This document shows, in pieces, positions 1 through 64,000 of a stretch of 64,000 nt of DNA. Numbering within the stretch: the first letter of the stretch is position 1; every line of letters starts with the position of its first letter. This DNA comes from a virus. The stretch lies in the IMG/VR virus record IMGVR_UViG_3300025508_000006, positions 32,001-96,000 of that record. One strand, 5' to 3'. The notes beneath the pieces are model-generated. The model was given only the letters and a program-made list of their open reading frames with translations. It did not search any database and was not told the DNA's origin. The translations under genes and the position numbers were made by a program.

Positions 1-2
1 GA

Positions 3-137
3 TCAGAAATCATTGCGGCGATTCGTGGACTAGAGTTGGATGTTGATGAAGTCAATCAAGGGTTTCGTTATCACATAGAGATATTCAAAGAGTTAGAAAA
101 GATGGGTAAAGATGATAGGATGGGTAAAGATGATTAG
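3..137 (+). CDS. Heme oxygenase, C-terminal fragment (5' truncated by window edge)
   Basis: Frame 3 reads SEIIAAIRGLELDVDEVNQGFRYHIEIFKELEKMGKDDRMGKDD*. EVNQGF..HIEIFKEL resembles the C-terminal EAN.AF..N..IF.EL helix of heme oxygenases. It lies directly before a bilin reductase, as in phage hemO/ho1-FDBR pairs. Confidence 0.7.
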   Translation, partial: SEIIAAIRGLELDVDEVNQGFRYHIEIFKELEKMGKDDRMGKDD

Positions 138-768
138 TTTAGAAGATCGTCTAACCGAACTAACTGGTGAAATGCAAGAAATCATTGAAGCATCTGCTGG
201 TGTTAAAGCATTAGAGACAGAGGAGTTTGGATGGGAGAACTATCGATACGAATCACCTAAGTTTAGACTAGCACACATAGAGCGATACTATGTTGATGGA
301 CTGGTTGTTGCTCATGTTGTTGTGATACCACGTGAGACTATCGGTGCACCTATCTTTGGATTCGATGTTGTCGGTAGTGCTAAGACAGGTAGAATTACTG
401 GTGCATTCGTTGATTGGTCACCCATAATGTGGGAAGGCAAGTGGCACAACACAGAGTGGAACAATGATCGAAAACTACCAGTCTGGGCAGAATGTTTTAG
501 TAACCAGTTTGTTGCTATCAGACCAGACGAAGATGAGACAGATAAACTATTTGAGTTTGCTATAGATACTTTCACCGAGTATATGATGATGCTCCAAGAA
601 TGTAAAGGCAGTAATAGTAAAGGTTGGGTAGATACAATCAAGATAGCACAGAATAAGTACTGTACACACCAAGCATCAAACCCACGCACACGTGCCGCAT
701 TGAATAAGAAGATCGGCAAAGAACGTGCAGAGTATTTCATGACTGAGATACTTTTCCCCAAGATTTAG
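130..768 (+). CDS. Ferredoxin-dependent bilin reductase (PcyA/PcyX family)
   Basis: Motifs RLAHIE, VAHVVVIP, PIFGFDVV, AFVDWSP, LPVWAECFS and Q.KYC.HQ..NPRT...L...IG.E.A..FM.EILFP match the FDBR family. Likely start is ATG 130, overlapping the heme oxygenase stop (ORF track starts at 112). Confidence 0.85.
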   Translation: MISLEDRLTELTGEMQEIIEASAGVKALETEEFGWENYRYESPKFRLAHIERYYVDGLVVAHVVVIPRETIGAPIFGFDVVGSAKTGRITGAFVDWSPIMWEGKWHNTEWNNDRKLPVWAECFSNQFVAIRPDEDETDKLFEFAIDTFTEYMMMLQECKGSNSKGWVDTIKIAQNKYCTHQASNPRTRAALNKKIGKERAEYFMTEILFPKI

Positions 769-810
769 TCCCACTACCTTGGGACCGACCTGAGTATGTC
801 ACGAAACTGC

Positions 811-839
811 TTGACTTCTACACATTTATTTGTTATAAT
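811..839 (+). promoter_or_regulatory. sigma70-type early promoter
   Basis: TTGACT(811-816)-17 bp-TATAAT(834-839) with extended -10 TG; upstream of thyX. Confidence 0.8.
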
Positions 840-932
840 GGACTCATGAAGTATACTTCTTTTCGTAAATTGGTAACGATTCCAAAGTGAGAAGATTACT
901 TCTAATATAGATAATTACTATTTGGAATTAAT

Positions 933-1601
933 ATGGAACAAAATAAAGTAAGTTTGATTGCCCTGAGTTCGCCTAGTGCATACTCTGATTGTAATACCGC
1001 AGAGCAACTGGTAGCATATGCGGCACGAGTTAGTAATCCTGCTAATCAGAATAATACCAAGACTGCTGGTAAGTTAGTTCGATATCTGATTAAAGAGAAT
1101 CATTGGTCGCCTCTTGAGATGGTTCATATGACTATGGAGATTGTGACGACTCGTGATATTAGTCGCCAGATTCTACGTCATCGCTCATTCTCATTTCAAG
1201 AATTCTCTCAGAGATATGCAGTGAGTGAGAATCTTGACGTGGTGCGCGAGACACGAATACAGGATGAGAAGAATCGCCAGAACTCTATTGTGACGGATGA
1301 CAAACATATTACGAGTGAATGGGGTCTCGCACAATCAAGAGTACGTAACTTCGTTAAGAAGGAATATACTGCCGCTCTTGATATGGGTATTGCGAAAGAA
1401 CAGGCACGTGCATTGTTGCCCGAGGGTTTAACAGAGACGACATTGTACATGGCAGGTAGTCTGCGTTCATGGATTCACTATTGCGATTTACGCATGGCGA
1501 ATGGTACGCAAAAAGAGCATATGGACGTAGCAGAAAAATGTTGGGAAATAATTAAGCAACACTTCCCTGATGTAGTTAAAGCGGTCGAGGAGACTGAATG
1601 A
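933..1601 (+). CDS. thyX: Flavin-dependent thymidylate synthase
   Basis: ThyX signature RHRSFSFQEFSQRY, plus HWSPLEM, AKEQARALLP and GSLRSWIHY. Confidence 0.95.
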   Translation: MEQNKVSLIALSSPSAYSDCNTAEQLVAYAARVSNPANQNNTKTAGKLVRYLIKENHWSPLEMVHMTMEIVTTRDISRQILRHRSFSFQEFSQRYAVSENLDVVRETRIQDEKNRQNSIVTDDKHITSEWGLAQSRVRNFVKKEYTAALDMGIAKEQARALLPEGLTETTLYMAGSLRSWIHYCDLRMANGTQKEHMDVAEKCWEIIKQHFPDVVKAVEETE

Positions 1602-1879
1602 TGAGTGATTTTAAAAAAGGTGATGTAGTAAGTGTAGTAACTCTCTCAGGAGAGTATATGGGTAAGTACAATCAGAATCATGCGGATGGTGGTCTTACAC
1701 TAGATGATCCTCGTATGCTGATTGCTGGTGATGATGGTATTGGTTTTGCTCGTGGTATTTGTATGACAGGTGTTGAGAATGTCAATACTGTTCGTTTCAA
1801 AGATTACGTTTATTTTACACCAACCAACGCTGAGTTTGAGAAAGCATACCGTACAGCAGTAAGCGGCATCATTCTGTGA
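1598..1879 (+). CDS. Hypothetical protein (small beta-rich, possibly Sm-like)
   Basis: 93-aa ORF overlapping the thyX stop; ends in AVSGIIL, like conserved small proteins of T4-like phages. Confidence 0.6.
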   Translation: MMSDFKKGDVVSVVTLSGEYMGKYNQNHADGGLTLDDPRMLIAGDDGIGFARGICMTGVENVNTVRFKDYVYFTPTNAEFEKAYRTAVSGIIL

Positions 1880-2022
1880 ATTCGAAGAAAGCAAAGTTGT
1901 TTCGTAAAGTAGGAAAGGTTGACAAACGGTCAAAGTCCTTGTATAATAGTCTCACTAGCAAAGAAAAAGAATTGTTAGGCGAGATTTATAAAGTGGCGAA
2001 ACAACAAAAGTCGGAGAAATAA
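1876..2022 (+). CDS. Small basic hypothetical protein (48 aa, not in ORF track)
   Basis: GTG start overlaps the upstream TGA; MNSKKAKLFRKVGKVDKRSKSLYNSLTSKEKELLGEIYKVAKQQKSEK* fills the gap exactly. Confidence 0.5.
   Translation: MNSKKAKLFRKVGKVDKRSKSLYNSLTSKEKELLGEIYKVAKQQKSEK
1919..1947 (+). promoter_or_regulatory. sigma70-type early promoter
   Basis: Perfect TTGACA-17 bp-TATAAT. Confidence 0.8.
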
Positions 2023-2023
2023 C

Positions 2024-2575
2024 ATTAATATATTCTATTTACATCAAGATCCTGTAATATGTGCTGAACAGCACAACGACAAGCACGTGGTAAAGATGTG
2101 TGTAGAGTATGCACAACTGTTATCGACTGCGCAAAGATGCATTGATGGCGAGTTCTGGACTGGAAGAACAACTAACGGTCGTAAGATTGCTAGATACTTT
2201 CACCCAGACTCTGCCATGAATCATACGCTATACAAAGCAACACACATCAATCATCCATCTTCTATCTGGTGCAGAAAGTCTGTACAGAATTATCAGTGGT
2301 TGTATGATATGTGGATTGCATTATGTTTTGAGTTTGAGAAACGATACGGCAAGAAGCATATGTCGTTTGTTAAGTTAGAGTACTATCTCTTAATGCCTCC
2401 TGCGCTAATACCTACAGATGGGTTTACACAACCTACTCCTGCTATGGGTTCACATCCGCACTGCATCGTAGAAGGTGATTCGTTAACATCTTATCGCAAC
2501 TACTATAGAGAAGCGAAGCGTGATTTTGCAGTGTGGTCAAAGAGAGATATCCCGCATTGGTGGAGAGAGCAATAA
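2024..2575 (+). CDS. Pyrimidine-dimer DNA glycosylase (DenV/Pyr_excise-like) protein with ATT start
   Basis: Reads (I/M)NIFYLHQDPVICAEQHNDKHVVKM..EYAQLLSTA...YKATHINHPSSIW..., the typical N-terminus of this family. In frame with track ORF 2087..2575; GGAG SD at 2013-2016. Confidence 0.75.
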   Translation: MNIFYLHQDPVICAEQHNDKHVVKMCVEYAQLLSTAQRCIDGEFWTGRTTNGRKIARYFHPDSAMNHTLYKATHINHPSSIWCRKSVQNYQWLYDMWIALCFEFEKRYGKKHMSFVKLEYYLLMPPALIPTDGFTQPTPAMGSHPHCIVEGDSLTSYRNYYREAKRDFAVWSKRDIPHWWREQ

Positions 2576-3330
2576 TGGCAAAGAGAATTAAGAAAGCAAA
2601 GTTCACCCCTAAACCCAAGAAGACTCTTGTGCCTGCACCTAACTGGGAGAAACTTGAGAAGGCGAATACAGAAGAGAAGCGCATGGCAGCGTGGACTGAA
2701 TGTGAACAGTTTGTTCATGCTGAAGTGACCGATAAAGAATATCTTCACTCTATGAAGAAGTGGGTGCGTAGTACTGACTGGAATATGGCAGAGCAAAGTT
2801 CTTTATTGCCTGACACGTTCATGTTACCATTTGCTAAACATGGTTGGAAAGCAATTCGATTAGGGTTTATGCCCGAGACTGTTGAGCGTTCATTAAAGAA
2901 GAATCTTCTACCCTTACTTGAGAAAGCACAAACTCTGAAGGATAGAGTTGCAAGTGATCCGGCAGTTCATCCAACAGTACTTGAGAAAGATGAAGATCAT
3001 GCAGTATACTACCCTAAAGTAAAGGAATGGATAGTAGAAACAAAAGCGTTTCTGAAAGCGAGTAAGAACTATCAAGAGTCACCGGATTCTTCATTACGTA
3101 CTCAGTATCGCACTATGGAAACTTATCTTTACAATCTTAATGCATATGTCAAAACAGGTGTTTGGTTAGATTCACACTATGGTGAAAAACGTGAGTACAG
3201 ACAAATCTCTGCATGTATTGCTCCTGCATATGATGCAGACGGAATGCAAAAACGAACTATTGGAATATATTACGCAGACGTTGGTGGTATATGGACTAAA
3301 GAACTAATGAGTAATTATAACGATGATTAA
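2575..3330 (+). CDS. Hypothetical protein
   Basis: Long ORF; ATG 2575 (MAKRIKKAK) overlaps the upstream stop. Confidence 0.7.
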   Translation: MAKRIKKAKFTPKPKKTLVPAPNWEKLEKANTEEKRMAAWTECEQFVHAEVTDKEYLHSMKKWVRSTDWNMAEQSSLLPDTFMLPFAKHGWKAIRLGFMPETVERSLKKNLLPLLEKAQTLKDRVASDPAVHPTVLEKDEDHAVYYPKVKEWIVETKAFLKASKNYQESPDSSLRTQYRTMETYLYNLNAYVKTGVWLDSHYGEKREYRQISACIAPAYDADGMQKRTIGIYYADVGGIWTKELMSNYNDD

Positions 3331-3559
3331 ACTTGAAGGCAGTATGATGATGACAAAAAGTCGTTTCACTAATATGGTTGAAGATTGGGTACGTGAGAAG
3401 AGACAACCCTATATGGATGCTGTAGTAGCGATTTGTGAGAACAATAATATGGATGTAGAAGATTGTAAGAAGTTTATCTCGCCCGTCATCAAGAACAAAA
3501 TTGAGGCAGAAGCAATGTCTCTAAACTTCCTACCTAGGCAGAATACTCTGCCTTTATGA
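3323..3559 (+). CDS. 33: Late transcription coactivator gp33
   Basis: YMDAVV..CE.N.MDVED..K.IS..IK.KIEAEA..LNFLP; located near gp32. Confidence 0.85.
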   Translation: MIKLEGSMMMTKSRFTNMVEDWVREKRQPYMDAVVAICENNNMDVEDCKKFISPVIKNKIEAEAMSLNFLPRQNTLPL

Positions 3560-3927
3560 GCGATGATAGTACAATAGCAACGTCGAACGCGCTCCTGCCG
3601 TATGGTACTTCGTCCAGTGCACCTGCTATTGTACTACCTGACACTGATCTGTTTAGATCAGAACGTGGATCATTAACACGAAACTATTTTGAGAATGCAG
3701 TTGATCTAATTAATCGTGAGTATGAAGCGATAAAAAGACTTGCAATGTTGAATGAATTAGTGTATAATGCATCTTATAACTTCGTACCAAGAGTCGGTCA
3801 AATGTATCATCTATATCGAAAGAAAGATGATTCGTATATGTTGAGCATGATTGAGAATTGGACGAAGTACGAGTTTGTAGTATCAATTGAATATACTGCT
3901 GACTCAGTTTGGAAAGAAAAAGGTTGA
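3556..3927 (+). CDS. DUF2452-like protein
   Basis: LPYGT..SAPAI...VYNASYNFVPRVGQMYHLY...LSMI pattern. Confidence 0.6.
   Translation: MSDDSTIATSNALLPYGTSSSAPAIVLPDTDLFRSERGSLTRNYFENAVDLINREYEAIKRLAMLNELVYNASYNFVPRVGQMYHLYRKKDDSYMLSMIENWTKYEFVVSIEYTADSVWKEKG
3740..3768 (+). promoter_or_regulatory. Possible internal sigma70 promoter for gp32
   Basis: TTGCAA-17 bp-TATAAT. Confidence 0.5.
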
Positions 3928-3952
3928 CTTCTGTAAGTTATTATGTTACTAT
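3924..3952 (+). promoter_or_regulatory. sigma70-type promoter upstream of gp32
   Basis: TTGACT-17 bp-TACTAT with extended -10 TG. Confidence 0.7.
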
Positions 3953-4040
3953 ATACTAGTTACATTATGAGAAACAAAGTGGACACAAAAAGCAACACAT
4001 ACTAGAAACTATACTCTGTAAATATAAAAGGTAAATATAT

Positions 4041-4937
4041 ATGTCATTCGCAAATCTAAAACGCAACCGTAACTCTATCTCCGATCTCGTCAGTGCCGCT
4101 GGTGCTGGTTCAGGCGGCGGTGGTTCTGAAAAGAAATCCTATAAAGATGAACGTCAGTGGAAACCAACTGTTGATAAAGCAGGCAATGGTTATGCTGTAC
4201 TTCGTTTTCTTCCTGCTCCTGAAACGTGCGAGACTCCTTGGGTTCGCTATTGGGATCACGGGTTTAAGGGTCCAACTGGTCAATGGTTCATCGAGAAGTC
4301 TTTGACTTCAATCGGTCAACAAGATCCAGTATCAGAAGCAAACAGTGTTCTATGGAACACAGGTACTGATGATAATAAAGCAATTGTACGTGATCGTAAG
4401 CGTCGATTGCACTATGTATCAAACGTACTGGTGGTTAGTGATCCATCTAATCCTGCCAATGAAGGCAAAGTATTCATGTACACTTATGGTAAGAAAATCT
4501 TCGATAAGATCATGGATGTTATGCAACCACAGTTCGCTGATGAGAAACCAGTTAACCCATTTGACTTCTGGGAAGGTGCCGACTTTAAACTGAAGATTCG
4601 TCAAGTTGAAGGATATCGTAACTATGATAAGTCTGAGTTCTCTTCGCCAGCACCTCTAATGGGTGGTGATGATGATCAACTTGAGCAGTTATATGAAACT
4701 GTTTATGACTTAGGCGAGTTCGCAGATCCTGCTGCCTACAAGACATACGAAGAGTTATCTGCTCGTCTTGCTCTTGTTCTTGGTGAGCAAGCACCTCGTA
4801 CGGTTGCGCAGACTGTAGCATTAGATACTAAAGAAGCACCAGCGCCTGTACGTGAAGCACCTGCTCCTGTCATGCCTAGTGCTGCCGAAGATGAAGATGA
4901 CACTATGTCATACTTCGCTAAACTAGCGGCAGAATAA
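4041..4937 (+). CDS. 32: Single-stranded DNA-binding protein gp32
   Basis: DKAGNGYAVLRFLP, HGFKGPTGQWFIE, YGKKIFDKI, NPFDFWEGADFKLKIR, NYDKSEF and an acidic tail ending DTMSYFAKLA. Confidence 0.97.
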   Translation: MSFANLKRNRNSISDLVSAAGAGSGGGGSEKKSYKDERQWKPTVDKAGNGYAVLRFLPAPETCETPWVRYWDHGFKGPTGQWFIEKSLTSIGQQDPVSEANSVLWNTGTDDNKAIVRDRKRRLHYVSNVLVVSDPSNPANEGKVFMYTYGKKIFDKIMDVMQPQFADEKPVNPFDFWEGADFKLKIRQVEGYRNYDKSEFSSPAPLMGGDDDQLEQLYETVYDLGEFADPAAYKTYEELSARLALVLGEQAPRTVAQTVALDTKEAPAPVREAPAPVMPSAAEDEDDTMSYFAKLAAE

Positions 4938-4992
4938 ACGTCAATTTCATAAGACGGTAAAGGATTGCGAGTTCGCGGTCGAAGATGAAACT

Positions 4993-5020
4993 AAGGGGAC
5001 GCGAAAGCGTCCCTTTTTTA
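4993..5020 (+). terminator. Rho-independent terminator between convergent operons
   Basis: GGGGACGC-GAAA-GCGTCCCT hairpin followed by a T run. Confidence 0.9.
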
Positions 5021-6391
5021 TTACCAGGAATACTGTGAAGAGCGTATTCCAAAACTATTTGTAGGGTTCAATATATAATTACCAGCACCGCTACTAGAAG
5101 ATACATTATTCTGAGTTGTTGTCGGAGCATTAACATTACTCACATTAGTAATATTCACTGTAGCACCTTCACCTGCCGAAATTGATGATCTAGCAATTGC
5201 GCCACTCAGTTCTTCTCGATCTGTTGATTTACTTAATCTATCAGCAGTAATTTTCTTGTTGGCACTTACAATAGAATCTGATAGAGTTTCAGGAGTCAAC
5301 TCGGCAACAGTAGTTCTACTACCAGCACCTCTTGATTTTACTCTACTTCTACTTGAACTTACACTTGTCAAAACTTCTTCTTCGGAAGCAGACTCTACTT
5401 TAGGCGCACTACCTGATCCACCACTCATTACGTGATTCCACTCTTTCATGAATGCACTTGCAGGTGATTCACCACCGGGCATAATAGCACCTATAGCGGC
5501 AACTGCACCACGTGCGAATCCTTCGAGTACATTGAATATTGTATCTACAACAACTCCGAACGTATCAGAGAAAGAAAACGAGTCAAGCAACTTAGAGAAG
5601 TTTTCGAGTCCCATCTTTTTCATCAACCATGATACACCATCTTTAAGTAAGTCAAGAGGAATCAGAACTATGTTTGCAAGACCTTTCTGTATTCCCTTTG
5701 CTAGTCCTAGAAATTTATCAAATATATCAGCACCCTCACCAAGACTGGTCATCTCTTTAAAGACTGCCATTCCCACTTCGATTGCCGCAGTGAGTGGAAG
5801 AAATACTCTACCGAGTAATCTGAAGAACCCGAAGAACTTAGCGAATGTTGCACCGAATCCTTTAACGAATGTAACTATAGGTTGGAAGAATTTACCGATT
5901 GAAGAGAAGACTTTGCCTATAACACCTCCTTTACCAAAGAATGAACCGATGCGTCCAAAGAAATCTGTCATTGGTTTAAAGAATGTGCCTACTTTTGCTA
6001 CTGCTCTACCAATCGCGCCGTCGGCAGAGAAGATTGCTTTTAACTTATTACTCCATTTAAGAAACTTTGCGCCAATATCTAGTCTAAACATTTTCAGAAT
6101 TTTGTTTAAGGTTTCACCGAAACCAGTAACGAATCCTACAACTGCACCAGTAAGACCAGCAACAATGGCAGCAAACCCGAAGTTTAGTCCTTTAACATTT
6201 TCTTCTGGTTTTGATCCTTCGGCAGGCACAGCAGGAGCAGATTCGCCAATACGTTCGCGCATCATTTCCATCTCGTCCATCTTATTACTAAACCAAAGTG
6301 TAATAAAATTATCGAGTCTACGGTCAACACGACTAAGTGTTTCATTAGTCTGCATCTGTTCTAGTACTACGTCATCCAGTGTTAGCGCCAT
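5021..6391 (-). CDS. Putative tape measure / baseplate hub protein (gp29-like position)
   Basis: Ala/Gly-rich with amphipathic F-periodic repeats (FFKPMTDFFGRIGSFF...); directly downstream of gp26/gp51. Confidence 0.55.
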   Translation of the reverse strand: MALTLDDVVLEQMQTNETLSRVDRRLDNFITLWFSNKMDEMEMMRERIGESAPAVPAEGSKPEENVKGLNFGFAAIVAGLTGAVVGFVTGFGETLNKILKMFRLDIGAKFLKWSNKLKAIFSADGAIGRAVAKVGTFFKPMTDFFGRIGSFFGKGGVIGKVFSSIGKFFQPIVTFVKGFGATFAKFFGFFRLLGRVFLPLTAAIEVGMAVFKEMTSLGEGADIFDKFLGLAKGIQKGLANIVLIPLDLLKDGVSWLMKKMGLENFSKLLDSFSFSDTFGVVVDTIFNVLEGFARGAVAAIGAIMPGGESPASAFMKEWNHVMSGGSGSAPKVESASEEEVLTSVSSSRSRVKSRGAGSRTTVAELTPETLSDSIVSANKKITADRLSKSTDREELSGAIARSSISAGEGATVNITNVSNVNAPTTTQNNVSSSSGAGNYILNPTNSFGIRSSQYSW

Positions 6392-6572
6392 TATTCTCTC
6401 TCTCTTGCTTCTCTTCTTCTAAAGTTTGCATTAACAGTATCATGTGTACCTCTCTCTCCCATGGCATCATAACCTCTAACTCTGTTAATGAATACTTATG
6501 ATACCTGGATAGCAAAAAATTAGTCTTAAAATGATTTGCTAGATTGTCGTGAGACAGGCATACTAGAAAAAA
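6372..6572 (-). CDS. 51: Baseplate hub assembly protein gp51-like (no own start codon; -1 frame of gp26)
   Basis: Frame reads FFLVCLSHDNLANHFKTNFLLSRYHKYSLTELEVMMPWEREVHMILL...*, with the typical gp51 motif HKYSLTELE.MMPWERE. Confidence 0.8.
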   Translation of the reverse strand, partial: FFLVCLSHDNLANHFKTNFLLSRYHKYSLTELEVMMPWEREVHMILLMQTLEEEKQERENNGANTG

Positions 6573-7258
6573 CTCTGCATTCCCTCCAGTACAACATTAT
6601 TATGTGTACCACATTTTTCGCAGTCAAACTTAACTTCATGTTTAACTGACGGCATATCTTTCAAATAAGTCGATATCTTTTCGAACTGCTGTTGAGTCAT
6701 CGTATCGATAAATCCATCGATACTATCCTTCGATTCATCTGCCATTACAATTCTTTCTTCTTGAGTAATAACAGTCTTCATACACTTACCAAGAACACTA
6801 AACCCTGCTTCTGCTTCATCTTCGGTGAAGTCAACCATAGCATAACTCGGATACATCATCTCTACTGAGATACTATCACTTAATTTTATGATGTTATTCT
6901 TCTTACCTACTTTACATTCAATCTCGCCAATATCAACTAACTGCTCATTGTCGTGATCACACTCTTCGCAAGCGATGTTTAATGTAACAACTTCGCCTAC
7001 AGACTTTGCTCTGATCTGAAGAAACATATATTCAATATCAAATGTTGTCAATTCATTTCGTTTGATAGCATTGCCGTCAAGACATGCCATGACTGTATCA
7101 AGTACTGCATTCATTATCTGACCTATGTCTTTCGATTCAGATGCTATCAGTAAAATCTTCTCTTCTTTAACTAAGTAAGGTCTAAACTTAACTTTCTTCT
7201 TCAACGATGGAACTGTCAACTCATATTTGGGTGTATCATTTAACGATGGTAATGCCAT
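6563..7258 (-). CDS. 26: Baseplate hub subunit/chaperone gp26
   Basis: MALP...P.YEL..PS....KFRPYLVKEEKILL, FDIEYMFLQIRAKSVGE, two CxxC motifs, and LEGMQSFF end. Confidence 0.92.
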   Translation of the reverse strand: MALPSLNDTPKYELTVPSLKKKVKFRPYLVKEEKILLIASESKDIGQIMNAVLDTVMACLDGNAIKRNELTTFDIEYMFLQIRAKSVGEVVTLNIACEECDHDNEQLVDIGEIECKVGKKNNIIKLSDSISVEMMYPSYAMVDFTEDEAEAGFSVLGKCMKTVITQEERIVMADESKDSIDGFIDTMTQQQFEKISTYLKDMPSVKHEVKFDCEKCGTHNNVVLEGMQSFF

Positions 7259-7278
7259 TATTTAATTTCCTCAATAAT

Positions 7279-8010
7279 TTAATTTAGTGCTTTGAATATC
7301 TTGTTTGTTACTTTACTTGCCGCATTTGTTGATGCCGCTCCAGTTCCTGTTATTCCTACCTTTCCTTTATCTGCCGGTTCTAAGTACTCACCCTGCCATG
7401 ATTTGTATGAAAACTCTACTGTGAACTGACTAATCTCATTCTGCGATGCATCTGTAAACGTCTCATACTGAATTGACTTGGGAAATGCACGATCAAGTAA
7501 CCAATGATAGTTTGCAAATCCACTTGTTCCTGCATCAACATCTATATCAAGATTAAGAGAAATAGGACCAAGATTAATATCTTTACTAACATTAAATAGT
7601 GGTGTAGTAAATCCCTTTTCTAGTTGATAGATGTGAACTTTCTGACAGTATGTATCTGCATAACCAGCAACGTATCTTCCTTCGCCCGCATCACCAACAC
7701 GTTTAATAATACTATCCATCCAACTCTCGAAGTATCGTCGTGTTCCCTGATCATTCATCACTCTGAATGTCATACTGACTTCTGGATTGTTAAACCCATA
7801 TGCTACTTGCTGTATATCAGCACCAATCTCTCGTGCAACTGTACTAATTTGTCTCGACGGAAGTGTAACACTTGTACACATGAAGGACATATCTCTTGGT
7901 GATTGATCTCCTATACGTGGTAAAAGAACGTGATACAGGTTGGGTCTTGCCGCACCTCCTTTACTGCCAAATACGCTTTTAAATTCGTCTACGCTACCAG
8001 GTCTAAACAT
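7279..8010 (-). CDS. Tail-tube-like baseplate protein (gp54/gp19 family)
   Basis: GGAARPNLY.V, C.SVTLP.R, YFESWMD, AFPKSI and FTVEFSY: tube-protein fold motifs. Confidence 0.75.
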   Translation of the reverse strand: MFRPGSVDEFKSVFGSKGGAARPNLYHVLLPRIGDQSPRDMSFMCTSVTLPSRQISTVAREIGADIQQVAYGFNNPEVSMTFRVMNDQGTRRYFESWMDSIIKRVGDAGEGRYVAGYADTYCQKVHIYQLEKGFTTPLFNVSKDINLGPISLNLDIDVDAGTSGFANYHWLLDRAFPKSIQYETFTDASQNEISQFTVEFSYKSWQGEYLEPADKGKVGITGTGAASTNAASKVTNKIFKALN

Positions 8011-8609
8011 TAGATCATGCTCCGTGAATCTTTATAAACTTGCCCTTTGTTACCCTGGAATTGTGCAGTTGGTAAGAAAGTAGCGATTTCCCATTCTGGA
8101 GGTGGCACATATGCCATACGCCCTTCAATCTGAGATGTTAAGTAGTGCTTGAGACAAGGTTTAAAGAATCGCATCTTCGCACTTCTCTGAAGCATAGAAT
8201 ATCTGGTCTGAAACTTTGTGGTTTCGTCGAATGCTTTATTATTAGTAACCTTCATTAACTCATCAAGAAATCTTGCACGTAATGCGATAGGCAAGTAATG
8301 AAGATTCAACCCATAGAAACCACCCTTTGCAGGACCAACAATGATAACTAGAGGAAATGCATCCCAGTAAGGAAGTGTTTTTCTACCTTTAGCATCATAG
8401 AAATACATGTACATGTCACCGATGCCAGTCTTTTGTTTCGCCTGATTAGCACCACGCAATTCTAATTCTTCTTCGCGCATTAATGCACGTCGATTAAGAC
8501 CACGCATATTCTGCACTTTACGTCTGAACCAAGACTGCGATTCTTTAGTGCGAGGTGTAATACCTGCACGAAACGCTTCTGCTTCTACTTTTTTAAATAT
8601 TTCGCTCAT
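8010..8609 (-). CDS. 2: DNA end protector gp2
   Basis: GDMYMYFYDAK...LPYWDAFPLV, GLNLHYLP, CLKHYL and WEIATFLP. Confidence 0.93.
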   Translation of the reverse strand: MSEIFKKVEAEAFRAGITPRTKESQSWFRRKVQNMRGLNRRALMREEELELRGANQAKQKTGIGDMYMYFYDAKGRKTLPYWDAFPLVIIVGPAKGGFYGLNLHYLPIALRARFLDELMKVTNNKAFDETTKFQTRYSMLQRSAKMRFFKPCLKHYLTSQIEGRMAYVPPPEWEIATFLPTAQFQGNKGQVYKDSRSMI

Positions 8610-8613
8610 AGTT

Positions 8614-9132
8614 CTATTTAGTCTTTTTCCTAGAGTATGGTTTCATTTTCTTTAAAGGTTTAATACTTTTCTTTGGTTTTGCTTTCTGAGTTGACTTAGG
8701 CATAATACCCATTGCAGTCAATTCATTCTCAGTCCATATCTCAAAACCCCAACCATTATCCTTAGCATATGCTGCCGCCGCTTTCCATTTGTTCTGATTC
8801 TTAATGTAAGTCAAACCTTCGTTGATATATCTTTTAGTTTTACGTGAACCTGTGGGCGGTGATAGTTCTTTGTGAGGTTTGATTTCAATCAGCACAGTCT
8901 TGCCTGTACTCTTGTATGTCAACTTCAAGTCCATGAAGTAACGATGATATCTCATATCAACTTCATAGAGATACGGTATTACGGTCTCTTCGCTTGACCA
9001 GTACTTAATGTCAGAGTTATCGTCTGCCCACATAAAGGCATATTTTTCCCATAGAGAGCGATAAACGACCTTATTATAATCCCCTTTGTACTTTTCAGGG
9101 TTTTTAACTTTATATCTTCCAGAATACGCCAT
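8614..9132 (-). CDS. 4: Head completion nuclease gp4 (TnsA-like)
   Basis: MAYSGRY..KNPEKYKGD, YRSLWE, WSSEE.VIPY, HRYFMD, IEIKP and NQNKWKAA. True start is Met45 of the track ORF. Confidence 0.93.
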   Translation of the reverse strand: MAYSGRYKVKNPEKYKGDYNKVVYRSLWEKYAFMWADDNSDIKYWSSEETVIPYLYEVDMRYHRYFMDLKLTYKSTGKTVLIEIKPHKELSPPTGSRKTKRYINEGLTYIKNQNKWKAAAAYAKDNGWGFEIWTENELTAMGIMPKSTQKAKPKKSIKPLKKMKPYSRKKTK

Positions 9133-9141
9133 AAATATACT

Positions 9142-9172
9142 TATAAATAACCTTACAGAAACTCTATTTAGT
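9142..9172. promoter_or_regulatory. Divergent T4-type late promoters
   Basis: TATAAATA at 9142-9149 (+) toward gp48, and variant ACTAAATA at 9165-9172 (-) toward gp4. Confidence 0.7.
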
Positions 9173-9182
9173 AGGAAATAAA

Positions 9183-10436
9183 ATGGCATCTCGCGGACAA
9201 CAAAAACGTGCAAGACAACAGGCGGAACGAGCGGCGGTTCAAGAACAAGCAGAAGAGATTGCAAAGTCGAATAATACGGATACTGGGTTTAGATTCTATA
9301 ATGAAAAATCGCAAGCGCCTGATACTGCGGCAAAGACTAAGGTTATTCATGAAGAGAATATCGAAGAACCAACGCGTGCAGAAAATCCTTCACTGTTTGA
9401 GCAAAATAAGACGCGCAATTTTAGATATCCATTGTCAATGCCCGCATCAGGAAAAGGTTATCCCGGAACGATTACGTTCGAAGCATATAACGTAAAAGGT
9501 GTTGATATAGGCAAGTCGATGAAAGATATATATGATCGACTTATTAGAAAGAAGGAAGTGGTTGAAGATGCAAGCACGGAAGATGAAAAGAAAAGGGCGG
9601 ATGATGCTAAAGAGAAGAATAGCAGAAACCAAGCAGAACTAGATAAAAGTATTTCTAAATTGGGCAAAACTGCTTCTCAGTCTTATGAAAATGTTAATGC
9701 GGGCGAATCAGTTGGTAGTGTTATATTACCATTGCAACGTGATCTACGATTCTCTGACAACGTAGTATACGAGAGTCCTCCTATAGGAATGTTAGGTGCC
9801 GGACTAGAAGGCGCGATCGGCGGTAAGAATCCGTTCGAGGGTGCTACTAACGGTGACGGTACATTTAGTACTGCCGCTTCTGCACTTGCGGCACAAGCAG
9901 TCGCAAAAGCATCAGGCGCTGGAGTCGGTGCATTAGTTGGTAAAATAGCAGGTGGTGCTTTAGGTGGTGCTGTACTTGGTTCTGGAGCAACAGAGAGTTT
10001 GGGTGATGCTGTCAAGAGTGCTACACGAATTGCATCTGCTCCTAATCAAAGAACATTATTTAAAGAAGTACAGATTCGACAGTTTGCATTTACGTTCAAG
10101 TTGATCGCTAATAGTAAGCGTGAGGCAGAAGAGATTAAGTCTATCATCAAGTTCTTCAGACAGGAATTATATCCTGAAATGATGACTGTGGGTGATAATA
10201 AAGTTCCTATCGCATACAAGTTTCCCAATGTATTTTCGATTAATGTTAAGAATCAGTTCGGTGGCAATGCTGCCTCGAAGATACAAAGATGTTATTTACG
10301 AGATGTTCAGACATCATACAATGCCACCGGTAACGGTCTACTAGAAGACGGTAGTTTTATCGAAGTAGATATATCGTTATCGTTTCAAGAAGTTAAAGCA
10401 CTTGATAAACAAATGGTTGCACTAGAGGATTATTAA
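9183..10436 (+). CDS. 48: Baseplate tail-tube cap gp48
   Basis: FRYP, PNQRTLF..V..RQFAFTFKL....REAEEI..IIKFFR, FPNVF, CYL.DV..SY and LSFQEV. Confidence 0.85.
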   Translation: MASRGQQKRARQQAERAAVQEQAEEIAKSNNTDTGFRFYNEKSQAPDTAAKTKVIHEENIEEPTRAENPSLFEQNKTRNFRYPLSMPASGKGYPGTITFEAYNVKGVDIGKSMKDIYDRLIRKKEVVEDASTEDEKKRADDAKEKNSRNQAELDKSISKLGKTASQSYENVNAGESVGSVILPLQRDLRFSDNVVYESPPIGMLGAGLEGAIGGKNPFEGATNGDGTFSTAASALAAQAVAKASGAGVGALVGKIAGGALGGAVLGSGATESLGDAVKSATRIASAPNQRTLFKEVQIRQFAFTFKLIANSKREAEEIKSIIKFFRQELYPEMMTVGDNKVPIAYKFPNVFSINVKNQFGGNAASKIQRCYLRDVQTSYNATGNGLLEDGSFIEVDISLSFQEVKALDKQMVALEDY

Positions 10437-11233
10437 TGTCAAACTATTTCGAAAACTTTCCAAGTAATCTCTACAGTTTTGGTGACGGTGAGAATCCCGT
10501 TTACTTTCAACGATTGAGTAGGTATGTTGATTTAATCGACCAAGTAAAAGATGATATTGGAGGATATATAGAATACGAGATTCTTGAAGGAGATCGTCCT
10601 GACACATTAGCATATCGTCTTTATGGTACTAGCGAGTATGAGTGGACATTCTTTTCAATGAATGAGCGTCTGCGTGAGACTGGTTGGCCAATGAAACTTC
10701 AAGATGTGTATGACTACGCACAGACCAAAGCATACAAGAATTACACTTGTAATATCAATCTTGAAGTTGATTCTGACGCACTTATTCTTTATGGTGATTC
10801 TGCATCAGGACAACAGATGTTACTTTCAGGTCTTGCACCACTTTACGATATTGGTCAAGCAGTAATACTTGGTGAGCAACAAGGTGTAGTTACTGCTAAG
10901 AATTTAGCGGTTGGCGAGATAACAGTTAGAATTGATAGTGCTATAGCGAATCCTATTACTCCTTTGAATCAAACTTACTTGTCGTATGATGATGGAGTAT
11001 CAAATGTATTATCATTGACCTCCTCTAAGTATGAGTACGAAGGAACACATCACTTCGTCGATTCTGCAGGAGATGAGATAGATTATTTTTACAGCAATGC
11101 TGTGGGTAAAATACCGGTAACTAATCTGGAATATTTGATTGCCCAGAATCAAGAGTCTAAAAGAATACGTGTTATCAAGAAACAATTCATCGACAAGATT
11201 GTGGGTGAACACAAGCGTCTGACATCGAGATAA
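10436..11233 (+). CDS. 53: Baseplate wedge gp53
   Basis: YFENFP, Y.I.EGDRPD.LAYRLYG..EY.W, WP and C-terminal PVTN.EY....N..KR.I. Confidence 0.88.
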   Translation: MSNYFENFPSNLYSFGDGENPVYFQRLSRYVDLIDQVKDDIGGYIEYEILEGDRPDTLAYRLYGTSEYEWTFFSMNERLRETGWPMKLQDVYDYAQTKAYKNYTCNINLEVDSDALILYGDSASGQQMLLSGLAPLYDIGQAVILGEQQGVVTAKNLAVGEITVRIDSAIANPITPLNQTYLSYDDGVSNVLSLTSSKYEYEGTHHFVDSAGDEIDYFYSNAVGKIPVTNLEYLIAQNQESKRIRVIKKQFIDKIVGEHKRLTSR

Positions 11234-11236
11234 TTT

Positions 11237-12592
11237 ATGGCAGGAAATAACTCCCAGTATAGTATTCTTGAGGCAGCGGTAATCTCTTCATCGGCAACTG
11301 GTGAAGACAATACTGTTGACATCAAGAGCAACGTAATAGAACTTCAATTCTTCGAGCATCTAGGCAAACCCTACATTGATGCTAGAATTGTTTTCATCGA
11401 CGATATGGGTTTAAAGGCAGCATTAGGCATACAGGGTACAGAACGTATTCGTATTGTTGTGGGTGATGCAGAGCATCCCGAAGAACCAAAAATCATTAAA
11501 TACTTCTACTTTGCTAGAATAGCGGAGACGAAACGAACGAATGAAAGAAGTGAAATTATATCTGCTGAACTTGTTGAAGAGCACGTATATGTGGACGCAG
11601 TTAAACAATTTAGTAGATCATACACCGCTAATCTCGAAGACATCATAGAGAATATATGCAACCGTGATCTAGGCAAAAGTGTTGATAGATTTTTATTCAC
11701 GGGATCAGTACAGGGTGAACGAAAGATTATTGTCCCATATATGAGTCCTATTGCCGCGATACAATGGTTAAAAAATAGAGCAACTACAAAGATTGGTGCA
11801 CCTATCTATCTCTACTCAAGTCTATATCAAGATGATTTGTGCATGTCTGACTTAGACAATCTGTTGGGCGAAACGGTTATTAACAGTAGACTGCCTTTCA
11901 GATATTCTAAAGCACTTCAAGCAAGCGATGATCCTAGACGCAACTTATATGAAATCATTGATTTTAAAGAGGTTGGGGGTGACAATTCTCTCTCATTGTA
12001 CGAAGATGGTGCTATCGGTTCACTCTATTCTAATCTGGATGCTGGTACAGGCAACTCAGTTGATGATCATGTAACAGTACGTGACATCATTGATGAGTTC
12101 TATACGAATGGACTTCTATCAACAGAGTCGATACAATCAGTTTATGATCCTACTTTAGTTATTGATGGTAAATTGTCGGACGAATATAATTCTCTACACA
12201 TACATCAAGTAACATCATCAGGAACTTACAATCAGTTTCCTAGTTATCACGATGAGGCGACTTTACTTGATGGTAATAGTGATATAGTCGAATCAAGATT
12301 AAAAGTGAAGAATAAGATTATACGATCAATTATGAGAAAGAATATGATTGATATAGGTATGAACGGTACATTCTTTTTCAGTGGATCGGTTACTGTTGGC
12401 AATAAAGTTCGACTTCTTTTTCTAAGCAGTAATGTTGAAAGTGACGATAAAGATTTCGTAGAACAGATAGATACGAGAAAGTCTGGTGATTATTTAATTG
12501 TGGCAATAAATCACAAATTAACAAGTGAGAAAAATATCACACAACTAAGACTATCTAAACTTGGCGAACTACCGGACGACTTTGAGTTATGA
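11237..12592 (+). CDS. Baseplate hub protein (gp27-like)
   Basis: Lies between gp53 and gp5; I.G.E.I.I, P.MSPI.AI.WL and C-terminal SGDYLI.AINH. Confidence 0.65.
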   Translation: MAGNNSQYSILEAAVISSSATGEDNTVDIKSNVIELQFFEHLGKPYIDARIVFIDDMGLKAALGIQGTERIRIVVGDAEHPEEPKIIKYFYFARIAETKRTNERSEIISAELVEEHVYVDAVKQFSRSYTANLEDIIENICNRDLGKSVDRFLFTGSVQGERKIIVPYMSPIAAIQWLKNRATTKIGAPIYLYSSLYQDDLCMSDLDNLLGETVINSRLPFRYSKALQASDDPRRNLYEIIDFKEVGGDNSLSLYEDGAIGSLYSNLDAGTGNSVDDHVTVRDIIDEFYTNGLLSTESIQSVYDPTLVIDGKLSDEYNSLHIHQVTSSGTYNQFPSYHDEATLLDGNSDIVESRLKVKNKIIRSIMRKNMIDIGMNGTFFFSGSVTVGNKVRLLFLSSNVESDDKDFVEQIDTRKSGDYLIVAINHKLTSEKNITQLRLSKLGELPDDFEL

Positions 12593-13470
12593 ACATTTTA
12601 ACACCCATACAGAAAGAGTTTTATGGTGATGACAATCGCTGGTTCTTCGGTACTGTTGTCAATGCACATCCGCCGACAGGTCTTGAAGGCAGAGTTAAAG
12701 TTCGTATCAATGGTGTTCATAGTCCTAGCACTGGTGATATTCCTGAGAAAGATTTACCTTGGGCACAAATACTATTACCAACTACTGAGGGCGGTGCATC
12801 TGGTGTCGGTCGCATTCCTCAGATCGTTCAAGGAGCATTCGTCTTTGGGATGTTCATGGACGGCACTACTTCTCAGTTGCCACTTATCATGGGCACATTA
12901 CCTCGTACAGAATATCCCTCTGCTGTACAGACAGGACGAAGAAACCCTGACGAGAATGCTGTTGACTACACTAAGCGAAGATTACAAAATGTAGTGACAC
13001 AGAAGTTTAAAGATGATACAGTAGAGAAAGCACGAATACCTTTACGTAGACAACAGAGCATGAAGTTCTTTATTGACAATGGTTATGATTTAATTCATGC
13101 TGCCGCAATTACTGGTGCACTTCAAGGTGAATCACAGTTTGAAATATACGACGAAGATTTCTTGAACTTCTTCGGCACTCCTAAGTTAGGCATTGCAGGT
13201 TGGAAAAAAGTCAGAACATTAGGCAGTCGATACAACAATCTACTGAAGTTTGCGGCACAGTTCTCACCTAACTCAGATTGGAAGTCTTTCTCTCTGCAAC
13301 TTCAGTTCGTTTTATATGAGTTGAGAACACAATTCGGACAAGAGAACAGTCGATTGATAGCAACAGTAAATATTAAGGATGCGAGTGAAGTGGTGAACAG
13401 ATATTACCTCAAGAATACTAATGTAACTAATAGACTTGCACAACAAGCATACGATGAGGTAATGGTTTAA
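12589..13470 (+). CDS. gp5 N-terminal OB-fold fused to phage tail lysozyme (Phage_lysozyme2-like)
   Basis: WFFGTVV...GRVKVRI.G.H...DLPWA...P; C-terminal AAAITGALQGES...GIAGW...R...L..FA...QLQFVLYEL. Confidence 0.8.
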   Translation: MNILTPIQKEFYGDDNRWFFGTVVNAHPPTGLEGRVKVRINGVHSPSTGDIPEKDLPWAQILLPTTEGGASGVGRIPQIVQGAFVFGMFMDGTTSQLPLIMGTLPRTEYPSAVQTGRRNPDENAVDYTKRRLQNVVTQKFKDDTVEKARIPLRRQQSMKFFIDNGYDLIHAAAITGALQGESQFEIYDEDFLNFFGTPKLGIAGWKKVRTLGSRYNNLLKFAAQFSPNSDWKSFSLQLQFVLYELRTQFGQENSRLIATVNIKDASEVVNRYYLKNTNVTNRLAQQAYDEVMV

Positions 13471-15377
13471 TGTCAAATAGTGAAGTTCTCAAGGATAAGG
13501 TTGCGAATGCACAAAGTGCGGTCGATACGACACCAATTACCAATGCTGCCAATGATGCAGTAAACAACTTAAAGAATCAAGTAGAAACAACTACAGGACA
13601 GATAGCAGGTCAAGTAGAAGGTGGTATACAATCACTGACATCTAAGGTTGATAAGTTTCAGGACAAGTTAAACACTACAACTGTCGAGGGTCTGGTCGAT
13701 GACGGTATAGAAAGTCTCGAAGGAATGGCAACTGATGCTGTTGCCAAATTAGCAACCGATTTCATAGGAAAGTTTGGTTCATCTGTTAAAGTAACATTCA
13801 CTGAACCAGATTCAGCGGGTATGGTATATCCTTTGTCCGCTTCTCTTGTTCCACAAGGTGGAATAAATCCTACTGTTGCATCTATAATACAAGCGATCAC
13901 TGGTCTTGGACTCGACGCGGGTAGTCTACAGAAAGCAGTAGTTGAGGGCAGTCCTCAAGGTCTTATGGACGCAAGCAAAGACTTAGTGGGTCAGATCGGT
14001 GCTTTCAGTGGTGCTGAAGCGATTGCTAGTCTTACAGAAACTGCTGTCAACTCAGTAACCGATGTACTCAAAGACGCGACAACTGGCGCATTAAGTCAAA
14101 TCGTAGATGCTGGTGATAATGTTCTTAATAGTATCAACAAGAACTTATCGTTTCCGAGTGGTTGGGATTCTAATGGTGAAGCAACTGCGTACACTGCTAT
14201 TACAGGAGCAATGGAAAATAACGACAGTGCATTCAATCAATCCATGGCACAGTTATCGGGTTCGATAACAGACTTGAGAGCAACAGTAACTAGCGCACAA
14301 GAGATTAAAGCAAACAAAGCAGGCGAAGTATCCGATCTAGCAAATCTATCAGGCGGTAAAGACGGAAAGACTGTTCAGGCAGATGTTGATAGAGGTGCTG
14401 AATATCGATCACTGTACGACAAGAAAGGTAGTGAGTATCGCACTCTTGTCAATACGAAGATTGCTAATAACTCGAAACGTGGTATCATTCAAGGACTAAA
14501 TCAAGATACTCTAAAGAATATTAATAAAGAGTTCTATGAATTCACCTTTCCTAGAACACTCTCAGTTGAACAGATTACAGACATTGTTGACTTATGTCAA
14601 GGCGATGCTGCCGAGTTCTCTGAAGCAGTTCGAAAGATGTCTGATATAACAAAGAAAGAACATGCAGAGATTAAAACTTTTCTGAGGACTATCGACACAA
14701 CTATCTTTAGTGCAACAGCACCTATATTATCAGATAAAGTATTTGGTACTCCTTATGTTATAGGATCATTCAGAGAGTCTTGGAAACAGGGAGCAGGTGA
14801 TCCTTCATTCCCTTACATATCATCTCGTGAAGAACTTCAAGCAGATTTGAAAAACCTTAGTCGAGAAGTCACTGAGGTTGTTACTCACTGGACAGAGACA
14901 CACACGAACAAGAATATCGGGTCTGAAGAGATTAATAAATACCACATTGCCGCTGGACTAGATGGTATCGGTTATCATTATGTTATCAGAAGAGATGGTT
15001 CATTGCAAAGAGGACGTCCACTTAATATTGAAGGACAACATTCTCCTAATAACAATCATGATAAGCGAAGCATAGGAATAGTATTTGTTGGTGGTATTAA
15101 CGTACCGAGTGAAACACCCAACAGTGAAAACTTTTTATCTGCGCAGTCGTTGACAAGAAGTCAAATCAATACATTCGATCACTTCTGTCGTGCAACATAT
15201 AATATATTACCAGGTGCACAGATCGTGGGACACAGTAACATCGACGAAGACGAGTTTGATCCAGGGTTTGATGTTATCAGTTATGTTAGATCAAACTTTG
15301 GTAAGAAGAGTAAGTTCACAACTCCGCTCACTCAAGTACCCTTTACAATAGATGAGTTATTAACAAATGACAAATAA
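13470..15377 (+). CDS. Helical protein with C-terminal N-acetylmuramoyl-L-alanine amidase (T7 lysozyme/Amidase_2-like)
   Basis: VVTHWTET, GIGYHYVIRRDG..QRGRP...G.H, SIGIVFVGG and IVGH......DPGFDV. Confidence 0.85.
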   Translation: MSNSEVLKDKVANAQSAVDTTPITNAANDAVNNLKNQVETTTGQIAGQVEGGIQSLTSKVDKFQDKLNTTTVEGLVDDGIESLEGMATDAVAKLATDFIGKFGSSVKVTFTEPDSAGMVYPLSASLVPQGGINPTVASIIQAITGLGLDAGSLQKAVVEGSPQGLMDASKDLVGQIGAFSGAEAIASLTETAVNSVTDVLKDATTGALSQIVDAGDNVLNSINKNLSFPSGWDSNGEATAYTAITGAMENNDSAFNQSMAQLSGSITDLRATVTSAQEIKANKAGEVSDLANLSGGKDGKTVQADVDRGAEYRSLYDKKGSEYRTLVNTKIANNSKRGIIQGLNQDTLKNINKEFYEFTFPRTLSVEQITDIVDLCQGDAAEFSEAVRKMSDITKKEHAEIKTFLRTIDTTIFSATAPILSDKVFGTPYVIGSFRESWKQGAGDPSFPYISSREELQADLKNLSREVTEVVTHWTETHTNKNIGSEEINKYHIAAGLDGIGYHYVIRRDGSLQRGRPLNIEGQHSPNNNHDKRSIGIVFVGGINVPSETPNSENFLSAQSLTRSQINTFDHFCRATYNILPGAQIVGHSNIDEDEFDPGFDVISYVRSNFGKKSKFTTPLTQVPFTIDELLTNDK

Positions 15378-16821
15378 ACTAGACAATCTTGACGCACGAA
15401 CAAAGTTTGTTGGTGAAGGTCAGGAAGCAAGTGTGGGTGTTCCGAAAGACGGGTTTGCTGATGCGTCTGGTGAGTTTCCTAATCGCGAATACTTCTTTGG
15501 TAGTAGTATAAACAAGGCAGCAAAAGGCGAAAAGATAAACAATCTTGATTTGGGCGGTGGTGACTTCGGAGTATCAATTGATATTCCATCACAGAAACCA
15601 TCTCAGTTTCCTTATAATCAAGTACAAGAAACCCAGTCTGGTCATTCTATAGAAGTAGACGACACTCCTGGCGGTGAACGTATTCTTCTCAAGCACAGAA
15701 CCGGTGCTGGTGTAGAGTTACGTGCTGACGGTACTGTTCTAATAGTCTCGAAGAATCAAAAGATCGAAGTGACTGGTGGTGATCATACAACGATTATTGA
15801 AGGTGAAGGTAATCTTGTCTATAAAGGTAACCTTAATCTTACTGTATCGGGTGATTATAATGTTGATGTTGAGGGTAATTATAATCTCAATATTGCAGGA
15901 GATAAAAAGGAAGATATTAAAGGTAGACACACCAAAACAGTAAACAAAGATCAAAACTATACTATTCGCGGTTCACGCGGTAGTCAAGTAGTTGGCATGA
16001 ATACAGAAACTATGCTCGGTGATAATAATGTTATTGTCGCAGGAAAACAACAGAACTTAGTACAAGGCAATATAGAGATACTAACAGGCGCCTCACTAAT
16101 TACGACTGCTGTTAATGAGTGGGTTGCGGCGGCATCGACTGCTAATGTAACAGCACGACACGTTAGTATAATTGGTCACAAAGGAACTATCGGTGGACCA
16201 CTTGTCGATTACTACGGTAAAACATATGGCGGTATGCCTGGCGGTCTGACTAATCTATCAACATTCTATGGGACATTAGTGGGTAAAGCATCCGAATCGA
16301 TTCATGCTGACTATGCTATACTGTCGTCTATATCACAGTTTGCAGAAGGTGCGGCAACTGCAATCATTGCTAAGAAAGAAGCGCCATGTATAGTAAAACC
16401 TCCATCACCAAAACCAGGCATTATGCCCTTCATACCAGTCCCTCCTACTGCGCCTCTGCCAAACCCAGCAATCATTGAGACTCAGTTAGCAACAAGTAAT
16501 TATGGTATCAGAAACGTTGTGGTCGATTCAAAACTAGCAGATAAGATAAGCAAGTCAGACGACTATAAAGGACTCTTCAACTTTGATCCTACTATTCATG
16601 AGATTCGTTCTAAGTTACGTGATCCCGCTAACTTTGATAATGGTGGGTTCACAAGTTATCTAGTGAGTGAAGGCAAACTAAACAAAGACTTTAAGAAGAA
16701 CATTCCCCGAAACATTGGACGATCTGCATCTAAGAAAGGAACTATTAGATTTGGCATCAACACTCTCGGCAACAACCCTGCTGACACCAGAAGCAAGCGA
16801 TTTAAGGTAAATACGAAATGA
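15367..16821 (+). CDS. gp5 C-terminal part (cell-puncturing beta-helix)
   Basis: FPYNQV.ET.SGH.IEVDDTPG.ERI...HRTG followed by V.GDYN..V.GNYN repeats. Confidence 0.85.
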   Translation: MTNKLDNLDARTKFVGEGQEASVGVPKDGFADASGEFPNREYFFGSSINKAAKGEKINNLDLGGGDFGVSIDIPSQKPSQFPYNQVQETQSGHSIEVDDTPGGERILLKHRTGAGVELRADGTVLIVSKNQKIEVTGGDHTTIIEGEGNLVYKGNLNLTVSGDYNVDVEGNYNLNIAGDKKEDIKGRHTKTVNKDQNYTIRGSRGSQVVGMNTETMLGDNNVIVAGKQQNLVQGNIEILTGASLITTAVNEWVAAASTANVTARHVSIIGHKGTIGGPLVDYYGKTYGGMPGGLTNLSTFYGTLVGKASESIHADYAILSSISQFAEGAATAIIAKKEAPCIVKPPSPKPGIMPFIPVPPTAPLPNPAIIETQLATSNYGIRNVVVDSKLADKISKSDDYKGLFNFDPTIHEIRSKLRDPANFDNGGFTSYLVSEGKLNKDFKKNIPRNIGRSASKKGTIRFGINTLGNNPADTRSKRFKVNTK

Positions 16822-17585
16822 AGTTATTGGTAGATCCACAATATAATCCAGAGTTTGAAGCGTCTATCACATCAGCAACTAAACTTGGTCCAGGCATATC
16901 GCTTGCTAAGTTTCTGGGTGCTAGAGGATCACGTACACAATTAGAGAAACTATATGCTGACGGTTTCTTTGGTGCACCTGATACAGCACAGATTGCTAGA
17001 AACTTAGTTCTTCATGCGCAGGCAATACAAACTGTAACCGGCAATTCATTCTTTTCTAAACATAGACTAGTAGTGAGTGAAGGTATATATGAACCTAATC
17101 CTAAGTTTGTTATACAAGAGACTAAAGTAAACGACGAAGCGGCAGCAAAGAAACTAGCAGAGAACAATAAAGGTTCTTACGGTAAAGGTCCTGACGGATG
17201 GTTAGCAAGAATACCAGTATACACTGGCGAGAAACCAACGTCAAATAGTATCAACGATTTGCGTAGAACTGGACGCACAGTAGTATATCAACTGATCGAT
17301 CAACAAGGTAAGACTGATCCTAGATTGTCATTTGATCTTGCGGTGTTCTGGAAAGATTATGTGAACTATGATAAGTTGACACTAGACTACGACACTTTTG
17401 ATCCGAACGGTGATCTCACCTGTTCTATTATATTAGAGATGCCGAAGGTTGGTACTGATTGGGATGTAAGTTATAAGTTCAATCTCGAAACAACTTACAA
17501 TGGTGAACTTCAATCAAAAGATGAGTTGTTAGAGATACTTCCTGAAGAAGATGATGAATCTAGCATATTTGATTTTTTCTCTTAG
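16818..17585 (+). CDS. Hypothetical baseplate-region protein
   Basis: 255-aa ORF overlapping the gp5C stop. Confidence 0.65.
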   Translation: MKLLVDPQYNPEFEASITSATKLGPGISLAKFLGARGSRTQLEKLYADGFFGAPDTAQIARNLVLHAQAIQTVTGNSFFSKHRLVVSEGIYEPNPKFVIQETKVNDEAAAKKLAENNKGSYGKGPDGWLARIPVYTGEKPTSNSINDLRRTGRTVVYQLIDQQGKTDPRLSFDLAVFWKDYVNYDKLTLDYDTFDPNGDLTCSIILEMPKVGTDWDVSYKFNLETTYNGELQSKDELLEILPEEDDESSIFDFFS

Positions 17586-17593
17586 AAATAACA

Positions 17594-17601
17594 TATAAAT
17601 A
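17594..17601 (+). promoter_or_regulatory. T4-type late promoter
   Basis: TATAAATA upstream of gp25. Confidence 0.8.
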
Positions 17602-17622
17602 AAAGAAAAAGGTTTTAGTAGC

Positions 17623-18297
17623 ATGGCGAAGATTTTTTCAGCAGAAGATGGTAATCTCAGCACGAGTGTTAGAGTTGTGCGCGAACGTCTGTACTCTGAT
17701 TTTGATCTCACGTTTGAGGCAAATACTACTAGTGGCGGTGATTTATATAAAAAGACAGATGCCGCTTCAGTAAAACAAGCAATCAAAACACTTCTACTAA
17801 CGAGCAGATTCGAGAAACCTTACAAACCACAGTTTGGTGCCGACTTAAACTCTTTACTTTTTGATCTTGCGGATGCTGATACAGGCGAAGAAATATCGTC
17901 TGCTATCAAGACTGCAATAGAAAGATACGAACCACGAGTAGCAGTAACACGACTTCAAGTCTCAGCAACACCAGATTATAATAGTGTTGATGTTGTTGTT
18001 GAATTTCGTGTAATGAATACAGACCAAGTTGACACACTAAGATTATCAGTTGGTGGTCAGACAGCAGGTCCTGCAATATCTATCGAGTTGCCAGTTACAC
18101 CTGATCAGATTGTTGATCGAGTTATACTATCAGAAAGAGAAGGTGTAGTTACTCTAAGAACATTGACCGAAGCGGGTGCATTCTTAATTAGAGACATCGG
18201 TAAGACTGTTGACGGTGCAATATTAACACAAGACGGTGATGAGATAGCGTTATCTGGTGATTCAGGTGACGTACTAATCAAAACCGTAGGATTATAA
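17623..18297 (+). CDS. 25: Baseplate wedge gp25 with C-terminal extension
   Basis: YSDFDL.F, D..SVKQAIK.LLLT...EKPY.P.FG..L..LLF and I..AIERYEPRV. Confidence 0.9.
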   Translation: MAKIFSAEDGNLSTSVRVVRERLYSDFDLTFEANTTSGGDLYKKTDAASVKQAIKTLLLTSRFEKPYKPQFGADLNSLLFDLADADTGEEISSAIKTAIERYEPRVAVTRLQVSATPDYNSVDVVVEFRVMNTDQVDTLRLSVGGQTAGPAISIELPVTPDQIVDRVILSEREGVVTLRTLTEAGAFLIRDIGKTVDGAILTQDGDEIALSGDSGDVLIKTVGL

Positions 18298-18314
18298 TAA
18301 GAGGATAACCAGTA

Positions 18315-20105
18315 ATGGCAACAACTATTAAATCTACGGATTTAGATTTTGATGCAATCAAGAATAGTCTTAAAACACATTTGATACAATCAGGTGAATT
18401 CAATGACTATAACTTCGAGGGATCGGCACTGTCTAGTCTGCTAGATGTGTTGGCATATAATACACATCAAAATTCACTAGTCGCTAACTATGCTCTAAAC
18501 GAATCATTTTTGAGTACTGCGCAAATGCGCTCCTCACTTGTAGGTCTAGCGGGTGGTTTGGGTTATACTGTCAACTCAAGAACTGCGGCATATGCTGTCG
18601 TGAATCTTTGGATTGAGGATAACGATAATCCATCTAGTGTTACGATGCCCGCAGGTTTTAAGTTTACTACTACCGTTGACAATCTAACGTACACCTTTCA
18701 GACTCGCGACACATTAACCGCAACAAACAATGGTAGTAATCTATATTACTTTACAGCGAATGCTAACATCAATGTTCCTATCTACGAAGGCACATCTAAG
18801 AGCAAGAACTTTATTGCGGGTGAAACGTCTTCTTCAGATTCATATGTTATTCCTGTAACTAATATTGATATCGCAACTATTAAAGTTACTGTATACGAAG
18901 ATCCTTCGCATGTTGTAGGAACGGTTTACACTAACATTTCTAACGCGACAACTATTGACGTGAACTCCGCTATTTTTGTCGCGAAAGAAACACCGAACGG
19001 TTTCTATGAAATATCGTTTGGTAACGGTGTTAGATTCACAAACACTACTCCTAAAGCGGGCAACAGAATACTAGTTGAATATACTACAGTAGCAGGTCCT
19101 TTAGCAAACGGTGCTAGAACATTTACTGCTGAAAGCACTGTCGGTAATGGTAAAACATTAAACATTACTAGCGGAACTTCTGGTGGCGGCAACGAGAAAG
19201 AAGGTATCGAATCTATTCGTAAGAATGCTCCTTATCTTTATGCTTCACAAAACAGAATGGTTACTGCCGAAGACTATGCGGCACTAACACTACGCAATTT
19301 CAAGACTGTTATCAGCGACATCAAAGCATGGGGTGGACAAGACAATGTTCCTCCTAGATATGGTTCTGTATTTCTGTCAGTCGATTTCACTACAGAAGAT
19401 GCTACAGTTATTCTGACCACTAAAGAAGCGATTAAGAGACTTGCAAAAGATTTGTCTGTTGCTTCATTCGACATTCAGTTCTCAGATCCAGTTAATACTT
19501 TCTTAGAAGTGACAACATTCTTCCAGTTTAATCCAAGATTAACATCACTGGGTCAGTCTGCGGTTGAGGCATTGGTACAAAGTGCTACTTCAGATTATTT
19601 TGATGAGAATCTAGGGAAGTTCAATCAATCGTTCCGTCGTTCTAATTTGCTATCCGATATTGATACAGTTGACGGTTCTGTATTGTCTAGTCGATCATCA
19701 ATTAAAATGCAATCAAGATTTGATCCTATCGACGGTGCTGTTGATTACATCATCGACTATCCTGCTCCTATTGCACAACCAGACGATGTTGAGTATGTCA
19801 TACAAAGTGAGAACTTCTTCTTGAACGGTAAGACGTGTTTCTTACGTAATAGAATCAGCACAAGCGTAATTGAGGCAATTAATGTTGCTGACGGTCTTGT
19901 TGAAGTAGATGTAATTGGATCATACGATGCACCTCTAGGCACACTTACTCTTAATGCTTTCGCGGGTTCTTTGATCTCGGGTGACTTCATGAAGATTGTT
20001 GCGACACCTGCCAATCAGTCGGTAATTAATCCAACAAGAAACAATATCCTGAGATTCGACAACGAAGCGTCTATCGCTAGAGCAGTGCTTACAGACACCT
20101 TATAA
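18315..20105 (+). CDS. 6: Baseplate wedge gp6
   Basis: LDFDAIK.SL, DYNFEGS.LS.LLDVLAYNTH, NESFL.TAQ.RSS, FGNG and QNRMVTAEDY. Confidence 0.95.
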   Translation: MATTIKSTDLDFDAIKNSLKTHLIQSGEFNDYNFEGSALSSLLDVLAYNTHQNSLVANYALNESFLSTAQMRSSLVGLAGGLGYTVNSRTAAYAVVNLWIEDNDNPSSVTMPAGFKFTTTVDNLTYTFQTRDTLTATNNGSNLYYFTANANINVPIYEGTSKSKNFIAGETSSSDSYVIPVTNIDIATIKVTVYEDPSHVVGTVYTNISNATTIDVNSAIFVAKETPNGFYEISFGNGVRFTNTTPKAGNRILVEYTTVAGPLANGARTFTAESTVGNGKTLNITSGTSGGGNEKEGIESIRKNAPYLYASQNRMVTAEDYAALTLRNFKTVISDIKAWGGQDNVPPRYGSVFLSVDFTTEDATVILTTKEAIKRLAKDLSVASFDIQFSDPVNTFLEVTTFFQFNPRLTSLGQSAVEALVQSATSDYFDENLGKFNQSFRRSNLLSDIDTVDGSVLSSRSSIKMQSRFDPIDGAVDYIIDYPAPIAQPDDVEYVIQSENFFLNGKTCFLRNRISTSVIEAINVADGLVEVDVIGSYDAPLGTLTLNAFAGSLISGDFMKIVATPANQSVINPTRNNILRFDNEASIARAVLTDTL

Positions 20106-20108
20106 ATA
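20101..20108 (+). promoter_or_regulatory. T4-type late promoter
   Basis: TATAAATA overlapping the gp6 stop, upstream of gp8. Confidence 0.75.
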
Positions 20109-20135
20109 GACTCATATTACTAAAGAGAAAAATAA

Positions 20136-21530
20136 ATGACATCTGCAATTACTAATACGTTTAGGAGTCTTCTTTTAGATCAACTTAAAGAAGACATCGA
20201 CGGCACGAGCGAGAACTATTATATTGGTCTTGCGAGGGCGGACTTGATTACCAATCCTACGATTGAAAACTCGATCTATGCGCAGAATCAAGTTAGACAT
20301 TCTCTTCAGGCAGTTAAAGCACTGAATAACGCCTCTCATGTTATTAAGAACGTTACTTGGTCATCTGGTTTTGCTTACGAATCCTATAACGATGCTCTAC
20401 CTGCTCAAGAGAATTTCTATGTTATTAATTCATCAAGAGAAGTGTTTATCTGTATAGAGCAAGGTAAAAATGCTGAAGGTATTGTTCAGCAGTCAGTAAA
20501 TCAACCATTCGCATCGCATGAACGATCTGTTGTGAATGGAGGTGGTTTAGCATCTAATGGTAAAACCTTTATTCTCGAAGACCTATATAAGTGGCGTTAC
20601 CTGTTCACACTATCAAACCTTGCATATGCTACATACAAAACAAACGAATGGATTCCAGTAAAGAAAGCATTATCTACTGCAACTATTGCAGAAGAGATAG
20701 AACAGTACACACTACAACAAGCATCAACTGACGGTGAAATTCTCAGTGTTGAAATTGTTGATGGAGGTTCAGGTTATACTGCAACTCCTGATCTCACGAT
20801 AGATGGTGATGGTATTTTAGCAGACTTTGAAGTCACTATCAATAATGGTAGTGTTGTAAAAGTAGAAGTATCGCAAAGTGAACTTGACGCATCGTATCAA
20901 CACGGAACAGGTTATCGGTGTGCAATAGCAACATTATCTGCTGGTAATGCAGTACTGCGACCAATCATATCACCTCCGAAGGGCACACACGACGATCCAA
21001 CTAAGATTCTAAAGTCGGTTGCACTAATGTTACAAGCAGATTTTAAATCGGACGAAGACGCGAAGATTCGAACAGAGAATGATTTTTATCAAACTTGTTT
21101 ATTGAGAAATCTAAAGAAGTATGGTGACAGTGATGGAGAACAAGGTTATGTTGGTACAGATTCTGACTTTGATTTGAATGTTGGCAGCGCATTAAAAATT
21201 CTACAAATTAATAAAACAAATGGCGTGTTTGGTCCAGATGATGTATTCTCTAATGCTGAAAACACCATACAAGGTAAAGTGTATCACTATGATTCTGACG
21301 GTGCACAAAAGTTATATTATTATCAAGACGAGACTACAGGATTCGGTAAGTTTAATACCGGAGGTTCTCTTGTCAATAGAACCGTAACAGGCACAGGCAA
21401 CATTCTTAGATTATTTAATCCTGACGTTGACGCCACAACCGGTGATATTTTACACATAAATAATGTTGGACAGATAACACGCGGTTCTAATCAAACCGAA
21501 GACATTCGCATCGTAATTCAGTTAGGATAA
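20136..21530 (+). CDS. 8: Baseplate wedge gp8
   Basis: W.SG..Y..Y, FYVINS..EVFICI, YKWRYLFT, WIPV and C-terminal GDIL.INN...I.R..NQTEDIRIVIQ. Confidence 0.85.
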   Translation: MTSAITNTFRSLLLDQLKEDIDGTSENYYIGLARADLITNPTIENSIYAQNQVRHSLQAVKALNNASHVIKNVTWSSGFAYESYNDALPAQENFYVINSSREVFICIEQGKNAEGIVQQSVNQPFASHERSVVNGGGLASNGKTFILEDLYKWRYLFTLSNLAYATYKTNEWIPVKKALSTATIAEEIEQYTLQQASTDGEILSVEIVDGGSGYTATPDLTIDGDGILADFEVTINNGSVVKVEVSQSELDASYQHGTGYRCAIATLSAGNAVLRPIISPPKGTHDDPTKILKSVALMLQADFKSDEDAKIRTENDFYQTCLLRNLKKYGDSDGEQGYVGTDSDFDLNVGSALKILQINKTNGVFGPDDVFSNAENTIQGKVYHYDSDGAQKLYYYQDETTGFGKFNTGGSLVNRTVTGTGNILRLFNPDVDATTGDILHINNVGQITRGSNQTEDIRIVIQLG

Positions 21531-21542
21531 GAGACTAAAAAC

Positions 21543-24500
21543 ATGGCAAATATATTCACATCTAATACGTTATCTGGAAGTTATGCAGACGATTATAACG
21601 CTAATGACAACTATCATCAGATATTGTTTAACAGCGGTCGCGCACTTCAGTCACGAGAACTTACACAGATGCAGACTCTTATCTATGAAGAGATGGGTCG
21701 CATGGGTTCGAACATATTTAAAGACGGTGCAGTAGTAAATGGTGGTGGTGTTAGCATGAACAATGCTTATCACTTCGTCAAGATTGCATCTACTAATCAG
21801 GGTGGCGAGTTCGGTGCTATACCAAACGGCACTATCATAAAGAATCCTAACACAAATGTTTCTGCTCAGGTTATTCAAGCGATACCTGCTAACGGTACTC
21901 AGTTATTTGATACACTGTTCGTTGAGTACATTAATAGTGGTAATGCACTAGCGACAAATTCACCAACTACATTTGGTGATAACGAAACCCTAGTTGAGCA
22001 ATTTGCTACAAGCAGTGCTTATGAGTTAGTGACAGAGACTCCTGATGCGACAGGTTACGGTGCTAAGTTTACTGTTGCAGAAGGCGACTTCTTCATTCTA
22101 GGTCGTTTTGTTCATACCGAAGAACAGTCGATTATTCTTTCATCTTATACTGGTGACAACATTAATGCTGAGGTAGGTTTCAAAGTCATTCAGCAAGTAG
22201 TAACTGTTACAGATACCGATTCTCTCTATGACAATGCTTCGGGTATTGTTAATACTGCTTCACCTGGTGCTGATCGACTTCGCATCAGATTAGAACTTAC
22301 TACTAGAGATTTGATTGGAGTAAACGATACGTTCGTATTCCTTGCAGAGGTTGAAAACTCAGCAATCAGTGAACAACTACAATCTATTGACGCATATAGT
22401 AAAATCGAAGAACTTCTTGCGCTACGTACTAAGGAAGAGTCTGGTGATTATGTTGTCGAACCTTTCATTGTTAATGTCAGTGAAAACGACAATGGCATAG
22501 ATGCTAATCTCGAACTTAATGTAAGTGAAGGTACTGCATATGTAAATGGTTATCGTGCAGAGAATCAATCACCAATTACTTTAAGTCTTCCACGACCAAC
22601 AGAAACCGAGACAGTAGAGAACGATGTTATCGGTGTGAACTACGGCAACTACTTTGTATGTACTGCAAACAGAGGTCTTCCTAATCTTGATCTTGCAAGA
22701 GTTGACTTGTGGAGCGCAACAGGTTATGGCGGTGGTGGTACTGATTACGGTACTTGTCGTATTCGTGCAGTAGAACCTTTCGGAACTAAGTTTAAAGTTT
22801 ATGTATTTGACATGAGAGTGTTTACTACAGAAGACCTCGGTAATGTAAAAAGTATTGGTTCCTCAACTACTGATTACTTCGATATCGATTTACAGGGTGG
22901 TAAAGCAGTACTACACGAAACTACTAATAATAATACAGCATTATTTGCAGCGGCATATCCTCGTATAGAGTCTCTTGCAGATATTGTGTTATCAAAACAA
23001 GTACGTCAACAAAAGACTGCATCCACTAATGCTGTCACTCTTGATCAGTTACCCGTGGGTTCTTCATATGTAGATTCATCTTTATGGATTGTAAGTTTAA
23101 GCAGTGCAGTGATCGAAGCACCTAGCACCTACACTGTTGCTATCACTAACGGTGGTAGAGATGCTACTATAACAAGTCTTGCTAGTGCTTCTGGTACGTA
23201 TGAAATTCTTGCTTATGTTCAGAAGACTGCAACAGTTCGTCCAAAGACTCTCACAACCGCAACTGCAACTATCAACAGTACTACTGACTCTGCTGGTCGT
23301 ACATTGTTTGATATTGGTGTTCCTGACATCTACTCTATTGATTCAGTGCGTCAAAGTAACAGTGTAGGTTTTGATCTCTCGTCCGCAGTAGTACTTGACG
23401 ATGGACAACGTGACAACTATTATGCTGACGGTAGTCTTTTACTCAAAGAAGGTCATGCAGATCCTTCTGCGATCTACATTTCATATAAGCACTTTGCACG
23501 AGGCAGTGGTGATTTCTACGCTCCTTCTTCTTACAACGTTCCTTATAAAGATATTCCTTTACATACATCAGTCACTGGTGATACAATTGATCTACGTGAT
23601 GTTGTTGACTTCAGAGGAGATAGAAATGGTTTCGAAGGAACTTTCTCTAATGTCAATGCTCTACCTAGAGTAGGTACTAATATTACTGCTGATATCGACT
23701 ATTATCTACCTCGTGCAGATAAAGTGATTATTACACCAGAAGGTGAAGTACAAGTATTAATGGGTCAGCAAGCGCGTGAACCTCAGTTCAAAGAAACGCC
23801 TATGCACTCTATGGAACTATACAAGATTATTCTCAACGGTAATACTATCAGCGAAAATGATTTGACTGTACTTCCAACAGCACAGCAACGCGGTTACACG
23901 ATGAAAGATATTGGTGATATTGATCGCAAATTAGATGCTCTTGAAGAATCCACATCATTAAGCATTGCAGAACTTGAAGCGAGATTGGACAATGTTCTTG
24001 ATAGTGCTGGTGTTATTCGTATCATTAGTGGTATGCAAGTAGACGAGCATGGCGATCAAGGCAATAGTGAAGTCGAATCACCCGATTATAAGGCAGCAAT
24101 TGATCCTGAGAATCGTTTAGTACGTCCTTCTTTTGAAGAAGGTAATATGCGTCTAATCTTCGACTCGGCGGCATCTTCGGGTGTTGTTAAGAAAGGTGAT
24201 AATGTTTATCTTGCTCACACCGAAGCATCTTGGGTAAACCAAAGTATTGCATCACGGTCAGTTAAGATCAATCCGTTCGGTCTTATTGATAATGTAGGAA
24301 CGATGAAACTATCACCATCAACTGATGAGTGGAAAGAATCTATTCAAAATGCCGCCAAGTCTCTTGCGGGTTCGGGTCGTCTATTCGGTAATCAGGCATT
24401 CTTATGGAATAACTGGATGTGGAACTGGCAGGGACGTACTGCGAAAGAGAATGCTGAAATTTCTAAGTTGGCAGGAGTAGTTCGTACTGGTTCTGGCAGA

Positions 24501-26921
24501 GCGAAAGCATTTGCTTTAAGAACATTACATAATAAATATGGACTATCACAATCCGCCACTATCAAACGTATTATCTCTGGTAATACTCTACGTAACGTAG
24601 TAGGTGACAGAACTATTGATGTTGCATTTGTACCATGGATTAGATCACGTAAGATTTACTTCAAGGCACAAGGACTAACGCCCAACACTAAGTTTACACC
24701 ATTCTTTGATGGTACTGATGTTTCAGTTTGGTGTCGCGAAGAATCATCGTTTGTTCAGTGGTCTGATAGAACAGATGAGATTGGTAACAAGTTTACTCAC
24801 TCAGCGATAGTCGGTCATCCAGACGGCACAAGCGATCTGATTGCTGATGCTAACGGCGAAGTTATTGGATCATTCTTCATTCCTAATATCAGTCCTAAGT
24901 TAGAAGTTGCTCACACTAAGTATCGCGGACGATACAACAAATATTATCTACGATTCAGATCAGGCGCACGAGAGTTCAAACTTCTCGATATTAATGTCAA
25001 TGATTGGGCAAGTGCAAACAGTAAAGCATTCACTCACTATACTGTTAAAGGTCTGTTGCCTTGGACTTGGTACAATCCTTTAACTTATACACGTGGTCAT
25101 CGTTATCTTTATCCTTACAACTATCGACATAAGTTGTATTCAGCAAAAGAAATGAAAAAGGTTCTTGATAGTATACCAGCGAGTCAGGTGAATATTATTG
25201 ATCCAAGATTATCTGGACTATATGGTCCTGACGGTGTATCTCTGAATGCGGCAGCACTACAGACGCTTGCTAATAATCAAGATATGTCTAAGGTTCTGTC
25301 TGACTACATTAACGTGAATCAGGCACAGTTCGCTTCTATTCTTGGTGTAAGAGCAATTCCTACTCCTATGAATCCATTGGCACAGTCCTTTAAAGTCAAC
25401 AACGAGTTTGGCGTAACACTAACTAAAATCGAGTTGTTCTTTAAGTCGAAACCAACTAATGTATCTCTGCCTGTTTCTGTACATGTTCGTCCTGTAGAGA
25501 ATGGTAAACCTTCGATGAGTAGCATAGTACCAGACTCGCATGTTTATGTCAATAGTGCAAATGTTATTGTTTCTAGCACAGGTGCTCAGTTAGCAACTAT
25601 TCAAGGTAATGGAACGTCATTCGTATTCGACGAACCTATTTACTTGGCACCAGGACAAGACTATGCTATTGTAGTTACTTCACAGTCAACTGAATATGAA
25701 TTGTTCAGTGCTAGAACTAGAGAGTCGGTTATCAACTCAACTGGTAGATACAACACTACACAAACTCCGGGTTATCTCTTCTTACCACAAAATGGTAAGA
25801 ACTGGGAGAAATCACAGAACGAAGACTTAATGTTTAAAGTTACTCGTGCAGTGTTCGGTTCAGGCGGCGGTGCTAACGGTAGTGTGATATTGAAAAATGC
25901 TTCTGTTCCTGCTAAACTTCTTGAAGAGAATCCGATTCAAACTACGTTCAGCGACGAAAAGATTTATGTACGTCACATCAATCACGGTTTACGTCCAGGT
26001 GATGGTTGTAATGTTGATAGTGCTACAGAAACGGGTGGTTTCTCTGCCGCACAGTTGAGCGGTTCGCATCAAGTTATTGATGTTGATATGTACGGTTACA
26101 GATTTGAAATTGATCCTTCTAATCCTGTTGTTGCTACATCAACAGCAACTGGTGGTGGTGAGAGAGTATTGTCACAAGGAAATATAAACTTCTCAGTAGT
26201 TAATCCAATTATCGAGTCGATTATTCCTAACTCTACTTCGATTGATGTATCAGGTAAGTTTACTTCTGGGCGATCAATCTCTGGTTCAGAAACTCGATTT
26301 ACACAGGACGCTAATTTTAACAGAATTACTCCTAAGACTAATACTGATCTTGCCTCAACGTTCACTCTGTATAACGACTTCGAAGTTGATTCATCTACCA
26401 TGAGCGGAATCAATTCTTCTACTTTGTTTAAAGTTGACATGAAGAGTGCTAATGATTATGTTTCACCAATCATTGACTTACAAAGATCATCTTTGGTCAC
26501 AGTAAACAATCTAGTTGATGATCCATCGGTTACTCCTCACATCTATAGTGTTGGAGCAACGGCAGCATCAGGAGCGTCTTCAAGTACTGCTCACATTATG
26601 AAACCAGTTGTTCTTGATCAACCTGCTATCGGTATTGAGATTACAGCGGAGTTAGCGATACACTATACAAGTAATGTTAAAGTATACTATAGAGTAGGCG
26701 CCGCAGATGAGAATCTTAATGATCTTGTATGGATACTTCAACCAGAATTTAGCACTATCGTTAAAGATGCACAAATGCGTAAAGTTAAGTTTCTTGCTGG
26801 TGGTCAGGGCGGTACACTGAAACCATTTAATCAAGCACAGACTAAGTTGATTATTGAAGGAACTGATCCTGCAAATACAGCAAAAATAGGTGATATAGTT
26901 GTTAAGTGGTTAGCAAGTTAA
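21543..26921 (+). CDS. Large virion structural protein (DUF4815/VrlC-like)
   Basis: YHQILF..GRALQSRELTQMQ, PGADRLRI, RTKEESGDY, YYLPR.D, YTMKDIG.I..R, PWIRSR and PLAQSF. Confidence 0.8.
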   Translation: MANIFTSNTLSGSYADDYNANDNYHQILFNSGRALQSRELTQMQTLIYEEMGRMGSNIFKDGAVVNGGGVSMNNAYHFVKIASTNQGGEFGAIPNGTIIKNPNTNVSAQVIQAIPANGTQLFDTLFVEYINSGNALATNSPTTFGDNETLVEQFATSSAYELVTETPDATGYGAKFTVAEGDFFILGRFVHTEEQSIILSSYTGDNINAEVGFKVIQQVVTVTDTDSLYDNASGIVNTASPGADRLRIRLELTTRDLIGVNDTFVFLAEVENSAISEQLQSIDAYSKIEELLALRTKEESGDYVVEPFIVNVSENDNGIDANLELNVSEGTAYVNGYRAENQSPITLSLPRPTETETVENDVIGVNYGNYFVCTANRGLPNLDLARVDLWSATGYGGGGTDYGTCRIRAVEPFGTKFKVYVFDMRVFTTEDLGNVKSIGSSTTDYFDIDLQGGKAVLHETTNNNTALFAAAYPRIESLADIVLSKQVRQQKTASTNAVTLDQLPVGSSYVDSSLWIVSLSSAVIEAPSTYTVAITNGGRDATITSLASASGTYEILAYVQKTATVRPKTLTTATATINSTTDSAGRTLFDIGVPDIYSIDSVRQSNSVGFDLSSAVVLDDGQRDNYYADGSLLLKEGHADPSAIYISYKHFARGSGDFYAPSSYNVPYKDIPLHTSVTGDTIDLRDVVDFRGDRNGFEGTFSNVNALPRVGTNITADIDYYLPRADKVIITPEGEVQVLMGQQAREPQFKETPMHSMELYKIILNGNTISENDLTVLPTAQQRGYTMKDIGDIDRKLDALEESTSLSIAELEARLDNVLDSAGVIRIISGMQVDEHGDQGNSEVESPDYKAAIDPENRLVRPSFEEGNMRLIFDSAASSGVVKKGDNVYLAHTEASWVNQSIASRSVKINPFGLIDNVGTMKLSPSTDEWKESIQNAAKSLAGSGRLFGNQAFLWNNWMWNWQGRTAKENAEISKLAGVVRTGSGRAKAFALRTLHNKYGLSQSATIKRIISGNTLRNVVGDRTIDVAFVPWIRSRKIYFKAQGLTPNTKFTPFFDGTDVSVWCREESSFVQWSDRTDEIGNKFTHSAIVGHPDGTSDLIADANGEVIGSFFIPNISPKLEVAHTKYRGRYNKYYLRFRSGAREFKLLDINVNDWASANSKAFTHYTVKGLLPWTWYNPLTYTRGHRYLYPYNYRHKLYSAKEMKKVLDSIPASQVNIIDPRLSGLYGPDGVSLNAAALQTLANNQDMSKVLSDYINVNQAQFASILGVRAIPTPMNPLAQSFKVNNEFGVTLTKIELFFKSKPTNVSLPVSVHVRPVENGKPSMSSIVPDSHVYVNSANVIVSSTGAQLATIQGNGTSFVFDEPIYLAPGQDYAIVVTSQSTEYELFSARTRESVINSTGRYNTTQTPGYLFLPQNGKNWEKSQNEDLMFKVTRAVFGSGGGANGSVILKNASVPAKLLEENPIQTTFSDEKIYVRHINHGLRPGDGCNVDSATETGGFSAAQLSGSHQVIDVDMYGYRFEIDPSNPVVATSTATGGGERVLSQGNINFSVVNPIIESIIPNSTSIDVSGKFTSGRSISGSETRFTQDANFNRITPKTNTDLASTFTLYNDFEVDSSTMSGINSSTLFKVDMKSANDYVSPIIDLQRSSLVTVNNLVDDPSVTPHIYSVGATAASGASSSTAHIMKPVVLDQPAIGIEITAELAIHYTSNVKVYYRVGAADENLNDLVWILQPEFSTIVKDAQMRKVKFLAGGQGGTLKPFNQAQTKLIIEGTDPANTAKIGDIVVKWLAS

Positions 26922-26922
26922 A

Positions 26923-27153
26923 ATGTCGCGCTACGTTAAAGTAGATGGTGTTCCTGGGTTAGTTCGAGATATGGAGTCTAATGCGTTAATAAACGTAAAT
27001 TCTCATGAGATCGAACTTGCCCAGAAACAAAAGAGAATAAGAGAGAAGTCTAAAATAAATCGTCAAAACTTAGAGGATACAGTAGAAGTACTTCAGAAAG
27101 ATATGTGTGAAATAAAGGAAGCATTAGCAATATTGCTTTCCAGAAGCATATAA
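26923..27153 (+). CDS. Small conserved hypothetical protein (coiled-coil C-terminus)
   Basis: KVDG..GLVRD..SNALIN...EIK..L..LL, the kind of ORF that usually follows the DUF4815 gene. Confidence 0.7.
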   Translation: MSRYVKVDGVPGLVRDMESNALINVNSHEIELAQKQKRIREKSKINRQNLEDTVEVLQKDMCEIKEALAILLSRSI

Positions 27154-27156
27154 ATA
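27149..27156 (+). promoter_or_regulatory. T4-type late promoter
   Basis: TATAAATA upstream of the giant repeat gene. Confidence 0.8.
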
Positions 27157-27188
27157 AATGAAACAACTGACTCTAAGATGATAGATTT

Positions 27189-30100
27189 ATGTCCTTACCG
27201 CTAAAACATCTCGGCACTGGTGCTCTTCAAGAACTCGCTACGCTTGATATTGATTATCTTGCGTATCAAGCGGGTATTCATCTTGGTAAAATGAGTAACG
27301 AAGATGTCTCTGCTATCTCCACAAATGGTAGCGGAGCAACAGTTGTCGGATCTTTTACAGATACTCTGTATGAGACAACAGTCGGTTCTACTCCAGGAAC
27401 AACTTACACCGTAAACTTTACTGTTGAACATCGTTCTAATCCTGGAACTGGTACACATACTGCAATATTCACAGCACAGAATGAAATGCCATCTCCTTTA
27501 TATGTCGGAGATACAGTTTATGTTATCGTGAACGGTGATGCTATAACTGGATTCGAAGAGATCGGACACGAACTTGCTGTATCTGGTGATGCACTATTTG
27601 TTACCGAAGGTGTTAACACAACACCTACAGCAAATTCAGTTGATGGAACAAGAGTCGAGTGGGAAGACTTTCAGAATGTCGCAGGTCTCTCGGGATCATA
27701 TCAGTCTGCCTTTGAAATTAAAGTGACTCAAGTAGGTCTCTTAAACTTTACTTTAACTGCTAACTCTACTGACGTAGATAACACAATCAAACAAACTGCT
27801 AATACTAGTATTATATTTCCTACTGTTGAAGTTGAAGAGACTTTACCACCGGAGTCTATAGGCGTACAGACTGATCTTTATCAAAAGACTACTGCTTCAC
27901 AACCTATTAATACGACCAGTGCTTTAAAGAAAAATCCAATATACTGGAACAGAGCATTAACGCCTAATGGTGTTAAGGAGATGAATGACGCAGAACTTGA
28001 CGCATTTTGCGAAGAGTTAGTCATACGTATTATGCGGGACGAGTTGCCTGGTACTTATCGTCTATCCTCTAACAGTCCTGGTGCTAATTGGGTTCAGTTT
28101 ATTCCTAGCGTATTCGAAGATACTCGTGCTGACGGAACTACAGTACCGTATTCAATATGGATAAGACAAGCGGGTATTAAACCTACTGTAATCAGACCAG
28201 TTTATGTTGCACGTAATGTAGAGAATGGTTGGGCAGGACTAAAAGAACATACAGATGCCGAAGTAGAATTTACTTTCGGCGAACGCGTAAAGAAAGCAAT
28301 TGAAACTACAGGAATTGGTAAGTATCAGTTGCGCTCTTCAACACAAGGTGCACCCACTGATGCAGGTACATGGGTTGCACGTGGTAGTGCAATAGATACA
28401 AGACTTGAATACTTCTATGATACTGGTTATCAGGCACTAGAAACCTACACGTCACAATATACAGAAGATTATCTTGGTGAGTATGAAGCAACTTATGCGG
28501 GTAACTATGAACCCACTTACACAGGCGAGTTCACAGGCGATTACCTAGGCACTTACGATGGTGACTTCATTGGCAACTACACTCCAACATATGACGGTGA
28601 TTATCTAGGCGATTACTCGCAGAACTATCTTGGTGACTACAACACAGAATATACTCAGAACTATCTAGGTGACTATGTAAATCAATACACACCTACATAT
28701 GATGGTGCCGATTACATTAGTGATTATGAAAATACATATGATGCTGATGCTGTCATTGAGCAATATGCCAGCGACTACGAATCTGTCGATTACGTTGGCA
28801 ACTATATTTCTGATTATAACACAGACTATATTTCCGATTATACCAATACATATCTTTCAGACTATTCTGGTACAGAGTATGTCGGCAATTATATTTCTGA
28901 TTATCTAGGTGGATTCCAGACCGATTATCTCGGAAACTATATTTCAAATTATATTGATGATGTTTATGTAGGCAACTACATCACTGATTACACCAGCGAT
29001 TATATTAGTAACTATCTTGGATCTTATGATGGTGATTATCTAGGTGATTATGGCGCAAGTTATGAAGGTGCTTATGATAACTCATACGAAGGAGACTTCC
29101 AAGCAACTTATGCTGGTGACTTCACTGCTGATTATCTCGGAACATATCTGACAGATTACGATTCGCAATACGAAGGGCAGTTCTCTGAAAACTACGATGG
29201 TGATTACATCAGCGACTATCTCGGAACATATTCTAGTGGATATGAGTCTGAATATGAGACAGGTTATATAACCCAATACGAAGGCGCGTATGATGAATCA
29301 GAATATGTGGGCAACTTTGTTGCTAGTTATGATAACTCATACGAAGGAGACTTCCAAGCAACTTACGCTGGTGATTACATCAGCGACTATCTCGGAACAT
29401 ACCTAAATGATTATGATTCACAATATGAAGGTCAATTCGCAGATAACTACGCCGGCGATTACATCAGCGACTACCTTGGAACATACGCTAGTGGATATGA
29501 GTCTGATTACTCCACTGACTACCTTACACAATACGAAGGTGCGTATGATGAATCAGTATATGTGGGCAACTTTGTTGCTAGTTATGATAACTCATACGAG
29601 GGTGACTTTCAAGCAACTTATGCTGGTGACTTCACTGCTGATTATCTTGGAACATACCTAAATGATTATGATTCACAATATGAGGGTCAGTTCGCAGATA
29701 ACTACGATGGTGATTACATCAGCGACTATCTCGGAACGTACACTAGCGGATATGTGTCTGATTACTCTACTGACTATCTTACACAATACGAAGGTGCGTA
29801 TGATGAAGCGAATTATCTAGGAAACTTTGTTGCTGATTATGTGTCTGACTTCGAAGGTGCTTACACCAATTTGTATGCTGGTGATTATATCAGCGACTAT
29901 CTTGGAACATATGCTGGTGAATATGAAAGTGCTTATGCTACAAACTTCGATGGTATTTACGTTGGTGGATTCGATACAGATTATACAGCAACTTTTGATG
30001 GAGAATACGAGAACACCTATATCGGCAACTATGTTTCAGACTATCTTAATGAGTTTGAAACCACATACACAGGCGACTATGGTGGTGAATACACCTCTAC

Positions 30101-33100
30101 TTACGCCGGTAATTATAGTGGCAACTATATTTCAGATTATACGAATGAGTTTGAAACCACATACATCGGTGACTATGGCGGTGAATATGTTTCTACTTAC
30201 GCTGGTAATTATAGTGGCAACTATGTTTCAGACTATCTTAATGAGTTTGAAACCACATACGCAGGTGATTATGGTGGACAATATACTTCTACTTACGCTG
30301 GTAATTATAGTGGCAACTATGTTTCTGACTATCTTAATGAGTTTGAAACACCATACGTAGGAAATTATAGCGGTGAATATGTTTCTACTTACGCTGGTAA
30401 CTACCAAACACAATACGCCAATGACTATACTAATGAGTTTGAAACAACTTATACTGGTGATTATCTAGGTAACTATGAAACTGATTATGCAGGCAATTAT
30501 ATTACTCAATACTCTGCCGAATATCAAGTACCTTACACTGGTGTTTACACAGGCGATTACATCTCTGACTATATTGGTGATTACATCTCACCTTATGATG
30601 GCGCTCTGTACACTTCAGATTATATCTCTACTTACGAAAGTGCATATGGTGGTCAATTTGAATCATCATACACTGGAGTATTTGACGGAACAACATACTC
30701 AGGAAACTATGCTAGTCAATACGTAGGCAACTACATTGGCCTATACAACAAGAACTACGCGACAGCATATGAAGGCACTGATTACATATCCACATACGAA
30801 GAAACTTACACTGGAGATTATTCTGGACAATATTCTTCTGCTTATGTAAGCGTTTATGATGCTCAAGCATATGCTACAGCATACGAAGAGAATTATATTG
30901 GAGATTATTCTGGTACATTCGGTGCTACGTTCTTAGGAACTTATGATAGTTCAAACTATACTTCAACATACGTAGAGACTTATGTTGGTGATTATCTTGG
31001 TAATTATGCTTCTGCTTATGTAAGCGTTTATGATGCTCAAGCATATACTGCATCGTTTGACACAACCTATTCTGGTGAGTACTCGGGCGTATTTAACGCA
31101 TCTTTTGCAGGCGAATATGATAGTACACAATATACTTCATCATTTGAAACTACATATGTTGGTGATTATATTGGTCAATTTAGTCAGAACTTTGCTGCCA
31201 GTTTCGACGGAATACCTTATGTAGGATCATTCGAGACAAACTATGTCGGCAACTATCTCGGACTGTTCACAGGTCAGTTCTCAGCATCATTTGCGGGTTC
31301 TGATTACATCTCAATATTTACTGCTCAGTATACTTCGCAATATACTGGACAGTTTAGTGCTACTTTCAATGCTTCTTATGATGCTACAACATATGTAGGA
31401 GATTATGTATCTGGATACGCAACAGCATATAGCGGTGCGTTTGGTGCAACCTTTATTGGCGAATATGATAGACAAGCATATGATACACAGTTTTCAGCAA
31501 CTTATACCGGAAACTATATTGGTCTATTCTCTGCTACATTCTTAGGAACGTATGATAGAACAGGTTATGCTTCTAATTTTACTGCTGACTATACAGGTAA
31601 TTATACTGGTGCCTTCGGTGCTACATTCTTAGGAACGTATGATCGTCTGCAATACACAAATGAATTTGAAAGTGCATATCTCGGCAACTATATCGGACTG
31701 TTCACACAAACGTATATTGGTTCTTATCAAAGAATCAACTATCTTACACAGTACGAAGGCATATACACAGGTGATTATAGTGGTGCCTTCAGTGCTACAT
31801 TCTTAGGAACGTATGATCGTGCTGCCTATGCACGAGAGTATGACAGAGTTTATACAGGTAATTATACTGGCCAGTTCACAGCAAACTATGCCGCGACATA
31901 TGATCGAATTGACTACACTTCTCAATACACGGGCGGTTATACTGGCGGTCCCGCTGAAACTTTCGGTGCTACATTCTTAGGAACGTATGATCGTGCTGGA
32001 TACGTATCACAGTATACGGGTCAATATGTCGGTCAAATTAGCGAAGTGTTTGGTGCTGATTACACAGGTAACTATGATAGTAGTAACTACACTTCGTCTT
32101 ATACTGGACAATATGTAGGACAGATTGCTGAAAACGAGAATACCACCAATCAAGAATCTTTTGATAGTGGTCAATATGCCGCTCAGTACACAGGACAATA
32201 TGTAGGACAGGTTGCTAAAAACGAGAATACCACTAATGCTGAGTCGTATGATAGTTCAAACTACAACACACAATTTACTGGTAACTATACTGGCGGAGTT
32301 ACTGAGAATATAACCCAGTCACAGAACGAATCGTTCGCAAGAGATTCTTACGTCTCACAATATACTGGTCAGTATACTGGTGTAGTAGCACAAAACACTA
32401 ACGAAACCTTTACACAAAACTTTAACGAAGCGGGATCCTATCAGGTTGGTTATGTAGGACAATATATTGGTCAAGTTTCACAGACTCAGCAAACTGGTGA
32501 GAGTGAAAACTTCCAAGTAAATTATACTGGTGATTATACTGGTCAATATATTGGAGTGATTTCACAGACCCAACAGACTGCTACAAATGAAGACTTCAAC
32601 GTACAATATACTGGTGATTATACTGGTCAATATACTGGTGCTGTACAGGAAGCAATATCTTCTACTTACACCGGTGGTTATACTGGTGTTTACAGTGGTA
32701 GTTATACTGGTGGTTATACTGGTGGGGTTTCTCAGACTCAACAGACTGGCATTGCTGAAGCAATAACACAGTCACAGAATCAGTCATTCGCCCGCAATTA
32801 TGCTGGTAACATCTATGGGACTACTTCTCAGGTGTCTCTGGGATATACTTCTGACTCATATAATCTGGTGAGTAGTGTAGGTTATAACCCAATCAATCAA
32901 GGTGGTGCTTTTTACTCTGCCGGATCGATGTCTCCTACCTATTGGGGAGGAGGAGTCAATTCGACAGTCACTAAAGTATACAAAAAGAATAACTTTATAT
33001 ACGACGGCACCGGGCAAGATGAGATGCACCTGTTTTTCGGATCAACCTTCAGTGCATCACAGCAGGGTTCTTTCGGTTCTTTGTTTATATGGTATAGCGG

Positions 33101-36100
33101 GACTAGTACCACTGCGACTGCGGCAGACAGAGCGGGTCATCGATTCTATTCATCACAAGCAACATTGAGTCTCGGCACTAATCAAACGCATTACGCATGG
33201 TTACTGGGCAGTGTAGGTACCCAGTACCCTTTATGGACTTCCAATCTTAATGCTGAGGGTACACCGTGGAATGTTGCTTGGATTCCAAATACAACATCGT
33301 CTACTAATTATAATGCCGGTACGTACACAGGACAATACTCTGGTCAATATGTTGGTGTTTATGTTGGTGGATATACTGGAGTATATACTAGAGTACAACA
33401 AACTACTGTAATCGATAATGTCGCAGAAACAATTCAACAGTCATACACTGGAACATACACTGGTGGATATGAACGATCACAGAATCAAACTTTCAGTGCG
33501 GTCTATGCAGGAACTTATACTGGTCAATATACTGGTGGTTATGTTGGAGCATACGAGAGAGCGCAGAATCAAACTTTCACTGCGGTTTATCAAGGAACTT
33601 ATACTGGTATTTACACGGGTGGTTATGTTGGTCTATACGAGAGAGCGCAGAATCAAGAATTTGCTGTTGTATACACCGGTTCATACTTAGGCGACTACAC
33701 TGGACAATACTCTGGTGGTTATGAACGTGCGCAGGACGAAACATTCGGTGCAACATATATCGGTGACTATATCGGTCAATACTCTGGACAATACTCTGGT
33801 GTATATACACGAGAACAGGCAACAAATTATGCCTCTGATTATCTAGGAACATTTGTCGGTAACTATACTGGACAATACCTTGGATTATATGAACGTGCCC
33901 AGAATGAATCGTTCACCGTAAACTATCAAGGAACTTATACTGGTGGTTATACTGGACAATATGCGGGTCTATATGAACGTGCGCAGGACCAAGCATTCGC
34001 GGCAAACTATCTCGCAACTTTTGAAGGCGCATTCGGAGCGCAGTACACAGGACTATATGAACGTGCGCAGGACCAAACATTTGCTGCCACATACACAGGA
34101 ACATTTGAAGGTAACTATGTATCACAATACACTGGTTCTTATGAACGAGTGCAGGATCAGCAGTTCTCTGCTAACTATCTAGGAACGTTCAACGCGAGTT
34201 ATGCTTCTCAGTACGAAGGCGCGTTCGCTTCCGACTATGCCACACAATATGCTTCACAGTACGTAGGAACATTTGAAGGTGACTATCTATCACAATACAC
34301 CGGTGGATTCACTCAGAACTTTACAGGTCAGTTCGGTGTTAACTATGAAGGAACGTTTGACGGTAATTATGCGACACAGTACGAAGGTAATTTCTCACAA
34401 TCTTTTACTGGTACTTATGCTACACAATATACAGGAACATTTGAAGGTAACTATGTATCAGAATACTCGGGTGCATTTGCCGCTCTTTATACAGGAGACT
34501 TTGCTGCCTCGTATCTAGCAACGTTTGATGGAAATTATGTTAGTCAATATGAAGGTAACTTTGCTGCCAACTTCGGGGCGCAGTTCAGTGAACAATATAT
34601 TGGAACTTTCTCTGGTGACTATGTGTCAGAATATATCGGCGCATTCAATGTTACATATCAAGGCAATTACACTTCTGATTACATTGATACATACACATCC
34701 GATTATGTTTCACAGTATGAGTCGCAGTTCTCCGCTGTATATGCTGGCAACTTCGAAGGTGCATATACAGATGATTATCTTGGCGAGTATGCTAGTCAAT
34801 ACGAAGGCAACTTTAGTGCAACATTCACTGGAACTTATAACGTAGATTACATCGACACATATACCTCTCAATACCTGTCTACTTACGAAGGTGCTTTTCA
34901 AGCACAGTTCATAGGAACATACGACTCACAGTATCTAGGAACTTTCATCGGTGATTATGGTTCAGCATATGAAAGCAACTTTACTGCTAACTTTGATGGA
35001 ACATATGATTCAGCATATATCGACACTTATGCGGGTGATTATATCTCGGCATACACAGGTGCTTTCCAAGCAAACTTTGAAGGAACCTACGACACACAGT
35101 ATCTAGGAACATTTGAAGGCAACTATGTGTCACAGTACACTGGTGACTTTGCCGCAACATTCACTGGAACCTATGACGTTGATTATATTGATACATATGC
35201 TGGTGATTATATCTCGGCATACATAGGTACTTTCCAAGCAAACTTTGTTGGAACATATGATGGTAACTTCACAGGAACTTATGCTACAGGTTACAACACT
35301 GACTATGAAGGAGCGTTCTTAGTTGACTATCTTGGTGATTACATATCTGATTATGTTCCTACATATGAAGGTCAATATGCTACTCAATATGAAGGTGATT
35401 ATGCATCGCAGTACTTAGGTAATTATAACTCTGCTTACACATCCACTTATGACGGTAACTTCACTCAGACATATGCGGGTAACTTTACTGATGTATATGT
35501 TTCTGACACATATATCGGCGATTACATAAATCAGTACACGCAAGATTATGTATCTGGATATGCGACACAGTACGAAGGAGCATTCCAACAGAACTATATC
35601 GGAACTTATGACACTCAGTACGAATCACAATACACTCAAGATTATGTTTCTGACTACGATTCTGGTTATGTCGGTGACGATTTAGAGCAATATGATGGCA
35701 CTTACGGAACTGCATATGCGGGCGACTTCATACAGGACTTTATCACTGACTATGATTCTCAATACGAAGGAGACTTCCAACAGAACTATGTAGGCACTTA
35801 CGGAACTGCATATTCTGGAGACTTCGTACAGGATTTTATCACTGACTATGATTCAGGTTACGAAGGAGACTTCCAACAGAACTATGCTGGCACTTACGGA
35901 ACTGCATATGCGGGTGACTTCATACAGGACTTTATCACGGACTACGATTCTAGTTACGAAGGAGATTTCCAACAGAACTATGTAGGCACTTATCAGACTG
36001 CCTATGCTGGAGACTTCACTGCGGACTATCTTACTCAGTACACAGCATCTTACGATGGCACTGTCTATGCTGGAACATACGACTCAAATTATATCAATCA

Positions 36101-37718
36101 GTATGAGTCAGACTTTACTGAACAATATACTGGTGAGTACGACGACATTGATTATGCAGGTAATTATATCAGTGACTTCGAAACTGATTACACGGGTTTC
36201 TATACCTCAGATTACATAGGCGATTATCAGAGTAATTATCTAGCAACATACGCAGGATTCTACGAGACTGCATTCACTGCAACTTATGCAAGTGAATATA
36301 CTTCTAACTACGATGATCAAGATTATGCTGGCAACTATGTTAGTCTTTACACTGGGGATTTCATTGGACAATATACTTCAACTTATGAGACTGCTTATGA
36401 TGACATCAACTACGTAGGCAACTATATCAGTGACTATGTTGGTGACTATAGCGGTGATTATGTAACAGATTACGTAGGGGATTATCAGAGTGATTACCTA
36501 GCAACATACGCAGGATTCTATGAGACTGGATACCTTACAACATATGGAAGTGAATATACTTCTAACTATGACGACATTGATTATGCTGGTAATTATATTA
36601 GTCTTTACATTGGCGACTTCATTGGACAATATACTTCAACTTATGAGACTGCTTATGACGACATTGATTATGGTGGTAATTATATTAGTGACTATGTTGG
36701 TGACTATAGTGGTGATTATGTAACAGACTACATAGGCGATTATGAGAGTAATTATCTAGCAACGTATGCAGGATTCTATGAGACAGAATACCTTACAACA
36801 TATGCAAGTGAATACACGTCCAACTATGATGATCAAGATTATGCTGGCAACTATGTTAGTCTTTACATTGGTGACTTCATTGGACAATATACTTCAACTT
36901 ATGAAACCGCATATGATGACATCAACTATGTGGGTAATTATATTAGCGACTATGTTGGTGACTATAGCGGTGATTATGTAACAGATTACACTGGAGTTTA
37001 CGAAGAGCAGAACTACCTCGGCAATTACGTATCAACTTATGATGATATTGAATATGAAGGTAACTATGATTCAATCTACACTACAGATTATCTTGTTGAC
37101 TTCGAGGGTAATTACTTAGGTGATTACAACACAATCTACGAAGGAACTTATGAGTCTTTATATTCAGGTGACTTCTTACAAGGATTTGATGGAGTCTATG
37201 AGGGTGGTTTCGATTCTACTTACGCAGGTGATTACGGTACTACTTACGCAGGAGACTATGAGTCAAACTACACACTAACTTATGTTGGTGATTATCTTGG
37301 TGACTATACTCCATCGTACTCAACTCTATATGCTGGCAACTACACAGGCACTTATGACGCTGATGCAGTAGATGAGTCTTACACTGTTGATTATATCGAA
37401 CAAACTTATGATACGGACTACACAGTAGACTATCAAGAGGATGTCTATCTGGGCAACTATATAGATACATTTGACGGCGCAGATGTTGAAGAGACTTACG
37501 TTTCCTCTTATGACGATGTTGATTATTCTACTGACTATTCTTCTGACTACGATAATGTCGATGCAATAGAGAACTATCAAGATGCTGATTACACAGGAAC
37601 ATATACTCAAGACTATGCGATAGATTATCAAACATCTATATTATACGGTGTTGGTGGCAAGTTACTTGCTAATCCAGTACAAATTGAAACATACACATTA
37701 TATGTAAGGGTAGCATAA
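27189..37718 (+). CDS. Giant Tyr/Gly/Asp tetrad-repeat virion fibre protein (3509 aa)
   Basis: Uninterrupted ORF under a late promoter. About 420-aa N-terminal domain, two arms of about 1450 aa with (Y/F)xxx repeats flanking a non-repetitive domain of about 165 aa, and a short C-terminal strand (ETYTLYVRVA). Confidence 0.8.
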   Translation: MSLPLKHLGTGALQELATLDIDYLAYQAGIHLGKMSNEDVSAISTNGSGATVVGSFTDTLYETTVGSTPGTTYTVNFTVEHRSNPGTGTHTAIFTAQNEMPSPLYVGDTVYVIVNGDAITGFEEIGHELAVSGDALFVTEGVNTTPTANSVDGTRVEWEDFQNVAGLSGSYQSAFEIKVTQVGLLNFTLTANSTDVDNTIKQTANTSIIFPTVEVEETLPPESIGVQTDLYQKTTASQPINTTSALKKNPIYWNRALTPNGVKEMNDAELDAFCEELVIRIMRDELPGTYRLSSNSPGANWVQFIPSVFEDTRADGTTVPYSIWIRQAGIKPTVIRPVYVARNVENGWAGLKEHTDAEVEFTFGERVKKAIETTGIGKYQLRSSTQGAPTDAGTWVARGSAIDTRLEYFYDTGYQALETYTSQYTEDYLGEYEATYAGNYEPTYTGEFTGDYLGTYDGDFIGNYTPTYDGDYLGDYSQNYLGDYNTEYTQNYLGDYVNQYTPTYDGADYISDYENTYDADAVIEQYASDYESVDYVGNYISDYNTDYISDYTNTYLSDYSGTEYVGNYISDYLGGFQTDYLGNYISNYIDDVYVGNYITDYTSDYISNYLGSYDGDYLGDYGASYEGAYDNSYEGDFQATYAGDFTADYLGTYLTDYDSQYEGQFSENYDGDYISDYLGTYSSGYESEYETGYITQYEGAYDESEYVGNFVASYDNSYEGDFQATYAGDYISDYLGTYLNDYDSQYEGQFADNYAGDYISDYLGTYASGYESDYSTDYLTQYEGAYDESVYVGNFVASYDNSYEGDFQATYAGDFTADYLGTYLNDYDSQYEGQFADNYDGDYISDYLGTYTSGYVSDYSTDYLTQYEGAYDEANYLGNFVADYVSDFEGAYTNLYAGDYISDYLGTYAGEYESAYATNFDGIYVGGFDTDYTATFDGEYENTYIGNYVSDYLNEFETTYTGDYGGEYTSTYAGNYSGNYISDYTNEFETTYIGDYGGEYVSTYAGNYSGNYVSDYLNEFETTYAGDYGGQYTSTYAGNYSGNYVSDYLNEFETPYVGNYSGEYVSTYAGNYQTQYANDYTNEFETTYTGDYLGNYETDYAGNYITQYSAEYQVPYTGVYTGDYISDYIGDYISPYDGALYTSDYISTYESAYGGQFESSYTGVFDGTTYSGNYASQYVGNYIGLYNKNYATAYEGTDYISTYEETYTGDYSGQYSSAYVSVYDAQAYATAYEENYIGDYSGTFGATFLGTYDSSNYTSTYVETYVGDYLGNYASAYVSVYDAQAYTASFDTTYSGEYSGVFNASFAGEYDSTQYTSSFETTYVGDYIGQFSQNFAASFDGIPYVGSFETNYVGNYLGLFTGQFSASFAGSDYISIFTAQYTSQYTGQFSATFNASYDATTYVGDYVSGYATAYSGAFGATFIGEYDRQAYDTQFSATYTGNYIGLFSATFLGTYDRTGYASNFTADYTGNYTGAFGATFLGTYDRLQYTNEFESAYLGNYIGLFTQTYIGSYQRINYLTQYEGIYTGDYSGAFSATFLGTYDRAAYAREYDRVYTGNYTGQFTANYAATYDRIDYTSQYTGGYTGGPAETFGATFLGTYDRAGYVSQYTGQYVGQISEVFGADYTGNYDSSNYTSSYTGQYVGQIAENENTTNQESFDSGQYAAQYTGQYVGQVAKNENTTNAESYDSSNYNTQFTGNYTGGVTENITQSQNESFARDSYVSQYTGQYTGVVAQNTNETFTQNFNEAGSYQVGYVGQYIGQVSQTQQTGESENFQVNYTGDYTGQYIGVISQTQQTATNEDFNVQYTGDYTGQYTGAVQEAISSTYTGGYTGVYSGSYTGGYTGGVSQTQQTGIAEAITQSQNQSFARNYAGNIYGTTSQVSLGYTSDSYNLVSSVGYNPINQGGAFYSAGSMSPTYWGGGVNSTVTKVYKKNNFIYDGTGQDEMHLFFGSTFSASQQGSFGSLFIWYSGTSTTATAADRAGHRFYSSQATLSLGTNQTHYAWLLGSVGTQYPLWTSNLNAEGTPWNVAWIPNTTSSTNYNAGTYTGQYSGQYVGVYVGGYTGVYTRVQQTTVIDNVAETIQQSYTGTYTGGYERSQNQTFSAVYAGTYTGQYTGGYVGAYERAQNQTFTAVYQGTYTGIYTGGYVGLYERAQNQEFAVVYTGSYLGDYTGQYSGGYERAQDETFGATYIGDYIGQYSGQYSGVYTREQATNYASDYLGTFVGNYTGQYLGLYERAQNESFTVNYQGTYTGGYTGQYAGLYERAQDQAFAANYLATFEGAFGAQYTGLYERAQDQTFAATYTGTFEGNYVSQYTGSYERVQDQQFSANYLGTFNASYASQYEGAFASDYATQYASQYVGTFEGDYLSQYTGGFTQNFTGQFGVNYEGTFDGNYATQYEGNFSQSFTGTYATQYTGTFEGNYVSEYSGAFAALYTGDFAASYLATFDGNYVSQYEGNFAANFGAQFSEQYIGTFSGDYVSEYIGAFNVTYQGNYTSDYIDTYTSDYVSQYESQFSAVYAGNFEGAYTDDYLGEYASQYEGNFSATFTGTYNVDYIDTYTSQYLSTYEGAFQAQFIGTYDSQYLGTFIGDYGSAYESNFTANFDGTYDSAYIDTYAGDYISAYTGAFQANFEGTYDTQYLGTFEGNYVSQYTGDFAATFTGTYDVDYIDTYAGDYISAYIGTFQANFVGTYDGNFTGTYATGYNTDYEGAFLVDYLGDYISDYVPTYEGQYATQYEGDYASQYLGNYNSAYTSTYDGNFTQTYAGNFTDVYVSDTYIGDYINQYTQDYVSGYATQYEGAFQQNYIGTYDTQYESQYTQDYVSDYDSGYVGDDLEQYDGTYGTAYAGDFIQDFITDYDSQYEGDFQQNYVGTYGTAYSGDFVQDFITDYDSGYEGDFQQNYAGTYGTAYAGDFIQDFITDYDSSYEGDFQQNYVGTYQTAYAGDFTADYLTQYTASYDGTVYAGTYDSNYINQYESDFTEQYTGEYDDIDYAGNYISDFETDYTGFYTSDYIGDYQSNYLATYAGFYETAFTATYASEYTSNYDDQDYAGNYVSLYTGDFIGQYTSTYETAYDDINYVGNYISDYVGDYSGDYVTDYVGDYQSDYLATYAGFYETGYLTTYGSEYTSNYDDIDYAGNYISLYIGDFIGQYTSTYETAYDDIDYGGNYISDYVGDYSGDYVTDYIGDYESNYLATYAGFYETEYLTTYASEYTSNYDDQDYAGNYVSLYIGDFIGQYTSTYETAYDDINYVGNYISDYVGDYSGDYVTDYTGVYEEQNYLGNYVSTYDDIEYEGNYDSIYTTDYLVDFEGNYLGDYNTIYEGTYESLYSGDFLQGFDGVYEGGFDSTYAGDYGTTYAGDYESNYTLTYVGDYLGDYTPSYSTLYAGNYTGTYDADAVDESYTVDYIEQTYDTDYTVDYQEDVYLGNYIDTFDGADVEETYVSSYDDVDYSTDYSSDYDNVDAIENYQDADYTGTYTQDYAIDYQTSILYGVGGKLLANPVQIETYTLYVRVA
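28446..32810 (+). repeat. N-arm coding repeats (12-nt tetrads; higher-order 255-nt x3 and 96-nt x4 units)
   Basis: GATAACTCATACGA at 29076, 29331 and 29586 (255-nt spacing); 96-nt units from 30024. Confidence 0.9.
33308..37640 (+). repeat. C-arm coding repeats (12-nt tetrads; higher-order 96-nt x3-4 and 258-nt x3 units)
   Basis: GGCACTTA at 35697, 35793, 35889 and 35985; GCAAC.TA.GCAGGATTC at 36243, 36501 and 36759. Confidence 0.9.
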
Positions 37719-38191
37719 TGACAGTGGAATTTTTAGACAATGGATTTTGGGAAAACGAAGAAAAGACAATACTTAAATGTATTCGCTTAACTCCTATACC
37801 AGAAGGAGGTAGAAAGAAAGACGTTCTTGAACTACGTAAGATATTGCCGGACGGTTCAGAATGTCCTCAGTTCAAGCAGTGTATCGCACAGCATGGTATA
37901 GCAAAGATTGATGCTAATACGCAAGTTCGAAAGGATACTAAAGAGAAAGAAGATCGAGAGAAACGTGCTATACACGAGCAACGTAAAAAATCTCACGAAC
38001 TTGAACAACTCTTTAATGCCAAACTACAAGCATTCGAAATTGATGAGATCAAGAACTCAACAAATCGCGAGTTGCGTTCTAAACTACGTAGGGCGAAGAA
38101 TGTTATTGAAATGAATGCATTGGCAGCATTAGTGATTGGAAGTGAACTTGGTTATTTTAAAAAGGTAGATGAAGATGAGCGAACCGACTAA
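37718..38191 (+). CDS. Hypothetical protein, possible fibre chaperone/accessory
   Basis: Start overlaps the giant gene stop; charged and helical (LF.AKL.AFEI.EIKNS.NR..RSKLR.AK). Confidence 0.6.
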   Translation: MTVEFLDNGFWENEEKTILKCIRLTPIPEGGRKKDVLELRKILPDGSECPQFKQCIAQHGIAKIDANTQVRKDTKEKEDREKRAIHEQRKKSHELEQLFNAKLQAFEIDEIKNSTNRELRSKLRRAKNVIEMNALAALVIGSELGYFKKVDEDERTD

Positions 38192-38933
38192 AGGTTATGT
38201 TATTGTAGCATCACGAAAGAAGTTTTTTTATGTCTCTGCCATTAATTTGATGGAGTCAATCAAAGATTATTATCCTGAAGCACAGATTACATTTGTAGTA
38301 GAAGAAAAGTTTCTTGACGGACAAGAAAGAATTGCAGACAATGTTATATTCTGCGACGATCATGCTAGAGCAAAACTGATTGGTATGGCAAAGTCTCCGT
38401 ATGATATAACGTTTTATGTCGATGCTGATATAGAATGTGAACATGAAGACATTGCAACTATCTTTGATAAACTTGATGGACACGATTTGATGTTTACTGG
38501 TTTACCTGCTGATAGGCATTATTGCTATGCCGAGGTGTTCTTCGAGGGTGCAAGAAAACCAGACGGCACTAAAGCAGGATTTGAATTGTGTGGTGGTGTT
38601 TGTCTATATGATATGCGTAAACCCTTAGTTCGTTCATTCATGCAAGATTGGTATGACTTGACTGTTGCTCAGTACGGTAAAGTTTGGTGGCCAACATTAG
38701 AAGATGGAGTGACCGAAGATTTAGAAAATTATCCTGCAACTCTGAAGAGATGGGATCAATTCTCACTGTGGTGGTTAGTCAATAAAGAACCTAAGTACAA
38801 AGATTTGAAAGTCGGTATACTAGAAGACGATGCTCGGTGGAACTTTTATTCCAAATATAAATATGATCACAACAAGGATCCTGTCGTATTGAGACACTAT
38901 TCTTCTTCTGGAGCAAAGCAACTGGATTTTTAA
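38175..38933 (+). CDS. GT-A fold glycosyltransferase-like protein
   Basis: GYVIVAS....Y..A.NL..SIKDYYP, SPYD.T.YVDAD (DxD), GGV.LY, WDQFSLW, RWN and terminal HYS. Confidence 0.75.
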   Translation: MSEPTKGYVIVASRKKFFYVSAINLMESIKDYYPEAQITFVVEEKFLDGQERIADNVIFCDDHARAKLIGMAKSPYDITFYVDADIECEHEDIATIFDKLDGHDLMFTGLPADRHYCYAEVFFEGARKPDGTKAGFELCGGVCLYDMRKPLVRSFMQDWYDLTVAQYGKVWWPTLEDGVTEDLENYPATLKRWDQFSLWWLVNKEPKYKDLKVGILEDDARWNFYSKYKYDHNKDPVVLRHYSSSGAKQLDF

Positions 38934-38935
38934 AT

Positions 38936-39610
38936 ATGATGAAAAATATACCACTGAATGATTATGCAATTAATCTTCTGAACGAAGCACTTTGGTTTAC
39001 TAAGGAAGAGAACTACAGTGCTGTTATTCCTTCTAAGATAAATGATTTAGATAAAGCAGATTGGTACACTGGTCAAGAATATTTCGAGCAGATTAAGGGC
39101 GAGGGCAGACAACATGATGGGTTCCCCGCTTTCGTTACTAGTTATTCATTCAATCAAGATTATAGGTTTGATCCTCGTAATCCACATATTGATCGAAAGA
39201 TAGCAGAAGTTGCAGATCATCATGGCAAGTTGATGACTAATATACAGACCGCTTTCAATCTTAAAAAGAATGCTCTGTTCTCTGTATATCCGCCCGGTGG
39301 TTATATCTCATGGCACAACAATGCGAATGCTTCGGCATATAACTTTATATTCACTTACAGTGAAACTGGTGATGGTTGGTGGAAGCATTGGGATCCAGTC
39401 AATCAGAAAATGATTCACATTCCTGATGTTAAAGGTTGGCAATGTAAAGCAGGACACTTCGGTGCATATGAAGATGGACCCGAATCCCTAGTATATCACA
39501 CTGCACGTAATGGTGAAAGCGGAATACGTATGACAATTGCCTTTGTATTAGATCGATCAGAGATGTCTTTAGGTATACAAGATTGGGTAATTGAAGATAT
39601 ACACGTCTAA
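38936..39610 (+). CDS. DSBH/2OG-Fe(II) oxygenase-like protein
   Basis: YPPGGYISWHNN, distal YHTA and R.TIAF strand, typical of the jelly-roll oxygenase layout. Confidence 0.6.
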   Translation: MMKNIPLNDYAINLLNEALWFTKEENYSAVIPSKINDLDKADWYTGQEYFEQIKGEGRQHDGFPAFVTSYSFNQDYRFDPRNPHIDRKIAEVADHHGKLMTNIQTAFNLKKNALFSVYPPGGYISWHNNANASAYNFIFTYSETGDGWWKHWDPVNQKMIHIPDVKGWQCKAGHFGAYEDGPESLVYHTARNGESGIRMTIAFVLDRSEMSLGIQDWVIEDIHV

Positions 39611-39615
39611 ACTCT

Positions 39616-39635
39616 TATAAATAAACCTATAAATA
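39616..39635 (+). promoter_or_regulatory. Tandem T4-type late promoters
   Basis: TATAAATA at 39616-39623 and 39628-39635. Confidence 0.75.
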
Positions 39636-39662
39636 TCTCAATAGTATAGCGGATAAAGACGA

Positions 39663-40022
39663 ATGGCACACTACGAAGTATTAACAATTAATCAAGGCAC
39701 AGATGTTTCTGTTGAACTGCATCTGGTTAATGTCGATAACTCAATAAAAGACTTGACAGGACATAATGTAACTGCTAAACTTGGCACTCATTATGATGCT
39801 AAAGACTCTGACAAAACTACTTTTGTTTCTTTAGTGGCAAGTCCACCAACGAGTGGCATTGTTAACCTTTCTTTGACTAACACAGTCACTGCCGCACTTA
39901 ATCCTAAGAAGCGTTACGTTTATGATGTTGAAATATCCCATATTGATAGTGACACAAGTAACACTATCGTCGAACGGGTGATGGAAGGACTTATCACTAT
40001 TACCCCTTCAGTAACAACATAA
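39663..40022 (+). CDS. Virion structural protein (BppU N-terminal-like Ig fold)
   Basis: INQGTD...DLTG...LSLT...T..L...YVYDVE...RV.EG.ITITPSVT. Confidence 0.6.
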   Translation: MAHYEVLTINQGTDVSVELHLVNVDNSIKDLTGHNVTAKLGTHYDAKDSDKTTFVSLVASPPTSGIVNLSLTNTVTAALNPKKRYVYDVEISHIDSDTSNTIVERVMEGLITITPSVTT

Positions 40023-40031
40023 AGGTTAACC

Positions 40032-41117
40032 ATGCCAGCACCAATAGATCAGACATATAAAGTAGTCGTCGGAAATCTCACGAAGGTAAAACGTGTTGTT
40101 GTCGGCATACCTATTACTAGCGTAGTTGCCGCCGGTGCTGAAGGTCTAGACATTGACAACATCGCGGGTATTGACACTACCGGAGCAGTCAGTGGCGATC
40201 TATTAATATACAATGCGATTACTGATGCATGGGAATCAAATAAGTTACTAAACGAAAATCAGATTATAGATGGTAAATACTATCCTTCTGATTCCGCACA
40301 CGGTCTAATACTAACACGTAGAAGCGCAACGAGTGGAGAACCACCTTATCTTCGCTCTGGTGAGATGGCGTACTCATGGTTAGTTGATTCTGCTACAGAT
40401 GGATTTGGTAATGGCGGACAGAGATTATACATCGGTGTAGGAGCAGACTCTACTTATCCCGATGGAACTGTTCGATCAGAATCGCTTGAAGTTATTGGTG
40501 GTTCTTACTTCACAAATCTTCTTAATCATCAAGCAGGTATTAATACTGCTAACAGTGCATTAATTGTTGACTCGAATGGTAGAGTTGACTCTTTAATTGT
40601 AGATACATTAACAGCAATTAATCTTACAGCAACTGGAACAACAACTCTTGATTCAGCAGACATTGGACCATTAACTGTAAGAAACAACGCATTATTTGAT
40701 TCTGATGTTAGAATATCCGGTAATCTAATTGTAGATGGCGACACTACATTTGTACTGGATGTTACACTTGATTCAACTTTAGTTAACGGTGATTTAACCG
40801 TAAACGGTAGAACTTTTCTTAATGCAAATGGCGAGTTCTACGTTGATAGCGTACAGATTGAACAATATATTGATAGTAGTGTTAATCGATTACTGACACC
40901 AGGTAGTGCGATTTCTTTATTATACAGTGATAGCGAAAATACTTTAACAGTAAGTGCTATCTCAACAGATTCGGCAGTACTGGGTGTTGCATCGTTTAAT
41001 GCGATTGCAGGAGATTCTTCTCAAACTGCCAAACAATTTACAGTAGTCGATGGTGCAGTTAGTGTGAATATACTTGATGGTGGATTCTTTGGTAATGATT
41101 CAGCGTATCCAGGGTAA
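40032..41117 (+). CDS. Tail fibre-like structural protein
   Basis: RRS...P..L..GEMAY...RLYIG motif, beta-rich GNL.V.G repeats and an IDGG-like end. Confidence 0.6.
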   Translation: MPAPIDQTYKVVVGNLTKVKRVVVGIPITSVVAAGAEGLDIDNIAGIDTTGAVSGDLLIYNAITDAWESNKLLNENQIIDGKYYPSDSAHGLILTRRSATSGEPPYLRSGEMAYSWLVDSATDGFGNGGQRLYIGVGADSTYPDGTVRSESLEVIGGSYFTNLLNHQAGINTANSALIVDSNGRVDSLIVDTLTAINLTATGTTTLDSADIGPLTVRNNALFDSDVRISGNLIVDGDTTFVLDVTLDSTLVNGDLTVNGRTFLNANGEFYVDSVQIEQYIDSSVNRLLTPGSAISLLYSDSENTLTVSAISTDSAVLGVASFNAIAGDSSQTAKQFTVVDGAVSVNILDGGFFGNDSAYPG

Positions 41118-41170
41118 TTTAAAGACACTAAATAGAAACACTAAGAGCATTATAACAGGATATAATATCA

Positions 41171-43498
41171 ATGTCAACCACTAAGTTACTAAATCGAAGA
41201 ACTAATGTCCCAGGTCAGTTGCCTGGTATTTCAGACATTAGTCTTGGTGAAATAGCGATCAACACGCACGAAGGTAAAATGTACCTCAAGCGTGATAAGT
41301 TTGGCGTAGTTGATATAGTTCAAGTAGGTGAAGATGCAGTAGAGAATGTTTTTTATGTTTCTAAATCTGGTGAGTTTGGTAATTCAGGTACTTCTCTTGG
41401 CGACTCTTTCAAAACTCTTGACTCTGCTGTATCTACAGTCACCACTCTAAAAACATTTGCATTTGACGAATCTTTATGTAGTCGTGACTTAGGTTACATC
41501 TTTGACGGACTGTATCTTGACATTGCTTTCGGAACAAACTATAATGCAGTAACATCTGGTCACGCTTATCAAAGAGCAGGATCAACTAAAGTTACAACAC
41601 AGCAATTACAACCTACTAGAGTAGCGTTTAACCAAGCACGAGGCGCTGTCGGTTCTGTTCCTGAAGTAAAAGCAAGTACTGGTATTACAGGAGCATTGTA
41701 TAGAAACAATGCTCACTGGTCAGAAATAGTAGATATTCTTATTAACGGCAAGGTGAGTACAGAGCAGGCACATGACGATCTAGTCTTTCCGCCTCCTGCG
41801 GTATTACCTACAGCAGATGCTGACGATGCTGCCATCATTCTCCAGAACAATCGAGAATGGTTAAAAGGTGAACTTATAGCATTCATTACTGCAAACTATC
41901 CTTTAGCATCATACGATGAAACTCTATGCCGCAGAGACATAGGATTTATTGTTGATGGTCTAACATTCGACATATTATATGGTGGTACTCACGCCATCAC
42001 TATTAACACCCGCGCCTATTTTATCGGTGCTGTAAGTCAGTTGAGCGATGGTGAAGTTCCTGCAACAGTTGCCGCATATGAACATATGAGAGATGTACTA
42101 GTTGAACTTTTCACTAACAGTCTAACTAGTAATATTACTGCTTCGGCAGATGAGACTGGCAATTCTGGACAGTATGCTACTTCCACCGAAAGTACTATTT
42201 TAACAACATTACTCGATGACATATTAATTGACACACTAGTTGCTGGTAATCTTAATAGTTTACCTGCCGCTGTTGAACCTATTCTGACAAGTCGAGGAGT
42301 AAGTGCTGAGTTAAGAACTGCTATTTCTTCAGTTAAAGATACCGAAGATCAGATTATTCTTCAGTCGGTAAAGTCTGCTAAGAATACTGGTGACACTACA
42401 ATCTTCTTGAAGTCTGGTGATTATCAGGTAAACAATCCTATTAAGTTACCACCTAAGACAGCAATTGTTGGTGACAACTTGAGAACGACTACTATTCGAC
42501 CAAAGAGCGTTGACTCTGACATATTCTATATGGATAATGGTTGTTTCATTAAAGACGTTACTTTCCGAGACCATCAGAACTTTGCTGCCTGTGTAGCATA
42601 TGATCCCAAAGTAGATAGTGCTGGCGCTGGTCCATTCATCGTTCAATCACCCTACGTTCAGAACTGTACTTCTATTACCAACGATGGTATCGGTATGAAG
42701 ATTGACGGATCTAAATGTTCTGGATTGAAGTCGATGGTATCAGACGCATTCACACAGTACAATGCCGGTGGTATCGGTACGTATCTCTTGAATCGTGGTT
42801 ACGCACAGTTAGTATCTATCTTTACAATCTCAACACAGACTTCTATTCTTGCTGAAACTGGTGGACAATGTTCTATTACGAACAGTAACTCCTCGTTTGG
42901 TGACTTCGGACTAATTGCTCGCGGTAGTTCTCAAGTACTGTATGACGGTGTACTTGATAACAATCAACTTTTGTATGATGATACAATTCGTATTTCAAAT
43001 GTGATAAATAGAGATAGTGCTGATTATTTCGGAACTGTCGGTCAAACTAAGTTGCCAAACTACGGTGATGCAATGAAGTTTGATAGTGAAGAATATTATT
43101 ATACAGTGTTGGGTGTTGATTCTGTTGGTGGTGGTGTATATGACATCTCTTTCGAACCTGGACTGAATAGTAATAAATTAGCAAATCAAGAGATAACGTT
43201 CAGACAGCGATCTCAGATCACATCATCTTCGCACACATTTGAATATGTGGGTGCTGGAACTAACACGTTTACTGCTATTCCTCAGAATGGTGGTATACCA
43301 ATACCAGAAAGCGAAGTAGTATACGATGTTGACACAAACGAAGGTTTAGTAGTATTCACATCGACGGATCAGTTAGGCGACTTTAGAATTGGTGCAGAAC
43401 TGACAATTAAAAGACAAGAAGGTAGAATTGTAGGTGAGACGTTTGAACGATCTCTATACGCTATTCTAACTCCATATATTCTAGCACTAGAAGGTTAA
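41171..43498 (+). CDS. Tail spike/fibre protein with pectin-lyase-like beta-helix
   Basis: N-terminal GEIAINT.EGK.Y; FYVSKSG; G.Y....PI..P....IVGDNLR; SPYVQNCTS; FTQYN.GG.G; SHTFEYVGAG; STDQ.GDFRIG. Confidence 0.7.
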   Translation: MSTTKLLNRRTNVPGQLPGISDISLGEIAINTHEGKMYLKRDKFGVVDIVQVGEDAVENVFYVSKSGEFGNSGTSLGDSFKTLDSAVSTVTTLKTFAFDESLCSRDLGYIFDGLYLDIAFGTNYNAVTSGHAYQRAGSTKVTTQQLQPTRVAFNQARGAVGSVPEVKASTGITGALYRNNAHWSEIVDILINGKVSTEQAHDDLVFPPPAVLPTADADDAAIILQNNREWLKGELIAFITANYPLASYDETLCRRDIGFIVDGLTFDILYGGTHAITINTRAYFIGAVSQLSDGEVPATVAAYEHMRDVLVELFTNSLTSNITASADETGNSGQYATSTESTILTTLLDDILIDTLVAGNLNSLPAAVEPILTSRGVSAELRTAISSVKDTEDQIILQSVKSAKNTGDTTIFLKSGDYQVNNPIKLPPKTAIVGDNLRTTTIRPKSVDSDIFYMDNGCFIKDVTFRDHQNFAACVAYDPKVDSAGAGPFIVQSPYVQNCTSITNDGIGMKIDGSKCSGLKSMVSDAFTQYNAGGIGTYLLNRGYAQLVSIFTISTQTSILAETGGQCSITNSNSSFGDFGLIARGSSQVLYDGVLDNNQLLYDDTIRISNVINRDSADYFGTVGQTKLPNYGDAMKFDSEEYYYTVLGVDSVGGGVYDISFEPGLNSNKLANQEITFRQRSQITSSSHTFEYVGAGTNTFTAIPQNGGIPIPESEVVYDVDTNEGLVVFTSTDQLGDFRIGAELTIKRQEGRIVGETFERSLYAILTPYILALEG

Positions 43499-43504
43499 AG
43501 AAAA

Positions 43505-43876
43505 ATGGCAACTCCACTCAATACGTTTAAGTCAACTTCTGTTACTGTTGTTGGTAAAGATACGCTTACTGGCGACAGCGATTTAGTCTATACTTCACCC
43601 AACGGAATCACGGCGATTGTGTTGATGGCGCAGGTAGCGAATATCGACTCTGCTGGTACTGGTACTTTCGAGGTTAATATGCAACAGTCGCTGTCACTGG
43701 CAGCACCAGCAGTTCACTTGATTAAAGGTTATCGAGTTGCGCCTCGTGATGCAGTAAGTCTGATTACAGGTAAGTTAATTATTGAAGAAAACGGTGTTAT
43801 CCGATGCTCAACTAATGCGGCGGGTGCTGGCAAACTGCAATTAACTCTAAGTTATTTGGAATCATTAAATGGTTAA
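43505..43876 (+). CDS. Small virion structural protein
   Basis: LN.FK...VYT.P....AIVL.AQVAN...GKL..E...LS.LE pattern. Confidence 0.6.
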   Translation: MATPLNTFKSTSVTVVGKDTLTGDSDLVYTSPNGITAIVLMAQVANIDSAGTGTFEVNMQQSLSLAAPAVHLIKGYRVAPRDAVSLITGKLIIEENGVIRCSTNAAGAGKLQLTLSYLESLNG

Positions 43877-45113
43877 TACAATAAGCGTTTCGGGCACTTC
43901 TCTTACAGGTGGTGTATCCACCAGACCAGTAGAGGATCTCGATTCAGCAAGATATGAGTATATCACTCTCGATCAGGTAGAACCGAGTCCTGGTAATCCG
44001 ACAACTGACGGTCAAGTTCTCACGTCTCTTGCTGATGGTACTCGTTCTTGGGGGGACATATCAAGACTTACGCTTAATGCCCTTAACTTCACGTCACTAG
44101 ATTCCGGTGAAGTTGGCGACGAATATGCACTATTCGTAAAGAACAATCCTTTTGATGCTAATGCAGATAGTGTTGTTGTTCGTAAGATTGGTGCAGGTGC
44201 ATTTGCTGACACAGCAAACGAGACTCTAGCAACTGTCACCGCACGAGGCGATAGCACACAAGTCTACTCGTACTTCTACGGTGGACTATATGCTGATAGT
44301 GTAGTAATTGCTGGTAATCTTACTGTTAGTGGCACACAAACAATACTTAATACCGCAACATTAGAAGTCGATGATCTAAACATAGTTATTGCTAGAAATG
44401 CGACTAACAATGCTGAAGCAGAAGGTGCTGGTATTACAGTTGCAGGTGCTAATGCGGGTATTACATATGCATCTACAGACAACTCATGGAACTTTAATCG
44501 TCTAACTAACTTTGAGACAGGTCTTGCAGTAGTAGGACCATCTTTATTTGATTCAGTAACTATTGATGGCGAAGTTGTTATCAATAATACAGATGCATCT
44601 GTCACTGCTACATTCGGTTTATTCTTAGAACCCACCACAAATAGACTTGTTACACGTACCATCTCAACAGATATTCTTGATGGAACAATTGAATTAACTC
44701 AGGTTGTATCGACCGATCAAGACTTAACATTCTATCCTACATTTGTAAGTGTACTAAATGGCGGAGATAGTGCCAAAGTTGATAGTGCATTAACATATAA
44801 TGCTTTTAGTAATAGACTTACTCTTGGTAATCTTTCTTTAACTCAGATTGATAGGGACCAAGAGACCGATAACGTGCTTGTACTTTCTGCACAAGACTCT
44901 GTATCGTTCAGAGAATTGGGCAATCTTGCTTATCTCGATTCAGAGCAAGACACACTACAATCTGTAACCAGTCGAGGTGCTACTAGTACAGACAGCGTAA
45001 CTTTCGCGGGTATACATGTAGAGGGTGATATCGAAGCGAGTCGCTACTTTGACGCTTCGGCAAGACAATTAGTAATTTATGACTCAGTAGGTGCTACTCT
45101 CTGGGGTGCATAA
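43869..45113 (+). CDS. Tail fibre-like protein
   Basis: DG.RSW, L..VT.RG, GNLTVSGT...N...L.V.D..I and GAGI motifs. Confidence 0.65.
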   Translation: MVNTISVSGTSLTGGVSTRPVEDLDSARYEYITLDQVEPSPGNPTTDGQVLTSLADGTRSWGDISRLTLNALNFTSLDSGEVGDEYALFVKNNPFDANADSVVVRKIGAGAFADTANETLATVTARGDSTQVYSYFYGGLYADSVVIAGNLTVSGTQTILNTATLEVDDLNIVIARNATNNAEAEGAGITVAGANAGITYASTDNSWNFNRLTNFETGLAVVGPSLFDSVTIDGEVVINNTDASVTATFGLFLEPTTNRLVTRTISTDILDGTIELTQVVSTDQDLTFYPTFVSVLNGGDSAKVDSALTYNAFSNRLTLGNLSLTQIDRDQETDNVLVLSAQDSVSFRELGNLAYLDSEQDTLQSVTSRGATSTDSVTFAGIHVEGDIEASRYFDASARQLVIYDSVGATLWGA

Positions 45114-45139
45114 ATAACAGATAAACATTGGAGTAACAA

Positions 45140-45895
45140 ATGGCATCGCCAGATTCAAGACAAGATTTAATCGACTTCGCTCTACGTAGATTGGGCGAAC
45201 CTGTAATTGAAATCAATGTTGATATAGATCAAGTTGAAGATAAGGTTGATGACGCTCTTCAAAAATATCAAGAGTTTCATAGTGATGCAACACTTAGAAC
45301 TTATCTCAAGCACGAAGTAACTAGTACTGATGTTACTAATGGATACATTCCGTTAAACGCAAACATTCAGTGGGTAAAGAGATTGTTTCCTCTGAATTCA
45401 TCGTTTGGTTCAGGCGGCAATATGTTTGATCTAAAGTATCAGATGTATTTAAACAATATGGCAGACTTCTATAGTTTTGCGGGCGATCTATCGTACATAT
45501 ATCAGATGGAACAATATCTAAGTATGATTGATCAGCAACTAAGTGGAATGCCTCAAGTACGCCACTCACGTAGAGAAGGTCGTCTATACATTGACGGCGA
45601 TCTTGCTGACGGAGATATTAAAGCAGGCGATTATGTTATTGCTGAAGTATATCAGATCATTGATCCGGAAGTACACTTGAGCATATGGAATGATATGTTC
45701 ATGAAAGATTATACCACACAATTAATCAAACAGCAGTGGGGCGTTAATATGTCCAAGTTTGAGGGAATGCAATTGCCGGGTGGTGTTACTATTAGTGGTC
45801 GTCAATTGTATGAAGACGCGACTGCTGAAATCGAGAAACTTGAAGAGAAATTACGTCTCGAACAAGAACTCCCAGTTGACTTTCTGATAGGATAA
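45140..45895 (+). CDS. 13: Neck protein gp13
   Basis: L..FALRRLG.PVIEINVD.DQ, KQQWG.N..KF.GMQLPGGV...G. Confidence 0.93.
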   Translation: MASPDSRQDLIDFALRRLGEPVIEINVDIDQVEDKVDDALQKYQEFHSDATLRTYLKHEVTSTDVTNGYIPLNANIQWVKRLFPLNSSFGSGGNMFDLKYQMYLNNMADFYSFAGDLSYIYQMEQYLSMIDQQLSGMPQVRHSRREGRLYIDGDLADGDIKAGDYVIAEVYQIIDPEVHLSIWNDMFMKDYTTQLIKQQWGVNMSKFEGMQLPGGVTISGRQLYEDATAEIEKLEEKLRLEQELPVDFLIG

Positions 45896-45896
45896 C

Positions 45897-46799
45897 ATGG
45901 CAACTAATCTTTACTTCTCACAGGGCAGAAAGTCTGAGCAGACTCTCTACGAAGATATCATTATTGAGTCTTTGAAGATGTATGGTCAGGACGTTTACTA
46001 TGTCCCGCGTGAACTGGTCAACAGAGATACAATCTTTGGTGACGATAGCACTTCACGATTCGACAATGCTTACCGTATAGAAATGTACATAGAAGGTGTC
46101 GAAGGATTTGATGGTGAAGGTGACTTGTTCGCTAAGTTTGGAGTAGAGATTCGAGATGCTGCCACATTCATTATGGCAAGACGCCGATGGTTGAACACTG
46201 TTGCTTCTATAGAAAACACTTTAGAAGAACCGTTCTATCGTCCGAGAGAAGGCGATTTGATTGTCTTAACATTGTCTAACTCTATCTTCGAGATTCAAAA
46301 AGTAGAAGACGAGACACCATTCTATCAGTTAAAGAATCTTCCTGTGTTCCGTATGCGATGTGAATTGTTTGAATACAACGACGAAGATTTTGATACGGGT
46401 GTTGGAGAGATCGATGCAATTGAGACTGTACACGCATACAGTTCTACGCTTATATTTGATGAGACAACATTTAGTGTAGCAAATAGTAAGTTTGAGATTG
46501 GCGAAGAGATATCACAGGTCAATGCAACTTTCACTATGAATGGTGAGATTGTTAATATTGATGCTTCTGTTCCAGGAACATATAAGGTCTATGTTTCTCA
46601 CGGTGGTGCCACCGATGGTCTTTATCATAGTTGGGCAGCATCATTACCTGTAGTAGGACAGAGTTCAGGAATCAGTGAAACCCCAACATCAGTTGGCAGC
46701 GAGAACTTAGAAGTGGATAATCAGAATGCAATCTTTGATACGGTTGCAACAGACTTCATCGACTTCTCTGAGTCTAATCCGTTTGGAGATCCAGTATAA
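45897..46799 (+). CDS. 14: Neck/head-closure protein gp14
   Basis: EQ.LYEDI.IES.KMYG.DVYY.PR, RPREGDLI, FYQL, CELFEY and DFSESNPFG. Confidence 0.93.
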   Translation: MATNLYFSQGRKSEQTLYEDIIIESLKMYGQDVYYVPRELVNRDTIFGDDSTSRFDNAYRIEMYIEGVEGFDGEGDLFAKFGVEIRDAATFIMARRRWLNTVASIENTLEEPFYRPREGDLIVLTLSNSIFEIQKVEDETPFYQLKNLPVFRMRCELFEYNDEDFDTGVGEIDAIETVHAYSSTLIFDETTFSVANSKFEIGEEISQVNATFTMNGEIVNIDASVPGTYKVYVSHGGATDGLYHSWAASLPVVGQSSGISETPTSVGSENLEVDNQNAIFDTVATDFIDFSESNPFGDPV

Positions 46800-48088
46800 T
46801 GTTAGGTTCACACTTCTATCACCAAAGAATTAGAAAAGCAGTTGCTGTATTCGGTTCATTGTTTAATAACATAAACGTCATACGTAAGAATACCGCAGGC
46901 GAAGTTATTAGTCAAGTAAAAGTTCCTTTATCTTATGCACCAAAGCGCGACTTTCTCACACGCATGGATAATATGCTTAACGGTGAGACGAACGAAAGAC
47001 AGATAGCATTGAAACTGCCTAGAATGTCATTTGAGATCATAGCAATGAATTATGATCCAGTAAGACAATTACCTAAGATGAACAATTGTGTTAAAGCGCC
47101 GACAACGTATACTGGTTCAGCAACACAACTATACACTCCTGTTCCATACAATGTAAACTTTCAGTTGAACGTGTATGGTAAAAGTCAGGATGATGTATTA
47201 CAAATTATAGAACAGATTCTACCCTATTTCACACCACAGTATACTGTAACAGTAAAACCTTTATCGGAGTACGATGTCAAGGAAGACACCCCCATAACAA
47301 TGACGGGTATCACTTTCTCTGATGACTATGAAGGTCAGGTTGAGAATAGACGTTCTATCATATATACACTTGACTTCGAAATGAAGATCAGTTTGTATAA
47401 GGGTGTTGCGGCATCAGGTACTATTATAACAAGTGCTGATATTAACGTTAAAGATTTAGAAGGCAATGACTTGTTCACTACATCTTTGGTAGGTAACATT
47501 ATAACAGGTACGAGTGGTACACTAGCAAACGAAGATGGTGGCACAATAACACAAGCATTCAAGATTGTTAATGCGCAGAGTAGAGTAACCTCATTTACAA
47601 TCGGCACTGCTCCTACAAATGGCACCGCAATTGCTAATGCTGATACAACTATAGTAACGCCTTCGGGTGGGTTTAACGCTACTGGTACTTGGTCATATAT
47701 TCCTGATCCAGATTTCTCGGGTTCTGACTCATTCGTACTTGATGTAAATCTAGTAGACGGAACAAAACTCGAACAGACAATCAACGTCACGGTAACTAAT
47801 GCGATTGATGATGCTATCAATGTTGTAGCGTCAATTGACACTGGTGTTGCATTATCAATTGATATTGATGTTGGTGCTAATGATTCATTCGAGTCTACTT
47901 CTATTGTCTACTCTATACCGACAGGTGGTGCACCAGATAATGGTGTAGTAGCAATACAAGATTCAGTGAATGGAATAATTCGTTATACTCCTGATAGTGG
48001 GTTTACAGGAGTCGATATATTCACATATAGAGTGACACCAAGTACAGGACAAGTAGAAACTGCAACAGTTACGATAACCGTGACTTAA
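46799..48088 (+). CDS. 15: Tail terminator gp15 with two C-terminal Ig/cadherin-like domains
   Basis: FG.LFNNI, KVPLSYAPK, LPRMSFE and QIIEQILPYF.P; C-terminal Y.PD..F.G.D.F repeats. Confidence 0.9.
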   Translation: MLGSHFYHQRIRKAVAVFGSLFNNINVIRKNTAGEVISQVKVPLSYAPKRDFLTRMDNMLNGETNERQIALKLPRMSFEIIAMNYDPVRQLPKMNNCVKAPTTYTGSATQLYTPVPYNVNFQLNVYGKSQDDVLQIIEQILPYFTPQYTVTVKPLSEYDVKEDTPITMTGITFSDDYEGQVENRRSIIYTLDFEMKISLYKGVAASGTIITSADINVKDLEGNDLFTTSLVGNIITGTSGTLANEDGGTITQAFKIVNAQSRVTSFTIGTAPTNGTAIANADTTIVTPSGGFNATGTWSYIPDPDFSGSDSFVLDVNLVDGTKLEQTINVTVTNAIDDAINVVASIDTGVALSIDIDVGANDSFESTSIVYSIPTGGAPDNGVVAIQDSVNGIIRYTPDSGFTGVDIFTYRVTPSTGQVETATVTITVT

Positions 48089-48093
48089 AACAC

Positions 48094-48101
48094 TATAAAT
48101 A
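48094..48101 (+). promoter_or_regulatory. T4-type late promoter
   Basis: TATAAATA upstream of the 48134 ORF. Confidence 0.8.
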
Positions 48102-48133
48102 GAATTATAGAAAACATATTCTGAGGAATAACA

Positions 48134-49726
48134 ATGGCAGGCGTAAAGATAACAGACTTAGATTCGGCAATTGGTGCACCAGCATCAGATGACGTTCTAA
48201 TTATAGTAGATACTAGCACTAACGTGACCAAGCAAATCAAAGCATCAGATTTACTTCTTGGTCAGACTGCTGAAAGAGCGAATACTATAAAGATCGCTAA
48301 CGACACAACATCTACCGAAGCGTCTATTCATTTTGGTAATGGTGTAAGTGGATCGTATGATTCTGTTGGTATTAGTAGTTCACTTCAATATAATGCTACT
48401 ACAGGTACTTTGTCTGCACTTGCATTTGAAGGTAACGGTTCTGCTTTAACTAACTTGCCACAGAATGATCCTGTCGTGAATGCGGTTGATGCGGGCGTTG
48501 ATGCTAATCCATATTATCTGATGATTCGCAACAGTGCGACTGGTCTTGACAGTGTACATACTCAGAGCAACTTAACATCTAATCCAAATACTGGTGTATT
48601 AACTTCTCCTTTCTTTGCTGGTAACGGTTCGTTACTAACAGGTGTTCTTGCTGATAGTGCAACTAATGCTGACAGCGCAAACTTTGCTACCGAAGCAACT
48701 CATGCTTTATATGCTGACAGTGCTACACAGGCAGCAAGTGCTTTATTTGCTACAAATGCAACTTATGCTGTTAATGCTGATAGTGCAACAGTCGCTACGT
48801 CCTCTTTGACTTCTGCTCTTGCTACATTCGCTCTTGCCGCTGATAGCGCAGCGAATGCAAGTAATGCGACTCAAGCACAATATGCTGACACTATTGCTAC
48901 TACTACTGCCGCCTCAGAGACAACTTTATATCCTTTCATGGGCACTGCTCAGACTGGATTACAAGCAACTCTTGCCGCTGATGCCGCATTAACATATAAC
49001 GCATCGAACGGTAGATTAACTTCAACAGCATTTTCTGGTGATGGTTCTTTACTTACTAACTTACCTATTCCTGGTGGTGGTAGTATTGCTAACGCATTGA
49101 ATGTACTTCCTTCTGCTGTAGATGCTTCACACTCCATTCTATTTGTTCAGAGTGCGACTGGTGTAGATAGTGTAAACACAGATGCGGGTTTACTGTACAA
49201 TCCATTAAGCAACTTATTAACTGTTGGTGCTTTCTCTGGTGAAGGTAAACTACTCACCGAAGTACCTGCAACAAAGATTAACTCTAACTTTAATCCTACT
49301 ACTGGCACACAGTATGTAATGATGAAAGCGACCCAGACAGGTTCTGATAGTGTATCGGTTGATGGTGGTATCGTATTTGATGCTGCCACTAATACATTGA
49401 CTGCAACGAATCTCGCAGGTAATGGTTCGAACATAACTGATGTTACTGCTACTAATGCCACTAACGCGGTCAACGTAGGAGTTACCACTATTAATGATAG
49501 TGCAACATACTATGTTCACTTGGGTTCGGCAGCATCTGGTAACGATAACACTAACGTGGATCTCAATCTAACATACAATCCTTTGCAGAATTTGATGAAT
49601 ACCGGCATCGCGTATACTACAGATAGCGCAGGTTTATGGAATGGTACCGCACCAACAACTCTTGACTCTGCGGTCAACAGATTTGCATTATTGCTAAAAA
49701 CATTAAACGGACAAGTAGGCGCTTAA
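48134..49726 (+). CDS. Repetitive fibre protein
   Basis: KITDL N-terminus; about 6 copies of a G.DSV.....L.YN.....L....F.G.GS.LT module; Ala-rich ADSA repeats. Confidence 0.7.
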   Translation: MAGVKITDLDSAIGAPASDDVLIIVDTSTNVTKQIKASDLLLGQTAERANTIKIANDTTSTEASIHFGNGVSGSYDSVGISSSLQYNATTGTLSALAFEGNGSALTNLPQNDPVVNAVDAGVDANPYYLMIRNSATGLDSVHTQSNLTSNPNTGVLTSPFFAGNGSLLTGVLADSATNADSANFATEATHALYADSATQAASALFATNATYAVNADSATVATSSLTSALATFALAADSAANASNATQAQYADTIATTTAASETTLYPFMGTAQTGLQATLAADAALTYNASNGRLTSTAFSGDGSLLTNLPIPGGGSIANALNVLPSAVDASHSILFVQSATGVDSVNTDAGLLYNPLSNLLTVGAFSGEGKLLTEVPATKINSNFNPTTGTQYVMMKATQTGSDSVSVDGGIVFDAATNTLTATNLAGNGSNITDVTATNATNAVNVGVTTINDSATYYVHLGSAASGNDNTNVDLNLTYNPLQNLMNTGIAYTTDSAGLWNGTAPTTLDSAVNRFALLLKTLNGQVGA

Positions 49727-49768
49727 CACTAAGTCTAAATAACAGAAAGTATTTGAGGAAGAATAGAA

Positions 49769-50431
49769 ATGGCAGATATTAAAATATCGGCACTACCAGT
49801 ACTAACATCAGCGGTTGATTCTGATGTTATTGTTATTAATGACGTAAGTACTGGATCAACTAAGAAGATTACTCGCGGTCTTTTGTTAAATCATCTAGCA
49901 AAACAACTGCGAGACTCTGCTGATGGCGGTATTGTCATTCCGAATGGTGATCTTACTCTTGCTAACGAACTTATCGCTGGTGGTGACATCTCTACTTCAG
50001 GTACAATTAACTTTGGTATCTTACGTGATTATGTCAACAACACCTATGCAACTTCGATTGTAGATTCTGCGGGTGGTTATGATCTGAGTGATAGTGCTTT
50101 AACTACAACTCAGTCTGTTGTTCAATATCTTGCGACACACACATCTGATCTAATTAAAATTGATTCTGCTGGACCTACACTCACTACACTATATCCAGTA
50201 ATGACAAGTATTGTTACGGGCGAAGATAGTGCGAGAACTGATACACAACTATCATACAATCCACAAACAAATATCTTAACTGCGGGTTCATACTCTGGTT
50301 TAGGTAACTTGCTTGGTTACACTACAGATAGTGCAGGACTATGGACTACACCCGCGCCAACAAATGTTAAAGACGCGATAGACAGATTAGCACTAGCAGT
50401 TAAAACACTCAATAGTCAAGTAGGCGCTTAA
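49769..50431 (+). CDS. Short fibre protein, paralog of 48134..49726
   Basis: Shares the KIS.L N-terminus and the YTTDSAGLW..AP.....A..R.AL..KTLN.QVGA C-terminus. Confidence 0.7.
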   Translation: MADIKISALPVLTSAVDSDVIVINDVSTGSTKKITRGLLLNHLAKQLRDSADGGIVIPNGDLTLANELIAGGDISTSGTINFGILRDYVNNTYATSIVDSAGGYDLSDSALTTTQSVVQYLATHTSDLIKIDSAGPTLTTLYPVMTSIVTGEDSARTDTQLSYNPQTNILTAGSYSGLGNLLGYTTDSAGLWTTPAPTNVKDAIDRLALAVKTLNSQVGA

Positions 50432-53400
50432 TGCACAACGTTTTTACAGATAAGCGGCGGAGACATCTCAATCTGCGCGAACCGCAGGTGCAGGGCGTTC
50501 TTCCCGAGCATTTTGTTACTGCTTATCCGAAGTTCATAAAACTTCTTGAGGAGTATTATGAGTGGCAAGGTCAGTACGAGTCTACCGAACTTCTCAATCA
50601 CCTATTCGCATCTCGTGATATCAATGAAACTGATGTAACATTACTTTCATTTATTGAAGACGAGTTGCTTTTAGGTGAAAATTACTTCGAAGGTTTTGGA
50701 CAATCCGAAGCAGAGAAACGTGCTGCCGCAAACTTTTCTAGCACACTGTTTCGCGCAAAAGGTTCTAAGTTTGCTATTGAATGGTTCTTCAGATCGTTCT
50801 ATGGTTTGGATGCAGAAGTTCTTTATCCTAAAGAAGACATATTTAACGTATCGGATAATGACTCGCGCATTGGTCCGGACTATCTAAACTATCTTACAGA
50901 TGATAAACTATATCAAACATATGCTTTGCTTATTCGTGTAGGTATACCTATCTCACAATGGTCAGAAGTATTTAAGAAGTTTGTACATCCTGCAGGAATG
51001 TATCTTGGCAGTGAAGTATTACTTTCTAGTAATAATATTAGTAACATTATTTTAGATGATGATAGTGCTGGCAGTATACAACGAACTGCTATGTCATATT
51101 CGATTACTAATGACGGTCCTACTGATGAAGGACAAGCAACAACTTTTCAGATTATCGGCAATAATGTACCCGAAGGCACAGGTGTTGTATATGCTTATGT
51201 TACTCACGGTTCAACTACTGACTCAGACTTTCCTCTCAACGCATTGACAATACCCGCACACGGTCCTAACAATCGTTACCCCGCAATTAGTAGTAAAATA
51301 CCACTGCTAAATGATAGTGCAGGACCTGCGTTAATAAATATCAACGATGATAGCGCAACTTTCTCAATAAGAAGTTGGATTGATAGTGACGGTGGTGCTA
51401 GTAGCGACAACTATACATTGAATATTATTGATCATGAAGGCAGATCATTAGACAGTACGCTTATTACTATTAACAACGTCGAACCATCTTACTCTTTAGT
51501 TGCAGATCCCTCGTCGCCACTTGAAGGTGATGTTATAACATGGACAGTCACAGGAACAAACACTCCTTACGATGGTGAGACTACTTTGTTTTATCATGTA
51601 GTTCATGGTGACACAAACGATTCAGACTTCAGTGTTCCTCCTCAACAAGACGCGGATCTACAGAGTGGTGCGGCATTAGTAACTTTATCTGGTGGAATTG
51701 GTTCGTTCACACTTAAAACTATTATTGATGGAGCATCAGATCCCGACGAAGAATTTACTGTTAATATTAGAGACTCTAAGAAGTTACAAGTTGCAAGTAC
51801 AACAGTTTCTGTAACACAAGTAGCAAGTGATTTTACAATTAGTGCTGACGATATAGTTGAAGGTGCATCACTCGTACTTAATATCACTGTAAATCCAGCA
51901 GAAATCGGGGACTCGCTGACATATGTTATAACGAATGGTGATTCTCGAATCGCACCTCTTACAGACACCTTTGTTGTTCCCTCTGAAGGCGGTGGTACAT
52001 TCGTTAAAGTTATACCCACTGAAGTTAGTGATTTATATCAAGGAACTGTAACGCCTACTGTCACTGTAACCAATAACGTAACTAATATTTCAGTACAGAC
52101 CACATTTGATTTAACTGATGTGACTCCAGTATGGGGAATGACATCTGATCCAGAATTTGCTGTAGAAGGTAATACAATCACTTTCTCAGTAGACGGAACA
52201 AATATTCCTGATCCTTCTACCGTATGGTTTGAAATACTTCACGGCACAACTACTAATGCGGATTTCACAGTAACACCTCCGCAGACAGGTACACGCTCAT
52301 CAACTGTTATTAACGATCCGGGTGATACAGTCAAGCAGTTGACAATTGCAAGTGATAGTGAAGTTGGTGATGAGACATTTACTGCACGTCTATATGATGC
52401 GGAGACCGGTGGTAATCTTCTAGCATCTATCCCTTATGTGATACAAGGCACTAACACTTCATATGCTTTATCTCCTAGCGTCTCTTCGGTCAATGAAGGT
52501 GGTCAAGTTACATTCACCTTTACCACGAATCAGGCAGATGGTACATACTATTGGTATATTCCAACATATTCTGGGTATACAATACAAGAGGCAGACTTTG
52601 CTGGTACTATAGGTACAAATACCAATAGAGGTTCATTTGTTGTAACTAGCGGTACTGGTACTATTGTTGTCGATTTAGTTAATGATTCACTTACCGAAGG
52701 TGCGGAAGCATTCAATGTTCTTGTAGCATTGTCTCCGAATGGAAGTGTACCTCCTGTTGTGTCTAGTGGAACTGTCACAGTAAATGATACTTCTGCCACG
52801 ACATTTACCCTTACTCTGAATCCTGCCAATCACGGACAGAGTACTAGCATTACTGAAGGTGCGACTGCATTTCTCCTTATTAATGCAGACACCAATCAAC
52901 CGAATTTACAGACGAATTATGTAGAGATTACTGGTTCCGGTGTTGTAGGAAGATTCCCTGTACAACAGAAAAATGTTACTAATGGTCAGTATCCTAACAG
53001 TCTTTCTTTCGCAACAACGAATAGTAATACCTATCAAGGTTCGCAAGTTGTTACTGCTAAACTATCTACTGGTAACTATGCATCTCTAGGCGGAACAGTA
53101 CTTGATACACTCACGTTCAATCTACTTGATCAAGCACCTGCAATGACATTGACACCTAACGCTACGACTGGTGATGAAGGCGATACTATAACATATACTG
53201 TTAGTGGAACTAACATTCAAGACGGTACTTACTACTGGTACGATCCTGCACTAGTTAAAACTGTCGATGTTCCTTTCGGTCTTGGTTCCGGCACATCACA
53301 AATTAATCACCAAGGATCGCAAGTCGATGTAGAAATAGGAATGTCAACTGATGATGCTAATATACCGGGCACAGTTACTGGCGTATTTGCAGATTATCTC

Positions 53401-54243
53401 ACAATGTCTGATCCCACAACTAGGGCAACAGTTACAGGCGAGCATATAAAGTTTGCGTTTCCTGATAACTTTGCTGACGCAACTGAGATTTATGGTACTG
53501 TAGCAGTTTCAAGCAATTCTGGCACCTTTGAGTTAGATACTCTTGAGAACAGTGATTATGCGGATGATGTCTATACCATGCGTGTTTTTGATAATGAATT
53601 TCAGTATAACTTCAGCGGCACGAATCTTGGTCTTGCCACTGCCGCAACTGTTACTATTGCAGACACTAATCCAATAGTAGTTCAGATTGCAGAGACCTAT
53701 ATATCTGGTTCTGATACTGGTCAGGATTATAGTTGGGGCAGAGAAAATGCCAACCCTGCCATTGCTATGTACCTCTTCAATAATGGCATGTTTGGGTACC
53801 AAGGCGTTAGCAGTAATGACTCGTATATTTCTCCTCCAGAAGCGCGTGGTCCTGATGATGGTAAAGACTATCAAATGCTGGTCAGAGTATACACTAACTC
53901 TGCTAGAACGACTTTATATACTCCGGGTGCTTCTGTTGGAACCATGGGTGCTACCATGACTGGTGGAATACACTACGATCCTTCTACTAATCCTTCATAT
54001 GATGGAATTACCTGGACTAATGCATCTAATCAATGGTTTAAATTAGGGGAACAACCTTCGAACAATAATAGTTTTACAAGATTTGACTTTGCGGGTGAAG
54101 TCTCTTCGCTCTCAACAAAAACTGCGAATTTGTATGTAACGACAGTAATTAAAGAGTACACCGGAACATTAGGTACGGGTACTACGCTACATACTAACAA
54201 CACTTTAGAATTATTCTTAACCGGAAGAGTAGAAACAAGGTAA
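50431..54243 (+). CDS. gp7-like baseplate wedge protein with multiple Ig/Calx-beta-like domains
   Basis: LPE.F...YPKFI..LEEYYEW, FRAKGS..A...FFR..YG, YP, YQ.YA and VHPAGM; then repeated EG..ITF.V.GTN modules and NDSLTEGAEAF. Confidence 0.7.
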   Translation: MHNVFTDKRRRHLNLREPQVQGVLPEHFVTAYPKFIKLLEEYYEWQGQYESTELLNHLFASRDINETDVTLLSFIEDELLLGENYFEGFGQSEAEKRAAANFSSTLFRAKGSKFAIEWFFRSFYGLDAEVLYPKEDIFNVSDNDSRIGPDYLNYLTDDKLYQTYALLIRVGIPISQWSEVFKKFVHPAGMYLGSEVLLSSNNISNIILDDDSAGSIQRTAMSYSITNDGPTDEGQATTFQIIGNNVPEGTGVVYAYVTHGSTTDSDFPLNALTIPAHGPNNRYPAISSKIPLLNDSAGPALININDDSATFSIRSWIDSDGGASSDNYTLNIIDHEGRSLDSTLITINNVEPSYSLVADPSSPLEGDVITWTVTGTNTPYDGETTLFYHVVHGDTNDSDFSVPPQQDADLQSGAALVTLSGGIGSFTLKTIIDGASDPDEEFTVNIRDSKKLQVASTTVSVTQVASDFTISADDIVEGASLVLNITVNPAEIGDSLTYVITNGDSRIAPLTDTFVVPSEGGGTFVKVIPTEVSDLYQGTVTPTVTVTNNVTNISVQTTFDLTDVTPVWGMTSDPEFAVEGNTITFSVDGTNIPDPSTVWFEILHGTTTNADFTVTPPQTGTRSSTVINDPGDTVKQLTIASDSEVGDETFTARLYDAETGGNLLASIPYVIQGTNTSYALSPSVSSVNEGGQVTFTFTTNQADGTYYWYIPTYSGYTIQEADFAGTIGTNTNRGSFVVTSGTGTIVVDLVNDSLTEGAEAFNVLVALSPNGSVPPVVSSGTVTVNDTSATTFTLTLNPANHGQSTSITEGATAFLLINADTNQPNLQTNYVEITGSGVVGRFPVQQKNVTNGQYPNSLSFATTNSNTYQGSQVVTAKLSTGNYASLGGTVLDTLTFNLLDQAPAMTLTPNATTGDEGDTITYTVSGTNIQDGTYYWYDPALVKTVDVPFGLGSGTSQINHQGSQVDVEIGMSTDDANIPGTVTGVFADYLTMSDPTTRATVTGEHIKFAFPDNFADATEIYGTVAVSSNSGTFELDTLENSDYADDVYTMRVFDNEFQYNFSGTNLGLATAATVTIADTNPIVVQIAETYISGSDTGQDYSWGRENANPAIAMYLFNNGMFGYQGVSSNDSYISPPEARGPDDGKDYQMLVRVYTNSARTTLYTPGASVGTMGATMTGGIHYDPSTNPSYDGITWTNASNQWFKLGEQPSNNNSFTRFDFAGEVSSLSTKTANLYVTTVIKEYTGTLGTGTTLHTNNTLELFLTGRVETR

Positions 54244-54249
54244 TACATT

Positions 54250-55155
54250 ATGAATAATATAGATGCAAATGATTTAATATATCAGCAAGATTGGTATGAT
54301 CTTAGCATATGGTATTGTTTTCTGAATAACACGGACGGTTCAACTCGTTATAGAACACCCGCAGTTTTAAATAATGACGGTAGTATTAATTACACTGAGT
54401 CGTACAATGTTATGAATGATTTTCATAAAGCAGAAATGTGGGACTCTTATAGGCAACTAATTCCTAGTGCCGGCAACCCTGCCGCTAACGTATATGTTAA
54501 TGGTCAAATAAAAAGAGTAGATCGTTTAATTAGTGAGACTGAAGGTCAAGAACTTGTTGATATTATTGAAGCACGGTTTCCGGCATATGATCTTGAAACA
54601 TCTCCTCTGAATGTTGTGGGGAGTTACGGTCCTTATAGACCACCCTATACTGCGGCATCGTCAATAAGTTTCTATGATCTGGAGATGTTCACTTCAGCGG
54701 CCGCGGATTTTAGTAGAATCAATGAGTTTGTACACTCACATCCTCCACATTCAAGATATAATGTAGATTTAAACGTATATACAGATTTGATGCCTTGGTT
54801 CGGTTACAAGTTTAACCTTGATGATGACACTGTGTCAATGAAGATTGTTCACCGAAATAAAATATCTACAGTTACTTATCCTCCTGTACCTGAAGTTGTC
54901 ATACATGAGTTGAAAAATATATATTATGCTAGAATACACAACGAAGATGGCACTATAGATAACATGAACGATGTGTTTTTCGATGCGCATTGGCAAGACG
55001 TGCAAGCATATTGTACTGAACATGATTTAGATTATCCGATACCCGAAGGTGTTGATGCTACTCATGTTCTTGTTTGGGGTATTGTGTTTAACGGTACTAC
55101 CGGTGAACCTGTGATGGTGAAAGGATATGAAAGTAGAGATGTACAACCAACTTGA
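54250..55155 (+). CDS. Hypothetical protein
   Basis: 301-aa ORF with no motif recognised. Confidence 0.65.
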   Translation: MNNIDANDLIYQQDWYDLSIWYCFLNNTDGSTRYRTPAVLNNDGSINYTESYNVMNDFHKAEMWDSYRQLIPSAGNPAANVYVNGQIKRVDRLISETEGQELVDIIEARFPAYDLETSPLNVVGSYGPYRPPYTAASSISFYDLEMFTSAAADFSRINEFVHSHPPHSRYNVDLNVYTDLMPWFGYKFNLDDDTVSMKIVHRNKISTVTYPPVPEVVIHELKNIYYARIHNEDGTIDNMNDVFFDAHWQDVQAYCTEHDLDYPIPEGVDATHVLVWGIVFNGTTGEPVMVKGYESRDVQPT

Positions 55156-55354
55156 TATAACTGATATTGATAAGAGATTCTGGGATAAAACAAATGAAGA
55201 GTTGAGTATTGCCAAGCAAAGATATGTTGATGTTCGTATTGAACAACTTGCCGAAGAGCGAGATAAGAATACTGACACCTATGACATAGCGTGGTATAAT
55301 CGACTCATCGAAGAATTGACTTGGGCAAAACAAATGTCCGAGCGAAAGAGATAA
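55139..55354 (+). CDS. Small hypothetical protein
   Basis: RI.QL.EE..K....YD..WYNRLI.EL.W helical ORF before gp16. Confidence 0.55.
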   Translation: MYNQLDITDIDKRFWDKTNEELSIAKQRYVDVRIEQLAEERDKNTDTYDIAWYNRLIEELTWAKQMSERKR

Positions 55355-55357
55355 TAT

Positions 55358-55723
55358 ATGTCAGAAAACAATAACATTGATGCAGACTACAACACCTCTC
55401 GTGACACATACAACGACCTGATTGAGAAAGGTCGTGAGTCTTTAGAGTTGATGATTGAAGTTGCCCGTGAGAGCGAACATCCTAGAGCGTTCGAAGTTCT
55501 TTCTGGTATGATTAAAAACATATCTGATGTTAATGATAAGTTGATGGACTTGAATAAGAAGTACAAAGAAGTCACCGCAACTACTAAACCCGCTTTAGAC
55601 GCGCCTAGTACTGTTACTAATAATAATGTATTCATTGGCAGTACAACAGACTTACAGCGAATGCTGATTAAGAATGCTGAAGAGCAAAAGGTAATTGATG
55701 TCGTTTCAGACGAATCTCAATAG
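55358..55723 (+). CDS. 16: Terminase small subunit gp16
   Basis: DY..SR..Y..LIEKG, ESEHPRAFEV and NNNVFIGSTTDLQ. Confidence 0.92.
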   Translation: MSENNNIDADYNTSRDTYNDLIEKGRESLELMIEVARESEHPRAFEVLSGMIKNISDVNDKLMDLNKKYKEVTATTKPALDAPSTVTNNNVFIGSTTDLQRMLIKNAEEQKVIDVVSDESQ

Positions 55724-57320
55724 CGGCACTTCTTATCTCGGTAATCCTAATGTAAAACGTGACGGCGTATTACAACAATGGACTGAGTGGGAAGTCATGG
55801 AGTACGCGAGATGCAGTAATGATCCTGCCTACTTTGCTCGTACTTACATTAAGATTATATCATTGGATGAAGGTCTTGTAAACTTTAATCTATATGATTA
55901 TCAAGAAAAGATGTTCGATCACTTCGACACAAACAGATTCTCTATTGTACTTGCGTGTAGACAGTCAGGTAAATCTATATCATCAGTTGTATATCTTTTG
56001 TGGTATGCACTCTTTCATCCAGAGAAAACTATTGCTGTTCTAGCAAACAAAGGAGCAACATCTCGTGAAATGCTTCAACGTATCACACTTGCTCTTGAAA
56101 ACTTACCGTTCTTTCTGCAACCAGGTTGTAAAGCACTCAACAAAGGTTCTATTGAATTTTCTAATAATAGTCGAATTATTGCCGCTGCTACTAGCGGGTC
56201 TTCTATTCGTGGTATGTCTGTTAATCTGTTGTTTCTTGATGAGTTTGCTTTCGTTGAACGTGCATCTGAGTTCTACACTTCAACGTACCCAGTCGTCTCT
56301 GCGGGTAAAGATACAAAAGTTATCATCACCTCAACTGCCAATGGAATAGGCAATACATATCACAAAATATGGCAGGGAGCAACACAGGGTGTTAATGAGT
56401 ATAAAGCATTCACTGTAAACTGGTGGGATGTACCTGGGCGAGACGACGAGTGGAAGCGACAGACTATTGCGAATACTTCGCAGTTGCAGTTCGACCAAGA
56501 ATTCGGCAACACCTTCTTTGGAACAGGTGATACGCTGATTAATGCTGGTTGTCTATTAGACTTGAGAGCAATTAATCCTATACAGATACTAGAAGGCGGT
56601 GATTGCCTCGTATATAAAGAACCTGTAAAAAGTCACGAATATATCATGACTTGTGATGTAAGTAAGGGAAGAGGACAGGATTATTCTACATTTACTTTAA
56701 TCGATATTACTACAAGACCTTTTGAGCAGGTGTGTGTATATCGCAATAATACTATCTCTCCATTACTCTTCCCTGACATTATATATAAATATGCGAAAGT
56801 CTACAATGAAGCATATGTAATAGTCGAGTCAAACGATCAAGGCACTGTAGTGTGTCAGGGTCTGTACCACGACTTAGAGTATGAGAATGTCCATGTCGAA
56901 TCTGCTACTAAAGCAAATCGAATCGGTGTTGAGATGACTCGTAAGTCGAAGCGTCTGGGTTGTTCTGCTATCAAAGATATTCTTGAAGAGAACAAATTAG
57001 AAATTGTCGATGAGAATACCATCTTCGAGATGTCTACATTTACAGCACAGGGACAATCATATGAAGCATCTGATGGTAATCACGATGACTTGATGATGAA
57101 TCTAGTGATGTTTGGTTACTTTGTATCTACTCAGTTCTTTGCAGACATGACAGATATTAACTTAAAGCAGATGATGTTCGAGAATCAGGTTAGACAGATC
57201 GAAGATGATATCGTGCCGTTTGGTTTTATTGACAATGGCGACGATGAAATACATAGAATAGAACAAGCAGAGAATGATAAACACCAACAATGGTCAACAT
57301 GGGGCGACGAACCATATTGA
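55698..57320 (+). CDS. 17: Terminase large subunit gp17
   Basis: YLGNPN, Walker A RQSGKS, Walker B LFLDEFAF, ITSTANG, DVSKGRGQDYS and HDDLMM. Confidence 0.97.
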   Translation: MSFQTNLNSGTSYLGNPNVKRDGVLQQWTEWEVMEYARCSNDPAYFARTYIKIISLDEGLVNFNLYDYQEKMFDHFDTNRFSIVLACRQSGKSISSVVYLLWYALFHPEKTIAVLANKGATSREMLQRITLALENLPFFLQPGCKALNKGSIEFSNNSRIIAAATSGSSIRGMSVNLLFLDEFAFVERASEFYTSTYPVVSAGKDTKVIITSTANGIGNTYHKIWQGATQGVNEYKAFTVNWWDVPGRDDEWKRQTIANTSQLQFDQEFGNTFFGTGDTLINAGCLLDLRAINPIQILEGGDCLVYKEPVKSHEYIMTCDVSKGRGQDYSTFTLIDITTRPFEQVCVYRNNTISPLLFPDIIYKYAKVYNEAYVIVESNDQGTVVCQGLYHDLEYENVHVESATKANRIGVEMTRKSKRLGCSAIKDILEENKLEIVDENTIFEMSTFTAQGQSYEASDGNHDDLMMNLVMFGYFVSTQFFADMTDINLKQMMFENQVRQIEDDIVPFGFIDNGDDEIHRIEQAENDKHQQWSTWGDEPY

Positions 57321-57333
57321 AAATAGTGGTATG

Positions 57334-57341
57334 TATAAATA
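57334..57341 (+). promoter_or_regulatory. T4-type late promoter
   Basis: TATAAATA upstream of gp18. Confidence 0.8.
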
Positions 57342-57406
57342 AAACATTGATATATATTCGTATTATGCATCTCTTATCATATGTTTAACTAATAAAGGAC
57401 AAGACC

Positions 57407-59161
57407 ATGGCATTTATTCCATCAGAGTCTCCCAACATTACAGTAAAAGAGTTTGACTTGTCAGGTGTTGTTCCTGCGGTCACCACTTCTACTGGTGCAA
57501 TTGTTGGTGACTTTAACTGGGGACCTATAGGCGTACCAACAAAGATTTCAAACGAATCTGAATTGGTAGGTGTTTTCGGATCTCCTACATTAACAGACGA
57601 AGGTTCCGCAGTCGATTACTTGACCGCCGGCGCATTCTTAAAATATTCTAGCGATCTATTTGTTGTGCGTGATGCAACTATTGACGCAAAGAACTCATAC
57701 GATAGTGACGGCGCTGCTCTTGCTTCACTCATTAAAAACGACGACGATTTCTCGACTAGTAAATCCGCTCTTGTCACTGCTGGACATACGTTCATTGGCA
57801 AACACGCAGGTATTCTCGGCAATGACATCGACATTCAAATTGTAGGCACAAACGACTCAGCATGGGCAGCATTTGATCATGCAGGTTCATTCGATTCGAA
57901 ACCAGGTACATCTGCTCATGTCGCGGCACGATCCGCTGATGGCATTGCCGCTAACGACGAAGTTCACATTGCAGTTGTTGATCGCACTGGTCAATTCTCT
58001 GGTGTTGCAGGAACTCTTCTCGAAGCGTTTTCATTCGTATCTTTAGCAACCGATGCTAGAACTCCTGAAGGCGCATCTAACTTTGCAGTTGATGTAGTCA
58101 ATGCTGGTTCTGAGTATGTACGATGTGCTTCACTGCCCGACGAAGTAGCAGCAACACCTACGACTTCTATTCTGCACACTGCTGCCGTGAACGGTTCTCA
58201 ACTTTTCACTGCACCTGATACTACAGTTCTTAAAGGTGGTGCAAATAGCGGTACATTCACTACTGCGGAATATACCGGCGTAGATAAAGGATTCAATCTG
58301 TTCGCAGATGTAGATACTATTCAAGTAGATTTTCTGATTGCTCCTGGACTTGCTGCCTCAGCAGATCAAGTAACAGTCGTAAATGTCTTGACCGGTCTTG
58401 CTACTGCACGTAAAGATTGTGTTGTTGTAGCATCTCCTGCACGTAATGATGTTGTTGGTGTAGCACCTGGTACTATAGTGACAAACACAATTACTACTGC
58501 TAACTTGTTTAACGCATCATCTTACCTGATTGTGGATAACAACTATCTTAAAGTGTATGACAAGTACAATGATCAGTATGTTTATATTCCTGCGGCATCT
58601 TCAACTGCTGGTGTGATGGCACTGACCGATGACGTTTCAGCACCTTGGTTCTCTCCTGCAGGCAGTCGTCGTGGTCAATACTACGGTGTAACTAATCTTG
58701 CATACACAGCAACTAAAGCACAGCGTGATACTCTGTACAAAGCAGGCATTAACCCTATTGTTAATCTGCCAGGACAAGGTATTCTTCTGTATGGCGATAA
58801 GACTAAACTAGGTCGTCCATCTGCATTTGATCGTATCAACGTCCGTCGTCTGTTCTTAGGCGTAGAACGCGCAATCAAAGCGGCAGCACAGAACGTAATG
58901 TTTGAATTCAATGATGAGTTCACTCGTGCTGAGTTCGTAAACATAATCGAACCTTTCTTGAGAGAGATTAAGGGTCGTAGAGGTATTACTGATTTTAGAG
59001 TTGTATGTGACGAAACAAACAACACACCTTCAGTGATTGACAATAATCAATTTATCGCTTCTGTCTTTATCAAACCAGCACGATCTATCAACTACGTATC
59101 TTTGAACTTCGTAGCAGTTAGAACCGGTGTTGATTTCGATGAAGTAGTCGGTCTGGTATAA
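57407..59161 (+). CDS. 18: Tail sheath gp18
   Basis: SP...VKEFDL, F.WGP, PWFSPAG..RG, SAFDRINVRRLF, FEFNDEFTR and IKPARSINY. Confidence 0.97.
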   Translation: MAFIPSESPNITVKEFDLSGVVPAVTTSTGAIVGDFNWGPIGVPTKISNESELVGVFGSPTLTDEGSAVDYLTAGAFLKYSSDLFVVRDATIDAKNSYDSDGAALASLIKNDDDFSTSKSALVTAGHTFIGKHAGILGNDIDIQIVGTNDSAWAAFDHAGSFDSKPGTSAHVAARSADGIAANDEVHIAVVDRTGQFSGVAGTLLEAFSFVSLATDARTPEGASNFAVDVVNAGSEYVRCASLPDEVAATPTTSILHTAAVNGSQLFTAPDTTVLKGGANSGTFTTAEYTGVDKGFNLFADVDTIQVDFLIAPGLAASADQVTVVNVLTGLATARKDCVVVASPARNDVVGVAPGTIVTNTITTANLFNASSYLIVDNNYLKVYDKYNDQYVYIPAASSTAGVMALTDDVSAPWFSPAGSRRGQYYGVTNLAYTATKAQRDTLYKAGINPIVNLPGQGILLYGDKTKLGRPSAFDRINVRRLFLGVERAIKAAAQNVMFEFNDEFTRAEFVNIIEPFLREIKGRRGITDFRVVCDETNNTPSVIDNNQFIASVFIKPARSINYVSLNFVAVRTGVDFDEVVGLV

Positions 59162-59174
59162 GGGAGAATAGACA

Positions 59175-59702
59175 ATGGCAATTTTAGGCGTAGATGATTT
59201 TAAATCGAAACTCAGAGGGGGCGGTGCTCGTCCCAACCTGTTTAAGACAACCCTTAACTTTCCGGCATATGCTGGGGGTGACGTAGAACTTACGTCATTC
59301 CTTTGTAAGTCTGCACAGTTACCACAATCAAGCATGGCACCTCTTTTGGTACCATTCCGTGGTCGCGAGATGAAGATTGCTGGTGATCGTACATTCGAAG
59401 ATTGGACAGTAACCATTATTAACGATACTGATTTCGATGTTCGTGATGCTTTCGAGCGTTGGATGAACGGTATCAATGCACACCAATCTAACACTGGTCT
59501 AGTTAATCCTGTTGATTATCAAGCAGACTTAATCGTTGATCAGTTGGATCGTAACTCTGACGTGTTAAAGCGTTATCAGTTCAGAGGCGCTTTCCCAACA
59601 CTTGTAGGACCAATCGCCCTGAGTTATGACACTCGTGACGAAGTTGAAACCTTTGATGTGACATTCTCATATCAGTATTGGGAATCAAATACTACGAGTT
59701 AA
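59175..59702 (+). CDS. 19: Tail tube gp19
   Basis: GGGARPNLF, VPFRGR..KIAGDRTFEDWTVTIINDTDF and F.YQYWE. Confidence 0.97.
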   Translation: MAILGVDDFKSKLRGGGARPNLFKTTLNFPAYAGGDVELTSFLCKSAQLPQSSMAPLLVPFRGREMKIAGDRTFEDWTVTIINDTDFDVRDAFERWMNGINAHQSNTGLVNPVDYQADLIVDQLDRNSDVLKRYQFRGAFPTLVGPIALSYDTRDEVETFDVTFSYQYWESNTTS

Positions 59703-59711
59703 GATCGTACT

Positions 59712-59750
59712 AAATAATAGGGAGTGCTTCGGTGCTCCCTCATTATTATT
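59712..59750 (+). terminator. C(UUCG)G hairpin between gp19 and gp20 (terminator/stability element)
   Basis: AGGGAGTGC-TTCG-GTGCTCCCT flanked by AT-rich complementary arms. Confidence 0.7.
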
Positions 59751-59764
59751 TACTAGGAAAGAAT

Positions 59765-61387
59765 ATGGCAGACCAAGACAACAACGCATTAAAACTCTTT
59801 GGGTTCGAAATCAAAAGAGCAGGCAAAGCAAATTCTAATAAAGAGAAGTTGCCCTCTGTCGTGCCTCCAACAGACAATGACGGTGCAGGTTATGTAACTG
59901 CTACTGCTGGACACTTTGGTCAGTACGTAAACATGGACGGCGACCAGTCTAAAGACAACGCCCAGTTGATCATGCGTTATCGTGGTGTTTCAATGCATCC
60001 CGAAGTTGATATGGCAATCGAAGAAATTGTAAACGAAGGTATTTCATCATCAGAAAACTCATCATCGGTTGAGATTGCACTAGATGATATTGAAGCACCT
60101 GACAAAATTAAAGACCAGATTCGCGAGGAGTTTGATGACATCATTGCGATGCTCAAATTCAACGAGTTAGGTCATGATATATTCAGATCATTCTACGTAG
60201 ACGGCAGACTCTACTATCATTTGCTTGTTAATGAAAGCAACATGAAAGCGGGTATTCAAGAGATACGTAATATTGACAGTGCCAAAGTGCGCAAAGTTAA
60301 AGAAGTTAAGTACAAAAAGGACCAGAGGACTGGCGTTAAACTCGTTGACACTATTGACGAGTACTACGTATACGAAGACAAACCAGGTAATCAGAACAGC
60401 GGCGTTAAACTAGCGACTGATTCTATTGCATATGTTACTTCTGGTTTACTTGACGAGTCCAAGAAGAAAGTAGTATCTTATCTTCATAAAGCATTAAAAC
60501 CCATCAACCAATTGCGTATGATGGAAGACAGTCTTGTAATCTATAGACTTGCTCGTGCTCCAGAACGTCGAATCTTTTATATTGATGTCGGTAACTTGCC
60601 GCGCGGTAAGTCAGAGCAGTACATGAAAGACATTATGACACAGTATCGTAATAAGTTAGTTTACGATGCTGACACTGGTCAAATGAAAGATGATCGTAAG
60701 CATATGTCTATGCTCGAAGATTTCTGGTTGCCTCGTCGTGAAGGCGGTCGTGGGACTGAGATTAGTACACTGCCTGGCGGTGAGAATCTTGGACAGATTG
60801 ATGATGTTATCTACTTTCAGAAGCGTTTGTATCGTTCATTGAACGTTCCTGTGAGTCGCTTAGAGCAAGAAGCACAATTCTCATTGGGTCGTAGTACTGA
60901 GATTTCACGAGACGAAGTTAAGTTCCAAAAGTTCATTGATCGTCTGAGACGCAGATTCTCTGGTCTGTTCATGAATATCTTACGCAAGCAGTTATTACTC
61001 AAGGGTGTCATTACTGAGCAAGACTGGGAAGAGTGGAAAGATGACATCTATGTAGATTTCATGAAGGACAACCACTTCACCGAACTAAAGGAAATGGAAA
61101 TTCTTCGTGAACGTGTTGGTTTAATGAATGAAGTAACACAGTATGTTGGTGAATACTTCTCTAAAGATTGGGTTATGCGTAATGTACTTCAGTTAAGCGA
61201 AGACGATATGAAAGATATGCAAAAAGAAATTGACGCTGAAGTTAGCGATGATGAGATTGTTGACAGGCGACCAAGTGCAGAAGACGAGAAAGAAGAACCA
61301 GCACCTAAAACACCTGCTCCTAAAGCACCAGTTGCCGCACCTGCAACGCCAGTTAAGAAAGACATAGATACAACACAAGAAAAGTAA
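59765..61387 (+). CDS. 20: Portal protein gp20
   Basis: LFGFEI, YVDGR, SYLHKA.KP.NQLRMMEDSLVIYR..RAPERRIFYIDVGNLP and EDFWLPRREGGRGTEISTLPGG. Confidence 0.97.
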   Translation: MADQDNNALKLFGFEIKRAGKANSNKEKLPSVVPPTDNDGAGYVTATAGHFGQYVNMDGDQSKDNAQLIMRYRGVSMHPEVDMAIEEIVNEGISSSENSSSVEIALDDIEAPDKIKDQIREEFDDIIAMLKFNELGHDIFRSFYVDGRLYYHLLVNESNMKAGIQEIRNIDSAKVRKVKEVKYKKDQRTGVKLVDTIDEYYVYEDKPGNQNSGVKLATDSIAYVTSGLLDESKKKVVSYLHKALKPINQLRMMEDSLVIYRLARAPERRIFYIDVGNLPRGKSEQYMKDIMTQYRNKLVYDADTGQMKDDRKHMSMLEDFWLPRREGGRGTEISTLPGGENLGQIDDVIYFQKRLYRSLNVPVSRLEQEAQFSLGRSTEISRDEVKFQKFIDRLRRRFSGLFMNILRKQLLLKGVITEQDWEEWKDDIYVDFMKDNHFTELKEMEILRERVGLMNEVTQYVGEYFSKDWVMRNVLQLSEDDMKDMQKEIDAEVSDDEIVDRRPSAEDEKEEPAPKTPAPKAPVAAPATPVKKDIDTTQEK

Positions 61388-61409
61388 ACGATAAACTTTG
61401 GAGAATAGT

Positions 61410-61742
61410 ATGGCAGATGAAGACGTGATTATTGATGAAATACAAGCAGAACCTATCGAGACTGGTTCTGAACCTATCGCTGATTTAATTGATGCAATAA
61501 AGGCACAAGACTTTAATTCAGCAGAGTCACAATTTAATGATTTGATCGGAGACAGACTAGCAGATACTCTGGATCAAGCGAAGTTGAAGATTGCGGACGA
61601 AATCTTCAACGCACAGGCAGAGACTTGGGAAGAAGCGGGCGACGATGAGATTGATGAAGAAGCGGGCGACGATGAGATTGATGCCACCTTTGATGCCACC
61701 TTTGATGCCACCTTTGATGCCGTCTTCGCTGACGAAGTATAA
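61410..61742 (+). CDS. Acidic prohead core protein (gp67-like)
   Basis: Position after the portal; very acidic; LIDAI...DF..A...F. Confidence 0.6.
   Translation: MADEDVIIDEIQAEPIETGSEPIADLIDAIKAQDFNSAESQFNDLIGDRLADTLDQAKLKIADEIFNAQAETWEEAGDDEIDEEAGDDEIDATFDATFDATFDAVFADEV
61629..61718 (+). repeat. Perfect in-frame tandem repeats (27 nt x2, 12 nt x3)
   Basis: GAAGAAGCGGGCGACGATGAGATTGAT x2 then GCCACCTTTGAT x3. Confidence 0.9.
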
Positions 61743-61761
61743 ATACTAATAAGTATAAATA
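61738..61761 (+). promoter_or_regulatory. Tandem T4-type late promoters
   Basis: TATAAATA at 61738-61745 and 61754-61761. Confidence 0.75.
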
Positions 61762-61762
61762 A

Positions 61763-62401
61763 ATGCTAGTAGATAAAAAACTTGAAGTGGTCATTGATAA
61801 AGCATCAGAGGACCATCTTTATTACGTAATGAAGCACAAGGAACTGTTTGCAGATCCTATGCATCTTAGTACTGTTCAGTATATGAATGCTAAGAACATG
61901 CGTAATCAAATTAAGTTTAATGAGTTACTGTATAAGAGATTATTATCATTTGACAGAGAGGGAATATACCTAGATATTGGTGTAGGACCTGCCTTTCTTG
62001 AGTTTATTAATAATCAACTAGGTAAGAAGTTACATTTATCTACAGTAGAGTGGGAAGAACAAGTTGACCACTTTAAGTGTGTACGTGATTCGTGGAAAGT
62101 AAACGTCGATTACGAATGCAATGATATACTAAAAGATGATTTTAAAATACATAATTGTGAAACGTATTATGATTATGTATTACTTCAGAGATTCTTTCCT
62201 GTCTATAAGACTTCAGGAACAAAAAGAATTGATGATGTGCTGACTAAGTTTACACCTTATGCGAAAACCGCAATTATTATCGAGTCTGATACTAATTGGA
62301 CAAAAGCACAGTGGAAACATCTACTGGCGATAAGTAGAGAACGTATTAAAGTGTTCGGTAGTTTTAATATGTTCATCATAGATTTGGAACAGTATAAATG
62401 A
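61763..62401 (+). CDS. Class I SAM-dependent methyltransferase-like protein
   Basis: Motif I YLDIGVGPAF, acidic residue after the next strand (STVEW), NDIL and YDYVLL. Confidence 0.6.
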   Translation: MLVDKKLEVVIDKASEDHLYYVMKHKELFADPMHLSTVQYMNAKNMRNQIKFNELLYKRLLSFDREGIYLDIGVGPAFLEFINNQLGKKLHLSTVEWEEQVDHFKCVRDSWKVNVDYECNDILKDDFKIHNCETYYDYVLLQRFFPVYKTSGTKRIDDVLTKFTPYAKTAIIIESDTNWTKAQWKHLLAISRERIKVFGSFNMFIIDLEQYK

Positions 62402-62604
62402 GATCATTCAAAGAAATTAGAGAAGCGAAGACTAAGATGCCTCCGGGCGAACACGTCTTCGATAAGAAGGTTGGCAAAGTGAAGGTAATGATTCACAAAG
62501 ATGCCAAAGGATTTACCGTCTTTATTGATGGTGAAAAACTCGACACCTATCGTTCGCAGAAAGAAGCGGAAAAGATGGGCGTAGCATTTGCCAAGGAAAT
62601 GTAA
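62398..62604 (+). CDS. Small prohead core protein (gp68-like position)
   Basis: MRSFKEIRE start; located immediately before gp21. Confidence 0.5.
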   Translation: MRSFKEIREAKTKMPPGEHVFDKKVGKVKVMIHKDAKGFTVFIDGEKLDTYRSQKEAEKMGVAFAKEM

Positions 62605-63263
62605 TGAAACTGATCACTGAATACACAGAGAATGATGTACAATGCATTGTCGAAAAGAATGCACAAGGTGAGAAGAAGTTTGTCATTGAAGGCATCTTTA
62701 TGTCGGCAGAACAAAAGAATAGAAATGGTCGTATTTATCCCAAGCAGATTATGGAACGTGCTGTAGATAAATACGTCAAAGAACAAGTAAGTCAGAAGCG
62801 AGCGGTTGGTGAGTTGAATCATCCCGAAGGTCCGACTGTAAATCTTGATAAAGTTTCACACCTCATTACTGACCTTCAATGGGAAGGTAATGATGTTGTT
62901 GGAAAGGCACAAATATTGGATACTCCCATGGGTAGGATTGTAAAAGGTCTTCTCGAAGGTGGCGTTCAACTAGGTGTGTCAACTCGTGGTATGGGTAGTC
63001 TTGAGAATAGAAATGGCGTTATGTACGTTAAAGATGACTTTATGTTAAATACTGTTGACATCGTACAAGATCCATCGGCACCATCAGCATTTGTTAATGG
63101 TATCATGGAGGGCGTTGACTGGGTATGGAACAATGGTATCCTCTCTTCTCAAGTAATTGAAAATATGGAGACAGAAATAAGAACTGCTCCGAAAAAGCAT
63201 CTCTATGAGACGCAGGTTCGGGAGTACAAGAATTTCCTCTCATTACTCAAGTCAAACTATTAA
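62604..63263 (+). CDS. 21: Prohead protease gp21
   Basis: MKLITE, IEGIF, KNRNGRIYP, GELNHP, GVSTRGMGS and DIVQDPSAP.AFV.GIME. Confidence 0.97.
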   Translation: MKLITEYTENDVQCIVEKNAQGEKKFVIEGIFMSAEQKNRNGRIYPKQIMERAVDKYVKEQVSQKRAVGELNHPEGPTVNLDKVSHLITDLQWEGNDVVGKAQILDTPMGRIVKGLLEGGVQLGVSTRGMGSLENRNGVMYVKDDFMLNTVDIVQDPSAPSAFVNGIMEGVDWVWNNGILSSQVIENMETEIRTAPKKHLYETQVREYKNFLSLLKSNY

Positions 63264-63274
63264 GGAGTTACAAA

Positions 63275-64000
63275 ATGTCAGAAGTTGATATGAATGTTGA
63301 ACTTCCTATTGATGAGTCATCATTAGAGGAAGGAAGTGCTCAACAAATGCCAGTAGGCACCGAAGCAGATGCAATCGCGTCCGTAGATAAAGCAGAAGAT
63401 GGCGTTAAGTCTAAAGCACCAGCACGTAAGGGTGATAATACTAAACAAGATCCTGCACCAAAGACCAAAGCAGGTTTGCTAAATGCTATGTATGGTAAGT
63501 TATCTTCTATGAAGAAAGCAGACCTAAATGCACAGTATGAGAAGATGCAAGAAGACTTTGAAGATATGGAAGTTTCAGACGCAGTTGAACTGCCTGAGTT
63601 TTCTGTAACTGACGAGTTGAATGATCTTGTTGAATCAGAGCAAACTTTATCAGATGAGTTTAAAGCGAAAACTGCTGTAATCTTTGACACTGCTATTCGT
63701 TCAAAACTTTCAGAAGAAGTTGAAAGAATTGAAGATGAATACCAATCACGACTTGACGAAGAACTCGAGGCAACTCGCAGTGACCTAGTTGAGAAAGTAG
63801 ATTCATATCTTAACTACGTAGTTGAGAACTGGATGACTGAAAATCAGATTGCTGTTGAATCTGGTCTGCGTACTGAAATTGCTGAGAACTTTATGACTAG
63901 TCTGAAAGACTTGTTCGTAGAATCTTACATCGAAGTACCTGAGTCTAAAGTGAATCTTGTTGACGAACTAGCAGAGCAAGTTTCTGAGTTAGAAGAGAAA
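63275..64000 (+). CDS. 22: Prohead scaffold gp22 (3' truncated by window edge)
   Basis: AAGGAG SD then ATG 63275; LSDEFKAKTAVIFD.A, VEKVDSYLNYVVENWM.EN..AVE.GLRTEIAE.FM..LK.LF.E.YIEVP. Confidence 0.93.
   Translation, partial: MSEVDMNVELPIDESSLEEGSAQQMPVGTEADAIASVDKAEDGVKSKAPARKGDNTKQDPAPKTKAGLLNAMYGKLSSMKKADLNAQYEKMQEDFEDMEVSDAVELPEFSVTDELNDLVESEQTLSDEFKAKTAVIFDTAIRSKLSEEVERIEDEYQSRLDEELEATRSDLVEKVDSYLNYVVENWMTENQIAVESGLRTEIAENFMTSLKDLFVESYIEVPESKVNLVDELAEQVSELEEK

Follow-up and report, generated by a model that had tools for sequence, protein, structure and literature searches.

A conserved T run at the end of gp26 and a predicted −1 frameshift into a gp51-like tail in a T4-like phage

A single gene of a T4-like phage very probably yields two tail assembly chaperones, one short and one long, by a −1 slip at a run of T residues. 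The gene encodes a gp26-like protein and lies on the minus strand of the 64,000-nt stretch of DNA analyzed here (the window). It ends in a slippery sequence that leads directly into a second reading frame for a gp51-like tail. Judging from the sequences of this locus and its relatives, we consider it highly likely that the fused product is made. The full reading, in which a ribosomal −1 shift gives rise to short gp26 and long gp26-51 chaperones, appears probable.

The gp26-like gene (7258-6563, minus strand), the equivalent of the short chaperone 'G', is an ORF of 231 aa that matches Pfam PF12322 (T4_baseplate) over profile positions 1-218 of 219 (E 3.5e-58), and also matches PHROG 150 at positions 5-232 of 282. 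The genome is that of an uncultured freshwater phage. Read along the minus strand, the last codons of the ORF are GAG GGA ATG CAG AGT TTT TTC TAG. The first-pass annotation placed the heptamer T_TTT_TTC (6572-6566) at this end, with GGAGG 10 nt upstream, and the sequence confirms both. Relative to the gp26 frame the heptamer has the X_XXY_YYZ phase, and the gp26 stop codon TAG (6565-6563, minus strand) abuts it. The GGAGG core (6587-6583) ends exactly 10 nt before the heptamer and is part of an SD-like GGAGGG (6582..6587, minus strand).

The −1 frame is closed upstream by the stop codons TAA TAA (6602-6597, minus strand) and is open from 6596 to a TGA at 6374-6372. The two TAA codons form the upstream bound of the 31-nt interval to which the shift would be confined. 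The gp51-like tail, the equivalent of 'T' (6372..6566, minus strand), comprises 64 codons and the TGA. The −1 peptide matches PHROG 634 ('baseplate hub assembly catalyst', gp51) with E 1.2e-21, and also PHROG 150 ('baseplate hub') toward its C terminus, at positions 236-278. It had been claimed that the gp51 frame is exactly the −1 frame, with TAA stops upstream and with no ATG, GTG or TTG before the conserved motif. This proved correct: the earliest such codon is TTG 6515, which is the 18th of the tail, whereas the CTG at 6557 is the 4th. As in a lambda G/GT-type pair, two ORFs overlap, the second is in the −1 frame and has no start codon of its own, and the heptamer is in phase. Only one PF12322 gene was identified in 116 kb of phage genome, and the record is ~67% complete, which leaves room for a second, long gp51 elsewhere. 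A megablast search of positions 5000-8700 against the phage collection returned no near-identical record.

The genes are in the order tube-like gene, gp26, tail, tape-measure-like gene. Directly upstream of gp26 is a gene of the tail-tube family (7279..8010, minus strand; PHROG 45 'tail tube', E 6e-27, with a weak match to Pfam Phage_T4_gp19). Downstream, the tape-measure-like gene (5021..6391, minus strand; 456 aa, PHROG 27688) shares 20 nt with the 3′ end of the tail ORF, in agreement with the claim that the pair lies just upstream of such a gene. PHROG 27688 is common to the 456-aa protein and to the downstream protein of Melnitz, which also matches the tape-measure PHROG 1535. Language-model neighbor clusters of the 456-aa protein include PF25671 (T4_Tape_measure, score 0.94), which we treat as a lead only. 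A BLAST comparison of this protein with T4 gp29 was not significant (E 0.11). Thus, we conclude that the pair is located between tube and tape-measure genes, with moderate confidence in the tape-measure half of this assignment.

An alignment of gp26 3′ ends, which had been suggested as a check, covers 67 non-redundant relatives that share the layout (gp26 identity 44-100%). The tail is in the −1 frame in all 67 and an in-phase T_TTT_TTN occurs in 66, counts that overstate the statistical support, as the relatives are not phylogenetically independent. The Z position of the heptamer varies freely (T 51, C 13, A 1, G 1) and the preceding six bases are T in 66 of the 67, which is the pattern expected of an X_XXY_YYZ site. 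Across these genes as a whole, only 68% of Phe residues are encoded by TTT, and T is the third base in 68% of the codons for Asp, Asn and AGY-type Ser. Measured against this background, the conservation of heptamer and phase exceeds chance. The stop codon abuts the heptamer in 52/67 relatives. Within the aligned tail, conservation begins at the first codons, with L4, H6, L9 and F17 invariant.

The claim of an internal SD at dnaX-like spacing also found support. The SD-like element of E. coli dnaX precedes its heptamer by 10 nt, and the spacing in the phage is the same. Among the relatives, a GGAG, GAGG or AGGA core is present 7-14 nt upstream in 44/67, versus ~5% expected; the motif is partly forced by conserved (E/K/R)-Gly residues and is missing in a third of the relatives. 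The Glu codon at this site is GAG in 20 cases and GAA in 7, compared with a background of 465 GAG and 1064 GAA. The enrichment bears on the ribosomal mechanism because an SD-like element matters only there. Unlike E. coli dnaX, which has a strong downstream hairpin, the phage site is abutted by a stop codon, and folding of the 46 and 90 nt after the site revealed no stimulatory downstream RNA structure (z +0.2 and −0.7, respectively).

In the proposed mechanism, most ribosomes would halt at TAG 6565-6563 and release the 231-aa short form. A minority would slip back by one base on T_TTT_TTC (6572-6566), either in tandem with two Phe-tRNAs or with a P-site Phe-tRNA while the stop codon is in the A site; both routes would give the same peptide. 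The slipped ribosomes would read CTA GTA TGC CTG and onward, adding the gp51-like tail of 64 residues. The predicted long form is ~295 aa (~34 kDa) with the junction ...GMQSFF-LVCLSHDN..., and the predicted junction peptide is ..GMQSFFLVCLSHDNLANHFK. Likely stimulators are the stop codon next to the heptamer and the GGAGG that precedes it by 10 nt. On the model of lambda G/GT and P2 E/E′, the tape-measure-like product of the next gene would be coated by the short and long forms alike, and the long form would use its tail to recruit tube subunits. Synthesis of the fusion, the ribosomal nature of the shift and the binding partners are inferred; what the sequences and the model show directly is the anatomy of the locus, the conserved −1 phase and heptamer, the homology of the tail to the T4 gp51 C-terminus, the chaperone fold and the gene order.

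The structure of gp26 was compared, as an AlphaFold model (pLDDT 84), with 48,161 chains. The top three matches, all to residues 1-96 of the model, were 3fgx (Z 8.4), 2ob9 (Z 6.8 over 85 residues) and 3klu (Z 6.3), followed by a match at Z 4.6. 2OB9 is the HK97 tail assembly chaperone and 3KLU is B. subtilis YqbN. These Z values are moderate, and sequence identity of gp26 to the three proteins is 4-11%. Foldseek gave 2ob9 a probability of 0.72, with no match at E <= 0.001, and a profile search of gp26 against solved structures returned nothing meaningful. The model indicates that the N-terminal ~90 residues of gp26 share the HK97 tail assembly chaperone fold. Residues 97-231 have no counterpart in 2ob9, 3klu or 3fgx. 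Compared with the lambda proteins, gp26 has an additional module of ~140 residues that includes four invariant cysteines.

Proteins of T4 carry the same domains in a different arrangement. T4 gp26 consists of the PF12322 domain alone, and T4 gp51 matches the same model over the full domain (residues 1-201, E 3.9e-52) and continues into a tail homologous to the −1 peptide. The two tails align by BLASTP at T4 gp51 residues 207-249 (E 0.001) and by hhalign at residues 206-243 (E 1.5e-4, probability 52%), and T4 gp51 itself matches PHROG 634. On these domain and profile matches, T4 gp51 is a paralogue of gp26 that carries the same tail, and its architecture is that of the predicted fusion. No other observation argues as strongly that the tail can function as an extension of a gp26-type domain. 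T4 genes 26 and 51 are truly separate and divergently transcribed, so the frameshift applies to the cyanophage and marine/freshwater type and not to T4. The first-pass proposal that gp26 and gp26-51 are the T4-lineage version of G/GT is supported for the former type, where fold, gene order and phase agree with it, and does not extend to a frameshift in T4.

Phages with a separate long gp51 provide a clean natural control. Seven Straboviridae of this kind were compared. The long gp51 was seen beside gp26 in T4, JS10, JSE, fHyAci03 and Aeromonas 25; in the other two, the neighboring gene is named merely 'baseplate' or 'baseplate hub'. The T run, and with it the in-phase heptamer, is absent from gp26 in 7/7, although five of the seven retain ..EFF.. 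in the protein, coded GAG TTC TTT, GAA TTC TTC or similar. Vibrio phage VmeM-32 and Aeromonas phage AsFcp_1, which are deep Straboviridae, have GAT TTT TTT or GAT TTT TTC followed by a −1 tail and are without a long gp51 at the gp26 locus. Thus, the T run is kept where there is a −1 tail and is recoded away where there is a separate long gene. When viral contigs were searched for gp26 of the T4 type, only 7 near-identical loci emerged, and diverse isolates were retrieved individually instead. In an unrooted tree of 33 rows, selected by hand from the loci, three clean groups meet at one node: gp26 of single-gene loci, gp26 of two-gene loci, and the gp51 N-domains. This topology is compatible with either the frameshift or the two-gene state as the ancestral one.

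The same fusion could arise by transcriptional slippage, in which the polymerase adds one U within the T run so that some of the mRNAs would have gp26 and the tail joined in a single frame. One inserted U would encode the identical protein, and 52/67 relatives have runs of 7-8 T. Established bacterial slippage runs, such as those of Thermus dnaX and Shigella mxiE, are about 9 long, but run length across the 67 loci is 6-8 and never at least 9. A T8 run is no more than the heptamer and the first base of the stop codon, and the run is only T6 in this phage and in 14 more of the non-redundant loci, which are spread over the relatives. Low-level slippage on runs of this length may nevertheless occur. 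Neither the enriched SD-like element nor the adjacent stop would have a role for a polymerase. Contigs assembled from RNA libraries show only the unedited T6, although contigs cannot reveal rare variants. The title of Vladimirov et al. (2022), taken as a title, may hint at a route that does not involve the ribosome. On balance, slippage by the polymerase is unlikely, and a ribosomal shift is favored at the T6 site.

Alternatively, there may be no fusion, and the tail may be translated alone as a gp51 of ~60 aa (~7 kDa) by termination-reinitiation at a non-canonical codon close behind the gp26 stop, for example CTG 6557, or from TTG 6515. Many cyanophage records do annotate a small free gp51, and GTG is the second tail codon in 14/83 loci of the first survey. 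However, the best conserved part of the tail, residues 1-17, lies entirely before the first canonical start at codon 18. The CTG reads CTC in most relatives, and the GGAGG, at ~25 nt from CTG 6557, is too far away to serve as its ribosome-binding site. Free translation also leaves the invariant in-phase T run unexplained, as well as its loss exactly where a long gp51 exists, and the T4 tail is part of one polypeptide with a gp26-type domain. We consider this explanation improbable for the present locus.

The tail ORF of cyanophages, phiM19, a Paraglaciecola phage and AF3 has an ATG one to five codons in, just after or overlapping the gp26 stop (S-PM2 and P-SSM2 among the cyanophages), and in these phages the sequences make a free small gp51 possible. 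A more specific version of the preferred reading, that of a ribosomal −1 shift, can be formulated. The shift would depend on the dnaX-like internal SD and the abutting stop, without a downstream structure, and/or the lineages with the ATG would make three products. We put this forward only tentatively. If the first part is true, no −1 frameshift of a T4-like phage would have been defined mechanistically before this one; on the second, S-PM2, P-SSM2 and phiM19, in which the ATG is just inside the tail ORF, might produce a short form, a fused long form and a free tail. Either part would extend what can be credited to the 2022 article.

The last alternative, that a sequencing error in the homopolymer has split what is really one gp26-51 ORF or that the locus is a decaying pseudogene, is effectively refuted: homopolymer runs are error-prone, but the phase is the same in 67/67 diverged relatives and in isolate genomes, third-position variation in the tail is typical of purifying selection, a word search found no longer in-frame fused protein sharing words with the tail (weak evidence), and assembled contigs from four studies (three metatranscriptome runs and one DNA run) all have the same unedited T6 with no indel, and therefore no assembly error.

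Vladimirov, Gautam & Davidson reportedly described the gp26/gp51 tail assembly chaperones of T4-like phages in Virology in 2022 (566:9-15). Passages in later articles credit that work with the finding that some T4-like phages have a short gene and a long fused gene (PMC10885494), and with poly-T slippery sequences in TAC-N genes of T4-like phages (PMC12846349). As far as these passages go, the idea of a frameshifted chaperone is already published for T4-like phages and the locus adds no new principle. The family (PF12322) and the tail are the same, and both arrangements are reproduced here. Nothing essential differs from the system as it is credited in those passages; the present case is an uncultured freshwater member with T6 instead of the commoner T8.

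In cyanophages and marine phages, gp51 genes reach only ~20% of the length of the T4 gene (Sullivan et al., 2010, PMC3037559). The gp51 genes of these phages are often without a plausible start, and hundreds of GenBank records annotate a truncated gp51 or none. A −1 shift from gp26 would explain this puzzle of short gp51 annotations, and annotation as a gp26 / gp26-51 pair would correct such loci. It would also bring T4-like phages into line with the rule described for other long-tailed phages, in which the genes for a short and a long chaperone immediately precede that for the tape measure.

In lambda, the short and long chaperones G and GT are encoded in overlapping frames and the −1 shift occurs near the 3′ end of the first ORF, at the heptamer G_GGA_AAG. 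The lambda pair is flanked, as Xu, Hendrix & Duda reportedly described in 2004, by the genes for the tube and the tape measure protein. The phage locus has the same −1 layout near the end of the first ORF and the same position between tube and tape-measure genes. In contrast, the lambda proteins are much smaller, the heptamer differs, and there is no detectable sequence similarity. According to what Christie et al. reportedly found in 2002, the E/E′ pair of P2 involves a −1 shift on T_TTT_TTG. P2 is also a myovirus with a contractile tail and its heptamer is T-rich, but the proteins belong to a different family. The gp26 end of Rhizobium phage AF3 carries T_TTT_TTG, exactly the P2 heptamer.

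Comparative and structural evidence strongly supports the proposal of the first-pass annotation that gp26 and a predicted gp26-51 fusion (the short and long forms) are the T4-lineage equivalent of the lambda tail assembly chaperones G and GT. The gp26-like gene is a minus-strand ORF of 231 aa (7258-6563) with the 3' end GAG GGA ATG CAG AGT TTT TTC TAG. The heptamer T_TTT_TTC (6572-6566) lies in the X_XXY_YYZ phase of this ORF, with the stop codon TAG (6565-6563) immediately 3' of it and an SD-like GGAGG (6587-6583) upstream, separated from it by 10 nt. Translation shows that the gp51-like -1 frame, on the same strand, is closed upstream by TAA TAA (6602-6597), runs through the heptamer and continues for 64 more codons to TGA (6374-6372); its first ATG, GTG or TTG is the TTG of codon 18 (6515). 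On rechecking the ORF end, heptamer, stop, GGAGG and -1 frame, we found everything previously stated about the sequence to be correct.

The gp26-like ORF encodes a full-length T4_baseplate domain (Pfam PF12322, E 3.5e-58), the family of T4 gp26, and only one PF12322 gene was identified in the 116 kb of this genome (a record about 67% complete). The -1 peptide, referred to here as the tail, matches PHROG 634, "baseplate hub assembly catalyst" (gp51; E 1.2e-21). A second match is to the final 45 positions of PHROG 150, "baseplate hub", a profile whose positions 5-232 correspond to the gp26-like ORF. Some GenBank records already name gp26 homologues "tape measure protein assembly chaperone" or "baseplate hub assembly chaperone". 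Upstream of gp26 is a minus-strand gene of the tail-tube family (8010-7279, identified by a tail-tube PHROG), itself preceded by a gene for the gp2 DNA end protector (PHROG). Downstream, a minus-strand gene encodes a 456-aa protein (6391-5021) with no Pfam match and no significant BLAST similarity to T4 gp29. Both this protein and its downstream counterpart in Methylophilales phage Melnitz belong to PHROG 27688; the Melnitz protein also matches a tape-measure PHROG. Language-model neighbors of the 456-aa protein include clusters with PF25671 (T4_Tape_measure), a lead only. Thus, the designation "tape-measure-like" is reasonable but indirect. The ATG of this gene (6391) sits 20 nt within the end of the tail ORF (6372-6391), an overlap suggesting that the long chaperone form and the tape measure are translationally coupled.

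T4 transcribes genes 26 and 51 in divergent directions, which rules out their fusion by a frameshift. In that phage, gp51 (249 aa) comprises an entire PF12322 domain (residues 1-201, E 3.9e-52) and a C-terminal segment homologous to the -1 peptide of the window, and T4 gp26 (208 aa) is the PF12322 domain alone. Thus, the short and long architectures predicted here are precisely those that T4 encodes in separate genes. The C-terminal ..RGLKEFF.. of T4 gp26 is homologous to ..LEGMQSFF in the window, but its EFF is encoded GAG TTC TTT (T4 locus L083, 3803-3850, minus strand); conservation of the amino acid motif does not depend on the slippery run. The T4 ..GLKEFF.. motif is three codons before a stop codon that overlaps the gene 25 start. 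The T run is absent from gp26 in all six further two-gene phages (Karamvirus, Jiaodavirus, Dhakavirus, Lazarusvirus, Krischvirus and Aeromonas phage 25), where gene 25 directly follows gp26; the divergent neighbor is annotated gp51 in four of the six, and the Karamvirus and Jiaodavirus records call it just "baseplate" or "baseplate hub". We identified no gp51 gene at the gp26 locus of two deep Straboviridae, Vibrio phage VmeM-32 (annotated record) and Aeromonas phage AsFcp_1 (unannotated record, read by frames). These encode GAT TTT TTT CTA TAA and GAT TTT TTC GAT TGA, respectively, and in each a gp51-like tail continues in the -1 frame. It is telling that the T run is retained wherever the tail is in the -1 frame and recoded where it is not. 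A tree of selected gp26 and gp51 N-domain sequences places the two-gene phages in one clade, so this comparison approximates one evolutionary contrast and not seven separate ones.

With the tail as query, tblastn recovered about 500 phage records, mostly of Kyanoviridae cyanophages; phages with Methylophilales, Pelagibacter, Sinorhizobium, Rhizobium, Pseudomonas, Vibrio, Caulobacter and Paraglaciecola hosts are among the others. We compared 80 metagenomic relatives (44-100% gp26 identity) and eight isolates, with counts made on 67 non-redundant loci. Conservation of the heptamer and -1 phase across T4-like phages, posed earlier as a check, was confirmed: the tail is in the -1 frame in 67/67 loci and T_TTT_TTN is in phase in 66/67, the exception being G_TTT_TTT. 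The last base of the heptamer is T in 51 loci, C in 13, A in one and G in one, and the preceding six bases are all T in 66/67. Elsewhere in the same genes, TTT accounts for only 68% of Phe codons, and T-ending codons for only 68% of Asp, Asn and AGY-Ser codons. The stop codon adjoins the heptamer in 52 of the 67 loci. Tail alignments are conserved from the first codons (L-[VI]-C-L-S-H-[DE]-x-L...), with invariant residues at positions 4, 6, 9 and 17, each of which precedes this lineage's first canonical start. The CTG at 6557 is replaced by CTC in most relatives and thus is not a conserved start. Hundreds of GenBank and RefSeq records annotate the tail in differing ways: it is left unannotated in some (S-WAM2, the ACG-2014 series), cut to an internal start in Melnitz and Milchi, and assigned an ATG start in S-PM2. 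Among the records inspected, none annotates it as joined to gp26.

A -1 shift on T_TTT_TTC would produce ...GMQSFF-LVCLSHDN..., and the identical peptide would result from a tandem Phe-tRNA slip or from a P-site tRNA slip with the stop codon in the A site. Transcriptional slippage in the T run could also join the frames, and we consider a fusion product made by either shift mechanism highly probable. For the window, we favor a ribosomal -1 frameshift as the likely route. The run is only T6 here and in 14 other non-redundant loci scattered among relatives (T6 in 15 loci, T7 in seven and T8 in 45), and the longest run in any relative, T8, amounts to the heptamer together with the stop codon's T. 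An SD-like core 7-14 nt upstream occurs in 44/67 loci versus about 5% expected, although a third of loci lack the motif and conserved residues partly dictate it. For the Glu that precedes the conserved Gly, the codon is GAG in 20 cases versus GAA in seven (background 465 versus 1064). Folding of the sequence after the site detected no downstream RNA structure. Free translation of the tail is unlikely in this lineage, as there is no start. In S-PM2 (L084, 1204-1210), P-SSM2, phiM19, Paraglaciecola phage GD1 and AF3, an ATG lies one to five codons inside the tail ORF and sometimes overlaps the gp26 stop (ATGA), and all five keep an in-phase T_TTT_TTN; judging from these sequences, they might make a free small gp51 besides the fusion. 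Assembly error at the T run is excluded by contigs from three RNA libraries and one DNA library that carry T6 without an indel, although these are uninformative regarding rare edited transcripts.

Against 48,161 solved chains, an AlphaFold model of the gp26 ORF (41-sequence alignment, mean pLDDT 84) gave three leading matches, each over residues 1-96: 3fgx, an uncharacterized Geobacillus protein (Z 8.4); 2ob9, the HK97 tail assembly chaperone (Z 6.8, 85 residues aligned); and 3klu, B. subtilis YqbN (Z 6.3), encoded between the tube and tape-measure genes in PBSX-type prophages. The fourth-ranked structure reaches only Z 4.6, and 2ob9 is the sole compact Foldseek match (probability 0.72). These scores are moderate but coherent, and the model points to a tail assembly chaperone identity for the N-terminal part of gp26. 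The remaining 135 residues contain four invariant cysteines (C97, C100, C213 and C216) in two CxxC pairs, which the model places within or next to two beta-hairpins (strands 90-96/103-109 and 206-212/219-225). This region weakly resembles the zinc ribbons of LysW, ZitP and NrdR (Z about 3). A zinc site in the gp26-type chaperone is probable from the model, and would be unusual compared with lambda- or HK97-type chaperones.

The frameshift reading of the gp26/gp51 pair is already known, and the window adds one more example, from an uncultured freshwater phage. The genes named in a 2022 study by Vladimirov and colleagues are reportedly gp26 and gp51. As cited in the PRFect paper, that study described some T4-like phages with a short gene and a longer fused gene and no frameshift (PMC10885494); a 2025 article refers to it for T4-like phage TAC-N genes with poly-T -1 slippery sequences (PMC12846349). 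Sullivan et al. (2010; PMC3037559) observed that the first ~200 residues are missing from the gp51 of cyanophages and marine vibriophages.

The stretch 6200-7300 occurs nearly unchanged in freshwater and aquatic metatranscriptome contigs from several studies; two of the contigs carry a few substitutions (6620 G>A, 6641 T>C and 6650 C>A; 6995 G>A and 6998 T>A). This phage or close strains recur in freshwater samples, and its presence in RNA libraries may reflect transcription or carried-over DNA.

Follow-up and report, generated by a model that had tools for sequence, protein, structure and literature searches.

Does a bacteriophage modify its own fibre when genes for a glycosyltransferase-like and an oxygenase-like protein follow directly on the gene for a giant repeat protein? 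The locus that raises this question belongs to an uncultured freshwater T4-like phage, and its four genes lie on the plus strand of a 64,000-nt stretch of DNA, here called the window. In a clade of uncultured T4-like phages from aquatic habitats (Kyanoviridae-type) these genes make up a conserved, presumably late-expressed module, and we think it fairly possible, at somewhat less than an even chance, that this module serves to mature or modify the fibre.

Layout of the unit and the giant repeat protein

The unit and its surroundings comprise the following features.

27149-27156, plus strand: T4-type late promoter motif TATAAATA, 40 nt before the ATG of the giant gene
27189-37718, plus strand: giant repeat protein, presumed fibre (ORF, 3509 aa)
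37718-38191, plus strand: P0001, 157-aa protein (ORF; one base in common with the stop codon of the giant gene, TAATG)
38169-38933, plus strand: P0002, predicted 254-aa GT8-like retaining GT-A glycosyltransferase (ORF; overlaps P0001 by 23 nt)
38856-38863, plus strand: TATAAATA within the 3' end of the P0002 gene, 73 nt before the P0003 gene
38936-39610, plus strand: P0003, 224-aa double-stranded beta-helix (DSBH; 2OG-oxygenase-fold) protein (ORF; 2-nt gap after P0002)
39616-39635, plus strand: two TATAAATA motifs, at 39616 and 39628, opening the next late unit (motif match)
39663, plus strand: tail-fibre-assembly-like gene opening the next late unit (PHROG match phrog_1084/phrog_3304)

The tight coupling of the four ORFs that the first-pass annotation had described is confirmed by overlaps of 1 base and 23 nt and a gap of 2 nt; homologues of P0002 use the start at 38175, and if this is the true start, the overlap with P0001 shrinks to 17 nt. 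The giant gene is flanked by a virion structural gene (phrog_473) and by tail-fibre/assembly genes. The motif TATAAATA occurs 12 times in the window, always on the plus strand, compared with 5.3 copies expected from shuffles, and none of 100 shuffles reached 12. The same annotation had placed one late promoter before the unit and the next ones at 39616. The latter are found, as motifs at 39616 and 39628, and so is the motif at 27149, but to speak of one late promoter is not strictly right because of the additional copy at 38856-38863, which may be a late promoter inside the unit or may have arisen by chance. Among 65 distinct related cassettes, 10 carry a motif at this internal position and 63 have one no more than 200 nt after the DSBH gene, and in none of them does it precede P0001 or the transferase gene. 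Late motifs flank the four-gene unit, and its boundaries are conserved in relatives. Terminator-like sites are no commoner than in shuffles, and contigs from RNA libraries span the gene junctions (e.g., 37574-38981 in X16), where carry-over of DNA is possible.

The giant protein starts with a conserved domain (about 400 amino acids) and continues with about 3100 amino acids of repeats, and the conserved motif ETYTLYVRVA closes its C-terminus. The repeat unit has four residues, [Y/F]-[T/A/V/S]-G-[N/D/T], and in the repeat part the spacing from one aromatic residue to the next is exactly four in 596 of about 700 cases. The repeats form two arms with a mirror-like composition around a centre containing Trp, Pro, and Lys (approximately residues 1900-2035), and they are nearly devoid of Pro and Lys (16 and 6, respectively, in 3100 residues). 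Whereas the protein had been described as about a quarter aromatic, a composition count gives 21.0% Phe+Trp+Tyr, 16.0% being Tyr. Neither the protein nor parts of it match any Pfam or PHROG model, and its Atlas score is only 0.75. The family was defined by an alignment of the N-terminal domain (A4) together with the C-terminal motif, and its repeat part ranges from about 400 to 3500 amino acids among relatives. In some relatives with the full cassette the periodic aromatic residue is Phe (L097, Y 3.7% and F 9.1%; L170, Y 4.7% and F 10.2%). From its genomic position, its architecture, and its variability in length, the giant protein is presumed to be a fibre.

Folds and conserved sites of the three small proteins

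AlphaFold2 models P0002 with confidence (pLDDT 93.6) as one Rossmann-like alpha/beta/alpha domain in which the DxD motif follows the central strand. A Foldseek search with this model gave more than 500 matches at E<=0.001, every one of them a GT-A enzyme, and D85-A-D87 is invariant among 94 sequences; the earlier assignment as a DxD GT-A enzyme therefore stands at the level of the fold. In structure P0002 comes closest to GT8 members, and its nearest structures are protein-modifying enzymes, i.e., glycogenin, the Skp1 alpha-galactosyltransferase Gat1, GlyE of Streptococcus pneumoniae, and UGGT. The likeness to GT8 enzymes, LgtC included, is one of fold and not of sequence: the P0002 family has no match to PF01501 (Glyco_transf_8) even at E<=10, P0002 has no sequence match to any PDB chain, and weak Glycos_transf_2 matches were obtained over residues 65-106 in 19 of 32 family members. 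Besides D85-A-D87, the conserved residues include D196-Q197, H243, and R67/K69, and conservation of D85/D87, D196/Q197, and H243 is still 99-100% when homologues as distant as 36% identity are included. H243...K250 is likewise present and conserved. Of the GT8 motifs DxD, N-x-G, D-Q-D/G, and H-x-x-G-x-x-K, putative counterparts are D-A-D, D196-Q197, and H243...K250, and Cys141 presumably occupies the position at which GT8 enzymes have Asn. One homologue, P0098, carries a fused Methyltransf_23 domain, a fusion reminiscent of enzymes that build glycans, such as PBCV-1 A064R. Judged from its sequence, P0002 looks like an active enzyme.

P0003 has a DSBH core of eight strands, and its description as a DSBH oxygenase-like protein is well founded at fold level, as the nearest structures are the prolyl 4-hydroxylases PHD2, the EF-Tu P4H of Pseudomonas putida, Skp1 PhyA of Dictyostelium, and the collagen P4H (vCPH) of PBCV-1; AspH ranks below them. 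The site reads H127-x-N129 ... H188 ... R198, and the family motif is W-H-x-N-x-N. H127, N129, H188, R198, and Y118 are 99-100% conserved; R198, which begins the last core strand 10 residues past H188 and is followed by T200 two residues on, reaches 99%, and it is a candidate for the basic residue of strand VIII (or IV) with which 2OG oxygenases hold the C5 carboxylate of 2OG. The facial triad HxD/E...H is nevertheless incomplete: both His are invariant, whereas the Asp of the prolyl 4-hydroxylases is replaced by Asn129 in 91 of 91 sequences. In the wider DSBH family, [WF]HxNxN occurs in 116 of 147 representatives and an Asp or Glu at the carboxylate position in only one (FHNEDN). Since Asn replaces the metal ligand throughout, oxygenase activity of the family is uncertain; P0003 may all the same be an active enzyme, and having only two His ligands does not preclude hydroxylation, since enzymes of this kind such as AspH are active (PMC6817910). 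The family has no Pfam match and comprises 497 clusters at 50% identity.

For P0001, which is not net basic (31 K+R and 30 D+E), no match was found in Pfam, PHROG, or the Atlas. Residues W11, R71, K102, R124, and E131 are conserved in 93 sequences, and in 79 of 80 loci the gene immediately precedes that of the transferase.

Linkage of the fibre and the three genes among relatives

A check of the co-occurrence of the four families, proposed along with the first annotation, gave strong linkage in both directions. A search of IMG/VR with the transferase profile gave 80 loci, every one of which keeps the order P0001, transferase, DSBH; P0001 and the DSBH gene are each present in 79 of these, and the sole locus lacking a DSBH match ends there. 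The upstream ORF contains more than 10% Tyr in 66 of the 80 loci; among the other 14, a lower-Tyr fibre ending in ...TYTLYVRxA precedes the cassette in 11 and a different giant protein in three. Conversely, each of 80 matches to the C-terminal motif falls on the C-terminus of an ORF of the fibre family, and cassette genes are found near 67 of them (63 in the fetched locus and four more in the same record), the DNA downstream of the remaining 13 being too short to judge. The linkage survives rearrangement: inserts of 1.7 to more than 5 kb may separate the fibre gene from the trio, and an order fibre A, P0001, transferase, fibre B, DSBH was observed, in which the second fibre gene comes immediately before the DSBH gene. 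The genes for P0001 and the transferase stand apart from the DSBH gene in L104 and L164.

The families are confined to viruses, the sole matches in genomes being phage contigs binned into MAGs. In 50,697 GenBank phage records the fibre N-terminal domain, P0001, the transferase, and the DSBH protein each match a single one, C48C1, with the same gene order, and this identical distribution fits a cassette dedicated to the fibre. An apparent charge complementarity between fibre and cassette (Spearman rho -0.72, -0.68, and -0.47) was rejected, as it disappeared under phylogenetically independent contrasts and was also displayed by a control gene.

The first annotation had named a common occurrence of the enzymes without the fibre as speaking against their action on it. 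Such an occurrence is seen in part, for the DSBH family, of which genomes carry one to three copies, some far from the fibre; one conserved copy is situated between a gp3-like gene and uvsY. On the 116-kb contig that contains the window and represents about 67% of the genome, the copy linked to the fibre is the sole one.

Possible targets, competing readings, and known systems

The two-way linkage and the common phyletic pattern make it plausible that the trio is a dedicated cassette for maturation or modification of the fibre, a reading that we favour tentatively, at odds a little short of even; the linkage could also reflect merely a shared late module. If the reading holds, the fibre would be a protein with a conserved N-terminal domain, four-residue aromatic repeats of variable length, and a short C-terminal motif. 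P0001 might serve it as a small adaptor or chaperone-like protein, and P0002, as an active retaining GT8-type transferase, would transfer sugar from a nucleotide sugar to the fibre or to a glycan growing on it. P0003 would be a prolyl-hydroxylase-like DSBH protein with an unusual metal site of two His plus Asn that hydroxylates a side chain of the fibre or binds the fibre. The fibre is put forward as acceptor on account of its linkage. The likeliest acceptors of sugar would be Thr/Ser (or Asn/Asp) of the repeat unit and not the aromatic position.

The enzyme folds and the conserved, linked late unit uphold the earlier idea of a modification operon in part, while the absence of the canonical Asp/Glu ligand and the DSBH copies away from the fibre weaken it. 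Conversion of Tyr to DOPA, or any Tyr-specific chemistry, is unlikely as the conserved role because relatives with Phe repeats keep the full cassette, and with Pro and Lys nearly absent from the repeats, their hydroxylation there, as in the collagen and Skp1 analogy, is also unlikely. The obvious targets of hydroxylases and of glycogenin are therefore missing or not conserved. A more far-reaching version, which we consider rather unlikely as it stands, is that a giant fibre built as an aromatic ladder from a four-residue repeat not described before is covalently decorated by the phage's own GT8-like transferase and by a hydroxylase of a new W-H-x-N-x-N class, as the first hydroxylase-plus-glycosyltransferase pathway for a structural protein in a phage; this would be analogous to the modification of mimivirus and animal collagen, with an unrelated substrate chemistry at Thr/Ser/Asn/Asp beside the aromatic residue.

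The enzymes might be real and yet act elsewhere, on other virion proteins, on envelope polysaccharide or a receptor of the host late in infection, or on a small molecule, the fibre only travelling with them in one mobile late-gene block. The inserts that part fibre and trio and the DSBH paralogues elsewhere in the genome agree with such a scenario, which we nonetheless judge unlikely: the four families co-occur in both directions with one phyletic pattern, the trio still lies beside fibre-family genes after rearrangement, the genes belong to a late structural unit with no promoter motif of their own before P0001 or the transferase, and an informal look at the sequences noticed no membrane segment or secretion signal. 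Quite unlikely, in our estimate, is that only P0001 and the transferase belong to the fibre and that the DSBH protein, a copy from a multi-copy family with a general role, merely occupies the last slot of the unit. By analogy, that role might resemble the one proposed for the 2OG-oxygenase-superfamily genes of cyanomyoviruses, in 2OG turnover or DNA repair. The size and copy number of the family, its conserved second site near uvsY, the several small 2OG-Fe(II) oxygenase genes of cultured cyanomyoviruses (PMC3037559), the motif before the DSBH gene in 10 of 65 cassettes, and the separation in L104 and L164 are in line with it, but in 79 of 80 loci the transferase gene has a DSBH copy behind it, as does the second fibre gene in rearranged ones, and the contig with the window holds the fibre-linked copy alone.

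It is very unlikely that the transferase-like and DSBH-like proteins are non-catalytic and were taken over by the fibre as chaperones for its assembly or as minor structural components. Dedicated chaperones are commonly encoded beside phage fibres, the next gene matches a tail-fibre-assembly PHROG, and the HxN site is non-canonical; however, DxD, DQ, and His of the transferase and His, His, Arg, and Tyr of the DSBH protein are 99-100% conserved down to 33-36% identity and are the residues expected to line the nucleotide-sugar/metal and 2OG pockets, a pattern of selection for catalysis or ligand binding.

Known enzymes offer partial parallels to the preferred reading of a fibre-dedicated cassette. 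Glycogenin glucosylates itself on Tyr, which is not indicated for P0002, and an action specific for Tyr of the fibre is disfavoured by the Phe-type relatives. Prolyl 4-hydroxylases act on Pro, of which the repeats of the putative P0003 substrate are almost free, and AspH depends on a TPR domain and on an EGF substrate with disulfide bonds, neither of which is encoded at the phage locus; this parallel is no more than a lead. Mimivirus modifies its own repetitive fibre-forming protein with its own 2OG hydroxylase and glycosyltransferase (L230, a lysyl hydroxylase/glucosyltransferase, and R699; PMC9546862, PMC5802723). That system, however, belongs to a eukaryotic giant virus and uses fused enzyme domains and Lys as target in a Gly-X-Y substrate, whereas the phage locus combines a four-residue repeat nearly without Lys and Pro, separate genes, and different enzyme families. 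Mycobacteriophages such as Che8, Rita, and relatives glycosylate their own virion proteins with phage-encoded glycosyltransferases (Freeman et al., 2023, PMC10527164, as cited in PMC11256854); there the targets are capsid and tail-tube proteins of siphoviruses, a long distance separates the transferase genes from the structural ones, and a hydroxylase plays no part, whereas the modification considered here is putative. Cultured T4-like cyanophages carry several small genes of the 2OG-Fe(II) oxygenase superfamily per genome, whose function is not known (PMC3037559). Their products and the P0003 family are both small (about 190-240 aa) multi-copy DSBH proteins and weak structural neighbours in BFVD (TM 0.3-0.47), but their site differs from HxN, and tblastn with P0003 against GenBank phages detected C48C1 only and no sequence similarity to these oxygenases.

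Should the cassette indeed act on the fibre, bacteriophages would join giant viruses and eukaryotes in coupling hydroxylation to glycosylation, here on a viral structural protein, and the numerous orphan genes for oxygenase-like proteins in T4-like phages of aquatic habitats would gain a first functional handle. Host recognition and the protection of virions in fresh water would also be affected if a fibre of tunable length is glycosylated. Three families outside Pfam and PHROG models are defined here, i.e., the aromatic-repeat fibre, P0001, and the W-H-x-N-x-N DSBH proteins (about 500 clusters), and even without modification the tight linkage of the four genes provides a useful marker for an abundant clade of uncultured phages.

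Gene layout and late promoter motifs

The window lies within a 116-kb IMG/VR viral contig that is estimated to be 67% complete, and gene order together with sequence similarity places the source phage among the T4-like phages classified as Kyanoviridae. The phage is abundant in freshwater samples; nearly identical DNA turns up in numerous metagenomes from fresh water as well as in six metatranscriptome libraries. Neither psbA nor a match to Pfam 2OG-FeII_Oxy_3 was found in the 116-kb contig. An ORF scan bears out the first-pass annotation of four tightly coupled, co-directional genes, encoding the giant repeat protein (the presumed fibre), P0001, the transferase P0002 (GT) and the double-stranded beta-helix protein P0003 (DSBH).

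Features of the fibre-cassette region (window coordinates)
21543-26921: 1792-aa protein directly upstream, matching phrog_358 (function unknown; E 7e-291)
26923-27153: 76-aa protein directly upstream, matching the virion structural protein phrog_473
27149, + strand: T4-type late promoter motif TATAAATA, 40 nt upstream of the giant ORF
27189-37718, + strand: giant protein gene, 3509 aa
37718-38191, + strand: P0001 gene, 157 aa, overlapping the giant gene by 1 nt
38169-38933, + strand: P0002 (GT) gene, 254 aa, overlapping the P0001 gene by 23 nt
38856-38863, + strand: extra TATAAATA within the 3'-terminal part of the P0002 gene and 73 nt upstream of the P0003 gene
38936-39610, + strand: P0003 (DSBH) gene, 224 aa, after a 2-nt gap
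39616 and 39628, + strand: two copies of TATAAATA after the DSBH gene

The motif TATAAATA occurs 12 times in the window, in every case on the + strand, versus 5.3 expected occurrences. The motifs at 27149 and 39616 had been recognized before, but the description of a single late promoter for the unit needs qualifying, as the copy at 38856 had been missed; this copy could act as an internal late promoter or could arise by chance from the coding sequence (K-Y-K-Y). Among 65 distinct cassettes, TATAAATA precedes P0001 or the GT gene in none and the DSBH gene in 10, and it is found within 200 nt after the DSBH gene in 63, so that the unit boundary 3' of the DSBH gene is conserved. Contigs from RNA libraries bridge every junction and cover the region evenly, some of them being very long; RNA and carried-over phage DNA are not separable in these libraries, and the contigs may therefore stem from transcripts or from DNA. 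With these small corrections, the original observation is confirmed.

Linkage of the cassette to the fibre family

A transferase profile search of IMG/VR identified 80 loci, all with the order P0001-GT-DSBH. In most of them an ORF with more than 10% Tyr, the cut-off employed for Tyr-rich ORFs, lies upstream of the trio, and most loci below this value possess a lower-Tyr member of the fibre family, known by its end ...ETYTLYVRxA. The alignment of the fibre N-terminal domain was too divergent for scanning the collection, a single-sequence scan with this domain retrieving just 4 close relatives, and the reciprocal test was performed with the back-translated C-terminal motif of the fibre. All of the 80 loci obtained in this way contain true fibre ends, and cassette genes are present in 63. 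Five fibre-end loci lacking the cassette were checked further, and in four a GT-DSBH pair is situated farther along the same record; for the other 13 loci, the downstream DNA is too short to judge. In variant loci, insertions of 1.7 to more than 5 kb separate fibre and trio, and in L104 and L164 (both from IMG/VR) two fibre paralogues flank P0001-GT in the order fibreA-P1-GT-fibreB-DSBH.

Among 50,697 GenBank phage records, the fibre N-terminal domain, P0001, GT and DSBH each match the metagenome-derived phage C48C1 only, where gene order is the same. The co-occurrence of the four families across phage genomes, which had been proposed as a check, is thus borne out by the trio at all 80 GT loci, by a cassette near 67 of the 80 fibre ends and by C48C1 as sole GenBank relative. 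C48C1 differs in having an insertion of four genes, a tail fibre and a chaperone gene among them, between the phrog_358/phrog_473-type genes and the giant gene. At the end of the contig holding the window (115075-116030 of G000, outside the window; L091:1675-2631), an end-cut ORF is 25% identical to a C48C1 gene annotated as UDP-glucose dehydrogenase; a Pfam search of this ORF gave no match, and no nucleotide-sugar supply or pathway is therefore claimed.

Enzymes commonly occurring without the fibre had been named as an argument against fibre modification. The trio mostly follows a fibre-family gene, but copies of the DSBH family are also encoded elsewhere: there are one to three per genome; a second site, flanked by a gp3-like tail gene and uvsY, is conserved, and the third copy is found at other positions.

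DSBH paralogues with W-H-x-N-x-N at the gp3-like tail gene/uvsY site of related phage loci
L002:18267-18920
L087:4389-5003, minus strand
L089:5005-5646
L213:6001-6582
L214:6001-6564

The phage of the window lacks this paralogue, its gp3-like and uvsY genes being adjacent (contig positions 98360-99338), and within its available 116 kb the fibre-linked DSBH gene is the only copy. The occurrence of one to three family members per genome, also at other sites, limits the fibre-modification reading.

Divergent transferase and DSBH families

Searches of Pfam, PHROGs, PDB sequences and the ESM Atlas were unproductive for P0001, for the giant protein and for the DSBH family, and P0002 and P0003 lack matches in Pfam, PHROG or PDB sequence searches. 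AlphaFold2 models built with alignments of metagenomic homologues reached pLDDT values of 93.6 (P0002) and 93.8 (P0003). With Foldseek, the P0002 model matches GT6/GT8 enzymes at E about 1e-8, and across 94 sequences with identities down to 36%, residues D85-A-D87, D196-Q197, H243 and R67/K69 show 99-100% conservation. Weak Glycos_transf_2 matches cover the DxD region in 19 of 32 family members. The assignment of P0002 as a DxD GT-A enzyme is therefore upheld by predicted fold, Foldseek and the conserved D85-A-D87, and the structural matches, conserved residues and Glycos_transf_2 hits lead us to conclude that P0002 is a predicted active, divergent GT8-like retaining transferase. Two metagenomic homologues are fusions, P0098 with an N-terminal Methyltransf_23 (SAM methyltransferase) domain and P0243 with a 290-residue N-terminal domain without Pfam match. 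The search for fused transferases revealed these two types only, and neither GT-DSBH nor GT-P0001 fusions. The two fusions that were found fit a glycan-building role.

The P0003 model adopts the double-stranded beta-helix of 2OG oxygenases, and in a structure search independent of Foldseek all of the top 50 chains belong to the 2OG-oxygenase superfamily, so that its description as oxygenase-like is correct at the level of the fold. H127, H188, R198 and Y118 are invariant and, judging from the secondary-structure order of the model, lie on what we take to be the strands bearing the Fe and 2OG ligands in prolyl hydroxylase PHD2. The canonical HxD/E...H triad is not found, an invariant Asn occupying the carboxylate position. 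By analogy, P0003 may still act as an oxygenase, since the hydroxylase AspH is active with just two His ligands (PMC6817910).

When 1.84 billion representatives were searched with a profile, 497 clusters of the P0003 family were recovered. The motif [WF]-H-x-N-x-N is present in 116 of 147 inspected representatives, HxD in almost none, and none of 10 distant members scanned with Pfam contained a domain; P0003 thus represents a distinct DSBH family that is restricted to viruses. The search for cellular homologues gave four matches in all, each a T4-like phage contig inside a MAG bin. These contigs (L211-L214), which are assigned to MAGs of Flavobacteriaceae, Sphingobacteriales and Porticoccaceae, consist of T4-like phage DNA whose gene order is the same, and are either mis-binned phages or a weak hint on hosts.

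The giant repeat protein and its possible modification

The giant protein, presumed to be a fibre from context and architecture, contains 16.0% Tyr and 21% aromatic residues, less than the quarter initially estimated, and Lys plus Arg account for just 1.6%. A non-repetitive N-terminal domain of ~400 residues precedes repeats of the unit [Y/F]-[T/A/V/S...]-G-[D/N/T], with exactly four residues from one aromatic to the next in 596 of ~700 intervals. Two repeat arms are parted by a short segment containing Trp, Pro and Lys (~residues 1900-2035); when 150-residue windows of the two are paired in mirror order, their compositions correlate with a mean r of 0.90, as against 0.76 for parallel pairing. 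Arg residues are spaced 28-29 positions apart at 1428-1602 and likewise at 2068-2320, on either side of the centre. The mirror-like arms and the Arg spacing fit a fold-back hairpin. Across related loci (L003-L173), fibre length varies about ten-fold (roughly 400 to 3500 aa) and net repeat charge from -0.24 to +0.11 per residue, repeats being Asp-rich in the phage of the window and Arg-rich ("RTR") in others. Wide variation is also seen in the use of Tyr versus Phe at the recurring aromatic position. Conserved throughout the family are Gly, the Asn/Asp/Thr before and the Thr/Ala/Val/Ser after the aromatic residue.

Of the fibre-modification proposal, which is partly supported, the identification of the enzymes and the existence of a dedicated, conserved cassette stand firmly, and that the fibre is the substrate can reasonably be inferred, with a confidence slightly short of even. 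Its Tyr-centred chemistry fares worse. In some relatives with a complete cassette the periodic aromatic residue is mostly Phe, which makes conversion of Tyr to DOPA, as speculated earlier, or glycogenin-like Tyr glycosylation of the repeat unlikely as conserved functions. The comparison with collagen- or Skp1-type chemistry is likewise weakened, as the repeats hold only 16 Pro and 6 Lys in ~3100 residues. Should the repeats undergo modification, residue conservation would point to O-glycosylation of Thr/Ser and hydroxylation of Asn/Asp as the candidates. Fibre repeat charge is inversely correlated with the charges of P0001, GT and DSBH (Spearman -0.72, -0.68 and -0.47), but independent contrasts on the GT tree weaken the relation (r = +0.17, -0.10 and -0.30) and a control gene, encoding the next 119-aa protein, behaves likewise (-0.37); the apparent co-evolution or complementarity of charge was put down to a clade effect and rejected.

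Parallels are known from other viruses. Transferases encoded by phages are reported to glycosylate the virions of mycobacteriophages (PMC10527164, as cited in PMC11256854), and in mimivirus the viral collagen is a substrate of L230, a hydroxylase-glycosyltransferase (PMC9546862, PMC5802723). Cultured cyanomyoviruses, for their part, carry orphan 2OG oxygenase genes in multiple copies (PMC3037559). No description of the cassette or its families was found in the searched literature. We rate the cassette as belonging with viral enzymes that modify a structural protein or help it to mature; the repeat protein is genuinely unusual, and the HxN proteins are a new class of DSBH proteins.

What the first reader, a model, noticed from the sequence alone, without database searches (positions are those of the whole stretch)
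27189..37718. Giant 3509-aa protein with mirror-symmetric arms: a predicted fold-back antiparallel hairpin fibre
Seen: both repeat arms place an aromatic (mostly Tyr) every 4th residue and are almost equal in length (about 4365 vs 4330 nt) on either side of a central non-repetitive domain. Their higher-order repeats occur in reverse order with matched periods but different sequences. The N-arm has 85-aa x3 units (21 aromatic tetrads each; 29073-29840), then 32-aa units (8 tetrads; from 30024). The C-arm has 32-aa units (8 tetrads; from 35697), then 86-aa x3 units (21 tetrads; about 36140-36910). The 32-aa blocks lie about 2.4-2.8 kb from the central domain on both sides. Blocks with skipped aromatics (SQTQQT/ENENTT vs YERAQNQ) flank the centre, and YDADAV occurs near both outer ends. 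Inference: the chain runs out and folds back in register, bringing the N- and C-termini together at the virion and putting the central domain at the tip. At the fully extended beta-strand rise an arm could span several hundred nm. I do not recognise this architecture from characterised T4-like fibres.
Basis: partly seen in the sequence, partly recalled or inferred. Interest (0 to 1): 0.93.

Follow-up and report, generated by a model that had tools for sequence, protein, structure and literature searches.

The report
Giant fold-back hairpin phage fibre
A 3509-residue tail-module protein of an uncultured T4-like aquatic phage almost certainly runs out 354 four-residue repeats, makes a fast-evolving tip domain and runs back paired with itself, because relatives gain and lose repeats in both halves by the same amounts at mirror-image places.

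Summary
ORF 27189-37718 encodes 3509 aa with Tyr/Phe at every 4th residue. Its two arms carry super-repeats in mirror order: 85/32/29 aa, centre, then 28/32/86 aa. Counting one-residue slips as bulges, each arm holds exactly 354 tetrads.

The fold-back reading is supported by independent evidence.
- Full-length relatives of 2814-3508 aa differ from the window by deletions of 170/64/58 aa in the N arm and 56/64/172 aa in the C arm. In tetrads these are 42/16/14 against 14/16/42.
- Amino-acid substitutions between relatives coincide at mirror positions, and the register follows the 29:28 bulges.
- Across 49 homologs the arm lengths correlate (r = 0.87), and sister pairs show matched indels.
- The invariant last 18 residues are predicted to add a strand to the N-terminal domain (score 0.82; best control 0.00).
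- The centre is the fastest-evolving part, at 37-51% identity against 75-91% in the arms.

Not shown: the oligomeric state, the true length (estimated 0.3-0.47 µm) and attachment to the virion. The closest known analogue is the short fold-back needle of T4 gp37, which is not a relative. This scan has reported the same family before on other DNA (eight earlier notes). I found no paper describing it.

The parts
27189..37718 (+). Giant fibre gene, 3509 aa plus stop
27189..28403 (+). N-terminal globular domain (aa 1-405), the conserved anchor domain of the family. Aa ~228-405 are shared by all 292 relatives found.
   Evidence: AF2 of two homologs gives pLDDT >90 for this domain. No Pfam or PHROG match. 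No clear PDB fold match.
28446..32786 (+). N arm (outgoing strand), aa 420-1866: 354 tetrads plus 31 slip residues; net charge about -190
29031..29858 (+). N-arm block of about 3.2 units of 85 aa (21 tetrads + 1). Two units are absent in L005, L006 and L002.
29946..30518 (+). N-arm block of 32-aa units (8 tetrads). Two units are absent in L005 and four in L006.
30609..32438 (+). N-arm 29-aa units (7 tetrads plus one extra residue, read as a beta bulge), about 21 units. Four 24-40-aa units with skipped aromatics follow, up to aa 1866.
32787..33323 (+). Central non-repeat domain (aa 1867-2045), the proposed distal tip. It is the fastest-evolving part of the protein and has no detectable homologs outside close relatives.
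33324..37628 (+). C arm (returning strand), aa 2046-3480: 354 tetrads plus 18 slip residues; net charge about -200
33324..35507 (+). C-arm 28-aa units (7 tetrads), about 25-26 units, facing the N-arm 29-aa units one for one
35526..36068 (+). C-arm block of 32-aa units, the mirror partner of the N-arm 32-aa block
36006..36998 (+). C-arm block of about 3.8 units of 86 aa (21 tetrads + 2), the mirror partner of the 85-aa block. Two units are absent in L005 and L006.
37662..37715 (+). C-terminal docking strand (aa 3492-3509, ending ...ETYTLYVRVA). The last 29 aa (3481-3509) are 100% identical in the three close relatives L004, L005 and L006. The motif is conserved across the family.
37718..39610 (+). 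Three tightly linked downstream genes (157, 254 and 224 aa), syntenic with the fibre gene in every relative examined. They may act in fibre maturation; their function is not established.

Best explanation
The protein is a self-paired fold-back fibre. The N-terminal domain (aa 1-405) is the base. The gene lies between baseplate-wedge and tail-fibre genes, so the base presumably sits on the baseplate.

The chain runs outward for 354 four-residue repeats and forms a ~180-aa distal tip domain, the likely receptor-binding part. It then returns antiparallel and in register for another 354 repeats. Its last ~18 residues insert as a beta strand into the N-terminal domain and close the hairpin.

Aromatic and small residues alternate on one face of each strand ([YF]-x-[GSTA]-x). 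This suits a long antiparallel beta ribbon in which Tyr/Phe packs over Gly/Ser of the partner strand. One-residue bulges let 29-aa units face 28-aa units, and 85-aa units face 86-aa units.

Fibre length is adjusted in evolution by unequal recombination within the tandem units. Only variants that change both arms by the same number of tetrads at facing positions persist.

Shown by computation: mirror register, matched indels, mirror co-substitution, predicted docking of the termini, and a hypervariable centre.

Inferred: pairing within one chain, the beta-ribbon conformation, bundling (perhaps a trimer, as in the T4 gp37 needle), a length of roughly 0.3-0.47 µm, and receptor binding by the tip.
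For: 1. Matched mirror indels in full-length natural variants.
- Window vs L005 (86% identity): N arm -170 at aa 687, -64 at 992, -58 at 1205; C arm -56 at 2626, -64 at 2837, -172 at 3032.
- In tetrads this is 42/16/14 against 14/16/42. The midpoints of the facing deletions sum to 3890, 3893 and 3888.
- Window vs L006: N arm -170, -32, -96, -58; C arm -56, -96, -32, -172.
- L005 vs L006: -32, -32 in each arm.
- L007 vs L009: -166 and -189.
- L002, from another sample, carries the same N-arm deletions as L005.

2. Equal arms. Each arm has 354 slip-corrected tetrads. By the same counting, L007 has about 229 in each arm.

3. Mirror co-evolution.
- Window vs L004 has 183 N-arm and 182 C-arm substitutions.
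- The 40-aa divergence profile of the N arm correlates with the reversed C-arm profile (r = 0.78, p = 1.5e-8). The same-direction control gives r = -0.18.
- The co-substitution count peaks at i + j = 3891.
- The local optimum drifts 3891, 3900, 3902, 3911 going inward. This is what one extra residue per 29-aa unit predicts.
- Along the slip-corrected path the peak is at offsets 0 and 2 (393 and 390; next best 315; z = 4.0 within phase class).
- Within the single sequence, mutual information between facing residue classes also peaks at offsets 0-2. Acid-acid pairs are depleted.

4. Family-wide pattern.
- In 49 complete homologs with one central gap, arm lengths correlate at r = 0.87.
- Of 19 sister pairs with arm indels, 17 changed both arms, and 15 of those 17 changed in the same direction (p = 0.002; permutation p < 5e-5).
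- Clean cases are +4/+4, -16/-16, +24/+24 and +32/+34 at mirror distances.

5. Termini.
- Complex prediction of aa 1-470 with aa 3420-3509 scored 0.82 (three runs: 0.82, 0.75, 0.85). The best of 3 controls scored 0.00.
- That mark was reached by 58 of 80 solved complexes and 2 of 110 mismatched pairs; these counts hold only roughly because my own alignment was used.
- The runs agree in at least 44% of contacts, and partner pLDDT is 38-41.
- Aa 3492-3509 pair antiparallel with aa 376-382 and contact aa 393-401.
- AF2 of the homologs P0091 and P0084 gives pLDDT 85-96 for the last 20 residues packed on the N-domain, and draws the arms as one long hairpin.

6. Both ends are conserved and the centre is variable: N-domain 87-89%, C end 100%, centre 37-51% identity.
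Against: - AF2 confidence in the arms themselves is low (pLDDT 25-48), so no tool gives a trustworthy model of the ribbon.
- Nothing here distinguishes pairing within one chain from pairing between antiparallel chains.
- Slip positions are not mirrored, so bulges must be assumed.
- L007 vs L009 is matched only roughly: -40 against -47 tetrads.
- Several homologs in the crude survey have unequal arms, for example P0054 at 247/362. The 3347-aa C48C1 protein has about 1450 repeat residues before its large domain and about 665 after it.
- All relatives come from short-read assemblies. Long reads have not confirmed unit copy numbers. The Logan contigs do not bridge the arrays.
Confidence: 0.78

Rival explanations
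1. Same mirror register, but the pairing is between chains. Two or more chains lie antiparallel, so the N arm of one pairs with the C arm of another, and each C-terminal strand docks on another chain's N-domain. This gives a two-ended rod or a swapped bundle, with the central domains in the middle rather than at a free tip.
For: Matched indels, mirror co-substitution and terminus docking are all equally expected under this model. Complex prediction was run with two separate chains, so it cannot tell intra-chain from inter-chain docking.
Against: - The centre ranges from a ~5-residue turn to a 1668-aa region between equal arms. An insertion at a hairpin tip explains that easily; two side-by-side mid-rod domains do so awkwardly.
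- AF2 monomer models draw a hairpin, but at low confidence.
- The hypervariable centre fits an exposed distal tip.
- A rod with a baseplate-type domain at both ends has no obvious role on a virion.
Confidence: 0.1
2. The chain folds back, but the arms are not an extended two-stranded ribbon. Each arm forms a compact repeat fold (for example a beta solenoid with about 28 residues per coil), and the two arms pack side by side. The fibre would then be roughly ten times shorter.
For: Super-periods of 28/29 aa and their multiples (85 = 28+28+29) dominate the window protein. Coil lengths that are multiples of 4 would stack the aromatic residues. AF2 gives no confident ribbon.
Against: - Super-periods differ within and between homologs: none, 8, 12, 24, 28, 29, 32 and 85 aa.
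- Indels as small as one tetrad are matched in the other arm (+4/+4). This fits strand-to-strand register and does not fit a fixed coil.
- The co-substitution and mutual-information peaks are sharp, at offsets 0-2 residues.
Confidence: 0.08
3. It is a conventional parallel homotrimeric fibre with no fold-back, with the N-terminus at the baseplate and the C-terminus distal. The mirror features would then be coincidental products of repeat turnover.
For: Most characterised phage fibres are parallel trimers. The gene sits in a fibre module.
Against: - This gives no reason for equal arms, for mirror-ordered matched indels in three or four block pairs per comparison, or for mirror-specific co-substitution (r = 0.78 against -0.18).
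- An invariant C-terminus with a variable centre is the opposite of the usual pattern.
- Direct duplication would give the same block order, not the mirror order.
Confidence: 0.03
4. The repeats, or their copy numbers, are assembly artefacts.
For: All sources are short-read metagenome assemblies. The k=31 contigs break at the arrays.
Against: - Units share at most 42 identical bases in a row and are 45-89% identical at DNA level, so they are too diverged to collapse at usual k-mer sizes.
- The same architecture appears in contigs from several samples.
- The frame is open over 10.5 kb in every copy.
- The gene is held at 99-100% identity in runs from four studies.
Confidence: 0.01

Closest known systems
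Needle (tip) domain of the phage T4 long tail fibre protein gp37 (PDB 2XGF, Bartual et al. 2010, recalled from my own knowledge; iron sites and tip residues as described in PMC6957217)
   Same: The chain runs out to a receptor-binding tip that lies in mid-sequence and then returns. The outgoing and returning strands form an antiparallel needle, and both chain ends lie in the proximal collar. It is part of a T4-type fibre.
   Different: - No sequence relation: the family profile and the central region find nothing in the PDB at E <= 1.
- gp37 arms are about 70 residues; these are 1416-1447.
- The gp37 needle is held by seven iron ions bound to HxH motifs. This protein has no His in its arms and no HxH anywhere.
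- Here the shaft is a strict 4-residue aromatic/small repeat.
- gp37 is a proven trimer. The oligomeric state here is unknown.
Uncharacterised family of marine and aquatic phage proteins with this N-domain and the C-terminal ETYTLYVR motif (292 representatives at 50% clustering, 318 to 4046 aa; only Phage C48C1, Kyanoviridae, among deposited phage genomes)
   Same: It has the same N-domain, tetrad arms, variable centre and invariant C-terminal strand. This protein is a member and is among the longest.
   Different: - The window protein has an extra insert of roughly 165 aa in the N-domain.
- Both arms are strongly acidic (421 D+E against 22 K+R), whereas many relatives have Arg-rich arms.
- Its centre is an orphan domain.
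Other fibrous folds of phage and virus fibres: collagen-like triple helix, triple beta-helix, adenovirus/reovirus triple beta-spiral (from my own knowledge)
   Same: These are long, thin, repeat-built shafts that carry a receptor-binding domain.
   Different: Those are parallel trimers with periods of 3, about 8 or about 15 residues and a distal C-terminus. Here the period is 4, the termini are together, and the two halves of one chain are length-matched.

Membership tests
N-domain / ETYTLYVR fold-back fibre family (unnamed) | Homologous N-terminal domain | tested here: met
   phmmer with aa 1-414 found 292 proteins at E <= 1e-3 and 84 at E <= 1e-30
N-domain / ETYTLYVR fold-back fibre family (unnamed) | Conserved C-terminal strand ...ETYTLYVR[IV][AS] | tested here: met
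   The window protein ends ...IETYTLYVRVA. The motif is present in nearly all complete homologs.
N-domain / ETYTLYVR fold-back fibre family (unnamed) | Two length-matched repeat arms around a variable centre | tested here: met
   354/354 tetrads; r = 0.87 over 49 homologs
T4 gp37 needle-type fibre tip | Chain folds back, so the tip is in mid-sequence and both ends are proximal | tested here: met
   Indirect evidence only: matched mirror indels, mirror co-substitution and predicted docking of the termini
T4 gp37 needle-type fibre tip | HxH motifs coordinating iron along the needle | tested here: not met
   The protein has 9 His in 3509 aa, none in either arm, and no HxH
T4 gp37 needle-type fibre tip | Sequence or profile similarity to gp37 | tested here: not met
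   No PDB chain at E <= 1 with the family profile A2 or the central region. No Pfam or PHROG match to the N-domain, a 1000-aa stretch of the N arm, the centre or the C-terminal 172 aa.
T4 gp37 needle-type fibre tip | Homotrimer forming a six-stranded needle | not tested
A trimer of a short homolog should be folded next.
Collagen-like fibre | Gly at every third residue (G-X-Y) | tested here: not met
   The period is 4, with aromatic at position 0 and Gly/Ser/Thr/Ala at position 2
Beta-solenoid repeat proteins (pentapeptide-repeat or ice-nucleation type) | A constant coil length along the array | tested here: not met
   Super-periods vary (none, 28, 29, 32 and 85/86 aa in this protein; 8, 12 and 24 aa in homologs), and single-tetrad indels are tolerated when matched

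The most novel reading that the evidence does not exclude
The fibre is a true extended antiparallel beta ribbon, alone or bundled, about 0.3-0.47 µm long, several times the length of a T4 long tail fibre. Its register is set residue by residue by a simple facing rule: aromatic residues opposite small ones, and acidic residues avoiding acidic ones. On this reading it behaves as a protein counterpart of an RNA stem-loop. Its length is tuned by compensatory repeat gains and losses, and the tip domain is swappable.
Probability: 0.45. Interest if true: 0.93.

Novelty: new variant of a known kind. Interest (0 to 1): 0.85.

Why it matters
If correct, this is a way of building a fibre not seen in solved structures. 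A single chain pairs with itself over about 1400 residues per arm, and the length is set by the number of four-residue rungs.

- **A new kind of evolutionary signal.** Compensatory indels and mirror co-substitution reveal long-range contacts in proteins much as covariation does for RNA helices. The same approach could find other self-paired repeat proteins.
- **Phage biology.** It points to a hypervariable mid-sequence tip as the probable host-range determinant in a widespread group of uncultured T4-like aquatic phages. It also suggests that fibre reach is under selection, since natural variants span arms of roughly 180-190 to 354 tetrads.
- **Possible uses.** The design (conserved clasp, length-adjustable shaft, exchangeable tip) could serve as a scaffold for engineered fibres or Tyr-rich beta-ribbon materials.

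Tried and rejected
- **Pfam and PHROGs** on the N-domain, the centre, a 1000-aa stretch of the N arm (Pfam only) and the C-terminal 172 aa (Pfam only): no match.
- **The search for homologous proteins.** With aa 1-414 among proteins of 1929-6141 aa: none. With the central domain among longer proteins: none. Local phmmer of the centre against all fetched proteins: none.
- **Fold searches on the P0091 model.** Foldseek against the PDB found nothing at E <= 0.001. VIA-align's best hit had Z 6.0 (rmsd 3.9, 123 aligned; perforin-P2/MABP-like domain), which is within the noise range the tool states. The N-domain fold therefore stays unassigned.
- **Phage genome collection.** Megablast of the neighbourhood found no match. 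tblastn found only Phage C48C1.
- **Viral contigs** with the central domain returned only the already known partial contig.
- **psbA (PF00124)** was not found in the held 116-kb, 67%-complete record. No conclusion about the host follows.
- **Finding a mirror axis in the C48C1 protein** by aromatic coincidence along anti-diagonals was uninformative. Direct and mirror scores were equal.
- **First automatic arm segmentations** mis-set the boundaries for the window protein and for L007. They were corrected by hand.
- **Logan contigs** of four runs cover every part of the gene but break at the tandem arrays. They confirm neither copy numbers nor deletion variants. The few short-sided joints (sides of 20-23 bases) look like repeat cross-matches.
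- **Literature searches** for a described fold-back or tetrad-repeat cyanophage fibre found nothing relevant.
Full report
**What is there**

The window is a structural-gene block of a T4-like phage.
- PHROG matches around the gene include baseplate wedge subunits, tail tube cap, sheath, sheath stabiliser, portal, terminase and a 775-aa tail fibre protein.
- The source is an IMG/VR virus record of 116 kb, estimated 67% complete.
- ORF 27189-37718 (+) is open and encodes 3509 aa.
- The composition is extreme: 562 Tyr, 164 Phe, 420 Thr, 410 Gly, 293 Asp, and only 57 Lys+Arg.
- Gaps between successive aromatic residues are exactly 4 in 598 cases and 5 in 49.
- The tetrad consensus is [YF]-x-[GSTA]-[DTNQ] in both arms. 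On a beta strand, aromatic and small residues would therefore alternate on one face.

**The mirror layout is real**

Lag analysis and row-by-row printing give the following order:
- N-domain (aa 1-405) and an irregular outer stretch;
- 85-aa units (~3.2), 32-aa units, about 21 units of 29 aa, and four 24-40-aa units with skipped aromatics;
- centre (aa 1867-2045);
- about 25-26 units of 28 aa, the first ten with a skipped aromatic;
- 32-aa units, 86-aa units (~3.8) and an irregular outer stretch;
- a 29-aa C-terminal end.

I treated every gap of 5, 6 or 9 as a tetrad multiple plus slip residues. On that count the N arm (aa 420-1867) has 31 slips and the C arm (aa 2046-3480) has 18. Both arms then have an effective length of 1416 residues, or 354 tetrads. 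I set the four boundaries by eye, so I read this as equality within about two tetrads.

Mirror-facing blocks also have matched net charge: -59/-61, -30/-32 and -49/-50.

**The decisive test: natural length variants**

A metagenome scan with the C-terminal 220 aa returned complete genes on 53-309 kb contigs:

| Locus | Length (aa) |
|---|---|
| L004 | 3508 |
| L005 | 2926 |
| L006 | 2814 |
| L007 = L008 | 2478 |
| L009 | 2123 |
| L010 | 2480 |

Global alignments gave these indels:

| Comparison | N arm | C arm |
|---|---|---|
| Window vs L005 (86% identity) | -170, -64, -58 | -56, -64, -172 |
| Window vs L006 | -170, -32, -96, -58 | -56, -96, -32, -172 |
| L005 vs L006 | -32, -32 | -32, -32 |
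| L007 vs L009 (96.5% identity) | -166 | -189 |

- For window vs L005, the sizes in tetrads are 42/16/14 against 14/16/42. The order is mirrored, and the midpoints of facing deletions sum to 3890, 3893 and 3888.
- L007 vs L009 is matched only roughly, at 40 against 47 tetrads.
- L004 has the window's unit numbers at 86% identity.
- A partial IMG/VR contig from another sample (L002) has the same three N-arm deletions as L005.

No genetic mechanism yields mirror-ordered, size-matched changes in two arrays 5-7 kb apart that differ in sequence. Direct duplication would give the same order, and inverted duplication would not keep the frame. Selection for a maintained register between the arms explains the pattern.

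Collapse by the assembler is unlikely. Units share at most 42 identical bases in a row and are 45-89% identical at DNA level.

The most similar unit pairs have about the same DNA identity in both arms: 0.89/0.86, 0.90/0.88 and 0.82/0.82. This suggests that the facing duplications were roughly contemporaneous.

**Residue-level signal**

- The window and L004 have no arm indels. They differ at 183 N-arm and 182 C-arm positions.
- The per-40-aa divergence profile of the N arm correlates with the reversed C-arm profile at r = 0.78 (p = 1.5e-8). The unreversed profile gives r = -0.18.
- Counting position pairs that are both substituted, the best constant sum i + j is 3891.
- With four sequences and local windows, the optimum is 3891 at aa ~900-1200, 3888 at ~1260, 3900 at ~1400, 3902 at ~1560 and 3911 at ~1710.
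- That drift of +1 per 29-aa unit is what is expected if each 29-mer faces a 28-mer with one bulged residue.
- Along a slip-corrected mirror path, the co-substitution score peaks at offsets 0 and 2 (393 and 390). The next best is 315, the mean is 197, and z = 4.0 within each phase class.
- Within the window sequence alone, mutual information between facing residue classes also peaks at offsets 0-2. Acid-acid pairs are depleted and acid-Thr pairs are enriched.
- The two-residue ambiguity leaves open whether aromatic faces aromatic or aromatic faces Gly/Ser.

**The family**

phmmer with the N-domain found 292 proteins. A word-based search with a short member found 279 more clusters. Complete members run from about 320 to 4046 aa. 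All have the N-domain, two repeat arms, a centre ranging from a tight turn to 1668 aa, and the ending ETYTLYVR[IV][AS].

- In 49 complete members with one central gap, the arm lengths correlate at r = 0.87. Examples are 186/186, 153/153, 102/102, 341/329, 406/415 and 161/166.
- Among 39 closest-relative pairs, 19 have indels in the outer arms. Of these, 17 changed both arms, and 15 of those 17 changed in the same direction (p = 0.002; permutation p < 5e-5).
- Clean cases are +4/+4, -16/-16, +24/+24 and +32/+34 at mirror distances.
- Short members show mirrored irregularities. One is a GER interruption seven tetrads from each end. Another is a mirrored order of octad and tetrad units around the turn.

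**Termini and tip**

- AF2 of P0091 (540 aa) and P0084 (420 aa), with alignments, gives pLDDT >90 for the N-domain and 85-96 for the last 20 residues packed against it.
- The arms are drawn as one long hairpin (E256-333, turn, E339-418 in P0084) but at pLDDT 25-48. I count this as neutral on the ribbon itself.
- For the window's own protein, complex prediction of aa 1-470 with aa 3420-3509 scored 0.82 (runs 0.82, 0.75, 0.85) against 0.00 for the best of three controls.
- That mark was reached by 58 of 80 solved complexes and 2 of 110 mismatched pairs; the counts are only rough because my own alignment was used.
- The runs share at least 44% of contacts, and partner pLDDT is 38-41.
- Aa 3492-3509 pair antiparallel with aa 376-382 and also touch aa 393-401. 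No similar complex is solved, as far as my searches show.
- Identity to L004, L005 and L006 is 87-89% in the N-domain, 75-91% in the arms, 100% in the last 29 aa, and only 37-51% in the centre.
- Flanking genes are 94-99% identical in L004-L006, except the 157-aa ORF at 90% in L006.
- Conserved ends with a fast-evolving, orphan centre fit a proximal clasp and a distal receptor-binding tip.

**Mechanism proposed**

The chain leaves the N-domain, runs out, forms the tip, returns in register and clasps the N-domain with its last strand.

The repeat chemistry suits an antiparallel ribbon with aromatic rings packing over small residues of the partner strand. Bulges reconcile 29:28 and 85:86. At 0.2-0.33 nm per residue, 1416 residues give about 0.3-0.47 µm. 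This is an estimate, not a measurement.

Bundling, perhaps as a trimer as in gp37, and attachment to the baseplate are inferred only from the gene's neighbourhood and from the analogy with gp37.

**Comparison with the known**

The nearest analogue is the needle of T4 gp37. It is a short fold-back with the receptor-binding tip in mid-sequence and seven iron ions bound by histidines. The iron sites and tip residues are described in PMC6957217. The fold-back topology is from my own recollection of PDB 2XGF.

This protein works like that needle in topology, but it is not a member:
- it has no sequence relation;
- it has no His in the arms;
- it has a different repeat;
- its arms are about twenty times longer.

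Earlier notes of this scan describe the same family in other genomes with the same reading. One of them concerns a 2814-aa protein with 29-mer and 28-mer arms, which is probably the L006 type. I found no publication on the family.

**Open problems**

- The C48C1 protein (3347 aa) has several globular inserts and unequal repeat content on either side of its large domain. A possible axis at its small domain (aa ~1290-1370) could not be tested.
- Pairing within a chain has not been separated from pairing between chains.
- Copy numbers rest on short-read assemblies.

Noticed in passing
window 37718-39610: Three overlapping or abutting genes (157, 254 and 224 aa) follow the fibre gene in every relative examined. 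They are more conserved than the fibre (254-aa: 96-99% identity in L004-L006, 89-90% in L007-L010, 55% in C48C1). The 254-aa protein has a DxD-like YVDADIE motif. Its language-model look-alikes include a cluster at 0.97 in which 51% of members carry Nucleotid_trans and 20% carry Glyco_transf_8. The 224-aa protein has only weak leads (<0.9) to 2OG-Fe(II)/Asp hydroxylases. Pfam finds nothing significant for any of the three (only a sub-threshold hit on the 157-aa ORF). The fibre may be modified or chaperoned by these products.
   Followed up: partly
L007 and L008 (contig Ga0208814_1000005, 289930-308986 and 135564-156169): The same 2478-aa fibre gene occurs twice, identically, about 154 kb apart on one 309-kb contig. 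The contig probably represents a ~154-kb genome assembled twice over.
   Followed up: no
L001 11734-21777 (Phage C48C1, OQ984149): The only deposited phage genome with this family carries a 3347-aa member with Arg-rich repeats and five or six interspersed globular domains. It also has a ~75-aa stretch repeated verbatim (aa ~2010-2160), which is either a recent duplication or an assembly problem. Its arms are not equal by my segmentation.
   Followed up: partly
P0091 (540-aa homolog), aa ~335-470: The middle of this short member is built of 8-residue GNPxIxY[IV] units instead of tetrads. They are arranged as 1 octad, 1 tetrad, 5 octads, turn, 5 octads, 1 tetrad, 1 octad. This is a second repeat type that obeys the same mirror rule.
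   Followed up: partly
window 28400-37700 in public runs: At least 14 runs from about 10 studies labelled freshwater or aquatic metagenome (2017-2018) hold 90% or more of the gene's sampled words. Four that I laid match at 99-100% identity. The phage population is therefore widespread or repeatedly sampled in one kind of water body. The habitat names are coded, so I draw no conclusion about the host.
   Followed up: partly
window 21543-26921 and 41171-43498: The fibre gene is flanked by a 1792-aa protein of unknown function (phrog_358, E 7e-291), syntenic in all relatives. A few genes downstream lies a 775-aa protein matching several tail-fibre PHROGs. The phage therefore carries at least one other fibre system.
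   Followed up: no
window 27189-28403: Compared with short family members, whose N-domain is about 250 aa, the window protein and its closest relatives have roughly 165 extra residues inserted after the first ~60 aa of the N-domain.
   Followed up: no

Follow-up and report, generated by a model that had tools for sequence, protein, structure and literature searches.

The DNA analyzed here, called the window below, is a 64,000-nucleotide (nt) stretch of an IMG/VR record from an uncultured aquatic T4-like phage, and the dipeptide Asp-Ser (DS) was counted in its open reading frames (ORFs). Part of the window holds a set of tail fiber genes, four of them DS rich. The relevant features, with ORFs named by their first nucleotide, are as follows.

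38169 to 38933, plus strand: weakly GT-A-like protein in the giant-fiber cassette (Pfam GT2, E 0.11; Atlas neighbors)
39616 to 39635, plus strand: two TATAAATA late-promoter-like boxes, starting the unit that holds ORFs 39663 to 45113
39663 to 40022, plus strand: small ORF, tail fiber assembly protein-like (PHROG 1084 and 3304); 2 DS against 0.8 expected, not significant
40032 to 41117, plus strand: DS-rich fiber protein, 361 amino acids (aa); 14 DS among 32 Asp, 3.2 expected
41171 to 43498, plus strand: tail fiber/spike-like protein between DS-rich genes (PHROG tail fiber families)
43505 to 43876, plus strand: small ORF directly upstream of ORF 43869; 2 DS against 0.4 expected, not significant
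43869 to 45113, plus strand: DS-rich fiber protein, 414 aa; 12 DS, 3.3 expected
48094 to 48101, plus strand: late-promoter-like box upstream of ORF 48134
48134 to 49726, plus strand: DS-rich fiber protein, 530 aa; 13 DS, all DSA or DSV, 3.2 expected
49769 to 50431, plus strand: DS-rich short paralog of ORF 48134, 220 aa; 7 DS among 19 Asp (six DSA), 1.9 expected
50431 to 54243, plus strand: gp7-like baseplate wedge protein (PF23786); 14 DS, 8.1 expected

Late-promoter-like boxes number 12 in the window against 5.3 expected, others lying at 27149, 38856, and 48094. Of the large genes in the late unit beginning at 39616, ORF 40032 comes first; it matches PHROG 15769 and is 28% identical to the tail fiber of phage Melnitz, which is itself not DS rich. 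The small ORF that precedes it, 39663, was found in 65 of 65 related loci, including DS-poor ones, and ORF 43505 co-occurs with homologs of ORF 43869. ORF 48134 matches PF06598 (31.8 bits; Pfam cutoff, 27), while ORFs 40032, 43869, and 49769 have no Pfam match. The protein encoded between the DS-rich genes, ORF 41171, has a weak pectate-lyase-like match.

An initial sequence-only reading had reported the DS excess from hand counts, all of which were reproduced by our recount (14 of 32 Asp, 12, 13, 7 of 19 Asp, and 14 for the gp7-like protein). Pooled, ORFs 40032, 43869, 48134, and 49769 contain 46 DS against 11.6 expected (z of about 10), an approximately fourfold excess over chance that makes DS the most overrepresented of all 400 dipeptides. 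The reverse dipeptide proposed as a check, SD, shows no such enrichment (9 against 11.6). The excess also survives correction for composition: shuffles preserving composition reached the observed number in 0 of 3,000 trials for ORFs 40032, 43869, and 48134, and in a fraction of 0.0007 for ORF 49769. For the gp7-like protein, the excess is marginal (shuffle fraction, 0.027), and the recurrence of DS that had been seen in ORFs 39663 and 43505 amounts to two each, which is not significant.

Serine within DS is encoded by 24 TCN and 22 AGY codons, in proportions that match overall Ser codon use. As both codon classes are used, the signal lies at the protein level, as had been claimed, and a DNA repeat or a GANTC site is ruled out as its source. 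The four proteins are rich in Ser and Asp alike, which might suggest an artifact of composition or of repeated DNA, but we give that explanation practically no credence: it is refuted by the shuffles, by the two codon classes, and by homologs that keep the excess down to approximately 33% identity, and SD is not enriched.

The DS pairs are isolated within the ORFs, at spacings of 5 to 108 residues. The third residue, following DS, is A at 22 and V at 11 of 45 sites; more generally, position -1 is hydrophobic or small (V, A, or L) and position +1 is A or V. DT is depleted in the four ORFs (9 against 14.1 expected), and the motif is therefore Ser specific, with the form hydrophobic-D-S-(A/V).

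The sequence-only reading described the enrichment as extending across unrelated virion proteins, and this description does not hold. The remaining ORFs of the window together contain 95 DS against 103.9 expected. No excess is found in the sheath (3 against 3.4), the portal-like ORF (3 against 3.0), gp13, gp14, and gp15 (1, 1, and 4 DS), the baseplate ORFs (0 to 4), the two giant fibers (10 against 10.1 and 19 against 23.1), or ORF 41171 (7 against 4.8; shuffle fraction, 0.19). Moreover, ORFs 43869, 48134, and 49769 are paralogs (mutual BLASTP E values of 2e-7 to 2e-20); ORF 49769 shares both its N-terminal and its C-terminal domain with ORF 48134 (E 2e-20). A single homology network takes in 50 of the 62 distinct DS-rich ORFs of related loci. 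Since the giant fibers, ORF 41171, sheath, neck, and baseplate are unenriched, the excess follows a protein family rather than virion exposure.

Members of this family are modular. ORF 48134 contains modules of about 38 aa with the pattern G-x-DS-V...L-x-Y-N...G-D-G-S-x-L-T, and the same module, with DS at a fixed position, occurs in ORFs 49769 and 43869. Two copies in ORF 48134 have QA or DN in place of DS, which is therefore dispensable to the module. An Ala-x-x stretch of ORF 48134 displays DSA at a period of 21 residues. Other unit lengths occur among relatives: three relatives of ORF 43869 (L023, L026, and L027) carry tandem repeats of 49 aa, each with DS at two fixed places, giving 51 to 54 DS per approximately 1,000 aa, and a 2,855-aa relative with 116 DS has units of 9 to 10 residues initiated by DSA. 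For 10 of 44 DS sites, a related partner window could be recognized (2.2 expected), and module duplication thus accounts for about a quarter of the sites; none was recognizable for the other 34.

Structural modeling supports ORF 48134 being a homotrimeric fiber. A homotrimer model of residues 125 to 375 gave a score of 0.80, and the best of three controls gave 0.00. Among proteins of solved structure, 20 of 30 that form pairs of one chain attained that mark, as did 1 of 23 single-chain proteins. Contact agreement between runs was at least 89%, with a partner pLDDT of at least 70. A sequence search of the PDB returned no significant relative of ORF 48134 (best E, 0.074), which makes it unlikely that the model merely reproduces a close structure it had already seen. 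Modeling as a monomer did not succeed, in keeping with an intertwined fiber. Along the Ala-x-x stretch, the confident contacts in the trimer model fall on every third residue, Ala. The conserved residues D195, D216/S217, and D237/S238 are absent from the confident contacts and hence may be exposed.

Within the clade, the motif is well maintained. Orthologs of ORF 43869 keep 12 of 12 DS sites at 59% identity and 8 of 12 at 33%, and 75 homologs of ORF 48134, most of them with PF06598, retain the excess. Conservation is 0.68 for Ser within DS and 0.30 for other Ser. Homologs at 39 to 48% identity have 5 to 8 sites in common, yet each contains 12 to 19 DS in total; their nonshared DS number 4 to 13 per protein against 3 to 5 by chance, a difference that alignment error inflates. 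DT is depleted clade-wide (142 against 195 expected). The third residue varies by lineage, being A or V here and in the related genome G003 and D or E in G004; across relatives the commonest residue after DS is Asp (DSD), and the longest run is DSDS. In distant homologs, D at the DS columns gives way to G, T, N, or E and S to N, T, D, or A.

Outside these lineages the motif is missing. Fiber homologs in the cultured phages Melnitz, Mosig, S-TIM54, and HTVC008M show no DS excess, the complete related genome G002 has no protein with an excess, and our search for a cultured relative carrying the motif found none. The motif is thus limited to one phage clade and, given the homologous fiber domains and G002 without excess, the fold itself does not require DS.

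We interpret the DS(A/V) excess as a clade-specific short motif of a modular trimeric distal tail fiber family, most likely a structural hallmark, a reading to which we assign a probability of roughly 40%. DS would fill two noncore positions flanked by small or hydrophobic residues that point inward, in the order hydrophobic-D-S-hydrophobic. It would lie where the short strands and helices of each module begin and may act there as a cap or turn. The motif would have spread as modules were duplicated and exchanged among paralogous fiber genes, and purifying selection would retain it with no need for modification. The residues that replace DS in distant homologs are classic turn or cap residues, which counts for this structural role, as do the hydrophobic or small flanks, the fixed place of DS in several repeat types, its conservation, and the trimer model. 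Against it, a general cap or turn rule should allow DT, NS, and DN, which are depleted, and sites turn over at 39 to 48% identity while the DS total is maintained; the homologous domains and module copies that do without DS, the small share of sites traceable to module duplication, and the possible exposure of conserved pairs in the Ala-x-x stretch also speak against it.

Hallmark dipeptides are familiar from degenerate repeats, such as WD in WD40 and YD in Rhs/YD proteins, as is the N-S-V-A-I-G element of trimeric autotransporter heads. Like WD and YD, DS is a specific pair that in several repeat types has a fixed place in diverged units, enriched in that family only and kept while the remainder of the unit drifts. 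Unlike them, the phage units are of several lengths and types, and some copies lack DS. The PF06598 match of ORF 48134 and most of its homologs is to the chlorovirus Vp260-type glycoprotein repeat. A fiber-like protein of PBCV-1 (PDB 8h2i) aligns weakly, below significance (E 0.074), at a G-(D/N)-G-S-x-L-T-x-V element, and its chain has no DS in the aligned stretches.

The DS residues could also serve a noncovalent surface function, as regularly spaced divalent-cation sites or as contacts to a host glycan, a neighboring fiber, or an assembly chaperone. The restriction of the motif to distal fibers fits this idea, as do the conserved DSA that returns at 21-residue intervals on what seems to be the outer face of the modeled Ala-x-x stretch and the small assembly-like ORFs 39663 and 43505 directly upstream of two DS-rich genes. 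We nonetheless consider it improbable: searches gave no match to a cation-binding or lectin motif already known, a single carboxylate with a single hydroxyl is poorly suited to binding a metal, and ORF 39663 is also present in DS-poor loci.

Another possibility is that DS(A/V) is a tag by which a phage-encoded cytoplasmic enzyme modifies Ser on assembled or assembling distal fibers. Its recognition sequence would be hydrophobic-D-S-(A/V), or D-S-(D/E) in sister lineages, and the enzyme would belong to aquatic T4-like phages. We regard this as a tentative proposal, less probable than the structural hallmark. Several properties of the motif argue for it: it is short and strictly Ser specific, 34 of 44 sites lie in unrelated local contexts, it is on or off by clade among phages with homologous fibers, its density is held while individual sites turn over, and its third residue differs by lineage (A/V or D/E). 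The genome just upstream of the window also contains a glycan-enzyme island, with four GT25 paralogs, a GT8-like protein, two radical-SAM enzymes, methyltransferases, and a 2OG oxygenase. Given this gene content, O-glycosylation would be the likeliest modification, and it would give the fibers a coat that might shield them from, for instance, proteases or unspecific adsorption.

The enzyme itself is where this proposal meets difficulty. The sequence-only reading had suggested as a possible decorator the glycosyltransferase (GT) at 38175. We rejected this protein, ORF 38169, as a DS-modifying GT; it is only weakly GT-A-like, and the cassette it forms with three neighbor genes recurs in all 65 related loci regardless of DS (31 with a DS-rich fiber and 34 without). 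It belongs, moreover, to the late transcription unit of a giant fiber that is not DS rich. The enrichment thus does not follow the GT across related loci, and DS-free G002 has the cassette together with five GT25 matches. A comparison of five genomes left just a lysozyme and a late-transcription coactivator as genes found in the DS-positive genomes and absent from G002. No GT-B gene (GT4, PF00534) was matched in any of the five (G000 to G004), whereas 14 of 14 control genomes matched, and no SdgB-like gene was found in them. Among the related loci and genomes compared, no gene tracks the motif. The tag proposal is further weakened by the unenriched exposed fibers of the same operons (the giant fibers and ORF 41171) and by a positional conservation of sites above that usual for surface sequons. 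Because the motif does not follow the suspected enzyme, a structural mark of fiber modules is at least as likely as a modification site. Were DS a tag, its enzyme would be one from the glycan island or an unrecognized one, and not the GT at 38169; it would probably be a glycosyltransferase from the large glycan-enzyme islands.

There are precedents for such a system. Freeman et al. reportedly described phage-encoded virion glycosylation in 2023; in the mycobacteriophage type, a GT gene would go with the marked structural proteins, but the GT-like cassette here occurs in 31 loci with and 34 without a DS-rich fiber. The soluble glycosyltransferases SdgA and SdgB add GlcNAc in the cytoplasm to the Ser-Asp repeat adhesins of staphylococci (PMC3794999), and, as in the phage motif, the target is Ser beside Asp in fibrous surface proteins. 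Their targets are, however, long unbroken (SD)n tracts, while the phage DS pairs are isolated in folded modules, running at most to DSDS, and a GT-B gene of this type (PF00534) is absent from the five related phage genomes.

T4-type virions assemble in the cytoplasm. The O-glycosylation system of Bacteroidota, whose sequon the phage tripeptides had been noted to resemble, is periplasmic and acts on exported proteins only (PMC8729774). The likeness stands in part: the order of Asp, hydroxyl residue, and small or hydrophobic residue is the same (PMC8729774, PMC8550257), and 38 of 46 sites (approximately 83%) have a third residue permitted by D-(S/T)-(A/I/L/V/M/T), in the form D-S-(A/I/L/V/M/T), which also speaks for a tag (PMC8729774). 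It is limited in that the bacterial system accepts both Thr and Ser while DT is depleted in the phage, and in that DSD, the commonest form in relatives, falls outside the sequon. The fibers, furthermore, are presumably cytoplasmic virion parts. Modification of the fibers by a host system of this kind is very unlikely; a Bacteroidota host gains no support from the bilin-reductase gene that the phage carries or from the hosts of its nearest cultured relatives, namely SAR11, OM43, and cyanobacteria.

The setting of these genes resembles the host recognition cluster that Zaragoza-Solas et al. (2020) described between baseplate and neck genes of pelagimyophages and cyanomyophages, a variable block of fiber genes interleaved with glycosyltransferases and oxygenases (PMC7029224). 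In that study, which does not report a DS motif, the cluster glycosyltransferases are held to modify host LPS, and the cluster members HTVC008M, Mosig, and Melnitz show no DS excess.

If DS is a structural hallmark only, its value hardly goes beyond that of a signature by which one modular fiber family can be recognized in phages from uncultured aquatic sources. If it instead tags Ser for modification, a function would emerge for the glycosyltransferase and oxygenase genes that abound in T4-like phages of marine and fresh waters, with those glycosyltransferases acting on the virion and not on host LPS as the literature assigns (PMC7029224). Distal fibers would then already carry a chemical coat on release from the cell, and phage biology would gain a system of virion modification directed by a sequon, with bearing on host range, on resistance to proteases and grazing, and on fiber design.

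Counting dipeptides in the 48 translated ORFs of the window confirmed a strong excess of Asp-Ser (DS) pairs in four of them, as follows.

DS-rich ORFs, with DS observed and expected
40032-41117: 14 observed, 3.2 expected
43869-45113: 12 observed, 3.3 expected
48134-49726: 13 observed, 3.2 expected
49769-50431: 7 observed, 1.9 expected

None of 3,000 composition-preserving shuffles matched the observed DS count in ORFs 40032, 43869, and 48134, and 2 of 3,000 did so in ORF 49769. With the four ORFs pooled, DS ranks first in over-representation among all 400 dipeptides (46 versus 11.6 expected). In the DS-to-SD comparison proposed in the sequence-only reading, SD stands at 9 versus 11.6, and the other related pairs were likewise not enriched or were depleted (DT, 9 versus 14.1; NS, 5 versus 11.3; DN, 4 versus 8.6). 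The residue following DS is Ala at 22 and Val at 11 of 45 sites, and the residue preceding it is mostly V, A, or L. The Ser codons at DS sites (24 TCN and 22 AGY) are proportional to overall use, which places the signal at the protein level, as originally suggested. A DNA-level cause, in which GAY-TCN creates GANTC sites, is ruled out: AGY makes up almost half of the Ser codons, and the frame bias is no more than a reflection of the DS codons.

The enrichment is real in these four ORFs but narrower than the sequence-only reading had claimed. The gp7-like protein has a marginal excess (14 versus 8.1; shuffle fraction, 0.027), ORF 41171-43498 is not enriched, and all remaining ORFs of the window, including those for the sheath, tube, portal, neck, baseplate, and two giant fibres, are at expectation. 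Outside the DS-rich four, window ORFs contain 95 DS pairs in total versus 103.9 expected, and this genome shows no enrichment of DS[DE] (26 versus 24.0 expected). The DS region comprises a distal-fibre block, neck genes, and the gp7-like wedge gene, and the genes in and near it are as follows.

45140-45895: gp13-like
45897-46799: gp14
46799-48088: gp15
50431-54243: gp7-like wedge gene
55358-57320: terminase
57407-59161: sheath

The window covers bases 32001-96000 of an IMG/VR contig (116 kb, about 67% complete) from an uncultured T4-like myovirus. In tail-sheath sequence this virus shares 47% identity with Phage C48C1 and 41-45% with OM43, SAR11, Caulobacter, and Synechococcus myoviruses. A ferredoxin-dependent bilin reductase gene lies at 112-768 of the window (PF05996, E 3e-25); such auxiliary genes typically occur in cyanophages and in certain other marine phages.

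Nor are the DS-rich proteins unrelated, as had been supposed. ORFs 43869, 48134, and 49769 match one another by BLASTP, and among 923 distinct ORFs in the fetched loci of relatives, 62 are DS-rich, 50 of which fall in a single homology network. These proteins match PHROG tail-fibre families and PF06598 and are fibre proteins; many homologues of ORF 48134 carry a Peptidase_S74 chaperone domain.

One possibility is that DS is a structural feature of these fibres. DS takes constant positions within several types of repeat. A module of ~38 residues, (T/S)-G-x-D-S-V-x-x-D-x-x-L-x-Y-N ... G-D-G-S-x-L-T, is present in six copies in ORF 48134 and in single copies in ORFs 49769 and 43869. Within an Ala-x-x stretch of ORF 48134, DSA recurs at 21-residue spacing, and a C-terminal T-T-D-S-A-G-L-W element is common to ORFs 48134 and 49769. 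Relatives of ORF 43869 contain 49-residue tandem repeats with ...A-D-S-D-S... and ...T-D-S-V-G-x-R-S-F..., reaching 51-54 DS per ~1000 residues; gain of these repeats, each with two fixed DS sites, makes the orthologous gene vary between 393 and 1134 aa in length (L023:15388, L026:11292, and L027:8486). In the related genome G003, a 2855-aa fibre (C1:66129-74696, L159) has 116 DS versus 31.5 expected, most of them at the start of 9-10-residue units, D-S-A-x-hydrophobic-x-x-hydrophobic-I; these DSA-led units and G-A-P-x-x-L-N-T-L-N-E-L-A-A-A-L elements make up much of the protein.

The sites are also conserved. Orthologues of ORF 43869 retain all 12 DS at 59% identity and 8 of the 12 at 33%, homologues still show the excess at identities as low as ~33%, and in the 48134 family conservation is 0.68 for Ser in DS versus 0.30 for other Ser. 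Distant homologues have G, T, N, or E in the D column and N, T, D, or A in the S column, residues typical of turns or caps.

To place the sites, AlphaFold2 monomer models were too poor (pLDDT, 37.6 for ORF 48134 and 33.0 for ORF 43869), as would be expected of an intertwined trimer. A three-copy model of ORF 48134 residues 125-375 scored 0.80, whereas the best of 3 controls scored 0.00. Of proteins solved as pairs of one chain, 20 of 30 reached that mark, as did 1 of 23 solved as single chains; the runs of the model have at least 89% of contacts in common, with partner pLDDT of at least 70. The Ala-x-x stretch (residues ~173-260, window 48650-48920) has Ala at every third residue over ~30 or more residues with a super-period of 21; so strict a three-residue period is at odds with a heptad coiled coil. 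Its confident inter-chain contacts in the trimer model are predicted at every third residue (185, 188 ... 203), the Ala; S196 is also a confident contact in two copies. PDB sequence searches gave no usable relative (best, PBCV-1 8h2i, E 0.074), with no match for ORF 40032 and one chance-level match for ORF 43869, and a literature search on the Pfam repeat name found nothing.

Several observations nonetheless speak against a purely structural reading. In the same trimer model, D195, D216/S217, and D237/S238 are predicted to lie outside the confident contacts in every copy. Only 10 of 44 DS sites have a recognizably related partner window (2.2 expected), and QA or DN replaces DS in two copies of the 38-residue module. 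Homologues at 39-48% identity have 5-8 DS sites in common, yet each has 12-19, and their non-shared sites exceed chance, an excess that alignment error inflates. The third residue varies by lineage, being A/V here and in G003 and D/E in G004, the sister genome to G003, where DS[DE] is enriched in three large proteins. Finally, the motif is clade-specific, which does not fit such a reading: DS is at expectation in the homologous fibres of Melnitz, Mosig, S-TIM54, and HTVC008M, and G002, a relative with a complete genome (144 kb, with terminal repeats), has zero DS-rich ORFs. No cultured relative with the motif was found: DNA matches were absent, as were protein matches to ORF 48134 and to the G003 fibre.

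That DS instead marks serines for modification is a somewhat less likely reading. Most DS sites here fit the tripeptide of the Bacteroidota sequon; unlike in that system, Thr is avoided, DSD is used by relatives, and virion assembly is cytoplasmic. The Bacteroidota sequon, D-(S/T)-(A/I/L/V/M/T), later extended, is modified only on exported proteins (PMC8729774, PMC8550257). SdgA/SdgB target long Ser-Asp tracts (PMC3794999), unlike the isolated DS pairs here, and their enzyme family is not encoded.

The enzyme named for this role, a putative glycosyltransferase (GT) at 38169-38933, is not supported. Its resemblance to GT-A enzymes is only faint (Pfam GT2, E 0.11; Atlas neighbours that include Nucleotid_trans or GT8 members), and late-promoter-like TATAAATA boxes place it in the giant-fibre unit starting at 27149, with new units of DS-rich genes starting at 39616/39628 and 48094. 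It belongs to a four-gene cassette (37718, 38169, 38936, and 39663; window 37718-40022) encoding a 157-aa protein, the GT-A-like protein, a 224-aa protein with an oxygenase-like lead, and a 119-aa fibre-assembly-like protein. We fetched 80 IMG/VR loci with a 38169 homologue, 65 of which extend at least 7 kb downstream. The cassette is present in 65/65, adjoining a giant fibre gene in 59, and a DS-rich ORF lies downstream in only 31. For the fibre block, pooled observed/expected DS is 2.2-3.5 in most loci whose GT identity is 64% or more and 0.85-1.8 at 62% or below, with one exception at 2.6; L041 has 0.79 at 67% identity. Enrichment thus follows phylogeny rather than GT presence.

Nor did any other enzyme gene track the motif. 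A Pfam-confirmed glycan-enzyme island just upstream of the window (G000:C1:20331-31596, L139) encodes two radical-SAM/SPASM enzymes, four GT25 paralogues, a GT8-like protein, two methyltransferases, a 2OG-Fe(II) oxygenase, and, at its end, a TET-associated glycosyltransferase (TAGT; E 7e-44). GT25 is equally present in DS-free G002, and the genes confined to this genome and G001 (radical-SAM enzyme, methyltransferase, 2OG oxygenase, and TAGT) are confounded with close relatedness. Across the five genomes compared, only a lysozyme and a late-transcription coactivator are common to DS-positive genomes and missing from G002, and none has a GT-B gene. ORF 38936-39610 (224 aa), directly upstream of the DS-rich block, has 2OG-Fe(II) or Asp/Arg-hydroxylase leads (Atlas 0.86-0.87) and shares a P-G-x-x-I-x-W-H element with an Asp_Arg_Hydrox protein of phage Mosig (BLASTP E 0.15), all of them faint leads to a candidate Asp/Asn hydroxylase. 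In Pelagibacter phage Mosig (MT647606; L138, 388-5390), a modifying-enzyme block (aminotransferase, TauD-like dioxygenase, methylase, N-acetyltransferase, and the Asp_Arg_Hydrox-domain protein) lies directly upstream of tail-fibre genes whose products have no DS excess. Glycosyltransferases of the equivalent pelagimyophage block were assigned to host LPS, and the DS motif was not mentioned (PMC7029224).

Taken together, the DS observation is partly confirmed, and its interpretation is not one that sequence can decide. A serine-modification tag comes second, some other surface function seems unlikely, and the remaining odds are spread over minor readings or unassigned. The reading that we favour, at a probability of roughly 0.4, is that the DS excess would be a structural hallmark of this fibre family.
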